From Botryllus schlosseri (taxonomy: Eukaryota), in contig CM119372.1 in assembly GCA_051294905.1 (NCBI GenBank), positions 28,708,001 through 28,772,000 on the forward strand: DNA of 64,000 nucleotides. The letters are read 5' to 3'. The notes below the pieces were generated by a model. That model worked only from the letters and a program-made list of their open reading frames with translations. It made no database searches and had not been told where the DNA came from. Both the position numbers and the translations under genes were made by a program. Positions 1 to 64,000 of the stretch are shown piece by piece (position 1 is the first letter of the stretch; the number at the start of each line of letters is the position of its first letter).

Positions 1-1
1 G

Positions 2-883
2 AGCACGCAGAGCCTTTTTGATCGCCTAGTGGCTACAAAAATAGTGAGGTACTTGCTGATGTACAAGTTCAGTCAAGATCATCTTGAGCTATTTTTTTGT
101 GCTGTCCGTAAAGCAGGAGGCTTCAACAATAATCCTACTTGTCTGCAATTTACTGCTGCGTATAAAAGGTTATTGATGAAGTTGGGAATCCGTGCATCAT
201 CAGGAAATTGCGAAGAAAGAGACGCAACCGCCATGTTGGACCTCTTGGATGATTTCAGGATTCAAGAAAGTGGACTCTCTCTTTCTTCTGCGACCTTGAT
301 CAGAAGATACGACTTGGAAGCGAAACGACCTATGCAAGATGAGCATGACTACTCCGATGTTCCTAAAATAACAACTTTGTCTGAGTACAAAAATCAAGCT
401 ATATCATACATTGCTGGCTATGTTGCCAAGTCAGTGGCTGAGCGATGTCTTTGCCCAACGTGTAAAGGGTCGCTCATGGTGGCTTCGGCAACCAGTGGCA
501 GTTTCCTGCAATTCAAGAACAGGGGTGGCCTAACTAAACCATCTACTGGTGTTATTGCAATATGTGAGGAGGCTGAAAAATGCTTCCAGCGAATGATTCA
601 TGTTACTTCTGGAAAGTTACCTCATTGCAAGGGCTTGATCAACGCCTTTGCCACTGCTATTCTGTCGAACATGTCTTGTAAATCACCAGCTTTCCCAGAA
701 CTTGAAGACCATATTTATGACACCTCAGTTGGTGACGATCATATAATCACTCTGACAAAAGACATCGCCAAGACCTATTGCAAGATTAAATTCAAACATC
801 TAGGAGTAGAATACAATCAAAGGACATCAGACAAGAACGTCCGCAGAGTGTTAACAAAGCTGATTCTCTTCAAAAATCAGTAA
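2..883 (+). CDS. P-element/THAP9-like transposase, C-terminal part (5' end outside window)
   Basis: Frame is open from the window edge. Motifs SQDHLELFF..VR..GGFNNNPT..QF..AYKRL, YIAGYVAK, CxxC, RGGLTKPS and terminal KLILFKNQ are typical of P-superfamily transposases. Confidence 0.85.
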   Translation, partial: STQSLFDRLVATKIVRYLLMYKFSQDHLELFFCAVRKAGGFNNNPTCLQFTAAYKRLLMKLGIRASSGNCEERDATAMLDLLDDFRIQESGLSLSSATLIRRYDLEAKRPMQDEHDYSDVPKITTLSEYKNQAISYIAGYVAKSVAERCLCPTCKGSLMVASATSGSFLQFKNRGGLTKPSTGVIAICEEAEKCFQRMIHVTSGKLPHCKGLINAFATAILSNMSCKSPAFPELEDHIYDTSVGDDHIITLTKDIAKTYCKIKFKHLGVEYNQRTSDKNVRRVLTKLILFKNQ

Positions 884-1929
884 CTGCCACAGTTGTTCAG
901 TCAACTTTCAGGTTGCTTGTTTTCAATTTGCTGATGATCTTCGCCAGCTCGAGGGCAACGACACGCTCAAAGTTCCCGCTTCATTAAAGATTCAGGAAAT
1001 GTGTCGTTGTTTACCCAGACTGGCACCCCCGTGAAAGGGGGGGGTCACATTGTCAGTGAACCGCTGTGCTAGAGGATCTTCTGAACCTGACGCTATGATA
1101 TTCAAACCAGAGTCAACGGTTCAGTGGGATCGAATGACGTTCCCGGATATGAAAAGGTTTCAGCGTTGGCCGACTGCCTGCTAACTCACAGAGATTGTAC
1201 TTACTGTTTGAGTGAAGCGGTGGCAGCTCATATCATAACATTGTGGAACGACTTTCTCCCATACGACAAGCAATTGAGCAATCACATTCAGGACCGATGT
1301 ATAGGAAAGGAAATCCAGGCGGCCGATTCAAATCGACCAAGTCCCCTGGCGTGGTTGCTACACAGTAGTGCATCGACACTGAGGGAGTAAGGACATGGCG
1401 CACACGCGAAGAAAAAGGAACGATCCTTTCATCCGCATACGGCTTTGTAAGTTATTGTGGTTCAGTAACCCTCAGCGGTTTTATTTGATATTTTTGTAAT
1501 TAAAAGAGTCGCAATTTGGACATGCTACACAATCAATGGTCGGATCGACGTACCGCAACTTGGATGTGAGGATTCCTGAAGCCGGTGAGTTCGCTCCATG
1601 GCCATCGTATTTATTGATTCTACTCAAGCAGAGGTAGTTTAAAAACTTGAAGAAGTATCGCAAGAGAAGTACTTCTTAACTGACCACCTCTGGTCATTGC
1701 TAGGGCTTATAGTTGTGTCTCCAGAGTCGTAATGTCATGATAATATAAATTATGTGGAAAGCTCAAATCTTTATGTTTGAAAAAATTCCAAGAGTTGGTT
1801 CTATCTAGGCTATAGAACGTATTTAGGTGTTTTTTCGATCATGCGTATTTTATAGGCTTCCATTAAAATATATTCTCTACTAGCACAGATTGGGCATTAA
1901 TGTTATTTCATTAAGCTGGTTCTGTTACG

Positions 1930-2090
1930 GCGATTGACACCTTTGCCATATGTTCAATAATGAGGCTCAAGGTGATTCAATTGTTGAATTACCTTCACCC
2001 TTCCGTTGAAAAAGAAAATGACAATTCGTTACCGCTTTCCGATGTTGTCGTTGAGAAGGTGGATGACAATTTTGTTACATCTGTCATCCT
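1930..2090 (+). pseudogene. Degenerate reverse-transcriptase fragment, Penelope-like
   Basis: Translation LNYLHPSVEKENDNSLPLSDVVVEKVDDNFVTSV resembles the Penelope RT 'N..HP...EKE.DNSLPFLDV.V.....F.TSVY' segment. It is short and decayed. Confidence 0.4.
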
Positions 2091-3104
2091 TTTATCATTA
2101 GGCTGCATTCAGTGTCCAATACCTTTAGCGGTTAACTGTCAATATATAATTTATATGATATGTGCTCTGGTACACAGATGTAACTATCGCTTTATTCCAT
2201 ACTTGCTCGTGGCTGTTTTCTTTTCCATTCAAAGGTTCTGGAATCGACCATCGTTAAGCTGTAAAGCCAACCCTGCGTCGCCAGAGAGAATATTTACATA
2301 CCCAACTCTTACTTCAAACCCACGGAAGACACCGGCTAACCCACTGAATGAGGTGAGGCCACTTTCTTCGTATGCCGTTGAATTTTCATTATTGTAATTC
2401 TGTACTCACAGTTTTTGGTATCTTTACAGATAATAAGAAAACAAAGAAGGGAGCAAGTCTAGCCAACACATACTTCAAACCCGTAGAAGACACCGGCTAA
2501 CACACTTTCTTTACTATTTTATACGCATTTTGGTATAAAAACGTTGTCGTGACATCAAGGTATGTCGATCAATGTGTCTTCAAGTGAACAATTTCTCATA
2601 TGTTAGTTCATTTATCTTGAACAGTGCCCCAAAACGATGTCGTCGTCGTAGGACCCGTAGTGGGGTGGCCTTCAATGTGACTGTGCCTGTGCCGCGTAAG
2701 AAGAGAAGAAATTCCATTAAATTGGAACTAAGATCAGAATCGGTTCGTTTATTATACCTCGTTCGCAGATATTAAGCCCTAACTTATCCCACATTTGACT
2801 TTCAGATCACCGTTAATTACGCCGAAGGCGACGTAAAGTCGATAACAATTAATTTATCTCTGTTTTTATTTTTTATGTTGTTGTTTTAATAGAAAAATTC
2901 GTTTCTCATAACCGAAGCTGGTGTTTCTGAAAACGAGAGTTCAGCATTTTGGTAGGAGACAGTACAGCGCGGTATTTTGTGTGACGAGGTAGTACAGCGC
3001 GTTATTGCGTGTGACCACAGAAATGGTTGATCTAAAGCCAGGCTCGAGTGCTTCATCTAGTAGGGTAGGCAAGTATCGTGGGCAGAAAAACTGAGTTGGA
3101 ATGT

Positions 3105-3171
3105 TCACATCTCCAGTTGGTTTTGAATCTAAACTAATCACATCTCCAGTTGGTTTTGAATCTAAACTAAT
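3105..3171. repeat. 33-bp tandem duplication
   Basis: tcacatctccagttggttttgaatctaaactaa occurs twice head-to-tail. Confidence 0.85.
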
Positions 3172-5172
3172 TTCTGGTTTCATGAAAGTGCAAAACGAGC
3201 CAAGCTTCATGTACACACGTATATGGGTAGCTATAGGTGTAATTATGATAAAATACATGTACGCCATTTAGATTGTATCTTGTGCCGTTTTGATTCGATA
3301 AAATTAATATTTATTATGAACTCCCAAAGTGCACAGATTGCTGTTACAACCAACATAGCCCCAATTTCACTGTGAATTGGGCAATTCTAGCTACATCTGA
3401 ATAAGGACCCATGCGTTTCTTGTTTCTCTCATTCAATGAACTCATTCAGTCACTTCTACAGAAATCACTACCCCATCGCCACACATAGCAGACATATCTT
3501 TACTTTCTCTTTTTTGGATTTATTTAAATACGCTGAACCAATAAATACGTAGAATAACCACAATGGCATTCAGTTGATTTCAGCAGTGCCTTTTGATATG
3601 TCCCATGATGCTGAATTTTCTCCATCAGCAATATTCACAGCTGGCAGTTATAGCATTCACATCAGCTCCATTGAAGTATGAAGATTTTGAATCCAGGATA
3701 GGTAATTCCGAGGCACGCTCCGATAATAACTTCAAGCTGACAATCGTAGATGCTTTTACTTCATATAGATACATATATCTGAAAGATAACTGAACTGGTA
3801 TTATACATCTTTTGACAGCTTGGTTATTTCTGTACACGTAAAATATGCTGGATACAACGAGTAAAGCAATCTACATCAGGAATATAACCACAAAAAATAC
3901 ATAAGATGACACATAGACAACCTTATTTTACCACGAACAGTCGAAACCACTTATATCTTCGACATGTCGAAATACACAGATAACACAGATATAAACACGA
4001 GATATTGGGCTGAAACAAATCCTGAATGTTACGATGATTATTCATTCAAAGCTCCATTCGTATAAAATACTACAAACCCAATACGAATCAAATATATTTT
4101 AGAACTGGACGTTTTTCCATAAGCTCCTGCACTAAATCGTCCAGTCTATCCCCCACAATGCAACTGTTTCTAGTGATAACGTAAATATCGCGAGTAGCGC
4201 ACTCCAGTGTTTATATAGCTCAGTGAGCTAGACGCAGTAAACTTGTCATGGTCACTGGGTTGAAACAAAACATTGAGGTCATAGGTTAACATAGGTTCGG
4301 TTTATCTATAGATAACTAACTTACGTAGGTTAGTTATCTATAGTTTATCAGCAACTTTTATCAATGCAATACACCACAAAAATTGCGATACAATGAAAAG
4401 ATAGAAAGGTATAGAAACGACTTGGATAGTATTTGAAATCAGACACTCACCTTGGCCTTGGCGATGTAAAGATAAGGATGTGCAGATTGCACACTGCATG
4501 GAAAGTAGAAAGACTACACGGCTGATAGACGATACCACGAGGTAATCCCGGCACAGAATAAAATATAAGGCACATTTTAAAATCATCTCTCGTACATCGA
4601 AAAAGCAATCTAATATCACCAAGCTCCGAACTACTGCCATAGCTAAAGGCTTTGCCACTGCGATCTCCGGCAATGTAAATTGACGTCATCGCTACATACA
4701 GATGCATTGTGGGTAGTACCCTAAGTGATGTCATAGTGATAGCGACAGTTGAATCATAGATCACTATGTTGATTTAGTGAAGGCATGGGAAAATGAATGG
4801 AAATCTGTTTTCCATGGTACGGGAAGTTATGGAAAAGCGGGTACTGTTAAAATATATTTGATTCGTGACAGGTTTGTCGTATTATATGCGCCACTCGCTT
4901 CATACATAGATTTTGCTACTTTAAGAAAATATCGTGGTCTGTGGTGTTGGCCGAGTGAGAATCAGAATCAGCAGTATCGCTCTGTCTCCTGTCTGGAAGT
5001 TTATGAAAACCAAATTCATGCACAAAACCGGTAAGTTACTGCCTATAATTTTTTCAAGTTGATATTTTCTAGGAAATAAGTTCACTTGAAATTAAGTTGA
5101 TAAACAAACTACCGGTACGGTAGTTCGTGTATAGGCTACCGTATCACAGTTGCACTCTAACTTAGCAAAAAG

Positions 5173-5684
5173 CAGGGTTGTAACTAAGTCACAAGGTTCC
5201 GAGTCGCAAATTTTGACTCGAGTCGAGTCACTTTCAATTCGTCATCGGGTCAAGTCCGAGTCCAAGTCACGAAATGGAGTTTCGAGTCCGAGTCATATTG
5301 TTTTGACTCAAGTCCTAGTCCAAGTCAATGTGTTGACTGTTCACTGTTCAGTTCCGAGTTAATGTCATGTGAAACCCACTTTTTACAACTCTGCTTGGTG
5401 ATACAGTATGCTTCGCATTCGCAATATATATACCAATTTTCTCACTTCTGACGGTTTTAGTAGCATTTTCAAGTATCAGTATTGACAGACGAAATGATAG
5501 TAGTGTGATAACTTTACTATTTTTGGAAATTACAATGAAATGCGCCTGTCCTGGTAGACCCAGCCTCGAGTCATGCAAGTCGACTCAATGGACTTTATCG
5601 AGTCGAGACATTTTTATTTATTTTGAAATGACTCTAGTCAAGTCGAGTCACCAGACAATAGCGACTCGAGTCATTACAACCCTG
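5173..5684. mobile_element. hAT-type MITE (CAGGGTTGTAA termini, GACTCGAGTC subterminal repeats)
   Basis: TIR cagggttgtaa...ttacaaccctg, flanks gcaaaaag/gcaaaaat (7/8 TSD), many gagtc/gactc motifs. Confidence 0.8.
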
Positions 5685-5756
5685 GCAAAAATCACTATGA
5701 AGTAGTGTAACTACTAGATAGCCAGTAACGATTTTGAATTGTGTGCAGGTAATCCA

Positions 5757-8311
5757 ATGGAAAAGAGCCGGAAGAGAAGTTCTCGGACAAGACTGATATG
5801 CAAAAGCTGTCGTCGATCCATATCTTCGTCTTCCAAAGAAGATCACATAACGGCTGCTCATGGGGGCGATTGTTCAATTGAGTTTAGTGTGGAAGATCAT
5901 CTTAAACAAAGCAAGCTAACTTTCAAACCCATTGCTCGGCCCATTGAAGTTGAACAGTCTCAGCAGTCAGTACTGGTGCCAATCGACAGTGCACATGTAA
6001 ACTCCTGCTCTCCTGAACTTGATATCCCTACTGTGGCAGTGTCTTGTCCTTCAGTGCCAGAAATACCTGTGATAGCGCCCAGTGATGATGCTTCGTCATC
6101 TGTTCCAAATTACAAAACCATTGCAATGTCAAATGTCGATCTTAGATCTAGTAGTGATTTGCAAACATCTGCTAATTATAACATTGAACCTCACCAAATA
6201 ATTCTACAACGGTACAATCCGAAGAAGTATGATGATGAGAAAAGACCAAGAGATTTCAATCCGAAGCTTTTTAAAACTCACCCCTGGCTAACATTCAACG
6301 AGAAGGACAAGACTATAGAATGCTTTCCATGCATGAAATTTAACAAATCGAAGGAGGCATTCAAGTATCTACAATATAGGATGCCTCATAAGTTGACTAT
6401 TCATGCAAAGTGTAAGTCTCATCTTACAGCAATGGAAAAATGGGTTAATCTCAAAATCAATTGCTACAAAAAATCTTCGATTTTGACAAAAATGCGTGCA
6501 TGCCACCAAGAAGAGGTAATGCAAAACAGGCGCTACTTGAAAGTGATAATAGAATGTTTACTTTTCACTGTGCAGAAAAATATTGCCCTACGTAATTATA
6601 CTGAAAACCGACTCCACATTGATGAAAAATCAGATAGCAACCGTGGTAATTTTCTGGAGATCCTCAATTTCAGGTGTAAAGACATTCCATGGCTAGCGTC
6701 AAGACTGGAGCATTCGTTAGCACTACATAAACAGTGGACATCCCCAATTATCCAAAATGAAATCGTCGATATAGCAGCTACTCAAGTACAGAAAGCAATT
6801 TGTACAAACATTGCTCAAGCTGGGATTTTCAGTCTCATAGTTGACGAGACGACTGATGTTAGTAATGACGAACAATTGTCGCTTTGTATACGTCATCTGA
6901 TGCAAGGTCAAATCAAGGAAAGTTTCATTGGTTTTTATAATCCAAAAAACACTGAAGGCGAAACTTTGTTTCTTCTTGTAAAAAAAGTTTTAGAAGATTT
7001 GGGATTGGACATTGAGAATTTGGTTGGACAGTGCTATGATGGGGCTTCTAACATGAGTGGAAAACACAAAGGTATGGCAACCAGAATACAGAAAATTGTA
7101 CCACAGGCAGTATATATGTACATTGTCATGCTCATCGTTTGAACTTGGCCCTTCAGGATACTCTGGAAGCAAATGCCATTTTGAGAAATGCCCTTGGTTT
7201 AATACAGTCGTTGCATAATTTTTTTCACACACCAAAAAGGGAAACTATTCTACGTAGTTTTTCTGATGAAGAGAAATTTGGCAAATATGTCAAACTGAAA
7301 GGAATTTGTGTGACACGCTGGGTATGTCGTTATAAAGCGGTGAAGTCTATAGACATTCAAACCTGCCGAATAATATTGGCACTAAAAGCTTGCTCAAATG
7401 AAAAAGATTCGAAAACCTGTGTTGATGCTGCTGGTCTACTCAAGGCTGTCTGCAATTTTCAATTCCTTTTGGGACTTAAAATTTTGAATTGGATTTTCAA
7501 ATTTACTGACAGCCTTTCCACCCATCTTCAAGGGACAGAAATTGATGTAGGAATTTCACAACAACTGGCAACAGCAACCATTTCATGCTTGCGTAATGCA
7601 AGGACTAAAACGGCATTTCATGGAATCTGGGAAGACGCTTGTAAATCTGTTGAACATCTGAAACGCCAGGATGTTGACATCGAGGTGACTCTACACCAGA
7701 GACAGCAGTGGCCATCTAAAAGGTTCCAAGCACTGGTTGGTGAGGATGGTGAGAGGGACGCAACTAGGGGGTTTTCTGATGAGGAAAGGATGTGCTATGA
7801 AGTGTACTTCGACGCGATTGACAGAATCTCTGCTGAGCTATCTGAACGGTTTGCCAACAACACGTCGAAAGTTCTTCTGTCGCTAGCAGAAATGGTACAA
7901 GGGAAAGGAACTATGGATGACTATAAAAAAATATCAGCCTTTTATTCCATAGATCAGGAATTGTTGGAATCTGAGTGTATTCTGTTCCAAAACTTAAATC
8001 CGCAAGGTATGATCAAAAGTGCTGGAGAATGTACGGAACTTCTTGTGTCTACTGGCATTGGAAAAACCCTTCCCCATTTCTCGAGGGCCGCACAGATTTT
8101 TGCCACTATTCCTGCGACATCTTGCACTGCTGAAAGGTCTTTTTCAGGGTTGAGAAGGCTCAAGACCTATCTGAGATCCACTATGGGGCAGCCACGTCTT
8201 ACTAACATGGCGGTATTATACCTTGAAAGAGACATGACAAATAATATTGATATTGAGGATATCATAGATGTGTTTGGTATTCGCCATGGCAGAAACAAAT
8301 ACTTTTTTTGA
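5757..8311 (+). pseudogene. hAT transposase (ZMYM1/PRKRIR-like, DUF4371 plus C-terminal dimerisation region), one frameshift
   Basis: Motifs W.SP.IQNEI, FSLIVDETTDVS, GQCYDGASNMSG, [VHCHAH]RLNL, TRW and TSCTAERSFSGLRRLKTYLRSTMGQ.RL. There is a frameshift in a TA run near 7112 between ORFs 5739-7142 and 7139-8311. Element termini were not established. Confidence 0.9.
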
Positions 8312-8736
8312 ATTGCCAACAATACCCAGAAATTGGGAAGCCTAGAGTAATCTTGGACTCTGTATCAGTGTGTGTGTGTGTATCAGTCATTTGCTTTCAG
8401 TGTATTTCAGCCCTGAATATCCTGAATATGTGAAAAGTTGTTCCCAGTGCGACATCGAAACAAACAAATGCATTATAAGTGCTTTTGTGATTCATTGTCT
8501 ATTTGGGCGATAAAAATATTTTCGCATCCCTAAAAGTTTTTGCTCCCATACACCTATGCTATTAATATATGGTTACTGTGTTCATTACAGATTTCGTTAA
8601 TGGAGAATGCACACTGTGCAGTGTGCAGTAGTGCACTGTGCATTACACAGTATCAGTGGCGTTTCACAAGATCCACCTAAGCATAAGTCGTGATTTCGTC
8701 GGATGATAATTCAGCTATATATCGCGATATTACAAC

Positions 8737-9345
8737 ATGGAGAACACCACAAGCGAAACGAGTGCATTCACTGCAACAGATATGGCTTGGAATATCTTCA
8801 CGAAACAGGAAATGCTCGTGATCGAGACAGCATTTGGTGCTGTTTGGCTTTTCGTATTTTTCGCGAATGCAACTGTGCTCATCGCTCTCTGCAGATTGAA
8901 CAAAACACCTCTCAATGTATTCATGATCGCTTTGTGTTGTTCAGATAGTCTGTCCATGCTTGCCTCTCCATTCGCAGTCAGACAGACTTTGTATTCGTCC
9001 ATGGGTAACGACTATCCTTAGAACAGACTCGTCTGCAAAGTATTGTTTCCTACGTTGGTAATTACATCTGCTATCCTATCACTATCCAGCTCGTGCTCGT
9101 CCTATCAATATGGCGCGTTTATGCTATTAGTCACCCTCACAAAGCCGCAAATGCGATGACAGTGAGAAGAGCGAAAAACTTAACAATTGGCATTTGGCAA
9201 ATTACAGTGTTGGTAGTCGCGCCTTTATCTGCGTACTATCTAAAAGTGATTCTTTTTCTCATATCTTCAAGACTGGGTTGCTTCTTTCAAATTAGCGATA
9301 GAGAGGCGTTTTTTACGATAGTTATTAGAAAAGAGGCCGTTGTTT
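8737..9345 (+). pseudogene. Rhodopsin-like (class A) GPCR pseudogene, TM1-TM4 only
   Basis: N-glycosylated N-terminus, TM1 Asn (FANATVL), TM2 L..SD, Cys before TM3 (LVCKV), SIWRVYAISHP (DRY-type region) and TM4 W....P. It has a stop at 9019-9021 and a frameshift, and is cut off where U1-array spacer sequence begins. Confidence 0.75.
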
Positions 9346-9839
9346 TTTCTTTTTCACCTAGCTCTCCTGAACTGATCATATACACTTCATGTAGTTTGAT
9401 AAGCGCCTGAATTGTGGCGAGAATTGATGACAGTCAGCAGAAATTAGTCTACAATAGGCTTTCCCTATATGCCTCGCTTTTGTAGCTGTGAAAACTTTGC
9501 ATTGCTATGTCACGCTTCTGTAATCCTATACCGGCTCTCTATTGGCAAAGCGAATATCAGAGCACCATGGAGATGACCATAAAACGCATGATAATGATTA
9601 TCGCACTTTTAAGCAAGGAATGGACGGCGGAATTCGCAATTGGACGCCGCAGTCAGTCCAATACCATCGATGACGTCCCAATCATATTTGGCGTTCGCGT
9701 CTAGTAGAAACTATTTCATTTTGCTTCGGCGATTCAAAGCGCACTTGGTGAATGCATTTATGCATATGTGGAGAGCGTGCTCACCACAATATTTATTTTG
9801 TTGTATGAAATTGGGTGTCAATAAATTTCTGGAAAACTC

Positions 9840-9878
9840 ATACTTACCTGACGAGGCAGTGAACCATGATCAAAAAGG
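9840..9878 (+). pseudogene. U1: U1 snRNA, 5' fragment (gene split by Tx1 element A)
   Basis: atacttacctgacgaggcagtgaaccatgatcaaaaagg followed by unrelated sequence. The upstream flank is the normal array spacer. Confidence 0.92.
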
Positions 9879-11409
9879 ATTCGTGCGGAGTATTTGGTTG
9901 TATTAAGCTAAAGAAAAAGATTGGTATCGCTGGGATACATTGACTTAGCATAAATGTTTAATCTACATCTGCGCTGTGCAGTTAGATTTAACAGTCGTAC
10001 CGTCGTACCTAGACCTTAGAGCCGTACACGTGGTTGCCGTACAGACTTACCTTAGTGCCGTACAAGTGGTTGCCGTACAGACTTACCTCGCCTTACACGC
10101 GTTTGCCGTAAACAGATTACCAACGTACACGCAGTTGTCGTTGCTCTTTAAAACATACTAACAGCGCAATACATATACGGTAGCCTTAAGCTAAAATGAT
10201 TTACCTGCAGTCCAGGGCTGTCGTGCCTGCAGTCTTCACAAACATACGGCTTGCGCTGTATTGCCTGCAGTTTCGACACACATACACGGATCGCGCAAAC
10301 TTAGGCTGCCTTGCCTGCATTTCGGACACACACACAGCTACTCTGCTGTCGCACCCGTTCTTCCAAACAACAGTGCCTGTAGTTTTAATAAGCACACGGT
10401 TTCCTTGTGGCCTCACCTGCAGATAAGAAATACAACATTGGCATATTAGCATACGCGCAACTGCCTTGCTTGAAGCTTCCTGTTTAAGGGTCGGGTGCAT
10501 GGATGCTAATCAGATTAGGGCCTAATCACTAGTTAATTGATTTCTGATTAAGCAGCAGATTAAATTCCAGGGCATGGATAGTGATTGACTAGTAATTAAT
10601 TAATCTATGATTAGCCACGTAAATGACGCATGACTGACGCATTTATCTGAGCTGACGAACCGGAACGGTTGTTTTGCACTGCTTTCAAAACATCCTACGC
10701 ATAAGTTTCGGGCGTTTGTTGCTTGATAAACGATAGCTGCCGTTCAGTGCATTATCCAAAACGTATACATGGTTATCTTCATTGTCTAAATTATAAATTA
10801 ATGCCTGCTAATGCCATTGTTGACAGGAATATTTCATAGCTGCTTCTGCTTACTATATCAGCTTACTATATCAGCACCCTACCAAAGTACCAATACGGTA
10901 GTCTGTTTATGGTAGTTTATTGGGCATCAAACCACTTTACCATGGACTATCATCTCGATTCGATCATGCTGCTCTACAATTTGAACAACAGGAGTATACC
11001 AAGGCGTATCGTTAGAGACCGGAGTAATACAGTGGAGCACCTATCAAGCGGAGAGTTTGTACATCGTTATCGCGTGTCCAAGGATTCCTTCATGGTACTC
11101 TTGGAGATAATAAAAGACGACCTTCAATACGACTGCAAAAGAAGCCATCCTATTCCTCCCATCTACCGACTACTTGCAACCCTACGGTTCTATTCTTCGG
11201 TACATTTTCAGAGGACTGACTGAGACTTACTGCAAATGGATAGGACGTCAGTGTGCAGAATTGTTCACCAGGTGTCAAAAGCAATTGCTAAAAGAAAGCG
11301 AAAATTTATAAACTTTCCAAACACGCAGCATCAAATCAATTTAGAACAGATGGCATTTCATAGGGAGCATCAGTTTCCCGAGGTAATTGGACTCATAGAT
11401 GGTACACAT

Positions 11410-13050
11410 TAGGGTTGTTCAAAATTTGGAAAATCTTACAAATCCTCCGTTGTAATGTCTTATTCTATAGATTATTGATAAAAAACGACACTGAGCCTAA
11501 AAAAAGCTTACAGGAACGCCGTTAAGATTTCGTGCAAAGCGTTTGAAAGTAGCTGCCAAAGAATGGGCGTGCCACCGACCATCGAACGGCGAGAAGACTA
11601 GTAATCACGAAACCACGGCTCTTGATTGGCTGATCGGCTATGCTTCAATGAACACGGCAGCAGCTACTTGCTGATTATGTGATCAAGGAGTCTGCTACCG
11701 GCGGCGATTCTGGAAGCGCATTGTATGTAGGCTGACAATTAATGATTTAGGATTGATTCAGGGTATGTTGAGGTACGAAATACATGCTGAACAAACAACA
11801 GCTGCTTCATAAATCCGTCTAAAGCATGGCCGCTTTAATGCGAAGGACACCGCCGTAGCCTATATGCCTTGTTTTCAACGAGGGAAAGCATAGGCGCTTA
11901 TGCAAGTGGCGACGGATTCCAAGTTTCAGAAAGGATCTATCATTATTGAATACAAATATAAAACTTAACAATGACACTACTTTGTCTGTGTGATCTTATT
12001 GGGCTCAGGTTGTAGCACATAGTTGAAGTTTTGAAAGCTCTAAGGATCGGCTGAATCAGCGGGTTATGCTTGGCACTTATCAGATGCTTACAGCAAATTG
12101 TATTCACTTGCAAGTGTTGTCAAAGTCCTTAATGCTGACGCAGAAAAGGGGTGTAAAAGTAAGCGCATACTATGCTGGACATGATATGTCAAAGTCCTAA
12201 ATAATCGTGCAGAAAAGGAAAATAAAGGTAAGCACAGACAATGATGCATATTGCACAGTATCCAGCATAGTTTGTAAGTCATATCCAGCATAGTCTGTGT
12301 TTACATTTACACATCGTTTCTGCGGCATCATTAGGGACTTTGTAAACACTTACAAGTGAATTCAATTTGCTGTAAACATCTGATAAGGGCCAAATTTAAC
12401 TGTCTGATTCAGCCGATCCCTAGAGCATTCAAAACTGCAACTATGTACTACAACCTAAGCCCAATAAGATCACACAAATTATATTGTCATTGTTAAGCTT
12501 TATATTTGTATTCAATAATGATAGATCCTTTCTGAAACTTGGAATACGTCGCCACTTGCATAAGCGCCTATGCTTTCCCTCGTTGAAAACAAGGCATATA
12601 GGCTACGGCGGTGTCCTTCACATTAAGCGGTCATGCTTTAGACGTTTTTGTGAAGCAGCTGTTGTTTGTCCATCATGTATTTCGTACCTCAACATACCCT
12701 GAATCAATCCTAAATCATTAACTGTCAGCTTACATACAATGCGCTTTCAGAATCGCCACCGGTAGCAGACTCCTTGATCACATAATCAGCAAGCTGCTGC
12801 TGCAGTGGTCATTGAAGCATAGCCGATCAGCCAATCAAGAGCCGTGGTTTCGTGATTACTAGTCTTCTCGCCGTTCGATGGTCGGTGGTACGCCCATTCT
12901 TTGGCAGCTACTTTCAAACGCTTTGCACGAAATCTTAACGGCCTTCCTGTGAGCTTCTTTTAGGCCCATTGTCGTTTTTTATCAATAATCTATAGAATAA
13001 GACATTACAACGGGGGATTTGTAAGATTTTCCAAATTTTGGACAACCCTA
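11410..13050. mobile_element. Foldback hAT-type MITE (TAGGGTTGT termini)
   Basis: Perfect 8-bp TSD gtacacat (11402-11409 and 13051-13058). The inverted arms are several hundred bp long. Confidence 0.92.
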
Positions 13051-13558
13051 GTACACATATACCAATTAGATCACCTGGTGGACCTAATGCAGAGTTATTC
13101 AGGAATCGAAAAGGTTATTTCTCTGTAAATGTACAAGTTGTTTGCAATTCTACAATGGAATTCACGCACATTGTCGCAAGGTGGCCAGGATCGACTCATG
13201 ACAGCAGGATATTTGAATCCAGCTCACTTCCTGTGTATCTGTCACGAACGAACAAACTGCTTCTTGGTGACAGTGGATACCCACTGTTGCAAAATCTGAT
13301 GACTCCGCTCCTAAATCCTCAATCCGTCGCTGAGAGGCGTTATAATAGATCCCATATATCTACCCGCATTAAAATTGAAAGAGCTTTTGGTGTATGGAAG
13401 CAAAGGTTTCAATGCTTGATGATTCCACTGCGCACCAGATTAGATAACTCGCTCGTGATAATTGTTGCTACTGCGTGCATCCACAACTTGTGCATTCGCC
13501 GACACGAAGACCTAAGCGACATTATGCAGCTCTCGGATAACGTTGCTGATGTGATAAA

Positions 13559-14806
13559 CAGCACCGTAACTGCCGCACCCCAAACCCCCCAATTGGGGGG
13601 GGGCGAGCTCGACGGGGGCCCAAAATTATTTCGTGAATTAGCATAAATCATAGAGTATTTTTTGAAAATTTACGCAATTTTTTCAAATGACCGTTTGTCT
13701 TTATTATTGGGTATTGGGCCATTACCGCGCCAAGACCTACCAAGACATACAATCAAGTTTTGGGCCATATAACATGCGACTCCAAGAAGTGTGCCAGAAC
13801 GATCGGCAGCGAGAAAACCTTGGCCGAAAAGGTCTATGCCCTTATGCTGACCGAAGATTTCGTTATATATACAAACTACATATAGGTTTAATTGTCCATA
13901 GGCGCCTAAATGACTGTCGCCGAATGTTGCTGTCTTTGCAATCTGAACCTCACTAGACAAATACCATCCCGCGGGGAAAAATTTTATACCAGTGAAGAAA
14001 TACCAATTTGAAATCGTGTCCGTCTCTTAGTTTAGAAGCTCACGTTTGGGCGATTCTATATTTTTTGTTATAGCAGACTGAAAGTCACGAAATAACATTA
14101 TGTAACGAAGTCATATCAACGGGTCCGCCCGCCGAAGATGTTTAATTATTATTTACGGGCTCTCCCGCTTTCCAGACACTTCACTCGGCTCTACCGGTGA
14201 ATCTAATTACGTGAGTAGAGAGGACAATAAATTGATAGCATAATATATATGCAATCGCCGATCTGATTGACCGATTTTATCATAAATTATCGATAATTTT
14301 CGCGCCTCGCGCTGCCTCACAATACAGTACAGATGATGTCGTGACAAACGCGAACAACGTGATGGGGGGTCGTTTTACACCCTATGGGGGCCCAAGACCC
14401 ACGTTTTTGGGGCCTGACGAAGTACTGTTTCGTTCCTGCCAATGGGTATACGCCCGAAGATGTTTAATTATTATTGAGTCGTCCTACCTTTTCAAACACA
14501 CCTCACTCAGCTCTACCGGCAAATCTGATTACGTGAGCAGAGAGAAGATAAAAATTGATAACAATATATATGCAATTCCCGATCATACTGACCGATTCAA
14601 TCATGAATTCGAGAAATTTTGCGCGCTTAGGCGACAAAAGCTGATTCGCTAAACAAACTCCCAACAATATGATAAATAGCGGTAAACAGGGTATCGCTGG
14701 AGGGGGATCTGGGGGGCGAAGCCTCCCAGAAGTTCGGCCTATAACCCTATGCGGGGCCCAAGACCAAAGTTTTTGGGGGGCCTGACGAAGTGCTGTTACG
14801 GCCCTG
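13559..14806. mobile_element. Non-autonomous hAT-type element, left copy
   Basis: Imperfect TIR cagcaccgtaactgc...gctgttacggccctg with internal ~300-bp repeats. Homologous to 30567-31860. Confidence 0.85.
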
Positions 14807-15793
14807 GTTACAGTAGTACAACTGCGACACGCAGAGGAATTTATTTCAAACTAATTCGAAATTGCGTGCGCCAGACATGTTTTGTAGAGCTGAGTAGTGT
14901 AGAATTGTGCTGTGCGCGTTCTGTATGTCATACATGTCCGTAAAATCGTAGCATACTACTCTAATAATGATGATGAATTCCTTTTCATGGGTGAGGCTCG
15001 GGTCGCGAGATGCCACTAAAACTCAGATTTTGGTGGTAGTCTAAAAAGCTGATTTATCGTTATTAAACTGTTATGAGTTCTCAATTTAGATTAAGCTAAA
15101 AAGCAGATCACACAGTATCGTGAGTTTATTTGCTCTTCTCGTTTACTCGCGAGACAGAAAATAGGAGATCGAAAAAAAAACAGAACACAAGTCGGAGCAA
15201 CGTATCATAAGGTAGCAATCTCTATGATGTGCCTACTCTCCTTGATCGTTTTGGACCTTATTTTCCAAGACGTAAGGTAAAAGCCTCAACACAAACATGT
15301 GGGGTTTCACTGTTTCGACAAACTGGAACCTCTGGTACCTTTGTGTCAGCTCTCAAAAACGATTTCTGCCAGCAATCATTTTTCACTCGTGAAAAATACG
15401 CCGTATCTTGGATAGGAGTGCAGAACAGATTTCAAGATCTGGCCATCCAAGCAATTGTAGACATTCTTGTACAAAACCCAACAACTTGTTTCGCCGAGAA
15501 AGGTTTTAGTGAAATAGTTGAAATCAAAACGAGCGAAAAAGTTTCCTTTACAATGAGACACTTGATAGCTTGAGCTACATAGTAGCCAATTTGTTGCACA
15601 TCTGAACAAAATGTTGTTAAGTATCTTCATCATATTTCTGTATAACAAATTTAAGTTAGTTTGTGCGAATGATATTCATTATACAAAAAAGTGCGAATGG
15701 AACTCAAAAAGGTTCAAAAGCACTGCTTCAGACCACTAGTTTCGAATAAAGCAAATTACCACAAAGCGACTCTCAACTGCTTAGGTTCTAATG

Positions 15794-17158
15794 CAGACCT
15801 AGGCAAAGTGCTGCCCGCGAAGCTATTCTGTGCGGCCCGCGAAAGGTTATCTGGAATTCAAAACATAAAACTTGCTTTTTGAATGACTAAAACCATAGGC
15901 TGTATCCACTGAGCAGGAAATTCGATTACTTTGAAGCCTGTTCATTAATATGTCACGATTACGCTGCCTACGTACCTCACATGCGTATTCCAGATTAAAA
16001 ATAACGGCAATGTGGCAAAGTTTGAGTAGCAATTAAAGTCACAAGAAATCACTCTTTCCATATAGTTGAGTTTTAACCTTCTTTGTTGCCATTGTCACAT
16101 TTTGCATTATACGGTATGTGTTTCAAATTGCTACGTGATACGTTTCCAAGTCCCTAATTCGTAAAACAAGTCAAACAGTACTCGCCATTACTATATCACT
16201 CATTATATCTATCACCCAAAATAGATGTCAAAAAAAGAAAGCCTAAAACTGAAATTCAAAGAAGGTCCAGAGCACTAAATATTTGTATACTGGAGTCAGG
16301 GGAAAACCCGTCCTTTTAGTTTTTGGCGAGGATGTCGTCGAGATTAAGAATTTTAATTAATGTGGGTCTTATGACAAAAACACGAAGCACTTAGTAAAAG
16401 GAAGGCGAATTTCAGAAAAACAGCAAGCTTCGCTCAACATCAAGGCTATATAAGCTGCACACTGCTGGGAAGGCAGCGACCGAGACAATAAGTTTTTACT
16501 ATCGCATATACATTTCAGTGCAGTGGTTCTAGAAGTGGGGGGGGGGGCGGGAAAGCATCTGAAGGGGCGTGCGAAGCCGCAGTTTAATAATATTTTTTTC
16601 GCGCTCCGCGCGATTTACCACCGGTTTATACTTGTTGCTCTGTGTTTTGTCCGACTTTTATCTGTCAGAATTCTCTCATCAACAGCCATAACGTTCCATG
16701 CCAACCAACTATCCGTTGGGATTGCTAGCATTCACATCGCACTATTTAATATTTTGCGATATATCTTGATAAGGGGCGCGAAATATTTCACTATCATAAA
16801 GGGAGGCGTGCCTAAAAAAGTTTGAGAACAACAGTTTTAGAATCTTAATAGAAGAACGTGGTTAGGGGTTTAAAGAGAGTTAGAAATGTATCATGTTAAC
16901 ATTGTTTCGAATCATGACGGCTAATAAATATTTTTTTAATAACCGTCACTTTCTCTTTACCTAACATCAACACATTCATTAAGCATCATTTATTAACAAT
17001 GTAATTTAGAAATGAAATTACATCATCATCGGCAAGCACTTGGCTGAGAAATGAAATTAAAACACGCTGGAAAATTTAGCTAAATTTTTTCATTCGGCCC
17101 GCCAACGTATTTTTTACTTCTCATTTGGACCGCGGAGGAAAATAATTGTCCACCCCTG
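15794..17158. mobile_element. hAT (Charlie/MER-like) MITE
   Basis: Termini cagacctaggcaa...ttgtccacccctg, perfect TSD ttctaatg, ggcccgc subterminal motifs. Confidence 0.85.
16521..16834. mobile_element. CAGTGGTTCT-type MITE nested in 15794-17158
   Basis: cagtggttct...tttgagaacaacag. Homologous to 26169-26470 and to an inverted fragment near 21575-21660. No clear TSD. Confidence 0.65.
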
Positions 17159-17716
17159 TTCTAATGCAACACCGACAATGCCAGAATTGAAGTTGTCAAG
17201 GTTAATGGCTACAAAGATATGAGGGCCACAATTGATTTGATCATTTAATTGAACTTGACGAACATTACGTTTGGTCACTAATCCACGCCCTTACTATATG
17301 CTATGTAAAATCATTCTCATTTACCAGCAGGTACGAGTATAGAGTACGTAAATTGAATGTTAGGCTGAACGAAATTTTGACCAATGTTAGGGCACGGAAA
17401 TCATGTTGAAGGTATATATGCGTAGCAGAATTTTACTAGTAATTTGTGGAAAGCTAGGGGATAGAATCATTAGAAGTCGCGAAGAAGTTCAATCGGTATC
17501 ACTTTTCTTATCGCCGACCTCACTGCAATTGCAGCGACTTAAAAAGCCCAGAAAGTATAATGAGCTTAAAAGTTGCAGCAAAGATCCGATGAATGATGAA
17601 TGACTGATTCGTTGAAGAGGAAGTGTAAGAAAAGTCGCCATTGAAAATGCATTGAACTGTCGAAATTGCCGTTGTGGCATTGTCGTGGAGCGCAAAGCAT
17701 AATAAGGCTATATAAG

Positions 17717-18429
17717 CAGGGCATGGTATGGTATGGTATGGCATTGAACGAAATTTCGGTATGGAATATGGAAAAATGCAAGTATGGTATGGTATGGAGA
17801 TTTCCCATGGTATGTAATGCTTTTTCCATACTTCCATACTTTTTCCATACTTTGACAGTTTTGCCAGAATCATGACTTTGATCCTACTTTCGATTTGTCA
17901 AGTTGATTGCATACCTCAGAAAATCGCTCACTGTCTATGGTTCATATCTCGAATTGTGATTCATGACTCACCCACCCCGGACGATATTTATTTGAAGACA
18001 ACAAAGTTGCGCATCGCGCATATGAAGGAAAATAATATTAATAATAATTTTTCAATCTAAATATCATAAAAACGAATGATATTCGACCGCTGTCGTGTTA
18101 CAACTTGCATTTCGATTGTCGTGACTTCCACTCCGTAAACTACCAATGGAGTTGTAAAAACCGTAGACTCTGACAATGTAGAAGTTACACGAACATTTTG
18201 ATCAATTTGTTGAACTTGTAAATAATTTTCTGCGCTTTGGTACGATTATCATCACGCAATGTCCATTTGACATAACCGCATTGTAATTCAACGAAGATTA
18301 ACCGCATTGTAATTCAAAGAAGATTGCTAAGTATGGTATGAAAAATTGCCAAGTATGGTATGGAGCGATTGGGGTGGGTATGGAGTATGGAAAATTTCCA
18401 TTCCATTCCATACCATATACCATGCCCTG
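17717..18429. mobile_element. hAT-type MITE with (TATGG)n subterminal repeats
   Basis: TIR cagggcatggtat...ataccatgccctg, flanks tatataag/actataag (6/8). Confidence 0.8.
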
Positions 18430-20305
18430 ACTATAAGCACCACTGTCCTATACCTTATCAAAACCATACAATACAATCTGGTATCGCTGCGTTCATACAA
18501 ATCCCGGTGGATTTCCAGCGGATTTGATTGTCGCTATTGTTCATTTTCTGGAGAATGCAGTGCAACCTGTACTCACTCTCCAATGTATGCATTTAATATC
18601 CTGTAATCGAATACCGCTATGGAACATGAGTAGGGCATTGTGATGTGAGGCGTTTCATTTAGAACTGTGTTTTGTCTCATAGGATATGCTCTTACGAGTA
18701 TCTATATTCTTCGGTGTGTAATTTTTACAATGCGTCGTTCAGTGCATTCATAATAAATTGATTTCAATACAGAATACCTTCCGGATTAGTAAAGCTGTGG
18801 TATAGAATAAAATCTGTAACGGATATGATATGAATCGTGACTAATGTATCATGATAAACGAAATTGTGGCGTTTTCCATTCACAAGATTTTTTTTCAAAT
18901 CTTATAGGACGATTCCCATTAGGTTGTACAGTATCGTAGATGCGAGATCGCGGATGTCTTATTCAGAAATTATACGCTTACGGAGTACGCTTACGGCAAC
19001 CTGGAAGCCTTTGAGGAGCCCAAAATTTTCTCAGAGTCACAAGAACTAAAATCGACTACATTACACATCTAACTACAGTCTACACATACTATGGGTTACT
19101 GGTGGACAAAATGAACTGTGTATCAAGAGTGTTAAATGAACAAAACCCCTAAAGTAGATTTTCCCACTAAACGAAAACATTATAACGAACAGTTATTGAG
19201 AATCAGTGTAACTACCTAATCCTGATTATAAATATTGCACATAGAATCGGCATCTCGGAAAGACGGACTTTTGATTTCGAAGCCTAACCTTTCGTGAGTA
19301 TATGCCATTTAACACAGCGTATCATCACAACATTCCCAGGTCAACTATGGACCGCGCCTAATTGCCTGCAGCCAATGATGTACAAGCGAGGCGCGTTATC
19401 ACTTGTCATATGTATAGAGTTGCGTGTGTCTTAGCCTCCTCGGTTCCATGAGACTAGCTCAAGGAAAACTGTGAATTATTCTACAAGGAAATATAATATT
19501 ATTTTGATGTTTAACATTGGCTACCCCAATGGAGGTTCGACAATAACAATTAGAAATGCTTTTACACTCGGTGTTCTTCCTGGAAATAGCACTGCGGAGA
19601 CGACCACGGTGGAATAGCAACATTAGGGTCGGACTAAAATTAAGACCGACGTATATGCCACTGAGGCCGAATCAATGCACGCCTTTACACATTATGCGCA
19701 AAAACGAACAATGTAACCTACTTTATATTCCAGTGTCGTGGTAATTTTTCAGTAAAAATATCATTCTATCTGCCAAATAAATACATTACAATTCCGCCGT
19801 TGTCACAAAAACCACCATGCATTAATTTAGGCGCTGTGCACTAAAAGTCAGTTTATTGAAGCGTGTCCTACAGGTCCGAGTTTACCAATAAATTTGTACC
19901 AATTTATTGTCTTTATTCCATTCGAAGGATTGGAATAAGTCGTTACAAAGTATCATTGAGACGTGACGGTGGTGATTCATAAATTATTCGTCAAGTCAAT
20001 ATCTTATAAGAGAGAGGTTGTAAACTTCAGTCATCAATTTCGTTTGAACCGTGGTACAAAATTACATTATTGTGTCTCGAATATCTAGCTGAAAAGTTGG
20101 TTACGAGGGTTGAATAGGAATGATGTAATGCACTACATTACTTTCACTGTACGCGGCCATACGACCGTACCGGTACATCACGTGCTGCCATGTTAAGAGT
20201 CCCCCTGTTATATGCACTAGCTCAGATGGAATGCCTGTTGATCCATAGAGTAGTATCGTATGCACATTCTGACCAATGGTGCAGAACCCGATGTGCATCA
20301 TTCGG

Positions 20306-21014
20306 GTCACGAAATAACAAATAACATCGTGTAACGAAGTCGTACCAACGGGTCCGCCCGTCCGAATATGTTTAATTATTATTTTCGGGCCCTACAGTTT
20401 CCAAGACACATCACTCAGCTCTACCCGTAAATCTCATTACGTGAGCAGAGAGGACAAGTAACCATCTTATTGATCTATTTTATTTTGAATTTTCGAAAAT
20501 TTTCGCGCTCCGCGCTGGCTCACTAAACGGGGAGCCTGATTTCGTGGCAGAAGCGAACAACGGCACGGGGGGTCGGTTTATGACCCTATGGAAGCTCAAG
20601 ACCCAAGTGTTCTGGGGGGCCTGACGAAGTGCTGTTTCGTTCCTGCCACCGGGTATACGGCCGAAGATGTTTAATTATTATATTGAGCGGTCCTACCTTT
20701 TCAAAGACAACTCACTCGGCTCAACCGGTCAATCTGATTACGTGAGCAGAGAGAGGATAAAATTTGAAACCAATATATATGCAATTCTCGATTATATTGA
20801 CCGATTCAATCATGAATTCTATAAATTTTTCGCGCTTCGCGCGACTTGTCGAGAGAAGCTGCCTGAAACGGACACCGATTTAGATCATGAATTGCGGTGA
20901 ACAACCATCTAGCCTGAGGGGGTCTGGGGGCTTCGAAGTTCGGTTTATCACCCTATGGGGGGCCCAAGAGAAACGTTTTTTTTGGGGGGCTGACGAAGTG
21001 CTGTTACGGCCCTG
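20306..21014. mobile_element. 5'-truncated third copy of the 13559-14806 element
   Basis: Same internal repeats and same right end ctgacgaagtgctgttacggccctg. Confidence 0.8.
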
Positions 21015-23080
21015 AGTATTGATAACTAATTTACGGATAGATGTGCAACAAGTGACTCACGATTGAATACGCCGAGATGCGTACTGATAAGCCGACAGAA
21101 AGCAGCATAATTGGTAGTCCTATAGCTCGCGACCCAAGCGTCCGAATAATTTGATATGTCGGTGTTTATCGAAAGCAAGTGTCGCACTGATTCCTAAAAT
21201 ACGAATTGAAATCTCGCCAGAGCAATAAAACTACTCCGAAATAGCCAGCAAAGGTTGATTGTTCTGAACAACGGGAGCGCGGCAACACAATGGCCAATGG
21301 CGTCAATCGAATGATCGGAACAATTCCAATTTTCATATTTTGGTGACTATTTTGGGTTCCTTTCATTGCCCTGGTATTCGTGCGGCCCCGGTCGTACTCT
21401 GAAATTCTAAATTTGGCCCTGCCATCGAAAAAGGTTGGGAACCACTGGCATAGAGGCTTGTCGAAATTCTAGTTTCAGATAGTTTCATGGCATGGAAGGT
21501 TAAGACTGTTGATAAGAAAAATATGAAATTCGAACTATAGATAGAGTAACAAGTATATGATTAAGACGTAAATCACGCGCAGTGCGAAAAAAATTCGGTC
21601 GACCGCTGCTTCGCGCCCGCCTTCTGATGCTTCCACGCCCCCCCAGTTTGAGAACCACTGCGCCGGAGATTTCTTCGAATTTTTGAAATTATGTGCAAAA
21701 ATAATTCTAATCTATAGCAAACGCTCAATAATCTAAATCGGGCTCGATGTGAAGTTTGTACATTTGACAAATCAAAATTGCTCTCATGCCCGCAATCAAT
21801 ATCCCCCGCTATTCGCTTTACCCGACATATTGCGTGCCTTGCAGGCTAAATTCGGTTTTGCACAATACGTATATTGATCGCAGAGAAGAGCAGTGATGGA
21901 GATGCCTGTGTGACAATGCAGTTTTCAAATCCTCGTTGTCTTCCTAATCACAAGCGAGAAATGAACTCCTTAAGAAGTCATGTTCATGTTCACGTTTACA
22001 AGTTCAAATTACAAACATACTCATCCAGGCATCCACATTGCGATTGTTACGTATCGTGCCGGCACCGCCGGTAAAATGTAGGCTCGGGGCGCAACGTTAC
22101 GTTACAGGCGACGAATTTGAGAATTGAGAAGTAAAATTTATTAATTCATATCAGTTAACAAATTTCCCCGCCTGTTGAGGGTATTATCCCGGTTTGTTGG
22201 AACTATAATTGAAATGCGGGTGGCTCTACCAGTAGCGCTATTGAGGTATTACTATCCTCCCACGTGATATTACACGATATGCGTTGAAATGCTTTCGGCA
22301 TTCTAGTATACGCCTCTACGCCTCCGTATTTGTTAGTGGCGATCGTGATTGGCCTCTTTGACGCGACGGTTAATTACATCGACAATGTGGTTGTGTGCAG
22401 ACTTTAATGTCAAGCAAATCTTTGGAAATTAAGCGCAGCCCGAAGTTTAAACGAGATCGCAGCAGGCAAGTTATGTGGTAGCATGAGGTAATTGCTGAAA
22501 ATTCAAAACCTCACACGGAAGCGGAGAAAGTTCTTCATCCGGCCTGCACTAAAAGTTTGACAAAATGTCTGGGACCAAAGCTGAGGAAGAATTGAAAACG
22601 ATGATACCGGTCGTAGACGTATTTGTGACATGTCCGCAGAGATAAAAGATGCCCTCATTTCTTTGAAGCAGAGTAAAGCTTACTTGACTACTCCGAAAAG
22701 GTAGAAGTACTTCGATCAGAGACGATCTCTGTACGACTGTGGTTGCTGCAAAATATTCTGTTAGTTTGCCGGTGCTGTAGGCCAAAAAAAAGCTTAGAAC
22801 TACTGTGCTAGTGTGCCGCGAACTATTTTTCACTTTCAAAGGTCGCAACGAGGTGAAAAGGGTTAATAACCACTGTACCAAACTATACACGAAATTCACC
22901 TCGCGTGATAAGTAAAAGCAAATTGATCTGCGATAGATATGGGATCAAAAATATTTAGTAATATTTGATCCTGCTACAGCCTACTCTCGCGCAGCATTAA
23001 ACCCACAAATTTGAACCATGTATCTTCAGGAAACCAACATTGACAGACAAACTCTTACGCTAGAATTCATTTACCTAGAC

Positions 23081-23200
23081 CAGACCTGGGCAAAGTGTGG
23101 CCCGCGGGCCAAATGCGACCCGTGAAGCTATTCTGTGTTGCCCACCAACGTATTTTCTACTTCTCATTCGGCCCACCGAGGAAAATAATTGCCACCCCTG
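23081..23200. mobile_element. 120-bp hAT MITE, short relative of 15794-17158
   Basis: cagacctgggcaa...ttgccacccctg with perfect TSD acctagac. Confidence 0.88.
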
Positions 23201-24517
23201 ACCTAGACGAAGAAAAATAAACCTCATGGGCACCGTACGGATAACATACGGAATTTAGAGCTTGACGGCATCCGCAATATCTTACTTGAATATGTCGCTG
23301 CATCGAGAGAAAATACCGCAATTCAAATAAAAAAAAGTCAACAGAGCCTACCGAACGAACAACTAAAGACGTCTTTATCCATCTATCATGGATTCGTCCT
23401 ATTTCCACCTGCTTCCAAAAGCAATTGATTTCTGCGCTCAGTGAGTGTTACGACACAGTTAAAACTATCATGATATATTCTGTTTGCGCGAAAAATTATC
23501 GAGATGACAGGTTTCGCGTCGTCAGGAAAAGGAGAAGCCGTTCGCACTTTCATATGTATGACTTGAAGTCGGTTTTTATCAAAACACGCCAACATAGTTT
23601 GTGCCAACAGCAGTACTTCGTGTACCAAGTGAAAGTAGTACACTGAAGTAAAGCGATCACTTCATATTTCGAAATTTTATGCTTATGACGTCATATTGGG
23701 TGATACAGTTTTTGATAAATAATGTTCTTCCAATTATCTACTAGTTGCTAACAATTACCCCCGATGTGTGCCAGCCCAAAATACCCCGCTTTATTACAAT
23801 ATTAATATACTATTGAATTCCGTATTGTACAACGAAGTGTCTTGGTTACTTAGATACAACGCAATAATCGTTATCCGCCTACTGTTAAACAAGCTCCTAA
23901 AATCCGGTTGGCAAAATAATACAAAAGCCCTATTGTCTACTTCGTTTTCAATGTAATGACTAACATATGGAATCTAATGGTACATATTTCCTTAATATTA
24001 GAATATAAGGCGGCATCTTACAACGAATTTCACTCGTCTGTTTTATTCGACTGCTGTGTATGGTAAAAAATGTGCGCAGTAGCAATGTGTGTAATAGCAA
24101 TAGTTTGAATAAAGGTTTGGCTATGTGATACATAGCTGAACTGAGTATTCAATGATAACTCAATAATTTGTGGTAGACGTTCGTTTTATATTCTTTCAAT
24201 AATCTCAGAAGCTGTCGTTGTACTCAGTCACTCGGTTTGAAGTGGCATGCAGATATTTCTACTTATACTTCAAACTTGTCCAAATGCTAAATTCGTCATT
24301 AGTCGATGTTCATGTTCTTCAAGTTTATCGGTCATCAACATGGTTTACTGTCAGCATTTCTTATGGAGTGGACTATGCCGGTCCTATACATTTCACCTGC
24401 ACGGTGTACATACACGACAGTGTCAATTATCTCATTTATCCCTCTATCTCCAAGACAACTCCATTGTTTTATCACGCATACAGATAGGAGATTTGAATTT
24501 GAAAAATAACTGACGAT

Positions 24518-25731
24518 ATGAGGGGACTAGTACTTGCAACTTTTCTGGTGCTGGCTATGGTGACATCGAGCCATGCATGGTTTCATGTTCACTTTCATAT
24601 TGGGTAAGATTTATCAATATACATATCTTCTATCATAATTGATCTTTGGAAACGCCTCGCACATTGCTCCAAACGCCTATTCCATTCCATATAACAGATT
24701 TATGACATCATCAATATTGGTCGGTCGTTTAAATTCACTAATAAGCGACCCTCACGTTCCGACATAACCCATATGCGATTGCAAGATCGAGCGGAAGTTG
24801 AAAGCAAAATGAATAGGCGCTGTGTGACGCTTTATTTACTCCGTTTCGTTATAAGGCCGGAAAAGATTGACCTGACTCCCCGCACTTACGATCTTAATTC
24901 TTATTATGACACTATTACTTCAATCGAGTCGCAGTGATTCGTGACATTGGCAAAATACTTTTCCATTTTCCATAGGTGCTATTAATGTCCACTTAATTTA
25001 CTAGGGTTAATGTTTGCTTACTTTGCAGGGATGAAGCGGGAGAGCCTGGCGAACATGAAAAGCCGGAGGAGCACGAGGGTGAGAGGCATGAAGATGTTCA
25101 TTTTCACTGGCGTCCTGCGAGTAGGAGGTAAGATTCAACGATATATAAATATGTGAATTGTACCATTGTACAAAGATTGTATCGGTCGAAACATCTCGTA
25201 CATTACCTTAGATGCCTCATCTATTCCTCGCACCAGATATAGTCACCGTCAATATGATTTGGTATAGGTCACTGACGACCAACCGAGGGATCGTCGGCGC
25301 ATTCTGGTAAACCAGAAGTTGAAACTAAAATCAGAGGGAGCTCTGTGACATGTTATTTGCCTTGTTCTGTTATCAGACTGGAAGAGATTGTGCTACATCG
25401 TCTTAGAAACTCATAATTTTCATCATTGAGGCATTATCATATTAAAGGCACGCGAGTTTCGGGACATTGGCTTAATACTTTTGCGCATTCCAGATGTCAA
25501 TGTGTCCACCTAATTTACGAGGATCACTGTTTGCTTACTTTGTAGAGATGAAGAGGGAAAGCACGAGGAGCACGAACATGAGAGGCATGAAGATATTTCA
25601 GGTATTATTCCATATTGTTCCTAAAGATAATGCAAATCCATCATTTTCGCTATATCCTATTCACAGCCATGCTGAGGGATATCATCCAGCAACATCGTAA
25701 CGACGGGAATGCGGCAAACTCCTTTCAGTAG
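24518..25731 (+). CDS. Secreted His/Glu-rich peptide precursor, 101 aa; coding exons 24518-24603, 25029-25127, 25546-25601, 25667-25731
   Basis: GT-AG introns with compatible phases give MRGLVLATFLVLAMVTSSHA-WFHVHFHIG-DEAGEPGEHEKPEEHEGERHED-VHFHWRPASRR-DEEGKHEEHEHERHED-ISAMLRDIIQQHRNDGNAANSFQ*. The signal peptide is clear and ends S-H-A. An upstream acceptor is present at 24483. Confidence 0.8.
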
Positions 25732-25892
25732 GAAGAATGCAGTCTTGATTTAATATCTCAAACCGGCGCAATCATCGGATGTGATTAAGAATAGAAAAAA
25801 TACATCATGTAATTCAAAGCAACGTGATATATTTGCTTCGTACCTTCGGGTGTTCTATGAAGGACTGAAATATTTCTGAAATGGGTTATGAC

Positions 25893-25918
25893 AGAGAGAG
25901 AGAGAGAGAGAGAGAGAG
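25893..25918. repeat. (AG)n microsatellite
   Basis: Uninterrupted ag repeat. Confidence 0.95.
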
Positions 25919-26084
25919 AAAGTATTTATTTTTATCCAACCGAAATACCCAACAAACTGGCAGCAATAACAGTGGTACAGAAAATAGGCACGTACTGGAT
26001 ACGGTACTAAATAGGAATGGTCGATCCGACCTTTCATATAAACTATATAGTCTGATCCCACCCGCCTCAAACATGCCTCTACAC

Positions 26085-27163
26085 CAGGGGTGAGCAAACT
26101 ACGGCCCTACACCGTTCTGTGCGGCCCGCGAGAGTCTAAAGAAAGTTTTTTTAAATATTGATAAAATGCAGTGGTTCTCAAATTTGGAAGCGTAAAAGCA
26201 TCAGAAGTGGGCGCGAAGCTGAGCTCGAATGAAAAAAATGTTCGCGCTCCGCGCGATTTACCAACAATTTCATGATTCTTGCTCTGTATTTAGTTTGAAT
26301 TTCACATTTAAAAATCTCTCATCCATAGTCGTAACCTTCCATGCTATCAAACTATCCGTTAGGTTTGCTAGCAACCTTGTTGCGTTTTGTGATATGACGG
26401 TGAGGGGTCGCGAAATCTTTCATCATTATAAGGGGGAGGGGGCGTATCTTAATAAGTTTGAGAACCACTGTTGTAAGGTAAATACTTCCTATATTATTTT
26501 TGATGTTTAATTTCTGGCGTGACAGCTTGAACTCAAGGCCCACACAGTTTGAAAAGTTTCAACTGCTAAACATCACAGATATCCTAAACGAGATTGACAT
26601 AATTCGGATCACGAGTAGAATTTCAGATTGGCCACTCCAGTTTTATTTATTTTAGTGATGTGCTTATAAAAAACGATTCGCACGTATCTTAGGTAGATTC
26701 GTTCTCTGTATGCGTAGAATTGGGGCATTTATATTTTATCTACACATAGTAAAAGCGTGTTTGAAGCTACTATAGTTATGATTCTGTGAGCATTGTGTGT
26801 CCTGGAACTGAACCAAAAGAGAAATTAGTAAATCTATGAACAGATCGCTGCTCACAGATTTAAATTTCAATCCTGTTCTAAGAATCGGGACAACCGACTT
26901 TCATCTCTATAGTTTTGACAAATTGGTTATTGAGCTCGACCAGACTATGAAATCTCGCCACTCTCTTTCTGACGCGTGTACGATATCACCAAAGCAATGT
27001 TTGGTTTGTTTCAAATAAGCACATATATTATCTCCATGTCCTCACTATATAATCAAATACCAATATTGCGTTTTGGTTTATAGTCCCATTTTATATAGTG
27101 CGGCCCGCGAATGGATTCAGATGTTGAATGCGGCCCGCGAGCTTAAAAGTTTGCCCATCCCTG
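26085..27163. mobile_element. hAT MITE containing a nested CAGTGGTTCTC MITE (26169-26470)
   Basis: TIR caggggtgagcaaact...agtttgcccatccctg, perfect TSD ctctacac. Inner TIR cagtggttctcaaa...tttgagaaccactg. Confidence 0.88.
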
Positions 27164-27230
27164 CTCTACACAGACAATTTTGACCATCAGGTTGGAGTAC
27201 AGCAGTACAGGCTCGGATTCACATACAAGC

Positions 27231-27410
27231 AAGGCTGTAGAGTCGCTAGATTTTACTACCGACTCCAAAATCCGACTCCGACTCCAGGCGTTTTCATTAT
27301 ACCGAATCCAACTCCGACTCCACGTCCACACATATTCATATACCGACTCTGATTCCGGATCTGACTCCGACTAGTTTTTCAAGATAACTCCGACTCTGAC
27401 CCGACTCCAA
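27231..27410. repeat. (CCGACT)n-rich MITE end fragment
   Basis: Clustered ccgactcc motifs. No partner end was found. Confidence 0.55.
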
Positions 27411-28188
27411 CGGTATTACCAATTTACTTCAAAAATTAGATGTCCCAGTGACGGTTAAATGACTATCAATAACCATTAGGCATGTGTAAACATCTGATTA
27501 ACGATGGCATACAAAGTTGTTTCATTGTGACACAAAAGTATTCTTTATGCAATTAACATGGAAGAATGCCTTTCGAAATATCCTTCCTTTTTCATGTTTT
27601 ATAACATGGACTCTCTAATGCCCTTATCTGTATGAATCATTCAACGATGACATAGATCCAATCCTGTATCAATAAAATGTAGATAAAACAATCTTGGTGT
27701 AGCTCTTGTGTATGAGTCGGCAACTAATACGGCATGTAACTTACTAATTTTCTCATTACACACTATACTGATTACAAGCACACACACTCTCGCTACTAGT
27801 AAACATTCGTCAGAAACGAAATTTGGGAAGTAGTCAAATAGCTTATGTCTATCTACATGTACTTAGTCAAGTATTCAAGGAATAGGACTTGCAGTCTTTC
27901 TTAGTCATTTGTTCGACCCAAGCAACTGAACTACACTACAGATATTTTTAATTTTGTCCAGTGGGAAGCAGCGTAGGGTGTGTGGTCATGGACATTGAAG
28001 ATGTTCGACATTTGCTGTCTTGAGGGATTATTTAATGGAAGTATCAAGTATAAAAAAAAACTTGAACATTTGTTACACATCTGCCAGATAATATAAACAT
28101 TCCGTAATTTCCTCAGAATTGTGTCGCGAGCCGGATGCGGCCCGCGAGCCACATGTTTGATACAACTGGTGTACTGTACACTGTACAG

Positions 28189-30081
28189 TAGGGTTGTTCA
28201 GATTTGAAAAATTGTCCGGAAACTGCGTTCGCCGTATTCCAAATGATAGTTTAGTATATAAAAATACTTTTATACGCGATTTTGGTCATCTTCATCCTGA
28301 CCTTCCTTCCCCTCACAGCCCCCAAAGATCCACTGGGCAATTCTCCTTCCTATACGTGGTATGTATGGTTGACTATGTCACCGGTTTATTGCTTTGTGAC
28401 GTTATCAGATGAAAACGGCAGTTTGGAGATAGGATTTTGCAATAAAATAAATATGTTTTTAAAATTGTACTTAAATGCAGTCCTATAGAGGCCACATGCA
28501 TCTCAGTTTTGCTCTGCACAACCTGTCTATCATGTGAATGGGAAGCATGTCTTGGTTGCACGGTAGACAATAGACATCGACTTGTTTTGAATCGTACATT
28601 GAAGAAGCGCCGTTGGGTTGCAAGTCGAGAACAAATGCAGATATTTTCTGCTAGTTTTCAGCCTGAAGATATTATATACTGGTATTTAATGTCAGTAATA
28701 CTTTTCTGAACTTTAAATAATCTGTAAAATTCCGAGTTATCTTGTTTTATGGTAGACTGCAATTAGGTTGAAGAAGATTGTGTGAAACAAAGCGGAGAAG
28801 GGTTTTTCTGGACCCATCCTGAACAAGATTCAAGTCTGCTCACTATTTGGTCTGATATTCTGGTCCCTATTTGGTCGGATATTCATCTGAACGTATTAGT
28901 CACTCCAAGGCACCTACTCTAGATCAGGTTCTACAGTATTTGCTATATCTAAAAGAAAATTGCCATAAGACTGCCACAACGCAGGTCTGTGTTCTTCTAA
29001 GTTGGAAGTTAGTTTAGGTTGCCAAAGTATAGATTAGAACAAGAATACCTATAAGGCAAGCGCAGAACATTGTGTAGATGCATTGTTTCACACATTCTTC
29101 AACTAAATTGCAGTCTACTATGGCGCGCTTCGGCACGCTGTCTGAGTATATAGACTACGTTGCGTTCCCTATAGGGTCCGCAACAGCGAGTCGGCGGGTA
29201 CGTTGGCAGGCACTTTATTGTACGACAGAAAACATCAGCGGACTGACGGTAAAACATCGGATAAGATAAACAGCGTTGGTCGTACAGCGACGGTCGATCG
29301 TCAGATAAAAAGGCGGCGGCACTCGTCATGTAAAAAGGCGGCAGCACTTTTCAGGTAAAAAGGCGGCAGCACTTGTCAGGTAAAAAGGCGGCATGTATCT
29401 AACGAAGGTCTTCTTTAAATAATCAAAATCCAGACAGATTCGCGCACAACGATCAGCAATGATGGGTAATTGATGATCCGACGTCGAGAGGGTATGTGCA
29501 GTACACCAATCCACCATACTACAATAAAATAAGATAACTCGGTATTTTACCTATGATTTGAAGTTTGGAAAAGTATTACTGACATTACATACCTTTAAAT
29601 AATATCTTCTGGCTGAAAACTAGCAGGAAATATTCGCATTTGTTCTCGAATTGCAACCCAACGGATCTTCTTCAATGTACGATTCAAAACAATTCGATGT
29701 CTACCATGCAACCAATACATGCTTCCCATGAACATAATAGACCGGTTGTGCAGAGCAAAATGGAGATGCAAATGGCCTTAATAGGACTGCATTTAAGTAC
29801 TGTACAATCTTGAAAACATATATATTTCATTGCAAAATCTCATCTCCACGCGGCCGTTTTCAACTGATAACGTCACAAAGCAATAAACCTGTGACATGGT
29901 CAACACTGCAGATCCAGTATTTAGGAGAATTGCCCCGTGGATCTTTGTGGACTTTGAGTTGAAGGAAGATCAAGATGAAGATGACCAAAATCGCGTAGAA
30001 AAGTGTTTTTATATAGTAAACTATCATTTGGAATACGGCGAACGAAGTTTCCGGACAATTTTTCAAATCTGAACAACCCTA
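28189..30081. mobile_element. Foldback hAT-type MITE (TAGGGTTGTTCA termini)
   Basis: Perfect TSD ctgtacag and long inverted arms. The terminal motif matches 11410-13050 but the body differs. Central aaaaaggcggc repeats at ~29305-29395. Confidence 0.92.
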
Positions 30082-30348
30082 CTGTACAGCATTAAAGCAC
30101 TGACTGGGCATTTAAATACCGGTACTGCGTTCGTTAATATCAAGAAGTCATACACTCGAATTCAATCTGGGGTGATTATTCAAGTGTAACTGCAGCAAGA
30201 GCTATATGAGCGCGTGTTGCGACCTTATCATTACACATCCGCTTCCTACTAAACACCCAACGGTTTGAATATTCGATATTGGTGCGCTCGTTGCCAATCC
30301 GTCCGGTGTCGATCAAGTTTACTGGAATAAAGAAGGTTCCCCACCAAG

Positions 30349-30566
30349 CAGGGTTGTAATGACTCGAGTCACGGTTTTCTGATGACTCGACTTGACTCGA
30401 GTCATTTTCTCAAAATAAGGAAATGACTCGACTCGACTCGAGTCAATATGTGTATTGACTAGACTTGGGCCCGAGTCATTACACATGACTCGAACCAAGT
30501 CATATGATTCGAGACTCAGACGGCGATTACGTTTCATTGTAATTTCGAAGAGTAGTAAATTACAAG
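30349..30566. mobile_element. Half MITE of the 5173-5684 family, cut at the start of the 30567 element
   Basis: Begins cagggttgtaatgactcgagtc and matches the reverse complement of the right half of 5173-5684 up to tttcattgtaatttc...tagtaaa. Confidence 0.8.
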
Positions 30567-31860
30567 CAGCACCGTAACTGCCGCACCCCAAACCCCCCAA
30601 TTGGGGGGGGCCCGAGCTCGAAGGGGGCCCCAAATTATTTCGTGAATTAGCATAAATTATAGAGTATTTTTTGAAAATTTATGCAATATTTTCCAAAATT
30701 TTTCGCGCTGCGCGCGATTTAAAGTTGCCAAATGTCTTGATTATTTGGTACTCTTCCCCAAAGAAAAAACACGCAAGATTTATAGAAATGGACATATCGG
30801 CGTTGGCCATTAATACGCCACTACGCATCAAGATATATAACGATTTAGGACTTATTACATGCGACTCCAAGAAGTGTGCCAGAACGATCGGCAGCACGAA
30901 AAGCTTGGCCGAAACAGACTGCCCTTATGCAGACCGAAAACTTCGTTATATAGGCCTATACAAAATAATAGGTTTAATTGTCCATAGGCGCCTAAATGAC
31001 TGGCGCCATATGTTGCTTCCTGTCTTGGCAATCTGAACCTCAGAAGACAAATACCATCCAGCAGGAAAAAAATATATGCCTGTGAAGAAATACCAATTTG
31101 AAATCGTGTGCGTCTTTTAGTTTAGTACGTTTGAGCGATTCTATATTTTTGATATAGCAGCCAGGAGGTCACGAAATAAAATCATGTAACGAAGTCATAC
31201 CAACGGGTCCGTCCGAAGATGTTTAATTATTATTTACGGGCCCTACAGTTTCAGGTAAATCTGATAACGTGAGCAGAGAGGACAAGATATTGATAGCAAT
31301 ATATTAGCAATTCCCGATCTTATTGACCGATTGTATCATGAATTATCGAAAATTTTCGCGCTTCGAGCTGGCTCACTAAGCAGTGCAGCTAATTTCGTGG
31401 CATAAGCGAACACTGTGATGAGGGGGTCGGTTTATCACCCTATGAGACCCCCAAACCCAAGTTTTTGTGGGGGGGCGAGGCTGACGAAGTGCTGTTTCGT
31501 TCCTGCCAATGGGTATACGCCCGAAGTTGTCTAATTATTATTGGGCGGTCCTACGTTTTAAAACATACCTCGCTCAGCTCTACCGGTAAATCTGATTACG
31601 TGAGCAGGGAGAGGATCAAAATTGATAGCAATATATATGTAATTCCCGATCATATTGCCTGATTCAATCATGATTTACTGAAATTTTTCGCGCTTCGCGC
31701 GTCTAGGCGGCAAAAGCTGATTCACCAAACGATCCCCCAATGCAGATGTGAAATAGCGTCAAAAAGCGGACAGCCAAAGGGGGGTCTGGGGGGCGAAGCC
31801 CCTCAGAAGTTAGGTTTATCACCCTCTGGGGGGGCCTGACGAAGTGCTGTTACGGCCCTG
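30567..31860. mobile_element. Non-autonomous hAT-type element, right copy
   Basis: Direct, visibly diverged homologue of 13559-14806 with the same termini. Confidence 0.85.
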
Positions 31861-32218
31861 GTGATAAATACACCCGAGAGCGATTTTGGGCATACGCCAG
31901 ATAGTACTAGTACTATTTCAGGTAGAGCCAAACGCAACGAAATAGTGTCCTGTCATTTTACGTAACTGGAACGTGATAAGCTTTGTCAACAGGAGTTTGC
32001 GTACCATCTGGAATGGTACATTAAACGGTCTTTCTTATCTCATGCTGTCATATTTTGTGATACGATTGTTAATATACAATGTTTTCAATTCTGTGAACAA
32101 CTCGCTACCTATTACCAGCCGACAAATATTTGGGTTTCAGTTGTTAATAAACAAAGAATTGCAGTCGAAATATTTGCAAAGTTGGGCAAGGTTTGGGATG
32201 GTAGGCCTATTTTAAAGT

Positions 32219-33687
32219 CAACCAGTCATATTTTTTTTTTCAAGCAGTATAGTTCCTCTGCCATTTCCATCTTCTTCTCTTCATTACGACGTTGCAGTAC
32301 AGCATTTTCCATTTGGAAGCGATATAGATCCATCCTCATTGAATGCTCCTTTGCATTCATTGCATGGATCTGACTGCACAAGCCTGTATTGAAATAGGCA
32401 CATATGAAAGATCATGTATGACAACGTATATGCATGCAATGGGAAAATCCTTGTCTACTGTGGCATTCTATCAACACCGTTGAAAGCACCATAACCATTT
32501 GATTACGTGCAGGTAAAATTTGCAACAAACCTTCAAGTTTAGGATTATCCATCCACGGTCTTTTCCGCGCCTTCACAATTGGAGTAGACGCTGCTGCATG
32601 CGCGATGTTTTCACTATCATCACTAATAATGCTGCCTGAATAAACAATAGATTGAAAATGCTGAGGTTCATTAAAATTGAAATGTCTCTGCTGCACACAC
32701 ACCGAAATTGCTGCAATTATTGTTGGATGCTTCTGGCACATCACATCTGTTTGTCTCACTTTCTGTTAAAACAAACAAAGATCCTGTCAGAAGCTTTCGA
32801 ATCTGTAACCTGCTTAGATCACAAGGATGTGGCAGTATCTTCGTCTGCTGTAACTATTCCAATTGCAACTAAAAGGCCTCTGCTCACCTATCGGTTCATC
32901 ATCTGGTATTTGTGCTGCAAAACAATTGGTAAGTATCAATGTAAATACTCATCACATACAAATATGTGAATTGAATACCCACTGAATAATATGTCAATAA
33001 GTTGATCCTGTTTATCGGGCTCATTACCGAATTCCGGTACTTTCTCTGCATCAAAGTCATATGGATTTTGCAGTGGTTCTATCTGTGACGGAATGATGCC
33101 TGGAAATGAACAGCAATATAACTTTGTGATATCGTTCTCTGGAAAGCACATCCCACACTTTCTAGATCTGTTTGCGCTAGATCCGAAATAAAAATTTACT
33201 ATGGGACGTAGTTATAGGTAAACTTTCACATCACCTGTCAGCTGTAGAATTTTTTGATTGATAATCTGTTGTAATTAACTCATGATATCTGTTCTCAACT
33301 ATAGGCTCGATACAACCACTGTAGTACAGTAACAAACTAAACTATAAAATATGAATCTTACTAAGTATTTTCTTGGACATCTCGTCCAACTCAGGAGGTG
33401 GAGGTCCTCCTCCGGTTTTGAAAGCGCATATGCCTTTGTTTCGCGAAATCCTTTTTGGTCTTCTGCTTCAAATTACGCCACAGGTTTTGCAGCTGACGGT
33501 GTGTCCGCTTGCAGCCAGTTGTCCGAGAGTTGAAATTTTCAGCAATTTCAATCCAGCAGTTCTCTTTTTGCTTACTAGTCTTGCCATCTGTTGCTTTGCT
33601 CTCAATAATTTTAGAATAACTTTCAGCCAATTCTACTATCAAATGTTTTTCTAACTTTGAATAGTTTTCTCCTCGCTTCACAGCCAT
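32219..33687 (-). pseudogene. Harbinger Myb/SANT-like DNA-binding protein, multi-exon, frameshifted
   Basis: MAVKRGENYSKLEKHLIVEL...IIESKATD.....KENCWIEIAENFN....RT.RQLQNLWRNLKQKTKK followed by a frameshifted TGGGPPP and a GT donor near 33364. The last exon is coiled-coil-like (~32219-32393). Internal exons were not fully resolved. Confidence 0.8.
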
Positions 33688-34937
33688 TTTAGAAACCTGT
33701 AGACTGAGCAATGGAATCATGATCATTACTCACATCAGTAATAGAGCAGTGTAACAGCACCAAATAAACCTAAGTCAAACATTATCAGGCACCGAAGACT
33801 GGATAAGAACCGGCTACCGATATTTACCGATTCCCGAAGAGAAAATTTATGTCACATCAAATGATTGATGGACAAACTGGACATGGTTATCACTTTACCG
33901 GTACTAAACACCATCATCATTTTCCGGCAAGCAAATTATCATCATTTGCGCCATGCAAATGGTTAAATAGCTTTATTCCCATCGGTTCGCTCTGTGGAGA
34001 AATCCTGGCTAATGTACGACCCACAAAATAAAATAGCCCACTTCTCACTTGATCATGACAGCCATTCACTTTCTATATTGAAAACCATAGCATATAGCCA
34101 GCACTACAGGCTTCCGGGCTACAATGAGGGTAGCAAGCTACCGATACTATACAGCAGTAGCTATACCCGCAAAGACTAATCAGGACCTTAATCTAGCTGC
34201 CGAGGTTGATTAAATTTTAACACTTGATTAACTTTAATTACAATCTGTGCAGTATAATTTCAGAAATTAACGTTACTAATCACTAGCATCCGTGCACCCG
34301 ACCCTTAAAGAGCGAGGTTGCCTTGATTGAACTGAAAGATAGGCCTGTCCTTGCACAACCACGCAGTTTCGGATTCAACCAAGAAATAGAAAACTTCACT
34401 TACCTTCAGTAGTGAAATCCACAGCCTTGCGGTCGCGCGGCGTCTTGAGGTGCTGAACAGAACAGTCTTCTAAACGGGTGTTGTGACTGTGCGTCCCTCT
34501 TGCACAGAAGCAAACAGGAACCACCTGAAATACAAAATACAAAGATTAGCAACATATCAGGATTAAAACTAACTGACATACAAGGAAACTGAGAGGTAAA
34601 GACAACAGCAGACAGCTACATAGGCATAGAAATTGCCGATATTAGGTTTAGAGTATTGGAGGAATTGGACAAAGTGGCAGTAGAGATTTTGACAAGGCGG
34701 CATACCACAACGCATAAATAGAAGCTTGTAAACAACATACGAGCATAATACAGTTTGTGGAGATCAATAAATACCAAATAAAATAGAAATATCGCCACAA
34801 ATTCCAGGCTGCGGACAGAAGACCCGCGATTAGATAGACATTCGGACGGAACAAAGGACACCTTTGTCTCCCAATTTTTTGATTGTCTAGCGGCATTGTT
34901 GATATAACTAGCCACAGAGCGGTCAGAGGCTAAAAGA

Positions 34938-36029
34938 ATGAAAGGGAGAACTAGGTCAATCGACCTAATCTTCAGTGTAGATATAGAATTGAAACAAGCG
35001 ATTCAGCTGGTAACAGAAAATAAACAACTGAAAGAAAATATTGCACAACTTGAAGGCCTATTCCAAAACGGCAGACGTGCATACAACCTAACCTATGAAA
35101 CGGAAGAAATAAGAACAGAGATAATGAAAAAAACAAAAGGAATGATCAAAACGGAAGGTTATACAGTGTGGCTGTACAAACCTAGAAATCAGAAATACAC
35201 AATAAACATCAGGGCAGTTCCCACTGAGATTGAAAACAGTGAAATAAAAGAAATATTATCGGCCTTAAACTGCGGAAAAGTTGGTACAGTTGAAAAAGTG
35301 CATCACAAGGGCACGACGATATACAACGGCTTCAGGCGAGTCGAGCTTGAAGACGAAATAAAGGAAAACATTCCTGAAATGTTGGAAGTAGATGGTGTGA
35401 AGTGCAGAGTCTTCCAACCTATGGGAAGGGAAAAACTCTGCAACCTTTGCTTCGGCAAAGATCACATCACAAAAGACTGCTCCAATGAGATAGTCTGTTG
35501 GTATTGTAAAAAACCTGGACACAAACAAAATGAGTGTGAAAGAAAAAACGAAGACTTTCCACGTCTGAATGAAACGAACACAGAAAAAGTAAAAAAAAAT
35601 AGCCTTGAAAAGGCTGGAACAGTACAAAAACCAGAAGATGACGAGAGTACATCGAGCGAGGAAGATGAAGAATTGAGTGATGATGACTCTGTCAAACAAG
35701 CACCCAAATACAGTGAAAATAACGAAACCCAAGAAAAAACAATTGTAGAGGAGGTAGAAATAGAATACGTGCCGAACCTGTCTTCTGATGGCTCGGACAC
35801 AGACGAGGGAGAGAAAGAGGAGAAGGGAAGTAAACAGGCTGAAAACGAATGTGACAGCCCCGTGGTAAAAAAATTCACTGCGGAAGAAAAAGAACAAATC
35901 TTGCAGAGGTGGCAACAGTCCACCTCAAAAGCGAGGAAGCACAGGAACAGAAATAATCGGCAACCGAAATTTAGGCATCAAGATCAAACAACGCCAACGC
36001 AGAACAGATTCACCCCTCTTACCAAATAA
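34938..36029 (+). CDS. Tx1 element A ORF1 (gag-like; probably extended upstream before decay)
   Basis: INIRAVP.EI motif, NGFRRV, two CCHC knuckles (CNLCFGKDHITKDC, CWYCKKPGHKQNEC) and an acidic tail. Confidence 0.85.
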   Translation: MKGRTRSIDLIFSVDIELKQAIQLVTENKQLKENIAQLEGLFQNGRRAYNLTYETEEIRTEIMKKTKGMIKTEGYTVWLYKPRNQKYTINIRAVPTEIENSEIKEILSALNCGKVGTVEKVHHKGTTIYNGFRRVELEDEIKENIPEMLEVDGVKCRVFQPMGREKLCNLCFGKDHITKDCSNEIVCWYCKKPGHKQNECERKNEDFPRLNETNTEKVKKNSLEKAGTVQKPEDDESTSSEEDEELSDDDSVKQAPKYSENNETQEKTIVEEVEIEYVPNLSSDGSDTDEGEKEEKGSKQAENECDSPVVKKFTAEEKEQILQRWQQSTSKARKHRNRNNRQPKFRHQDQTTPTQNRFTPLTK

Positions 36030-39000
36030 ATAAATTCAAGATCGTAACAATCAACATAAATGGTATGCACAGAAGTTGGAAGAAGCTAAAATTAATACTA
36101 GAAAAGAGAAAATTAGACATACTGTGTATACAAGAAACGCATAAATTAGACAAGGAATCGATAAAAAAGGGATGCGACCAATTGAACTATATAACATATT
36201 TTAACTGCTTGAATAAAAATGAAACTTGGTACGCTGCGACAAACGACAAAAAGCTGTACTTCCAAGGCACAGCAATATTAATCAGAAAAGAGCTAGCAGA
36301 GAAGTACCAGATAAAAGAGAAAACAATAGTCAAGCATAGAGCACAAAAAGTAAGCTTAAAGAACCAAGACAACAATACAGAAATCTGGAACGTGTATGCT
36401 CCCGCAGAGGTAGGCAAGCAACAGACAGATTTCTTTAAAACGATTAATAGAAAAATGAAAACAAAAATAAATAGAAAGGTCATATGCGGCGACTTCAACA
36501 TGATCTGCCACAAGCTAGATGCTCGATTTGTTGATAAATACAGACCTACCGCTGCAGCAAAAAGCTGGAAGGACACTTGTAGGGAACACAACCTCATAGA
36601 TGTCTTCAGAACCAGACACCCCTTGAAAAAACTTTACACAATTAAAAGATTCCATCAAGAGAGAAGGATTGACAGGGTGTACTGCTCCAAAGAGATACAA
36701 CAAGAAATACAAGGATTTGAATATAAAATTAATTTGATGTCAGACCACTTATACATGGGAATCTTGACAATTAGAAAACTTAAATCAAACAAATGGGGTC
36801 CAGGAATTTGGAAAAATAATGTTGAATTATACAAGAATAAAGCGGTTAGGTCTGAGATAACACAAATATACGTGTTATATGCAGAGCAAAAAAAAAACGA
36901 ACAGTCACATCACTGAGTGGTGGGACGGAATAAAAACCGTTATAAAGAACGTATTAATAAGGAACGGGAAAGAACTAAGTACGGAAAGGAAAAAAAGAAT
37001 GAGAATCCTAACAGCCAAGATAAATAACGTAGAAAGGAATTCGGCAGAATTTCACGAATTAGTTTCGGAACTAGGAGACCTAGAGAAAGAAGACTTCAAA
37101 AAATCATTAATACAAACAGGTATTGGTGATAGAGAGATAAATGAAAAACCAAGTAAAGAATTCTTCGAAAGACTGAGATCCAAGATAGAGAAACAAAACA
37201 TAACACAATTAGTAGATGATGATCAGAACTTGCTAACAGATGAAAAAGAAATAATGGGAGAAGTAATGAACTTCTACCAAAATTTATGGGGTAGAAAACC
37301 AACAACAGATAGGCACAAACAATGCCAATTTGTAGAAGAAGTAAGGAACATAGAAATAACAAAAGAACAGAACAAAGGGATATCCTTAACGGCCCCATTT
37401 CTGAAGATGAAATAAAGTAGGCTATCGATAAAATGCAGAACGGGAAATCGCCGGGCAGCGATGGACTATCTGCTGAATTTTATAAAGCCTTCTGGAAATT
37501 TATTAAGACTGAACTAACAGAAGTCATGAATAATGCCTTTTTGTTTAATCAACTATGTGAATCCTGGACAAAGGGCATAGTTAAAATGATTTATAAAAAA
37601 GGAGATAACAAAGAACTTAGAAACTACCGTCCGTTGACACTACTCAACACGGACTATAAGATCCTATCTAAAATAATTAACAGAAGACTGTCAGAGATCA
37701 TGCCTAACATCATTTACAAAAGCCAAAAATGCAGCGTGAACCAACGCTACATTCATGACGCCACCCTGAACATTAAAGCAGCCATCGATTACACCAAGTA
37801 TAAAAAGAAGCCCTTATTCATAGCCAGTTTCGACCAAGAGAAGGCTTTCGATATGGTAAATCATGAATATTTGATGAAATTGATCGAAACATTGAACCTT
37901 GGGACAAAATTCCACAGATATATCGAAACGACGTATAAAAAAGCAACCAGCAATGTAGTGGCAAATGGGAAGATATCGCAGACAATTAAAATCAAAAGAG
38001 GAATAAGGCAGGGCTGCCCAATGAGTATGTCACTGTACGCCATTGCGGCAGACCCCTTGATAAGAAAAATAATAAAAGACGAAAATATCACAGGTGTTTC
38101 GATAGGCAATCAGGGCGAAATGAAAATGCAGCAGTACGCTGACGACCTGACAGCAACAGTAACGGACGAGGAATCTATAATAGAAGTCCTGCAACATCTG
38201 CAGGACTTTGAAAGAACCACGGGCCAGAAAGTTAACAAAAAAAAGACACAAATCCTTGCGACAAACAAGGAAGCGAAGAAAAGAAGGAGAAACCCAGAGA
38301 TCAACGAGTTCTACCACGAACAAATTAAGGTACTGGGACTCCTCCTAGGGGAAAAGAACGTAGAGGAGATGTGGATGAGAAAAATAGTTAAAGTTAAAAA
38401 CATACTTAACTTATGCAAAGGAAGAGACCTTACCTGGATTGGTAAAAAGAACGTGCTTAACAGCTTGGCAACCTCGCAGATTCTGTATGTGGCGCGAGTG
38501 TATCCACCTGGAAAACAACATACAAAAGCACTTAACAAACTGTTCTTTGAGTTTCTTTACTACCCAGAAAAGATGGAGACGATATCCAGGAATAAACTAG
38601 CCTGATATCCAGGAATAAACTAGCCTCAAGTAAAGAAAAGGGAGGCATGGCAATTCCATTCCCAATATGGAAAGCCACTACTAGCGACATAATGAAGATG
38701 AGAGACCTAGCTAATATTGACACACCAGAAGAATTTTGGCAAAAACACGCATTATATCAATTAGGAACCAAAATCATCCAAATTAATCCGAAACTGTACA
38801 CCAACAGAACCCCGCACAAAAATGTACCAAATAAAGATTGGGCCATAACATGGAAAAAATACAAAAATCTGAAGTGGGGAAGAGAACAGCTTCAAGAAGC
38901 TAACTTCAAAACAATATATACTACATTAACAGACATGCGGGAAGAAAAGGAAGACACGATCACAAACATTAATTGGCTAGGACTTAACAAATCAAAGAAA

Positions 39001-39519
39001 AACAGAGAGATAAAACCAACAAATAAAGAAAAGATTATAAATTACAGAATAGCACAAGACGGATATAACTTAGGAACGAACAAAAAAAGACGTGGAATGC
39101 TAGAAATAATAAAAGGGAAAATGGAAGAACACAAATGCAAATACTGCAAAATAAAAGAGGAGACGGTAGACCACGTATTTGCCGAGTGCACAGTGACGCT
39201 AGCGGTTCTGAGAGGCGTGGAGAGAATCCTGGAATTGTCACCTGCAAAAAGAGAAATGATATTAATGAACAAGCTGAATTCAGATGGCTTGGTACTTACA
39301 TTGTTATCAATCTACAAGAGAACGGTGTTGACACAAAAACAACACCTTGACATCGAAAATATGTACTTGAAGGAAGAAAAGAAATGGAGAAGAGACGCAA
39401 TCAAGAAAATCATGGGGAAACTGTTGCAGAGATTCAAGCTGCACGAAAATACTCAGAAGAACAAAGAAATAAAGAGTTGGACGGAAAAAATAACAACTTT
39501 CCTGTCCAAAGAAGAATGA
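36030..39519 (+). pseudogene. Tx1 element A ORF2: APE endonuclease, RT and C-terminal zinc finger, frameshifted
   Basis: TINING, CIQETH, NVYAP, GDFN, RRIDRVY, SDH, WGPGIWKNN, KSPGSDG, NYRPLTLLNTDYK, DQEKAFD, GIRQGCPMS, QYADD and CKYC..EETVDHVFAEC. Frameshifts near 36890 and 37410, plus a 23-bp duplication at ~38581-38626. Confidence 0.92.
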
Positions 39520-39814
39520 AAAATTGGACAGGAAATGTGAATGCCTTCCTGTCCAAAATGAACGAAAACAGACGGGAAAAGACAACATACCTGATGAGAC
39601 GACGTGGACGCCTGATGAGGATTGGCGAAAGGATGGGAGGATGGGAAAGGATGGGATGATGGAAAAGAAGATGGAAATGAAAAGATGCGCGGCGATTTCA
39701 TGTATTTCATGCATTTCATGTTATTTTGTGCCGCGCGCGTAAATTAATTTGCAATTTTTGTGTTCAAATTATATGAATGTAATAAATATTCGGCGGAAAG
39801 CCCAAAAAAAAAAA

Positions 39815-39950
39815 ATGATCAAAAAGGCGGTTCTGCCCGGGCGAGGCCTAGCCATTGCACTTCGGCTTGGTTGACCTCGGCGATTACCCCAAATGTGGGT
39901 AACTCGGTCGCGTAATTTCTGGTAGTGGGGTCTGCGTTCGCGCTAACCCT
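39815..39950 (+). pseudogene. U1: U1 snRNA, 3' fragment (partner of 9840-9878)
   Basis: Starts at the TSD and contains the SL2 loop attgcac, Sm site aatttctgg and SL4. Confidence 0.92.
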
Positions 39951-40715
39951 TTCCATCCAACCATACCAATTAAATAGCTCACAGTGCATGGAAAAGAATT
40001 CGTGGCCAGCGGCTCTCGTAACGACACTCACTTACATGCATTCTCGCAAAGCCGCTGATTATTATAAATATACCAAATACTTGGTTTGTTGATTTATTTT
40101 CCCCCTCGGAACGAACGTGGCCATATAACACGTTTTCAGTTGGCCTACACCTCGATTTGTTCTCGTAGACCTGCGATATAGCAATGGCGTCTGACCTTTA
40201 CATCGTTATAGTGTCTGTTTCTGGGTAAGATTTCACGATTAGCGGTTAGTAGGCCTTTTCCGTATAGTGCGAGCCTAATTTCTTTTTCACCTAGCTCTCC
40301 TGAACTGGTCATATACACTTCATGTATTTTGAAAAGCGCCTGGATTGTGGCGAGAATTGATGACAGTCGGCAGATCAGAAATTAATCTACAATAGGCTTT
40401 CCCTATATGCCTCGCTTTTGTAGCTGTGAAAACTTTGCATTGCTATGTCACGCTTCTGTAATCCTATACCGGCTCTTTATTGGCAAAGCGAATATCAGAG
40501 CACCATGGAGATGACCATAAAACGCAAGATAATGATTATCGCACTTTTAAGCAAGGAATGGACGGTGGAATTCGCAATTGGACGCCGCAGTCAGTCCAAT
40601 ATCATCGATGACGTCCCAATCATATTTGGCGTTCGCGTCTAGTAGAAACTATTTCATTTTGCTTCGGCGATTCAAAGCGCACTTGGTGAATGCATTTATG
40701 CATATGTGGAGAGCG

Positions 40716-40735
40716 TGCTCACCACAATATTTATT
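40716..40735 (+). promoter_or_regulatory. Putative proximal sequence element (PSE), repeated in each unit
   Basis: TCACC core ~59 bp upstream of the U1 start, the usual position and core of metazoan snRNA PSEs. Confidence 0.5.
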
Positions 40736-40777
40736 TTGTTGTATGAAATTGGGTGTCAATAAATTTCTGGAAAACTC

Positions 40778-40939
40778 ATACTTACCTGACGAGGCAGTGA
40801 ACAATGATCAAAAAGGCGGTTCTGCCCGGGCGAGGCCTAGCCATTGCACTTCGGCTTGGTTGACCTCGGCGATTACCCGAAATGTGGGTAACTCGGTCGT
40901 GTAATTTCTGGTAGTGGGGTCTGCGTTCGCGCTAACCCT
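40778..40939 (+). ncRNA. U1: U1 snRNA
   Basis: 5' ATACTTACCTG, SL1 loop GATCAAAAAG, SL2 loop ATTGCACT, SL3 AAAT, Sm site AATTTCTGG, SL4 GCGTTCGCGC; ~162 nt. Confidence 0.96.
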
Positions 40940-41766
40940 TTCCATCCAACCATACTAATTAAATAGCTCACAGTGCATGGAAAAGAATTCGTGGCCAGCG
41001 GCTCTCGTAACGACACTCACTTACATGCATTCTCGCAAAGCCGCTGATTATTATAAATATACCAAATACTTGGTTTGTTGATTTATTTTCCCCCTCGGAA
41101 CGAACGTGGCCATATAACACGTTTTCAGTTGGCCTACACCTCGATTTGTTCTCGTAGACCTGCGATATAGCAATGGCGTCTGACCTTTACATCGTTATAG
41201 TGTCTGTTTCTGGGTAAGATTTCACGATTAGCGGTTAGTAGGCCTTTTCCGTATAGTGCGAGCCTAATTTCTTTTTCACCTAGCTCTCCTGAACTGATCA
41301 TATACACTTCATGTATTTTGATAAGCGCCTGGATTGTGGCGAGAATTGATGACAGTCGGCAGATCAGAAATTAATCTACAATAGGCTTTCCCTATATGCC
41401 TCGCTTTTGTAGCTGTGAAAACTTTGCATTGCTATGTCACGCTTCTGTAATCCTATACCGGCTCTTTATTGGCAAAGCGAATATCAGAGCACCATGGAGA
41501 TGACCATAAAACGCAAGATAATGATTATCGCACTTTTAAGCAAGGAATGGACGGTGGAATTCGCAATTGGACGCCGCAGTCAGTCCAATATCATCGATGA
41601 CGTCCCAATCATATTTGGCGTTCGCGTCTAGTAGAAACTATTTCATTTTGCTTCGGCGATTCAAAGCGCACTTGGTGAATGCATTTATGCATATGTGGAG
41701 AGCGTGCTCACCACAATATTTATTTTGTTGTATGAAATTGGGTGTCAATAAATTTCTGGAAAACTC

Positions 41767-41807
41767 ATACTTACCTGACGAGGCAATGAACCATGATCAA
41801 AAAGGCG
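41767..41807 (+). pseudogene. U1: U1 snRNA, 5' fragment (split by Tx1 element B)
   Basis: U1 sequence stops after atgatcaaaaaggcg. Confidence 0.92.
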
Positions 41808-42206
41808 TTCTTCAGGATTAATCTACTAAACAACTTCGCTCACTCTCTCTTCACTTTCCAACGGACTTCGACTCCTCTCGTTTTCAAGTCTCTCCTTCGC
41901 AGTCGGCTCTCTCGCCCGTCTTTCTTCTCACCATCGACTTGACTCTCCTTCCACCTTCTTCACCAAACCTTCCTCTCCGACTTCACTTCTACTAACCTCT
42001 CTTTCCAACTTCACTCTTATCGACACTGCAGTACCATCTTGTAACTCTTCCTATTCCCGCTTCCTTAGACAGCCCTTCGATACCATTGTCTCGCCTGTAG
42101 AAACGCGACTTCCGTTCGAGCTTACGGCTGCACTTACCGACTTACAGCGGCGCTTTTAAACTACAATAGAAACGCTGCAAATAGTTGCTTCGGTATACCA
42201 AAAACA

Positions 42207-44528
42207 ATGGCATACGCCAGTGCGCTATCGAAACTACCACAGCAGAGACTTATCTACGGAAGCAGACCAAGGTCTTTAGATATCATTGCAACAGAGAAAG
42301 CTCAACTTCAGCAGATGTGATAGATGCAATTCTCCAACACGAAGAGCTAGGAAAATATAGAGGACATGTACACTCAATATATCAAATCGGTAGAGACACC
42401 TACCTTCAACCTGTCGTTTCACAACGAAGCACCAGTAAATGAATTGAAAGAACTCTTCCTTGATGAAACAAAAGAAGGAATTCACACAGAGAAAGGAATC
42501 TTCCGCCTCGAGAAACCCAGGACACCTGTGGTCAGGATAAACATAAGAGCAGTCCCTACCGAAGTAGAAGAAAATGAGATCAGACTAAAATTTGAAAGAT
42601 ACAACTGTGGAGAAATCCAAGAAATCAGAATGATAAACCACAAGGGCACAAAACTGCACAACGGATATATGGATCAATGGAACAAAGCCTCGCTCGTACC
42701 CGGGAAGAAATATCAACTCACTCGTGTTAAAAACTGTGTCGGCAGATTGAAAATCGAACTGTGTCGGCAGATTGAAAATCGATCAGCTAACTAGACTTGT
42801 TGAATTGAAAGAGTAGTTGCATATTTGTATACCACAATACAATATTTCATTTCGCGTAAAATGTTTGACCTATGTGATTCGACAACTGGGTTAGCGCGGT
42901 GTTGTTCTACTGATCGAGGTGTGAAAATTGTGCTATCGCGATGAAGTTGTGACTGTGAACAGCAGACTATTCTGTAGGCGCGAAACAGCGAATAAGCCGA
43001 AAGTATTATTCAGGTAGCAATCAATAGCGAAAGAGAACACGATCGGTCATCTGGTACGACTAAACTACATCATATATCATAATTTACGATCAAACTATTT
43101 CACACTGACTGGTCTAGTGTAATAATCGATAGTAGCACACAGCTGGCCGGGAAATAATTCAGCGCGCAGGTCATTCGGAATATAGGTCGCACGCACTGCT
43201 TAATCCTCTTGTAAGCCACGTTTCCGTTTGTGCGGTTATTGTTGGTGACTATTCAACACCACGCGAGAGATGGTTGAAAGTGCGAATCACGACCGCACCC
43301 ATAAGAACACATGGCGAGTCACCACATACCGCGTAAGAATACATGGCACCTCACCGCCGCGGCCTATATCCACAACGTTAGTTCACTACGACACAAGAAT
43401 CCGTGGGCACATCATCGCCACAGCATATATCTGAAAGGGTACCATCATCACCACATAGGCACCTCATCACCGCATCCATAAGAACACATGGCACCTCACC
43501 GCCGAGAGGGGGTCTAAAAGGGTGCCATCACCACCACGAGTTTTCACGGCACCTCACCGCCGCAGCCTATACCCGAAAGGGTGCCGTCACCAGAGATACC
43601 ATAAGAAACAATGGCACATCACCAGAGATCCCATAAGAACCAATCGCACATCACGAGAGACCGCGTAAGAAACAATGACACATCACCAGAGATCCCATAA
43701 GAACCATTGGTACATCACGAGCGATAGGGGGTCTGGGGTCTGAAAGGGTACCATCATCACTACGAGTTTTCACGGCAGGTCATGAGTGAGCCCTATACCT
43801 GAAAGGGTGGGGTCACCAGAGATCCCATAAGAAACAATGGCAAGTCACCAGCGATAGGGGGTCTACAAGGGTGTGGTCACCAACACGAGTTTTCGCGGCA
43901 AGTCACGAGCGGGCCCATAAGAACCCCAGCCAGGTCACGACCGATCCTATATACTACTGTCGGCCCACAGGCACGCGAAACGCGAGAAAAAACTGGTGCA
44001 ATACAAAGTGCAATACAAAACCCTGCAACACAAGTACGAGAACAAAGGCCCCTAGAAGAGGCCTCGAACACGAACGAAATCCTACATAGAGAAGAGGATA
44101 GCGCAAACACTCAAACAATAATTGAAGAAACAAGCGAAATAGAAACAAGCGACAGCGAAGACAGCGCAAACATCACAATATTGGAACACGATAGCAATAG
44201 CGACGAAAGTAGCGTAGACAGCTTACAGACCGTAGAAGAAGAACATAGTCGGACAGAGGAAAGCCGAAACTGTGAGACGAAAGCTGCACAAGAACAAAAA
44301 CCAAGCAGCCTTTCGACCCGCAAACTGCGCAACCTATTCGAAAAACCGCCACTCCTAAATGAAAGAGAAATGGTAAGGTTAATGTGCTCCCCGATAAGAA
44401 AACAGCACGGAGCAGCACGAAGTCCTAACAAAAGGAATAGGCATACAAAAGGAATAGGCATGAACGAAGCCCCAATCTCGAAGGAAAGGCGACGAAAAAA
44501 CCTAATAACAAGTAGTTCAGCGCAATAA
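42207..44528 (+). pseudogene. Tx1 element B ORF1, disrupted
   Basis: Starts MAYASAL. INIRAVPTEVEENEI...NCG.I....HKGT.LHNG is homologous to element A ORF1. It has frameshifts, an insertion at 42671-43947 and only a knuckle remnant (YYCRPTG). Confidence 0.8.
42671..43947. mobile_element. Unclassified non-coding insertion with GGATC...GATCC ends and a complex internal repeat array
   Basis: Interrupts ORF1, with tatat on both sides. Recurrent cccataagaa, gaaagggt, cacgagtttt and gggggtct motifs at 43290-43930. Confidence 0.6.
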
Positions 44529-44552
44529 TCCCACCACTCCCCTACCATCGCC

Positions 44553-47500
44553 ATGGCTCTTAACATAATTTCGATAAACATTAACGGTATAGAAAAACGA
44601 TGGTACAACTTGAAAACCTTTCTAAAGACAGACAATACATGGAATGTAGTCTGCCTCCAAGAAACCCACAGAGGAAACAAAAGCAAAATAGCAAGATGGG
44701 CAAGTAAAAACAACATACTCTACTACCCGAACCACCTAGACGAGAAAGAACCATGGATCGACAAAGAAGAAAAAAAACTACTATACTACAAAGGAACAGC
44801 AATACTTATCAAAAAAGAACTAGAACAACAATACGACATGGAAGAATCGACCTTAAAAGAAGACAGAATACAGTCAATGAATCTAATAACAAAACTCAGC
44901 AAATCACCGGAAAACATTAGAATATGGAACATTTACGGACCTCTACATGTAGGCAGACACCAAACCGAAATATTTCGAACATTCACACAAGAAATTGGCA
45001 AAGATCCAGACAACGCTGTGATATGCGGCGACTTTAATATAATAACAGAAAGCATAGATTCGAAAAATTCAGAAAACTTCCGAATCACACCGGCAGCCAG
45101 AATCTGGAAACAATTCATAAAGACACACAAAATCAGAGACGCCTGGCGATGGAGAAATCCAAAGAAAAGATTATATACTAAAATGCAAACAAAACAATCA
45201 AGAAGAATAGACCGTGTTTACACATCGAACCGCTTTATGATAAACATCAAGATGTGTACATACAAATTCAACACTTTGGCTGACCACATCCTCTACCCGA
45301 GGATTAAAATTAACAAATCCGAAAACGTCAAATGGGGGAAAGTAATGTGGAAGAATGACACCAGACACTTCAAGGATGAGGTACTATACGAACAGATCCA
45401 GGAGATACACGAACGATGTACAGGACACAAGTACCTTTTCCAAAGCATTTATGAATGGTGGGATTATTTCAAGAAATGCGCCAAACTACACCTGCAGAAA
45501 TACGGCTCGAACAAACAAAAAGCCGAAAGAAGCAAAGCCGAAATGCTTCAAAAAAAGATACTAGAAATACAAAATAAGAACAACGACTCAAAGAGTGCAT
45601 ACAAAGAGATAAAAGAGCTCAAGAAAATAGAAGACGATCATTTTAGATACCAATGTCGACTTCATAAACTGCGTGATATGGAGGAAAATGAAAAGCCGAC
45701 GAAGTTTTTCTTCCAAATGCTCCAGACAAGAGAGAGCAAAATGCTAAAAGAAATAGAAACTAATACCGGGGCTGAATTGACAGAAAAAAAGGATATACTC
45801 CGCGAGGTAGAACATTTCTACACTAACTTGTGGAGCAAACCCGAACAGGAAAATTCGAAACTCCAGCAAGAATATATAGATGAAATTAAACAACATCGAA
45901 TAACAGAAGAGGAAAAGATAGACCTCGATAGCCAGATCGAAGAAAATGAAATAAAAGCCACCTTAGAAAAGATGGATAACGATAAAACACCAGGGGCTGA
46001 CGGCCTATCAAAGGAGTTTTATATACGATACTGGAATATCTTGAGGAAAGATCTCCAAGAACTCTTCAACAACTCGTACCTCCTGGGAGGTCTCTGCGAT
46101 AGTTGGAAAAAAGGATTAACAACAATAATCTTCAAAAAAGGTAAACCCCAACAACTGAAGAACTGGCGCCCGATCACGTTGTTGAATACAGACTACAAGA
46201 TCATGACCGGCATACTAGCAAGAAGGCTTAACCCAATAACTCCAAACTTGATATATAATACACAGAAATGCGCGATAAAAAACAGAAAAATAACAGACGT
46301 ACTCCGAAACATTCACGCCGCAACAGAATTCGCCAAAGAAAAGAAAAGAGAACTCCTTTTGGTAAACCTAGATCAACAAAAAGCCTTCGACCTAGTACAC
46401 CATCAATACCTGTATAAAATCCTTGAAAATTATCAATTACCGCAGCATTTTACTCGCTTAATCAAAAACATCTACGAGACAGCGACAAGCAGCATCATAG
46501 TCAACGGCGCTTTAACGAAACCGATCAAATTAGAGCGAGGCATCAGACAAGGATGCCCGCTCAGCATGATCCTTTATGCTATCTGCTGCGACCCGCTTGC
46601 AAGAAAGATCGCAAGACATAAGAGATTTAAAGGCTTCAATATAGGCAGGATGGAAATAAAACTGCAGCAGTACGCAGACGATATCACCTGCCTAGCAAAC
46701 AAAGAAGAAGATCTAACGTATATCTTTAAAGAATTTGACAGATACGAAAGGGCCACCGGACAAAAACTGAACGCAGATAAAACGGAAATCTTACATATGA
46801 ACCAAAAGCAAGACAACAGAATGCGAAAGACTAGATACGAACATCTGAAAAAAACACAAATCAAAATACTTGGACAGATATTCGGAAAAAATCAAATAAA
46901 AGACACTTGGAATGAAAAAATCTCGAAAATGAGAAAAACTGCGTACGCATACAGTCATCGCCAACTGACCTGGATGGAAAAAAAACCATCCTAGACAGCC
47001 TAATAGCTACCCAGACTATATACAATGCCCGCGTGGTCCCAGTACCTGAAGAAGAACAACGCGAAATCGAAAAGATATACTTTATTGTGAAACAATAGAG
47101 AAGATCGCCAGGAAGACCTTAATAGCGGGGAAAGAGAACGGGGGCCTGGCTATGCCAGACCTGGAATCTCGCATAAAAACATGTCAATTGGAAAAAATAA
47201 TAGAACTAAAAAGAATAACGGAACCAACAGAATTTTGGCACCAACATGCAATCTTCGAAATTGGCACAAAAATCAAAAACATCAACCCCGCCCTATACAA
47301 TATAACTCAGAGCCTCACAAGTATCCCACTCCAAAAATTTGGACCGACACATTAGATCTAGTCGGCAGACTAAATTGGAAGAATGAGGACTGGGAGACCG
47401 CAACCCACACCTCCACTTACAAAGCGATAAAAAACTTGAAAGAAAACAAGACAAGCATAAGAGTAGAGAGTGGAGAAGAGATTAAGTGGGAGCGAGTCCT

Positions 47501-47999
47501 GAAAACGAAATGCATGGGGAGAAACACTATAACAAACGAAGAAAAAATTCTGAATTATAAAACAGCACACCAAAGCTATCTATTTGGTGAAAAAAAACGC
47601 AAAAGAAATATGATTAGAGACAAAAATGGTAAAATGTTCATCCTGAATTGCAAATTCTGTGACGCGAAAAACGATAACGTGCAACACGTCCTACTAGAGT
47701 GTAGCTTTGCAAAGGAATTGATCTCCTACCTGGACCAACTGCTCCAGAGGAGGCTAACGAAGGACGCGGCGCAACACAACCACGGGACAAAGCACTTGGA
47801 TTGGACGATGATATCAATTTACAAATAAACCATCATCAACCTTAAGGTAAACCTTGATATCGAGAACAGAAAAATAAGAAATGAAAGATTAGAAAACACA
47901 CTACTGCAAAGAATCAAAAGAAGACTTCAAAACATTCCAAGCACTGATGAAACAAGAAGAATACCTAAGAAAATTGAAGAACTGTCAAAGAGCAAATAA
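44553..47999 (+). pseudogene. Tx1 element B ORF2: APE endonuclease, RT and zinc finger; 3' third frameshifted
   Basis: 813-aa open part with SINING, CLQETH, GDFN, RRIDRVY, KTPGADG, NWRPITLLNTDYK, GIRQGCPLS and QYADD. CKFC....NVQHVLLEC lies downstream in other frames. Confidence 0.93.
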
Positions 48000-48243
48000 G
48001 AAATCACACTTACCTCTAATTTCACTTCCGTTAGCATACCTCTCGTTTCCCTTTCAACACATATGTCATTTGGATGTGCCTGACTGTTTATAATATAAAA
48101 AGTTTTAAAAAAAATACTATAAAAAATAAAAAAAATAAAAAAACAAGAAAAAAACAACACAAAGACCCCGAGCTGGAGACAACCCAATATATAAGAGAGG
48201 GTTGCCAAAGGCCGGCGGATACGGAGAGCCGTGAAAAAAAAAA

Positions 48244-48383
48244 ATGATCAAAAAGGCGGTTCTGCTCGGGCGAGGCCTAGCCATTGATTGCACTTCGGCT
48301 TGGTTGAACTCGGCGATTACCCCAAATGTGGGTAACTCGGTCGTGTAATTTCTGGTAGTGGGGTCTGCGTTCGCGCTAACCCT
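48244..48383 (+). pseudogene. U1: U1 snRNA, 3' fragment (partner of 41767-41807)
   Basis: Starts at the TSD and has a 4-nt duplication in the SL2 loop (ccattgattgcac). Confidence 0.92.
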
Positions 48384-49218
48384 TCCATCCAACCATACTA
48401 ATTAAATAGCTCACAGTGCATGGAAAAGAATTCGTGGCCAGCGGCTCTCGTAACGACACTCACTTACATGCATTCTCGCAAAGCCGCTGATTATAATAAA
48501 TATACCAAATACTTGGTTTGTTGATTTATTTTCCCCCTCGGAACGAACGTGGCCATATAATACGTTTCGAGTTGGCCTACACCTCGATTTGTTCTCGTGG
48601 ACCTGCGATATAGCAATGGCGTCTGACCTTTACATCGTTATAGTGTCTGTTTCTGGGTAAGATTTCACGATTAGCGGTTAGTAGGCCTTTTCCGTATAGT
48701 GCGAGCCTAATTTCTTTTTCACCTAGCTCTCCTGAACTGATCATATACACTTCATGTATTTCGATAAGCGCCTGGATTGTGGCGAGAATTGATGACAGTC
48801 GGCAGATCAGAAATTAATCTACAATAGGCTTTCCCTATATGCCTCGCTTTTGTAGCTGTGAAAACTTTGCATTGCTATGTCACGCTTCTGTAATCCTATA
48901 CCGGCTCTTTATTGGCAAAGCGAATATCAGAGCACCATGGAGATGACCATAAACCGCAAGATAATGATTATCGCACTTTTAAGCAAGGAATGGACGGTGG
49001 AATTCGCAATTGGACGCCGCAGTCAGTCCAATATCATCGATGACGTCCCATTCGTCCCAATCATATTTGGCGTTCGCGTCTAGTAGAAACTATTTCATTT
49101 TGCTTCGGCGATTCAAAGCGCACTTGGTGAATGCATTTATGCATATGTGGAGAGCGTGCTCACCACAATATTTATTTTGTTGTATGAAATTGGGTGTCAA
49201 TAAATTTCTGGAAAATTC

Positions 49219-49380
49219 ATACTTACCTGACGAGGCAGTGAACCATGATCAAAAAGGCGGTTCTGCCCGGGCGAGGCCTAGCCATTGCACTTCGGCTTGG
49301 TTGACCTCGGCGATTACCCCAAATGTGGGTAACTCGGTCGTGTCATATCTGGTAGTGGGGTCTGCGTTCGCGCTAACCCT
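49219..49380 (+). ncRNA. U1: U1 snRNA variant with altered Sm site
   Basis: Full length. The Sm region reads tcatatctgg instead of taatttctgg. Confidence 0.9.
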
Positions 49381-50207
49381 TTCCATCCAACCATACTAGT
49401 TAAATAGCTCACAGTGCATGGAAAAGAATTCGTGGCCAGCGGCTCTCGTAACGACACTCACTTACATGCATTCTCGCAAAGCCGCTGATTATTATAAATA
49501 TACCAAATACTTGGTTTGTTGATTTATTTTCCCCCTCGGAACGAACGTGGCCATATAACACGTTTTGAGTTGGCCTACACCTCGATTTGTTCTCGTGGAC
49601 CTGCGATATAGCAATGGCGTCTGACCTTTACATCGTTATAGTGTCTGTTTCTGGGTAAGATTTCACGATTAGCGGTTAGTAGGCCTTTTCCGTATAGTGC
49701 GAGCCTAATTTCTTTTTCACCTAGCTCTCCTGAACTGATCATATACACTTCATGTATTTCGATAAGCGCCTGGATTGTGGCGAGAATTGATGACAGTCGG
49801 CAGATCAGAAATTAATCTACAATAGGCTTTCCCTATATGCCTCGCTTTTGTAGCTGTGAAAACTTTGCATTGCTATGTCACGCTTCTGTAATCCTATACC
49901 GGCTCTTTATTGGCAAAGCGAATATCAGAGCACCATGGAGATGACCATAAACCGCAAGATAATGATTATCGCACTTTTAAGCAAGGAATGGACGGTGGAA
50001 TTCGCAATTGGACGCCGCAGTCAGTCCAATATCATCGATGACGTCCCAATCATATTTGGCGTTCGCGTCTAGTAGAAACTATTTCATTTTGCTTCGGCTA
50101 TTCAAAGCGCACTTGGTGAATGCATTTATGCATATGTGGAGAGCGTGCTCACCACAATATTTATTTTGTTGTATGAAATTGGGTGTCAATAAATTTCTGG
50201 AAAACTC

Positions 50208-50369
50208 ATACTTACCTGACGAGGCAGTGAACCATGATCAAAAAGGCGGTTCTGCCCGGGCGAGGCCTAGCCATTGCACTTCGGCTTGGTTGACCTCGGC
50301 GATTACCCGAAATGTGGGTAACTCGGTCGTGTAATTTCTGGTAGTGGGGTCTGCGTTCGCGCTAACCCT
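50208..50369 (+). ncRNA. U1: U1 snRNA
   Basis: Full-length copy with all U1 motifs. Confidence 0.95.
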
Positions 50370-51179
50370 TTCCATCCAACCAACCATATTAATTAAATAG
50401 CTCACAGTGCACGGATAAGAATTCGTGGCCAGCGGCTCTCGTAACGACACTCACTTACATGCATTCTCGCAAAGCCGCTGATTATTTTCAATATACCAAA
50501 TACTTGTTTCGTTGATTTATTTTCCCCCTCGGAACGAACGTGGCCATATAACACGTTTTGAGTTGGCCTACACCTCGATTTGTTCTCGTAGACCTGCGAT
50601 ATAGCAATGGCGTCTGACCTTTACATCGTTATAGTGTCTGTTTCTGGGTAAGATTTCACGATTAGCGGTTAGTAGGCCTTTTCCGTATAGTGCGAGCCTA
50701 AATTCTTTTTCACCTAGCTCTCCTGAGCTGATCATATACACTTCATGTATTTTGATAAGCGCCTGGATTGTGGTGAGAATTGATGACAGTCAGCAGAACA
50801 GAAATTAATCTACAATAGGCTTTCCCTATATGCCTCGCTTTTGTAGCTGTGAAAACTTTGCATTGCTATGTCACGCTTCTGTAATCCTATACCGGCTCTT
50901 TAATGCCAAAGCGAATATCAGAGCACCATGGAGATGACCATAACACGCAAGATAATGATTATCGCACTTTTAAGCAAGGAATGGACGGTGGAGGCGTCCA
51001 ATATCATCGATGACGTCCCAATCATATTTGGCGTTCGCGTCTAGTAGAAACTATTTCATTTTGCTTCGGCGATTCAAAGCGCACTTGGTGAATGCATTTA
51101 TGCATATGTGGAGAGCGTGCTCACCACAATATTTATTTTGTTGTATGAAATTGGGTGTCAATAAATTTCTGGAAAACTC

Positions 51180-51341
51180 ATACTTACCTGACGAGGCAGT
51201 GAACCATGATCAAAAAGGCGGTTCTGCCCGAGCGAGGCCTAGCCATTGCACTTCGGCTTGGTTGACCTCGGCGATTACCCCAAATGTGGGTAACTCGGTC
51301 GTGTAATTTCTGGTAGTGGGGTCTGCGTTCGCGCTAACCCT
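51180..51341 (+). ncRNA. U1: U1 snRNA
   Basis: Full-length copy with all U1 motifs. Confidence 0.95.
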
Positions 51342-52183
51342 TTCCATCCAACCAACCATACTAATTAAATATCTCATAGTGCACGGGAAAGAATTCGTGG
51401 CCAGCGGCTCTCGTAACGACACTCACTTACATGCATTCTCGCAAAGCCGCTGATTATTATAAATATACCAAATACTTGGTTTGTTGATATATTTTCCCCC
51501 TCGGACCGAACGTGGCCATATAACACGTTTTGAGTTGGCCTACACCTCGATTTGTTCTCGTAGACCTGCGATATAGCAATGGCGTCTGACCTTTACATCG
51601 TTATAGTGTCTGTTTCTGGGTAAGATTTCACGATTAGCGGTTAGTAGGCCTTTTCCGTATAGTGCGAGCCAAATTTCTTTTTCACCTAGCTCTCCTGAAC
51701 TGATCATATACACTTCATGTATTTTGATAAGCGCCTGGATTGTGGCGAGAATTGATGACAGTCGGCAGATCAGAAATTAATCTACAATAGGCTTTCCCTA
51801 TATGCCTCGCTTTTGTAGCTGTGAAAACTTTGCATTGCTATGTCACGCTTCTGTAATCCTATACCAGCTCTTTACTGGCAAAGCGAATATCAGAGCACCA
51901 TGGAGATGACCATAAAACGCAAGATAATGATTATCGCACTTTTAAGCAAGGAATGGACGGTGGAATTCGCAATTGGACGCCGCAGTCAGTCCAATATCAT
52001 CTCGATGACGTCCCATTCGTCCCAATCATATTTGGCGTTCGCGTCTAGTAGAAACTATTTCATTTTGCTTCGGCGATTCAAAGCGCACTTGGTGAATGCA
52101 TTTATGCATATGTGGAGAGCGTGCTCACCACAATATTTATTTTGTTGTATGAAATTGGGTGTCAATAAATTTCTGGAAAACTC

Positions 52184-52345
52184 ATACTTACCTGACGAGG
52201 CAGTGAACCATGATCAAAAAGGCGGTTCTGCTCGGGCGAGGCCTAGCCATTGCACTTCGGCTTGGTTGAACTCGGCGATTACCCCAAATGGGGGTAACTC
52301 GGTCGTGTAATTTCTGGTAGTGGGGTCTGCGTTCGCGCTAACCCT
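52184..52345 (+). ncRNA. U1: U1 snRNA
   Basis: Full-length copy with all U1 motifs. Confidence 0.95.
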
Positions 52346-52607
52346 TTCCATCCAACCATACTAATTAAATAGCTCACAGTGCATGGAAAAGAATTCGTGG
52401 CCAGCGGCTCTCGTAACGACACTCACTTACATGCATTCTCGCAAAGCCGCTGATTATAATAAATATACCAAATACTTGGTTTGTTGATTTATTTTCCCCC
52501 TCGGAACGAACGTGGCCTTATAACACGTTTTGAGTTGGCCTGCACATCGATTTGTTCTCGTGGACCTGCGATATAGCAATGGCGTCTGACCTTTACATCG
52601 TTATAGT

Positions 52608-53480
52608 TCAACTTCTCCAGTCGGCGGGCCGGATAGAGGAAAATTAGGTACTTGGCGGGCCGGATTGCTGAATCGACACATTATTCGCCCATTTATCCAC
52701 ATATACAAGGAATAAATCGTATTTAATAAATGTATTTTAACGACAGCAATGTCGCTTCAAAGCCATTTCTCCGATAATGGCGAGGACAGTGTGGATTTGA
52801 GAATAACATTATCATACAGGCGCCGCCATGTCTGCTTCACTCTGATCAATCAACACACGGTGCAATCCCTAGTTAAGATTTCAAGTCGTTCGATGACCCC
52901 AGGAACCCTAATTTACCAAGATATCAATTCATTAGGGTTGAGTAGGTGCCGTGATAGCGTCGTTGTTCAACTGTGTGGCGTAAATAATCTCGAATATTGA
53001 ATTCATACGGCCCGCGTTTTCTACAAAATTTGAAAACTGGCCTGCGACCCGTTTTGAGATGGCGACCCCTGGAATATGCGGTGCCTTACAAAAGCCTAGA
53101 AGTGTGGCGTGCTACAAGTCGGCGGTTGCGGAATCGAAAATAAGAAATATATCAGTCTGGTGTAAATGACCATTGTAGTCGACAAAAATCATGATTACCA
53201 CGGACGACATTAGGGTTGAGTGCATATCGCAAATGCCGATAATGCAAGTCTTCTCGCTTCGACGAACTTACGCGTATGCTCCACTCTCGCAACGATGCGC
53301 ACACACGTATATAATAATATACAGTCACTTAAATTTGACGTAGTATGCAAGTAGTGGGGGATCTCGACAGACTGGGGCCGCGGGCCACATTATCATGTAA
53401 GACGGAAAACCGTCCGCGGGCCGGACAAAATCCCTTCGCGGGCCGGATCCGGCCCGCGGGCCGTATGTTGCCCACCCCTG
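52608..53480. mobile_element. hAT (Charlie/MER1-like) MITE in U1 spacer, left TIR eroded
   Basis: Absent from most units. Right end gttgcccacccctg, gcgggccgg motifs, ttatagt on both flanks. Confidence 0.85.
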
Positions 53481-54031
53481 TTATAGTGTCTGTTTCTGGG
53501 TAAGATTTAACGATTAGCGGTTAGTAGGCCTTTTCCGTATAGTGCGAGCCTAATTTCTTTTTAACCTAGCTCTCCTGAACTGATCATATACACTTCATGT
53601 ATTTCGATAAGCGCCTGGATTGTGGCGAGAATTGATGACAGTCGGCAGATCAGAAATTAATCTACAATAGGCTTTCCCTATATGCCTCGCTTTTGTAGCT
53701 GTGAAAACTTTGCATTGCTATGTCACGCTTCTGTAATCCTATACCGGCTCTTTAATGCCAAACCGAATATCAGAGCACCATGGAGATGACCATAACACGC
53801 AAGATAATGATTATCGCACTTTTAAGCAAGGAATGGACGGTGGAGGCGTCCAATATCATCGATGACGTCCCAATCATATTTGGCGTTCGCGTCTAGTAGA
53901 AACTATTTCATTTTGCTTCGGCGATTCAAAGCGCACTTGGTGAATGCATTTATGCATATGTGGAGAGCGTGCTCACCACAATATTTATTTTGTTGTATGA
54001 AATTGGGTGTCAATAAATTTCTGGAAAACTC

Positions 54032-54193
54032 ATACTTACCTGACGAGGCAGTGAACCATGATCAAAAAGGCGGTTCTGCCCGAGCGAGGCCTAGCCATTG
54101 CACTTCGGCTTGGTTGACCTCGGCGATTACCCCAAATGTGGGTAACTCGGTCGTGTAATTTCTGGTAGTGGGGTCTGCGTTCGCGCTAACCCT
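54032..54193 (+). ncRNA. U1: U1 snRNA
   Basis: Full-length copy with the same variants as 51180. Confidence 0.95.
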
Positions 54194-55035
54194 TTCCATC
54201 CAACCAACCATACTAATTAAATATCTCATAGTGCACGGGAAAGAATTCGTGGCCAGCGGCTCTCGTAACGACACTCACTTACATGCATTCTCGCAAAGCC
54301 GCTGATTATTATAAATATACCAAATACTTGGTTTGTTGATATATTTTCCCCCTCGGACCGAACGTGGCCATATAACACGTTTTGAGTTGGCCTACACCTC
54401 GATTTGTTCTCGTAGACCTGCGATATAGCAATGGCGTCTGACCTTTACATCGTTATAGTGTCTGTTTCTGGGTAAGATTTCACGATTAGCGGTTAGTAGG
54501 CCTTTTCCGTATAGTGCGAGCCAAATTTCTTTTTCACCTAGCTCTCCTGAACTGATCATATACACTTCATGTATTTTGATAAGCGCCTGGATTGTGGCGA
54601 GAATTGATGACAGTCGGCAGATCAGAAATTAATCTACAATAGGCTTTCCCTATATGCCTCGCTTTTGTAGCTGTGAAAACTTTGCATTGCTATGTCACGC
54701 TTCTGTAATCCTATACCAGCTCTTTACTGGCAAAGCGAATATCAGAGCACCATGGAGATGACCATAAAACGCAAGATAATGATTATCGCACTTTTAAGCA
54801 AGGAATGGACGGTGGAATTCGCAATTGGACGCCGCAGTCAGTCCAATATCATCTCGATGACGTCCCATTCGTCCCAATCATATTTGGCGTTCGCGTCTAG
54901 TAGAAACTATTTCATTTTGCTTCGGCGATTCAAAGCGCACTTGGTGAATGCATTTATGCATATGTGGAGAGCGTGCTCACCACAATATTTATTTTGTTGT
55001 ATGAAATTGGGTGTCAATAAATTTCTGGAAAACTC

Positions 55036-55197
55036 ATACTTACCTGACGAGGCAGTGAACCATGATCAAAAAGGCGGTTCTGCTCGGGCGAGGCCTAGCC
55101 ATTGCACTTCGGCTTGGTTGAACTCGGCGATTACCCCAAATGGGGGTAACTCGGTCGTGTAATTTCTGGTAGTGGGGTCTGCGTTCGCGCTAACCCT
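55036..55197 (+). ncRNA. U1: U1 snRNA
   Basis: Full-length copy with the same variants as 52184. Confidence 0.95.
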
Positions 55198-55459
55198 TTC
55201 CATCCAACCATACTAATTAAATAGCTCACAGTGCATGGAAAAGAATTCGTGGCCAGCGGCTCTCGTAACGACACTCACTTACATGCATTCTCGCAAAGCC
55301 GCTGATTATAATAAATATACCAAATACTTGGTTTGTTGATTTATTTTCCCCCTCGGAACGAACGTGGCCTTATAACACGTTTTGAGTTGGCCTGCACATC
55401 GATTTGTTCTCGTGGACCTGCGATATAGCAATGGCGTCTGACCTTTACATCGTTATAGT

Positions 55460-56332
55460 TCAACTTCTCCAGTCGGCGGGCCGGATAGAGGAAAATTAGG
55501 TACTTGGCGGGCCGGATTGCTGAATCGACACATTATTCGCCCATTTATCCACATATACAAGGAATAAATCGTATTTAATAAATGTATTTTAACGACAGCA
55601 ATGTCGCTTCAAAGCCATTTCTCCGATAATGGCGAGGACAGTGTGGATTTGAGAATAACATTATCATACAGGCGCCGCCATGTCTGCTTCACTCTGATCA
55701 ATCAACACACGGTGCAATCCCTAGTTAAGATTTCAAGTCGTTCGATGACCCCAGGAACCCTAATTTACCAAGATATCAATTCATTAGGGTTGAGTAGGTG
55801 CCGTGATAGCGTCGTTGTTCAACTGTGTGGCGTAAATAATCTCGAATATTGAATTCATACGGCCCGCGTTTTCTACAAAATTTGAAAACTGGCCTGCGAC
55901 CCGTTTTGAGATGGCGACCCCTGGAATATGCGGTGCCTTACAAAAGCCTAGAAGTGTGGCGTGCTACAAGTCGGCGGTTGCGGAATCGAAAATAAGAAAT
56001 ATATCAGTCTGGTGTAAATGACCATTGTAGTCGACAAAAATCATGATTACCACGGACGACATTAGGGTTGAGTGCATATCGCAAATGCCGATAATGCAAG
56101 TCTTCTCGCTTCGACGAACTTACGCGTATGCTCCACTCTCGCAACGATGCGCACACACGTATATAATAATATACAGTCACTTAAATTTGACGTAGTATGC
56201 AAGTAGTGGGGGATCTCGACAGACTGGGGCCGCGGGCCACATTATCATGTAAGACGGAAAACCGTCCGCGGGCCGGACAAAATCCCTTCGCGGGCCGGAT
56301 CCGGCCCGCGGGCCGTATGTTGCCCACCCCTG
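55460..56332. mobile_element. Duplicate of the 52608-53480 MITE
   Basis: Same sequence and same spacer position, offset 2852 bp. Confidence 0.85.
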
Positions 56333-56904
56333 TTATAGTGTCTGTTTCTGGGTAAGATTTAACGATTAGCGGTTAGTAGGCCTTTTCCGTATAGTGCGAG
56401 CCTAATTTCTTTTTAACCTAGCTCTCCTGAACTGATCATATACACTTCATGTATTTCGATAAGCGCCTGGATTGTGGCGAGAATTGATGACAGTCGACAG
56501 ATCAGAAATTAATCTACAATAGGCTTTCCCTATATGCCTCGCTTTTGTAGCTGTGAAAACTTTGCATTGCTATGTCACGCTTCTGTAATCCTATACCGGC
56601 TCTTTATTGGCAAAGCGAATATCAGAGCACCATGGAGATGACCATAAACCGCAAGATAATGATTATCGCACTTTTAAGCAAGGAATGGACGGTGGAATTC
56701 GCAATTGGACGCCGCAGTCAGTCCAATATCATCGATGACGTCCCAATCATATTTGGCGTTCGCGTCTAGTAGAAACTATTTCATTTTGCTTCGGCGATTC
56801 AAAGCGCACTTGGTGAATGCATTTATGCATATGTGGAGAGCGTGCTCACCACAATATTTATTTTGTTGTATGAAATTGGGTGTCAATAAATTTCTGGAAA
56901 ACTC

Positions 56905-57066
56905 ATACTTACCTGACGAGGCAGTGAACCATGATCAAAAAGGCGGTTCTGCCCGGGCGAGGCCTAGCCATTGCACTTCGGCTTGGTTGACCTCGGCGAT
57001 TACCCCAAATGTGAGTAACTCGGTCGTGTGATTTCTGGTAGTGGGGTCTGCGTTCGCGCTAACCCT
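56905..57066 (+). ncRNA. U1: U1 snRNA
   Basis: Full-length copy with SL3 variant gtgagtaac and Sm site gatttctgg. Confidence 0.94.
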
Positions 57067-57893
57067 TTCCATCCAACCATACTGATTAAATAGCTCACAG
57101 TGCATGAAAAAGAATTCGTGGCCAGCGGCTCTCGTAACGACACTCACTTACATGCATTTTCGCAAAGCCGCTGATTATTATAAATATACCAAATACTTGG
57201 TTTGTTGATTTATTTTCCCCCTCGGAACAAACGTGGCCATATAACACGTTTTGAGTTGGCCTACACCTCGATTTGTTCTCGTAGACCTGCGATATAGCAA
57301 TGGCGTCTGACTTTTACATCGTTATAGTGTCAGTTTCTGGGTAAGATTTCACGATTAGCGGTTAGTAGGCCTTTTCCGTATAGTGCGAGCCTAATTTCTT
57401 TTTCACCTAGCTCTCCTGAACTGATCATATACACTTCATGTATTTTGATAAGCGCATGGATTGTGGCGCGAATTGATGACAGTCGGCAGATCAGAAATTA
57501 ATCTACAATAGGCTTTCCCTATATGCCTCGCTTTTGTAGCTGTGAAAACTTTGCATTGCTATGTCACGCTTCTGTAATCCTATACCGGCTCTTTATTGGC
57601 AAAGCTAATATCAGAGCACCATGGAGATGACCATAAAACGCAAGATAATGATTATCGCACTTTTAAGCAAGGAATGGACGGTGGAATTCGCAATTGGACG
57701 CCGCAGTCAGTCCAATATCATCGATGACGTCCCAATCATATTCGGCGTTCGCGTCTAGTAGAAACTATTTCATTTTGCTTCGGCGATTCAAAGCGCACTT
57801 GGTGAATGCATTTATGCATATGTGGAGAGCGTGCTCACCACAATATTTATTTTGTTGTATGAAATTGGGTGTCAATAAATTTCTGGAAAAGTC

Positions 57894-58070
57894 ATACTTA
57901 CCTGACGAGGCAGTGAACCATGATCAAAAAGGCGGTTCTGCCCGGGCGAGGCCTAGCCATTGCACTTCGGCTTGGTCGACTTCGGCTTGGTTGACCTCGG
58001 CGATTACCCCAAATGTGGGTAACTCGGTCGTGTGATTTCTGGTAGTGGGGTCTGCGTTCGCGCTAACCCT
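57894..58070 (+). ncRNA. U1: U1 snRNA variant with 15-nt duplication in stem-loop II
   Basis: cacttcggcttggtcgacttcggcttggttgacc. Confidence 0.9.
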
Positions 58071-58906
58071 TTCCATCCAACCATACTGATTAAATAGCTC
58101 ACAGTGCATGAAAAAGAATTCGTGGCCAGCGGCTCTCGTAACGACACTCACTTACATGCATTTTCGCAAAGCCGCTGATTATTATAAATATACAAAATAC
58201 TTGGTTTGTTGATTTATTTTCCCCCTCGGAACGAACGTGGCCATATAACACGTTTTGAGTTGGCCTACACCTCGATTTGTTCTCGTAGACCTGCGATATA
58301 GCAATGGAGTCTGACCTTTACATCGTTATAGTGTCTGTTTCTGGGTAAGATTTCACGATTAGCGGTTAGTAGGCCTTTTCCGTATAGTGCGAGCCTAATT
58401 TCTTTTTCACCTAGCTCTCCTGAACTGATCATATACACTTCATGTATTTCGATAAGCGCCTGGATTGTGGTGAGAATTGATGACAGTCGGCAGATCAGAA
58501 ATTAATCTACAATAGGCTTTCCCTATATGCCTCGCTTTTGTAGCTGTGAAAACTTTGCATTGCTATGTCACGCTTCTGTAATCCTATACCGGCTCTTTAT
58601 TGGCAAAGCGAATATCAGAGCACCATGGAGATGACCATAAAACGCAAGATAATGATTATCGCACTTTTAAGCAAGGAATGGACGGTGGAATTCGCAATTG
58701 GACGCCGCAGTCAGTCCAATATCATCGATGACGTCCCATTCGTCCCAATCATATTTGGCGTTCGCGTCTAGTAGAAACTATTTCATTTTGCTTCGGCGAT
58801 TCAAAGCGCACTTGGTGAATGCATTTATGCATATGTGGAGAGCGTGCTCACCACAATACTTATTTTGTTGTATGAAATTGGGTGTCAATAAATTTCTGGA
58901 AAACTC

Positions 58907-59068
58907 ATACTTACCTGACGAGGCAGTGAACCATGATCAAAAAGGCGGTTCTGCCCGGGCGAGGCCTAGCCATTGCACTTCGGCTTGGTTGACCTCGGCG
59001 ATTACCCCAAATGTGAGTAACTCGGTCGTGTGATTTCTGGTAGTGGGGTCTGCGTTCGCGCTAACCCT
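58907..59068 (+). ncRNA. U1: U1 snRNA
   Basis: Full-length copy with the same variants as 56905. Confidence 0.94.
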
Positions 59069-59895
59069 TTCCATCCAACCATACTGATTAAATAGCTCAC
59101 AGTGCATGAAAAAGAATTCGTGGCCAGCGGCTCTCGTAACGACACTCACTTACATGCATTTTCGCAAAGCCGCTGATTATTATAAATATACCAAATACTT
59201 GGTTTGTTGATTTATTTTCCCCCTCGGAACAAACGTGGCCATATAACACGTTTTGAGTTGGCCTACACCTCGATTTGTTCTCGTAGACCTGCGATATAGC
59301 AATGGCGTCTGACTTTTACATCGTTATAGTGTCAGTTTCTGGGTAAGATTTCACGATTAGCGGTTAGTAGGCCTTTTCCGTATAGTGCGAGCCTAATTTC
59401 TTTTTCACCTAGCTCTCCTGAACTGATCATATACACTTCATGTATTTTGATAAGCGCATGGATTGTGGCGCGAATTGATGACAGTCGGCAGATCAGAAAT
59501 TAATCTACAATAGGCTTTCCCTATATGCCTCGCTTTTGTAGCTGTGAAAACTTTGCATTGCTATGTCACGCTTCTGTAATCCTATACCGGCTCTTTATTG
59601 GCAAAGCTAATATCAGAGCACCATGGAGATGACCATAAAACGCAAGATAATGATTATCGCACTTTTAAGCAAGGAATGGACGGTGGAATTCGCAATTGGA
59701 CGCCGCAGTCAGTCCAATATCATCGATGACGTCCCAATCATATTCGGCGTTCGCGTCTAGTAGAAACTATTTCATTTTGCTTCGGCGATTCAAAGCGCAC
59801 TTGGTGAATGCATTTATGCATATGTGGAGAGCGTGCTCACCACAATATTTATTTTGTTGTATGAAATTGGGTGTCAATAAATTTCTGGAAAAGTC

Positions 59896-60072
59896 ATACT
59901 TACCTGACGAGGCAGTGAACCATGATCAAAAAGGCGGTTCTGCCCGGGCGAGGCCTAGCCATTGCACTTCGGCTTGGTCGACTTCGGCTTGGTTGACCTC
60001 GGCGATTACCCCAAATGTGGGTAACTCGGTCGTGTGATTTCTGGTAGTGGGGTCTGCGTTCGCGCTAACCCT
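59896..60072 (+). ncRNA. U1: U1 snRNA variant with 15-nt duplication in stem-loop II
   Basis: Same as the 57894 copy. Confidence 0.9.
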
Positions 60073-60899
60073 TTCCATCCAACCATACTGATTAAATAGC
60101 TCACAGTGCATGGAAAAGAATTCGTGGCCAGCGGCTCTCGTAACGACACTCACTTACATGCATTCTCGCAAAGCCGCTGATTATTATAAATATACCAAAT
60201 ACTTGGTTTGTTGATTTATTTTCCCCCTCGGAACGAACGTGGCCATATAACACGTTTTCAGTTGGCCTACACCTCGATTTGTTCTCGTAGACCTGCGATA
60301 TAGCAATGGCGTCTGACCTTTACATCGTTATAGTGTCTGTTTCTGGGTAAGATTTCACGATTAGCGGTTAGTAGGCCTTTTCCGTATAGTGCGAGCCTAA
60401 TTTCTTTTTCACCTAGCTCTCCTGAACTGATCATATACACTTCATGTATTTTGATAAGCGCCTGGATTGTGGCGAGAATTGATGACAGTCGGCAGATCAG
60501 AAATTAATCTACAATAGGCTTTCCCTATATGCCTCGCTTTTGTAGCTGTGAAAACTTTGCATTGCTATGTCACGCTTCTGTAATCCTATACCGGCTCTTT
60601 ATTGGCAAAGCGAATATCAGAGCACCATGGAGATGACCATAAAACGCAAGATAATGATTATCGCACTTTTAAGCAAGGAATGGACGGTGGAATTCGCAAT
60701 TGGACGCCGCAGTCAGTCCAATATCATCGATGACGTCCCAATCATATTTGGCGTTCGCGTCTAGTAGAAACTATTTCATTTTGCTTCGGCGATTCAAAGC
60801 GCACTTGGTGAATGCATTTATGCATATGTGGAGAGCGTGCTCACCACAATATTTATTTTGTTGTATGAAATTGGGTGTCAATAAATTTCTGGAAAACTC

Positions 60900-60940
60900 A
60901 TACTTACCTGACGAGGCAATGAACCATGATCAAAAAGGCG
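60900..60940 (+). pseudogene. U1: U1 snRNA, 5' fragment (split by second copy of Tx1 element B)
   Basis: Junction identical to 41767-41807. Confidence 0.92.
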
Positions 60941-63900
60941 TTCTTCAGGATTAATCTACTAAACAACTTCGCTCACTCTCTCTTCACTTTCCAACGGACT
61001 TCGACTCCTCTCGTTTTCAAGTCTCTCCTTCGCAGTCGGCTCTCTCGCCCGTCTTTCTTCTCACCATCGACTTGACTCTCCTTCCACCTTCTTCACCAAA
61101 CCTTCCTCTCCGACTTCACTTCTACTAACCTCTCTTTCCAACTTCACTCTTATCGACACTGCAGTACCATCTTGTAACTCTTCCTATTCCCGCTTCCTTA
61201 GACAGCCCTTCGATACCATTGTCTCGCCTGTAGAAACGCGACTTCCGTTCGAGCTTACGGCTGCACTTACCGACTTACAGCGGCGCTTTTAAACTACAAT
61301 AGAAACGCTGCAAATAGTTGCTTCGGTATACCAAAAACAATGGCATACGCCAGTGCGCTATCGAAACTACCACAGCAGAGACTTATCTACGGAAGCAGAC
61401 CAAGGTCTTTAGATATCATTGCAACAGAGAAAGCTCAACTTCAGCAGATGTGATAGATGCAATTCTCCAACACGAAGAGCTAGGAAAATATAGAGGACAT
61501 GTACACTCAATATATCAAATCGGTAGAGACACCTACCTTCAACCTGTCGTTTCACAACGAAGCACCAGTAAATGAATTGAAAGAACTCTTCCTTGATGAA
61601 ACAAAAGAAGGAATTCACACAGAGAAAGGAATCTTCCGCCTCGAGAAACCCAGGACACCTGTGGTCAGGATAAACATAAGAGCAGTCCCTACCGAAGTAG
61701 AAGAAAATGAGATCAGACTAAAATTTGAAAGATACAACTGTGGAGAAATCCAAGAAATCAGAATGATAAACCACAAGGGCACAAAACTGCACAACGGATA
61801 TATGGATCAATGGAACAAAGCCTCGCTCGTACCCGGGAAGAAATATCAACTCACTCGTGTTAAAAACTGTGTCGGCAGATTGAAAATCGAACTGTGTCGG
61901 CAGATTGAAAATCGATCAGCTAACTAGACTTGTTGAATTGAAAGAGTAGTTGCATATTTGTATACCACAATACAATATTTCATTTCGCGTAAAATGTTTG
62001 ACCTATGTGATTCGACAACTGGGTTAGCGCGGTGTTGTTCTACTGATCGAGGTGTGAAAATTGTGCTATCGCGATGAAGTTGTGACTGTGAACAGCAGAC
62101 TATTCTGTAGGCGCGAAACAGCGAATAAGCCGAAAGTATTATTCAGGTAGCAATCAATAGCGAAAGAGAACACGATCGGTCATCTGGTACGACTAAACTA
62201 CATCATATATCATAATTTACGATCAAACTATTTCACACTGACTGGTCTAGTGTAATAATCGATAGTAGCACACAGCTGGCCGGGAAATAATTCAGCGCGC
62301 AGGTCATTCGGAATATAGGTCGCACGCACTGCTTAATCCTCTTGTAAGCCACGTTTCCGTTTGTGCGGTTATTGTTGGTGACTATTCAACACCACGCGAG
62401 AGATGGTTGAAAGTGCGAATCACGACCGCACCCATAAGAACACATGGCGAGTCACCACATACCGCGTAAGAATACATGGCACCTCACCGCCGCGGCCTAT
62501 ATCCACAACGTTAGTTCACTACGACACAAGAATCCGTGGGCACATCATCGCCACAGCATATATCTGAAAGGGTACCATCATCACCACATAGGCACCTCAT
62601 CACCGCATCCATAAGAACACATGGCACCTCACCGCCGAGAGGGGGTCTAAAAGGGTGCCATCACCACCACGAGTTTTCACGGCACCTCACCGCCGCAGCC
62701 TATACCCGAAAGGGTGCCGTCACCAGAGATACCATAAGAAACAATGGCACATCACCAGAGATCCCATAAGAACCAATCGCACATCACGAGAGACCGCGTA
62801 AGAAACAATGACACATCACCAGAGATCCCATAAGAACCATTGGTACATCACGAGCGATAGGGGGTCTGGGGTCTGAAAGGGTACCATCATCACTACGAGT
62901 TTTCACGGCAGGTCATGAGTGAGCCCTATACCTGAAAGGGTGGGGTCACCAGAGATCCCATAAGAAACAATGGCAAGTCACCAGCGATAGGGGGTCTACA
63001 AGGGTGTGGTCACCAACACGAGTTTTCGCGGCAAGTCACGAGCGGGCCCATAAGAACCCCAGCCAGGTCACGACCGATCCTATATACTACTGTCGGCCCA
63101 CAGGCACGCGAAACGCGAGAAAAAACTGGTGCAATACAAAGTGCAATACAAAACCCTGCAACACAAGTACGAGAACAAAGGCCCCTAGAAGAGGCCTCGA
63201 ACACGAACGAAATCCTACATAGAGAAGAGGATAGCGCAAACACTCAAACAATAATTGAAGAAACAAGCGAAATAGAAACAAGCGACAGCGAAGACAGCGC
63301 AAACATCACAATATTGGAACACGATAGCAATAGCGACGAAAGTAGCGTAGACAGCTTACAGACCGTAGAAGAAGAACATAGTCGGACAGAGGAAAGCCGA
63401 AACTGTGAGACGAAAGCTGCACAAGAACAAAAACCAAGCAGCCTTTCGACCCGCAAACTGCGCAACCTATTCGAAAAACCGCCACTCCTAAATGAAAGAG
63501 AAATGGTAAGGTTAATGTGCTCCCCGATAAGAAAACAGCACGGAGCAGCACGAAGTCCTAACAAAAGGAATAGGCATACAAAAGGAATAGGCATGAACGA
63601 AGCCCCAATCTCGAAGGAAAGGCGACGAAAAAACCTAATAACAAGTAGTTCAGCGCAATAATCCCACCACTCCCCTACCATCGCCATGGCTCTTAACATA
63701 ATTTCGATAAACATTAACGGTATAGAAAAACGATGGTACAACTTGAAAACCTTTCTAAAGACAGACAATACATGGAATGTAGTCTGCCTCCAAGAAACCC
63801 ACAGAGGAAACAAAAGCAAAATAGCAAGATGGGCAAGTAAAAACAACATACTCTACTACCCGAACCACCTAGACGAGAAAGAACCATGGATCGACAAAGA

Positions 63901-64000
63901 AGAAAAAAAACTACTATACTACAAAGGAACAGCAATACTTATCAAAAAAGAACTAGAACAACAATACGACATGGAAGAATCGACCTTAAAAGAAGACAGA
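60941..64000 (+). mobile_element. Second copy of Tx1 element B (runs off window; ORF2 starts 63686; insert at 61804-63080)
   Basis: Apparently identical to 41808-44867 at offset 19133. The ORF-track translations are identical. Confidence 0.93.

Follow-up and report, generated by a model that had tools for sequence, protein, structure and literature searches.

We describe an 18.3-kb block within a 64,000-nt stretch of genomic DNA (hereafter, the window) that most probably represents a hAT macrotransposon, which would have moved as a unit to a linked site and subsequently taken part in unequal crossing-over. The block consists of two directly oriented non-autonomous hAT-like elements, L (1248 bp, 13559..14806, plus strand) and R (1294 bp, 30567..31860, plus strand), and of 15.76 kb of cargo between them (14807..30566, plus strand). 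It interrupts the transposase gene of another transposon, which is of the PIF/Harbinger type. Joint transposition of the two elements by a hAT transposase had been proposed in the initial annotation, and it is supported by the shared target-site duplication, the empty paralogous sites, and the donor-type junctions at two upstream loci, A and D.

The octamer GTGATAAA was observed at the outer ends of L and R only (13551..13558 and 31861..31868), with the left junction of the block reading GTGATAAA-L-GTTACAGT and the right junction reading ATTACAAG-R-GTGATAAA. As initially claimed, the inner flanks differ (GTTACAGT at 14807..14814 after L, ATTACAAG at 30559..30566 before R), and neither element in the window has a duplication of its own. 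The empty sites were scored in paralogs of the target Harbinger element rather than in an empty allele of the window locus. In all six paralogous copies covering the site (L021, L022, L023, L026, L029, and L030), the flanks are contiguous and the octamer is single, with GTAATAAA in place of GTGATAAA in L026. Since the uninterrupted paralogs contain only one copy, the 18.3 kb entered as a single insertion and the octamer is a genuine target-site duplication, and the match between the octamers at the block ends is no coincidence. Contigs joining position 13550 to 31861 were also found in four public runs; at 13312 and 13385, these contigs have the bases of the paralogs, and they are uninformative on the window locus.

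The 5' part of the target element (10840..13550, plus strand) contains a transposase ORF (12996-13558) matching the Pfam domain DDE_Tnp_4 (PF13359, E 4.3e-33), and the Atlas neighbours of this transposase are DDE_Tnp_4 clusters throughout. The 3' part (31869..33729) includes the last 34 transposase codons (to 31965, plus strand) and a Myb/SANT-like second ORF on the minus strand (33391-33729; Myb_DNA-bind_5, PF13873, E 5.7e-20), so that both marks of PIF/Harbinger elements are present. The transposase ORF returns to frame at 31861, and its 34 codons agree with the uninterrupted paralog L021, in which the frame is open across the sites of both the 18.3-kb block and an older insertion of ~1.6 kb in the target element (about 11413-13019). 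The initial description of an interrupted transposase resuming in frame at 31861 was thus correct, and only its type had to be changed: the enzyme belongs to a Harbinger element, not to the hAT that would move L and R.

Elements L and R share their termini, with CAGCACCGTAAC at the left end and GTTACGGCCCTG at the right end, and belong to different subfamilies, 170 of 1183 aligned bases (14%) being different in addition to indels. The first ~45 and the last ~33 bases of the two elements are identical, which suggests that one transposase may act on both. These observations agree with the first reading of two direct and diverged copies, although the label of MITEs was abandoned, as 1.25-1.3 kb is long for such elements. 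Copies of the L subfamily elsewhere in the genome are 88-94% identical, and perfect 8-bp flanks are present in 23 of the 27 other R-type copies for which both termini were located (two further loci without both termini were left out of this count). The element ends CAGCACCGTAAC and CAGGGCCGTAAC agree at 10 of 12 positions; the right end of L and R resembles the terminal motif usual for hAT elements, and the left end does so only in part. The hAT dimerisation domain (PF05699) has at least 150 matches in the genome, with open frames of up to 934 aa. A cognate autonomous hAT was sought among 30 loci with this domain, and none of them has the L/R termini placed as the element's own ends, termini of this type being present there only as separate neighbouring copies (L087 and L104).

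Only four near-identical copies of the cargo exist in the genome, and the copy in the window is colinear with loci A, B, and D on the same contig. Both of its edges lie within truncated repeats, as is directly seen. On the left, the cargo starts within a left-truncated repeat of ~920 bp (14807..15727, plus strand), in which L had inserted and whose leftmost bases remain at A; this repeat has at least 35 copies of 83-88% identity, and the other copies extend leftward through GTAGACAGTAGTTACAGT. On the right, it ends within a host element of ~2.27 kb, which is hAT-like and begins with CAGGGTTGTAATG. The half element noted beside R in the initial annotation corresponds to the left 218 bp of this host element (30349..30566, plus strand), and the remaining ~2.05 kb is found at the donor-type loci A, B, and D. 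The cargo also includes a third copy of the L/R family (20319..21014, plus strand, orientation as in L and R), which is 5'-truncated with an intact right end and is missing at locus A, as well as a long inverted-repeat, foldback-like element (28181..30089) with arms of 103-185 nt that are 84-93% complementary.

The gene carried in the ~15.8 kb of cargo, previously described simply as intron-containing, has four exons and is spliced in public runs. It occupies 24518..25732 on the plus strand (exons 24518-24603, 25029-25127, 25546-25601, and 25667-25732) and encodes a secreted-type product of 101 aa, whose N-terminus is hydrophobic and signal-like and whose body is rich in His and Glu. Contigs of the public runs X9 and X10 show introns 2 and 3 as joints or loose ends, and intron 1 is predicted from its GT..AG borders. 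All four cargo copies have an intact ORF for this product.

Simple insertions of both elements were observed upstream of the window. At locus A (from C2:28483209, 238 kb upstream), L has GTTACAGT on either side, the octamer following L in the window being one copy of this original-site duplication. At locus D (C2:28535639-28536957, 203 kb upstream), R likewise lies between two copies of ATTACAAG, one copy of which precedes R in the window, and the ~2 kb of the host element missing from the window follow R directly and end with TTACAACCCTG at C2:28539011. Loci A and B have no R at the corresponding site, where AAATTACAAG is followed by CACCC and ATTACAAG occurs once. Both predictions about the donor were thereby borne out on the same contig, namely, GTTACAGT before L, and ATTACAAG and the rest of the host element after R. 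Colinearity of the cargo with A and D extends all the way from L to R. The simple insertions and the colinear interior expected of a macrotransposon progenitor are thus present, but they are split across two paralogous loci (A for L and D for R), and at no single locus of the assembly do L and R stand together in the donor configuration.

Locus D starts at a tandem-duplication junction with a 3-bp microhomology (TTT), equivalent to position 16021 of the window, and has neither L nor the first 1.2 kb of the cargo. Locus B, the fourth and mosaic copy, contains the Harbinger-L junction and lacks R. In both B and the window, the boundary of a tandem unit of ~98 kb coincides exactly with the left end of L at GTGATAAA.

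Three of the four cargo copies lie within 0.2-0.35% of each other. Counting substitutions only, the window differs from D at 53 of ~15,200 positions (0.35%; 16500-31700, R included), which corresponds to 99.65% identity across 15.2 kb, from the left half of B at 18 of 8,796 positions, and from A at 114 of 5,397 positions (2.1%; 14100-19700). The right half of B is A-like, being 0.84% from A vs. 1.33% from the window. R in the window is near-identical to R at D, except for a 24-bp deletion located 33 bp from the right end. The difference between L in the window and L at A (41/1059, 3.9%) is barely smaller than that from unrelated copies of the L subfamily (4.1-5.4%), and the orthology of the two L copies is therefore argued from their shared position, not from their sequence.

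According to the proposed history, the former donor would have held L, the cargo, and R jointly, and a hAT transposase acting in trans would have brought together L's left end and R's right end. Everything between these ends would have been cut out or copied and inserted at GTGATAAA in the Harbinger transposase gene, with the formation of one 8-bp duplication. Loci D (R and the cargo from 16021) and A (L and the cargo, ~2% diverged) may be descendants of this donor. The jump was presumably a linked one, with the pre-duplication target ~80 kb downstream of the donor's right end, and the donor copy would have been kept, as occurs in hAT transposition during replication. The old and new copies would then have undergone unequal crossing-over, generating the ~98-kb tandem duplication with B as the middle copy, and later exchanges with a ~2% diverged, A-like type devoid of R may have reshaped the left part of the donor and the right half of B. 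A direct A-plus-D donor predicts equal divergence for L with the early cargo and for the late cargo with R, whereas 2.1 and 0.35%, respectively, were observed, and so extra events must be assumed. The mixed make-up of B (Harbinger-L junction, no R, A-like right half) is likewise not what one crossover of the window copy with D would be expected to yield.

The same structure could be produced by recombination, if a simple element resident at GTGATAAA underwent break repair from, or a double crossover with, an L-cargo-R donor, whereby the cargo would be copied in and the ends of the block would be chimeric. Crossovers within the first ~45 and last ~33 bases, where L and R are identical, would be traceless, yet we regard this scenario as unlikely. 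Ectopic exchange is common in the region (mosaic B, tandem duplications), and the 24-bp deletion of R relative to D could be a junction scar, although slippage between TG(A)GGGGG repeats equally accounts for it. The first 200 bases of L differ from A at 11 of 183 positions, compared with 30 of 876 in the rest, a difference that is not significant. On the other hand, L is of the L type beyond approximately base 60, and only the last ~35 bp of R are not clearly of the D type, and both crossovers would consequently be confined to the terminal 33-45 bp. A donor with L and R around the cargo would still be required, and the number of events exceeds that of a single transposition.

We consider it quite improbable that the block and the ~98-kb duplication were made together, either by aberrant hAT transposition with re-replication (a "composite insertion") or by a sister-chromatid event. 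The exact placement of the unit boundary at the left end of L in B and the window fits such an origin, and events of this kind are on record for Ac (PMC3744419; PMC4270019). However, the same boundary arises if unequal crossing-over follows an ordinary insertion, L and R have their ends directed outward, as is normal, and the cargo is colinear with A, B, and D end to end, with no internal junction of two donor segments. For the sister-chromatid event, as worked on paper, the two new junctions would be separated onto different chromatids, in contrast to their cis arrangement here. An assembly artefact, in which a simple element in Harbinger was misthreaded through the L-cargo-R of another locus or haplotypes were placed in tandem, is hardly credible: the region is repeat-dense, with three very similar cargo copies among the four, and A is diverged by ~2%, as an alternative haplotype might be, but the 346 kb examined contain zero N, the joins fall exactly at element termini with a perfect duplication and not within repeats, a resident element is not confusable with both L and R given their 14% difference, and the 53 substitutions and 24-bp indel relative to D, together with the 18 substitutions relative to the left half of B, identify the window copy as a sequence of its own.

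Macrotransposition by a hAT transposase, the reading preferred here, can be compared with several known systems. Bacterial composite transposons (Tn5, Tn9, and Tn10) contain two IS copies around a cargo. The block is alike in that the outer ends of two small copies bound a larger unit with unrelated genes. It differs in that the flanking copies encode no transposase and depend on its supply in trans, in its eukaryotic hAT chemistry with an 8-bp duplication, and in that the unit is seen in one move only, not recurring. Ac/Ds macrotransposons of maize were reportedly described by Huang and Dooner in 2008. In a later study, Ac macrotransposons of 10-28 kb undergo excision and reinsertion with the donor copy retained (Sharma and Peterson, 2022, PMC9910405). 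The maize Ac/Ds systems share with the block the use of two compatible hAT termini on separate elements as one transposon and the possibility of donor retention, hence of an increased copy number, but they are experiments with known transposase and footprints, whereas the present case is a reconstruction from one assembly (PMC9910405). Reversed-ends Ac composite insertions also have host DNA between hAT termini and a target duplication; they include an internal junction of two re-replicated segments, whereas the cargo here is colinear throughout (PMC4270019).

The maize White Cap (Wc) locus arose from a Tam3L (hAT) macrotransposon with a matching outer 8-bp duplication, after which unequal crossing-over led to tandem amplification (10.1101/082677). 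Similarly to the proposed history of the block, a direct hAT pair carried the intervening genes to a linked site, one matching 8-bp duplication is present at the outer ends of elements without their own duplications, the flanks adjoin each other in the reference or at an empty site, the interior matches the progenitor locus colinearly, and unequal crossing-over raised the tandem copy number of an expressed gene (10.1101/082677). The maize case involves a 4.5-kb Tam3L and a jump of 1.9 Mb, in contrast to 1.25-1.3-kb non-autonomous copies of two subfamilies and a jump of about 80-200 kb in our case (10.1101/082677). Furthermore, the host here is a non-plant eukaryote, whose sequence was also found in a marine metagenome run, and the target is a gene of another transposon.

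Good documentation of transposon pairs that behave as a single large transposon is confined to experiments in maize and rice and to a few natural loci of plants. Among the papers listed by our literature search on macrotransposons, all but one deal with maize, rice, or cabbage, and the remaining one only cites the maize work. The block would be a natural macrotransposon case outside plants, and it retains features that are rarely kept together: empty-site paralogs, both inner target duplications at the donor-type loci, a spliced cargo gene, and a follow-on segmental duplication. It would imply that non-autonomous elements present in many copies are able to carry 16 kb of host DNA to a new place and thereby prepare an expansion in copy number, and its junctions are typable by PCR in populations. 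We suggest tentatively, and with more doubt than confidence, that macrotransposition of abundant non-autonomous hAT elements may be a recurrent and recent route of gene movement and amplification in this marine eukaryote, in which case one jump would have seeded the ~98-kb tandem duplication here and brought an expressed gene for a secreted His/Glu-rich product to four copies. If true, this would provide a non-plant counterpart of maize White Cap, with the donor, target, and aftermath preserved on one chromosome.

The window (G000:C2:28708001-28772000, C2 being a contig of a 495-Mb eukaryotic assembly) contains two copies of one element in direct orientation, L (13559-14806) and R (30567-31860), with sizes of 1.25-1.3 kb and common termini (start CAGCACCGTAAC, finish GTTACGGCCCTG). 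Of 1183 aligned bases, 170 (~14%) differ between the two, which also show several indels and belong to different subfamilies, the first ~45 and the last ~33 bases being the same in both. L is L-type from approximately base 60, and R is D-type (named after locus D, described below) up to a point 33 bp from its end where it has lost 24 bp. L is flanked by GTGATAAA on the left and GTTACAGT on the right, and R by ATTACAAG on the left and GTGATAAA on the right. An 8-bp target duplication is the hallmark of hAT elements, and perfect 8-bp flanks were found for 23 of the 27 other R-type copies with both termini (a count that leaves out two further loci without both termini). The hAT dimerisation domain has at least 150 matches in the genome, and no autonomous partner of L and R was found in 30 hAT loci. 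A third, 5'-truncated copy with an intact right end lies in the same orientation at 20319-21014; it is present in the window, at D and at a further locus, B, is absent from locus A, and could form another end pair with L.

The sequences flanking the block of L, R and the cargo between them are parts of one PIF/Harbinger element, with a transposase ORF at 12996-13558 (DDE_Tnp_4 match, E 4.3e-33) and a second, Myb/SANT-like ORF at 33391-33729 on the minus strand. The two flanks are contiguous in all six Harbinger copies that cover the site (loci L021, L022, L023, L026, L029, and L030), and uninterrupted copies hold a single GTGATAAA (GTAATAAA in L026). The transposase ORF of L021 runs uninterrupted through the insertion site, and translation from window position 31861 gives its last 34 residues with one substitution (N for D). 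The contiguity of the paralogs and the read-through in L021 show that the block at 13559-31860 (18,302 bases) is a single insertion with an 8-bp duplication. The initial annotation had described a composite block of two direct elements sharing an outer 8-mer, had taken this 8-mer for a real target duplication, and had placed the resumption of the interrupted transposase at 31861; all three are borne out. The same transposase ORF is also split by an older second insertion of ~1.6 kb (about 11413-13019), which holds inverted arms of 185 nt (12000-12184 and 12279-12463) and at the site of which L021 is uninterrupted.

Four near-identical copies of the cargo were identified in the genome, all on contig C2. 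Locus A starts at C2:28483209, 238 kb upstream of the window copy, and its cargo is ~2% diverged from the window; here L is present as a simple insertion, GTTACAGT lying on either side, and the cargo ends in ...AAATTACAAG|CACCCTATTGGG without R, which is the empty site of R. Locus D (C2:28521086-28536957) corresponds to window 16021-31836 at 99.5% identity; substitutions number 53 over about 15,200 bases (0.35%). R at D has ATTACAAG on either side, and after it comes the other ~2.05 kb of the hAT-like host element into which R had inserted, ending ...TTACAACCCTG at C2:28539011; the left 218 bp of this element correspond to window 30349-30566. The left edge of the window cargo falls within a ~920-bp repeat that runs on leftward through ...GTAGACAGTAGTTACAGT at A and in other copies. 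Given these two remainders, both edges of the cargo are truncated repeats whose missing parts lie at the donor-type loci A and D. Such truncation had been predicted initially, as had a donor in which R is followed by ATTACAAG and the rest of its host and L is preceded by GTTACAGT, and the two loci agree with these predictions. A genome search for an intact or excised donor site found only the four cargo copies on C2. The repeat that forms the flank upstream of L at A occurs more than 40 times and therefore provides no marker for a second donor flank. The cargo also contains a foldback-like element whose inverted arms fall into four blocks (window 28181-30089), at the place of which A has an extra 8.7 kb (C2:28499422-28508150).

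Loci A and D do not form a single donor as they stand. D has no L, and its cargo lacks the first 1.2 kb, so L and the early cargo are known only as A-type, which differs from the window at 114 of 5,397 positions (2.1%), whereas the late cargo and R are D-type, 0.35% from it; these unequal divergences rule out a direct 44-kb donor composed of A and D. At C2:28521088, the downstream sequence of A joins window-equivalent 16021 via a 3-bp microhomology (TTT). In this junction region (G000:C2:28521000-28521170), the upstream side is sequence from 11 kb past cargo copy A, and the same stretch is uninterrupted downstream of both D and B, which marks a tandem-duplication junction. Identity to the sequence downstream of D is 99.4% in the final 1.35 kb ahead of the junction, whereas the rest of the sequence downstream of A is at 96-98%. 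This points to a later replacement of the donor's left part, with a diverged and possibly allelic type without R taking its place. L of the window differs from L at A by 3.9%, hardly below the 4.1-5.4% of other L-subfamily copies; sequence alone is thus uninformative on the orthology of the two, which rests on position.

At locus B, L starts at C2:28616586. The match of B to window 4226-23702 (99.6%) takes in the 5' part of Harbinger, GTGATAAA and L; past ATTACAAG, B continues like A and D, without R and without the 3' part of Harbinger. Up to about window 22100, substitutions relative to the window amount to 18 of 8,796 positions (0.20%); beyond this point, B has 106 mismatches to the window (1.33%) and 67 to A (0.84%) in about 7,940 positions. 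The cargo protein is the same in the window and D, and in B and A, with two residues telling the pairs apart, in agreement with B being a mosaic. On the upstream side, B and the window share 99.87% identity over 20.7 kb; on the downstream side, D and B share 99.8% over 13.4 kb. From the start of L in B to that in the window is 104,973 bp, or ~97.8 kb after removal of a 7.2-kb insertion, and the D-B offset is about 97.9 kb. From these offsets and identities, the region reads as tandem ~98-kb units with a boundary at the left end of L at GTGATAAA. The interval G000:C2:28555788-28684318, inside these units, has been rearranged repeatedly and recently and contains several duplications, some inverted and others direct, with sizes of 2.6-14 kb and identities of 99.6-99.9% (e.g., the inverted 28555788-28562087 and 28570512-28564213).

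The macrotransposon reading put forward initially, a single transposition that would have paired the left end of L with the right end of R, is supported by the shared duplication, the colinear cargo and the donor-type loci; it also explains why L and R have no duplications of their own and why the repeats at the cargo edges are truncated. The block would have entered a Harbinger copy 79.6 kb downstream of the right end of the donor (the present distance between R at D and the Harbinger half adjoining B), the donor copy would have been kept, and the two 18-kb copies would then have crossed over unequally, producing the duplication. Insertion, donor retention and unequal crossing-over are the simplest account of the block and the ~98-kb units; a further exchange has to be assumed for the A-like right half of B and the missing R. 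That a resident single element later gained the cargo through recombination is possible but strained, as the exchanges would have to fall inside the terminal 33-45 bp, L being L-type from approximately base 60 and R D-type up to its 24-bp deletion. Misassembly is unlikely, because the joins coincide exactly with the ends of the elements, the divergence between L and R is 14%, substitutions of its own set the window copy apart, and no N occurs across the 346 kb examined. Among the contigs listed for four public sequencing runs (X1, X5, X9, and X10) over 13000-32500, which are short, none bridges a junction specific to the window copy. The joint 13550>31861 is present in contigs of all four runs; at 13312 and 13385 it has the bases of the paralogs, which assigns it to other Harbinger copies and not to an empty allele. 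A re-replication composite insertion is argued against by the colinear interior.

The cargo gene (exons 24518-24603, 25029-25127, 25546-25601, and 25667-25732) encodes 101 residues, of which the N-terminal part is hydrophobic and signal-like and the body rich in His and Glu; none of the four cargo copies has lost the intact frame. The joint of intron 3 (GT..AG) is present in contigs of runs X9 and X10, in which loose ends fit the exon 2-exon 3 splice and depth is raised there; intron 1 is inferred, and this splice evidence applies to the gene copies collectively, since the reads do not tell them apart. More distant paralogs of the gene region (71-81%) are located 30-60 kb upstream of A (G000:C2:28422292-28424519 and 28450933-28453554); this gene for a secreted-type His/Glu-rich protein is part of a local cluster. 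Five cargo ORFs had no match in Pfam and the cargo none in Rfam, and no RNA run was among the matches listed for the searched stretch. Elsewhere in the window, 39782-60074 holds at least 13 tandem U1 snRNA genes spaced about 1 kb apart (Rfam RF00003, 77-142 bits), an array within a duplicated block (C2:28747815-28768944 and 28766933-28788087, 99.7%), and strong AT skew (0.2-0.45) extends over many kb at 34000-48000 and 62000-64000.

The closest case described is the maize White Cap locus, where, according to its report (10.1101/082677), a pair of Tam3L hAT elements acted as a macrotransposon and took Ccd1 and its neighbours 1.9 Mb, the outer ends share a matching 8-bp duplication, and tandem amplification via unequal crossing-over followed. 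Ac macrotransposons of 10-28 kb are likewise described as excising and reinserting with the donor copy kept (PMC9910405). Among the matches listed, the macrotransposon literature concerns plants only, save one work merely citing maize studies. The mechanism itself is thus already known, and what is new is a natural case outside plants: comparison of the genomic copies supports the block as a well-preserved natural hAT macrotransposition, its aftermath included.

What the first reader, a model, noticed from the sequence alone, without database searches (positions are those of the whole stretch)
24518..25731. Unannotated secreted precursor encoding a plicatamide-like peptide (WFHVHFHI-G)
Seen: a spliced 101-aa ORF missed by the six-frame track, with a signal peptide, WFHVHFHIG, an acidic His-rich spacer, VHFHWRPASRR, a second spacer and a tail. 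Known: plicatamide from Styela plicata hemocytes is FFHLHFH-dcdeltaDOPA, and ascidian antimicrobial precursors such as clavanins and styelins have acidic C-terminal extensions. The first peptide matches 5 of 7 positions, with conservative changes at the other two. Inference: this may be a member of a ribosomal precursor family for plicatamide/tunichrome-like peptides. The Gly could donate an amide, and the alternating H-x-H-x-H pattern suggests metal binding.
Basis: partly seen in the sequence, partly recalled or inferred. Interest (0 to 1): 0.8.

Follow-up and report, generated by a model that had tools for sequence, protein, structure and literature searches.

The report
Sea-squirt plicatamide-like histidine peptide precursor
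This is a real, strongly transcribed four-exon gene, probably of a colonial sea squirt, for a small, predicted secreted protein whose two histidine-alternating peptides would likely be cut out, bind copper or zinc and serve in defence; they resemble the sea-squirt antibiotic plicatamide but lack its key tyrosine.

Summary
RNA reads confirm all three introns, the + strand, a poly(A) site and high expression. The 101-aa product reads: predicted signal peptide, core 1 (WFHVHFH-I/F/W), acidic spacer, core 2, spacer, tail. The unit 'intron + spacer + core' arose by tandem duplication. Read variants change the cores but keep the His alternation, while changes elsewhere are mostly silent. No relative turned up in the protein, Pfam, PDB, Atlas or metagenome searches.

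Best reading (0.55): an ascidian host-defence prepropeptide cut before Asp, as styelins and clavanins are. That would free two short peptides that each start with a Cu-binding X-X-His (ATCUN) motif. Core 1 matches plicatamide at 5 of 7 positions, but no Tyr form was listed, so it is not shown to be a plicatamide or tunichrome precursor; the low-complexity motif could be convergent.

Boldest reading (0.25): a natural counterpart of designed FHFHFYF-type Cu/Zn catalytic amyloids, in the plicatamide gene family.

Organism (Botryllus) rests on earlier scan notes; cell type, processing and activity are untested. The scan had not noted this gene elsewhere.

The parts
24468..24517 (+). 5' UTR part of exon 1 (start may lie slightly further upstream)
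   Evidence: X1 contig covers 24468-24548 without a joint; X21 and X23 depth begins in bin 24440-24513
24518..24577 (+). Predicted signal peptide, residues 1-20 (Arg n-region, hydrophobic 4-15, S-H-A cleavage site)
   Evidence: Hydropathy peak 3.06 at residues 4-12; -3/-1 rule from established knowledge; SignalP not available; both listed variants in it are synonymous
24578..24603 (+). Core 1, W-F-H-V-H-F-H-I then Gly (last codon split by intron 1); His at position 3 after the predicted signal cut
   Evidence: Sequence; beta-periodic moment 2.89 vs helical 0.64; variants at residue 28
24604..25028 (+). Intron 1, 425 nt, phase 2, GT..AG
   Evidence: Joint in X1, X23, X21
25029..25127 (+). Exon 2: acidic His-rich spacer 1 (residues 30-51, 11 Asp/Glu) and core 2 (D-V-H-F-H-W ... 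S-R-R)
   Evidence: RNA depth about 900 in X21 and about 1750 in X23
25128..25545 (+). Intron 2, 418 nt, phase 2, GT..AG; 70% identical to intron 1
   Evidence: Joint in three runs; global alignment score 193 vs maximum -31 in 200 shuffles
25546..25601 (+). Exon 3: acidic spacer 2, a shortened copy of spacer 1 (44 of 52 aligned bases identical)
25602..25666 (+). Intron 3, 65 nt, phase 1, GT..AG
   Evidence: Joint in all four runs
25667..25731 (+). Exon 4 coding part: C-terminal tail with helical periodicity, stop codon
   Evidence: helical moment 1.58 vs 0.67 for residues 79-92
25732..25822 (+). 3' UTR to the poly(A) site; AATACA at 25799
   Evidence: Poly(A) loose end at 25822 in X1; hexamer

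Best explanation
The gene is spliced and strongly transcribed, and it likely encodes a secreted host-defence prepropeptide that would be cut before Asp residues to release two short histidine-alternating peptides predicted to bind copper or zinc. Shown: exon structure, expression, the duplicated spacer-core module and variation among transcripts. Inferred: (1) signal peptidase cuts after Ala20 and exposes W-F-H; (2) the ascidian processing seen in styelins and clavanins (cut N-terminal to Asp) frees core 1 at Gly|Asp30, ready for amidation in the Gly forms, and frees core 2 between Asp51 and Arg|Asp63, so it starts D-V-H; both peptides would then begin with an ATCUN (X-X-His) Cu site; (3) the acidic spacers keep the sticky cores soluble and inactive in a granule until release; (4) the freed peptides, hydrophobic on one face and His on the other, attack microbial membranes or do metal-assisted oxidative damage, as plicatamide and clavanins are reported to.
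For: Splicing, strand, poly(A), and 6403 of 22.2 million X21 records and 7914 of 12.9 million X23 records laid on the stretch. Signal-core-acidic order and cleavage N-terminal to D or DD in ascidian precursors (PMC7387483 passages); both cores here end just before Asp-Glu, in the reference and in every joint variant read. Coding constraint: 9 of 14 listed coding variants are synonymous against 0.198 expected, P = 3.5e-4 (only 40 of 111 variant rows were shown). Core variants read by hand tables 5c and 7 change many residues but mostly keep His in alternation: core 1 ending H-W-K (334 reads), H-C-G (8), H-F-R (4), H-N-C-W (X1 contig); core 2 with H-I-H-V-H-P (571 loose-end reads, agreement 0.71); a one-module form with F-H-L-H-I-H (8 reads). 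Constant framework with variable cores is the pattern described for defence-peptide families. Plicatamide, an antimicrobial octapeptide from ascidian hemocytes, matches core 1 at 5 of 7. ATCUN binding of Cu by the ascidian peptide clavanin C (PMC8424629 passages).
Against: No processing, peptide product, cell type, metal binding or activity was measured. Core 1 is nearly neutral at pH 7, unlike most cationic antimicrobial peptides. The cores are beta-patterned and 8-12 aa, not 23-37 aa helices. No homologue was found in another species. The spacers hold many Asp residues or are His-rich themselves, so which sites are cut is not fixed. Some minor core-2 variants (H-E-H-L-N-L, H-A-H-L-N-L) lose the hydrophobic alternation. 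The organism is not established by my own calls (33, 39 uninformative).
Confidence: 0.55

Rival explanations
1. The released cores are building blocks, not antibiotics: they assemble into metal-bound cross-beta fibrils that oxidise or cross-link DOPA compounds in tunic, wound clot or extracellular traps (a functional, catalytic amyloid).
For: Strict hydrophobic/His alternation (moment 2.89 at 170 degrees) is the design rule of IHIHIQI- and LHLHLRL-type catalytic amyloids (PMC12995857 passages). Designed FHFHFYF forms fibrils and with Cu oxidises L-DOPA and templates melanin (PMC12559458 part 1 of 4). Ascidian blood cells hold DOPA peptides and phenoloxidase. Very high expression.
Against: The designed catalysts are N-acetylated and amidated, and free termini abolished Zn esterase activity in one series; a free W-F-H terminus would instead lock Cu in an ATCUN site. 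Fast-changing cores suit defence better than structure. No fibril was shown. This reading can coexist with the best one.
Confidence: 0.2
2. The mature 81-aa chain stays whole and works as a His/Glu-rich metal chelator or store.
For: 13 His and 22 Asp/Glu in 81 residues, pI 5.3; spacers are conserved, with mostly silent changes; no classical Gly-Lys/Arg amidation site.
Against: Does not explain variable cores behind a constant frame, the basic pair kept before Asp63 in the listed core-2 variants, or the plicatamide likeness.
Confidence: 0.15
3. It is a peptide-hormone or neuropeptide precursor.
For: Signal peptide, short repeated cores with acidic spacers, a Gly and a dibasic site.
Against: Cores vary strongly among transcripts, especially at their C-ends where receptor ligands are usually fixed; no Pfam match for exons 1 or 2.
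Confidence: 0.08
4. The spliced model is an artefact or a non-coding transcript.
For: No database homologue.
Against: All joints seen in three runs, frame kept in the variants read, synonymous excess.
Confidence: 0.02

Closest known systems
Plicatamide (FFHLHFH-dcDeltaDOPA) of Styela plicata hemocytes (PMC3039461, PMC8719109)
   Same: Eight-residue core, 5 of 7 identical with conservative W/F and V/L changes, His at 3, 5 and 7, and an aromatic residue at position 8 in most transcripts (Phe or Trp).
   Different: Position 8 is Ile, Phe, Trp or Cys in the forms listed, not Tyr, so the DOPA enamide cannot form; here two cores sit in one precursor. I found no described plicatamide precursor to compare with.
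Clavanin, styelin, botryllin and Ciona Ci-MAM prepropeptides (PMC7387483, PMC9966394, PMC8719109)
   Same: Signal peptide, then active region, then an acidic region starting with Asp; conserved frame; His-rich and amidated in clavanins; X-X-His start as in clavanin C.
   Different: Cores are 8-12 aa with beta-type alternation, not 23-37 aa cationic helices; two cores per precursor by exon-module duplication; botryllin is 158 aa with a 37-aa peptide of charge +11.
Designed catalytic amyloids IHIHIQI, LHLHLRL, FHFHFYF (PMC12995857, PMC12559458)
   Same: Alternating hydrophobic residue and His over 7-8 residues, Phe-rich; amidated C-end predicted for the Gly forms.
   Different: Those are synthetic and N-acetylated; here the N-terminus would be free, and assembly and catalysis are untested.
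Halocyamines of Halocynthia roretzi morula cells (PMC8719109 section 24)
   Same: Small His-containing ascidian defence peptides ending in a Trp-derived enamide; some variants here end core 1 in Trp or Trp-Lys.
   Different: Tetrapeptides with DOPA; no sequence match beyond His and Trp.

Membership tests
Plicatamide / tunichrome-type DOPA-enamide peptides | FFHLHFH-like His-alternating core | tested here: met
   5 of 7 identical; low-complexity motif, 114 chance metagenome hits
Plicatamide / tunichrome-type DOPA-enamide peptides | C-terminal Tyr/DOPA that is decarboxylated to an enamide | tested here: not met
Plicatamide / tunichrome-type DOPA-enamide peptides | Homology with the Styela plicatamide precursor | not testable with these tools
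   No such precursor found in papers or databases; no Styela genome searchable
Plicatamide / tunichrome-type DOPA-enamide peptides | Made in hemocytes; antimicrobial | not testable with these tools
   Read laying gives no cell type; no assay possible
Ascidian antimicrobial prepropeptides (clavanin, styelin, botryllin, Ci-MAM) | N-terminal signal peptide | tested here: met
   Hydropathy and -3/-1 rule only; SignalP not run
Ascidian antimicrobial prepropeptides (clavanin, styelin, botryllin, Ci-MAM) | Anionic pro-region beginning with Asp after the active peptide | tested here: met
   Both cores followed by Asp-Glu; spacer charges -8.9 and -6.9 at pH 7; rule from PMC7387483
Ascidian antimicrobial prepropeptides (clavanin, styelin, botryllin, Ci-MAM) | Cationic amphipathic alpha-helical mature peptide of about 23-37 aa | tested here: not met
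   Cores 8-12 aa, beta-type moment exceeds helical, core 1 charge about 0 at pH 7
ATCUN (X-X-His) copper-binding peptides | Free N-terminal amine with His at position 3 | tested here: inconclusive
   W-F-H after the predicted signal cut and D-V-H after a predicted cut before Asp51; neither cut is shown; motif definition from PMC8424629
His-alternating catalytic amyloids | Hydrophobic/His alternation | tested here: met
   compare PMC12995857 table
His-alternating catalytic amyloids | Cross-beta assembly and metal-dependent catalysis | not testable with these tools
   Needs synthetic peptide; no structure job sent, as an 8-mer is below the tools' size and the result would not be informative

The most novel reading that the evidence does not exclude
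This is the first gene seen of the plicatamide precursor family, and its cores are natural, gene-encoded catalytic amyloids: released from acidic spacers, WFHVHFHF-type peptides stack into Cu/Zn-bound fibrils that kill microbes and oxidise the DOPA compounds of ascidian blood cells, the sequence pattern chemists reached by design in FHFHFYF. A Tyr-ending orthologue in Styela would then give plicatamide, settling its ribosomal origin.
Probability: 0.25. Interest if true: 0.85.

Novelty: new variant of a known kind. Interest (0 to 1): 0.62.

Why it matters
The origin of plicatamide and tunichrome-type peptides, ribosomal or not, was described as unexplored in the review read (PMC3039461, 2010), and my searches found no later answer in the held library. 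This gene gives a concrete probe (signal peptide, phase-2 introns at the core ends, Asp-led spacers) to look for a Tyr-ending orthologue in Styela. It also offers a natural library of short His-alternating peptides that can be synthesised and tested for antimicrobial action, Cu/Zn binding and amyloid catalysis. If only the plain reading holds, it is still an undescribed, abundant, multi-core defence-type peptide family.

Tried and rejected
No whole genome was held, so paralogues could not be mapped; within the window there is no second copy (tblastn and blastn). Exon 2 against 5.8 billion proteins of 78-2000 aa: no candidate (weak evidence by the tool's own note). Exon 1 against 1.84 billion representatives: 0 hits. 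Pfam: 0 families for exons 1 and 2. PDB sequences: 0 for exon 1. ESM Atlas: nothing usable for exon 1; unnamed bacterial acidic/His-rich clusters at 0.88-0.90 for exon 2, taken as composition only. The full spliced protein was not searched in any database, which lowers sensitivity. A degenerate core motif in metagenome contigs gave 114 loci (scan stopped at 62 of 64 parts); none read as signal + core + acidic spacer, and 6 flagged by a crude filter were rejected by eye. Run search: no RNA holder listed on record; the laid runs supplied the evidence. X20 (labelled another organism) holds one 162-nt contig identical to the window, so it is not evidence of a homologue in a second species. A decayed third core at the start of intron 3 was rejected (score 25, reached by 50 of 300 shuffles). 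Organism by homology: the receptor-like ORF gave no hit and a HARBI1-type transposase only generic animal hits. Three short DNA motifs of the gene were not found in the probe table of a 2026 Botryllus atlas (PMC13635237 supplement 2). Five peptide motifs were found in no held paper. The primary plicatamide paper and a 2004 review were not held. No structure or complex job was sent.

Full report
Observation. The four exons named under parts join to a 101-aa ORF with GT..AG introns of 425, 418 and 65 nt. Twenty listed runs in 6 studies hold part of the stretch, at most 24% of its words, as expected for a spliced RNA. I laid 4 of the 24 listed runs. X1 contigs, X23 bulk raw reads and X21 single-cell raw reads each show all three joints; X20 shows the third. 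Introns are almost empty, X21 is nearly all one orientation fitting a + strand RNA, and poly(A) starts after 25822. About 290 records per million in X21 and 610 per million in X23 (at 85% likeness, variant forms included) lie on the stretch. The gene is real.

Anatomy. Residues 1-20 look like a signal peptide (hydropathy; the -3/-1 rule is established knowledge, SignalP was not available). Core 1 follows directly. Introns 1 and 2 are both phase 2 and fall in the last codon of each core, so exon 2 is a module 'acidic spacer + core' that can be gained or lost in frame. The two introns are 70% identical (score 193 against a maximum of -31 in 200 shuffles) and the spacers 85%; the end of exon 1 with the start of intron 1 aligns with the end of exon 2 with the start of intron 2 (score 73, shuffle maximum 36 of 300). 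The two cores are therefore descendants of one unit. Reads also show a form that goes from exon 1 straight to exon 3 with a longer core (8 reads) and 6 reads from 2 starts that return to the start of exon 2, which could be a three-module form, a circular RNA or an artefact.

Variation. Of 14 coding single-letter differences listed, 9 are synonymous against 0.198 expected (P = 3.5e-4); 71 of 111 rows were not shown and transition bias was not modelled. Larger changes fall in the cores and appear as letters between joints, which I translated by hand. Residue 28 is Phe in 447 of 447 X23 reads, 64 of 142 X21 reads and the main X1 contig; a second X23 form of equal weight ends core 1 in H-W-K (334 reads) and X23 loose ends show a core 2 with H-I-H-V-H-P. 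Rarer forms end in H-C-G, H-F-R or H-N-C-W, or carry F-H-L-H-I-H. Two minor core-2 forms (H-E-H-L-N-L, H-A-H-L-N-L) break the alternation. No Tyr was listed at position 8, but 8 joints, 21 between-letter rows and 450 loose ends were not shown. Alleles and paralogues cannot be told apart without the genome: X21 has two letters at 24599 plus a third type at 1-2% (28 of 2735 at 25563, 57 of 3153 at 25695) that shares letters with the second X1 contig, which suggests a paralogue unless colonies were pooled. The botryllin paper notes the same difficulty in Botryllus.

Organism. The window is an animal, transposon-rich stretch of about 40% GC with a U1 snRNA array. My own homology tests did not name the taxon. 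Earlier scan notes on this genome call it sea-squirt-type and Botryllus; I take that as a lead, about 90% likely, not as tested.

Mechanism. Ascidian defence precursors run signal, active region, anionic region, and styelins and clavanins are cut N-terminal to D and DD (PMC7387483). Both cores here end just before Asp-Glu. One rule, cutting before Asp, would free core 1 with a C-terminal Gly (amidation substrate in the Gly forms) and core 2 starting at Asp51. With the signal cut, both peptides would start X-X-His, the ATCUN Cu site shown for clavanin C (PMC8424629); plicatamide starts the same way. Core 1 is neutral at pH 7 and +2.7 at pH 5, with strong beta-type and weak helical amphipathicity. 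The spacers (-9 and -7) would keep the cores soluble and silent. Host defence is the most likely role (0.55) because of the precursor layout, the variable cores, the abundance and the plicatamide likeness. All steps after transcription are inferred.

Relation to plicatamide. The match is 5 of 7, and position 8 is aromatic in most transcripts. But the enamide needs a free C-terminal Tyr/DOPA (PMC3039461 section 7 'Biogenesis'), which no listed form has, so membership fails on that feature. Trp-ending forms recall the halocyamines' Trp-derived enamide; that is speculation. The motif is rare in shuffles yet simple enough to occur by chance in 114 metagenome loci, so convergence on a metal-binding pattern is open. 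I put common ancestry with the plicatamide precursor at about 0.4.

The bolder reading. Hydrophobic/His alternation is the design rule of catalytic amyloids (PMC12995857); FHFHFYF forms fibrils and with Cu oxidises L-DOPA and templates melanin (PMC12559458). That paper's main text does not mention plicatamide, tunicates or ascidians. Ascidian blood cells carry DOPA peptides and phenoloxidase. Against it: the designed peptides are N-acetylated, and free termini abolished Zn esterase activity in one series.

Novelty. No relative in the protein, Pfam, PDB, Atlas or metagenome searches, each run on single exons or a motif only. Not found in print in ten library searches; most subscription journals are not held. 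Whether the species' annotation has a gene model was not tested. Class: new variant of a known kind.

Papers seen. PMC3039461: passages and the biogenesis section. PMC9966394: part 1 of 7 and passages; its supplement with the botryllin sequence was not read. PMC13635237: passages, the circulating-cell section, part 1 of 14 of supplement 2 and a search of it; its main supplementary PDF was too large to read and may hold marker lists that bear on cell type. PMC10608444, PMC7387483, PMC10817596, PMC13518417, PMC4282715, PMC8424629: passages. PMC12995857: outline and passages. PMC8719109: passages and the plicatamide section. PMC12559458: part 1 of 4 and passages. PMC13347497: searched, no passage. 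Tincu et al. 2000 and 2003: reference listings only. Recalled without a call: the signal-peptidase rule, Gly as amide donor, and strand conventions of single-cell libraries.

Noticed in passing
window 39782-60944: Tandem array of U1 snRNA genes with a unit of about 1 kb; 13 Rfam matches.
   Followed up: partly
window 34908-39814, 41807-48243, 60940-64000: Non-LTR retrotransposons (endonuclease-like and reverse-transcriptase ORFs) sit at one site inside U1 genes: U1 1-46 lies before the elements at 41767 and 60900, and U1 resumes at position 27 after a poly(A) at 39815 and 48244, giving a target duplication of about 15 bases. Two different elements appear to share the site, which suggests U1-targeting LINEs.
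   Followed up: partly
window 9346-9878: An orphan piece of the U1 repeat unit (about 500 bp upstream plus U1 1-39, 97% identical to the array) cuts off a rhodopsin-like GPCR fragment at 8710-9407. It ends at the LINE target site, while the element ending at 39814 has no U1 5' piece beside it, so the 30 kb between them, which holds the peptide gene, is bracketed by two halves of a U1 gene; unexplained.
   Followed up: partly
window 39815-44867 and 58933-64000: A 5-kb block (U1 units plus the start of a LINE) is repeated at 99.3% identity: recent duplication or assembly duplication.
   Followed up: no
window 2-880, 5718-8308, 12996-13643, 33394-33729: DNA transposon remains: P-element-like, hAT, Harbinger/HARBI1 transposase and a Myb/SANT ORF.
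   Followed up: no
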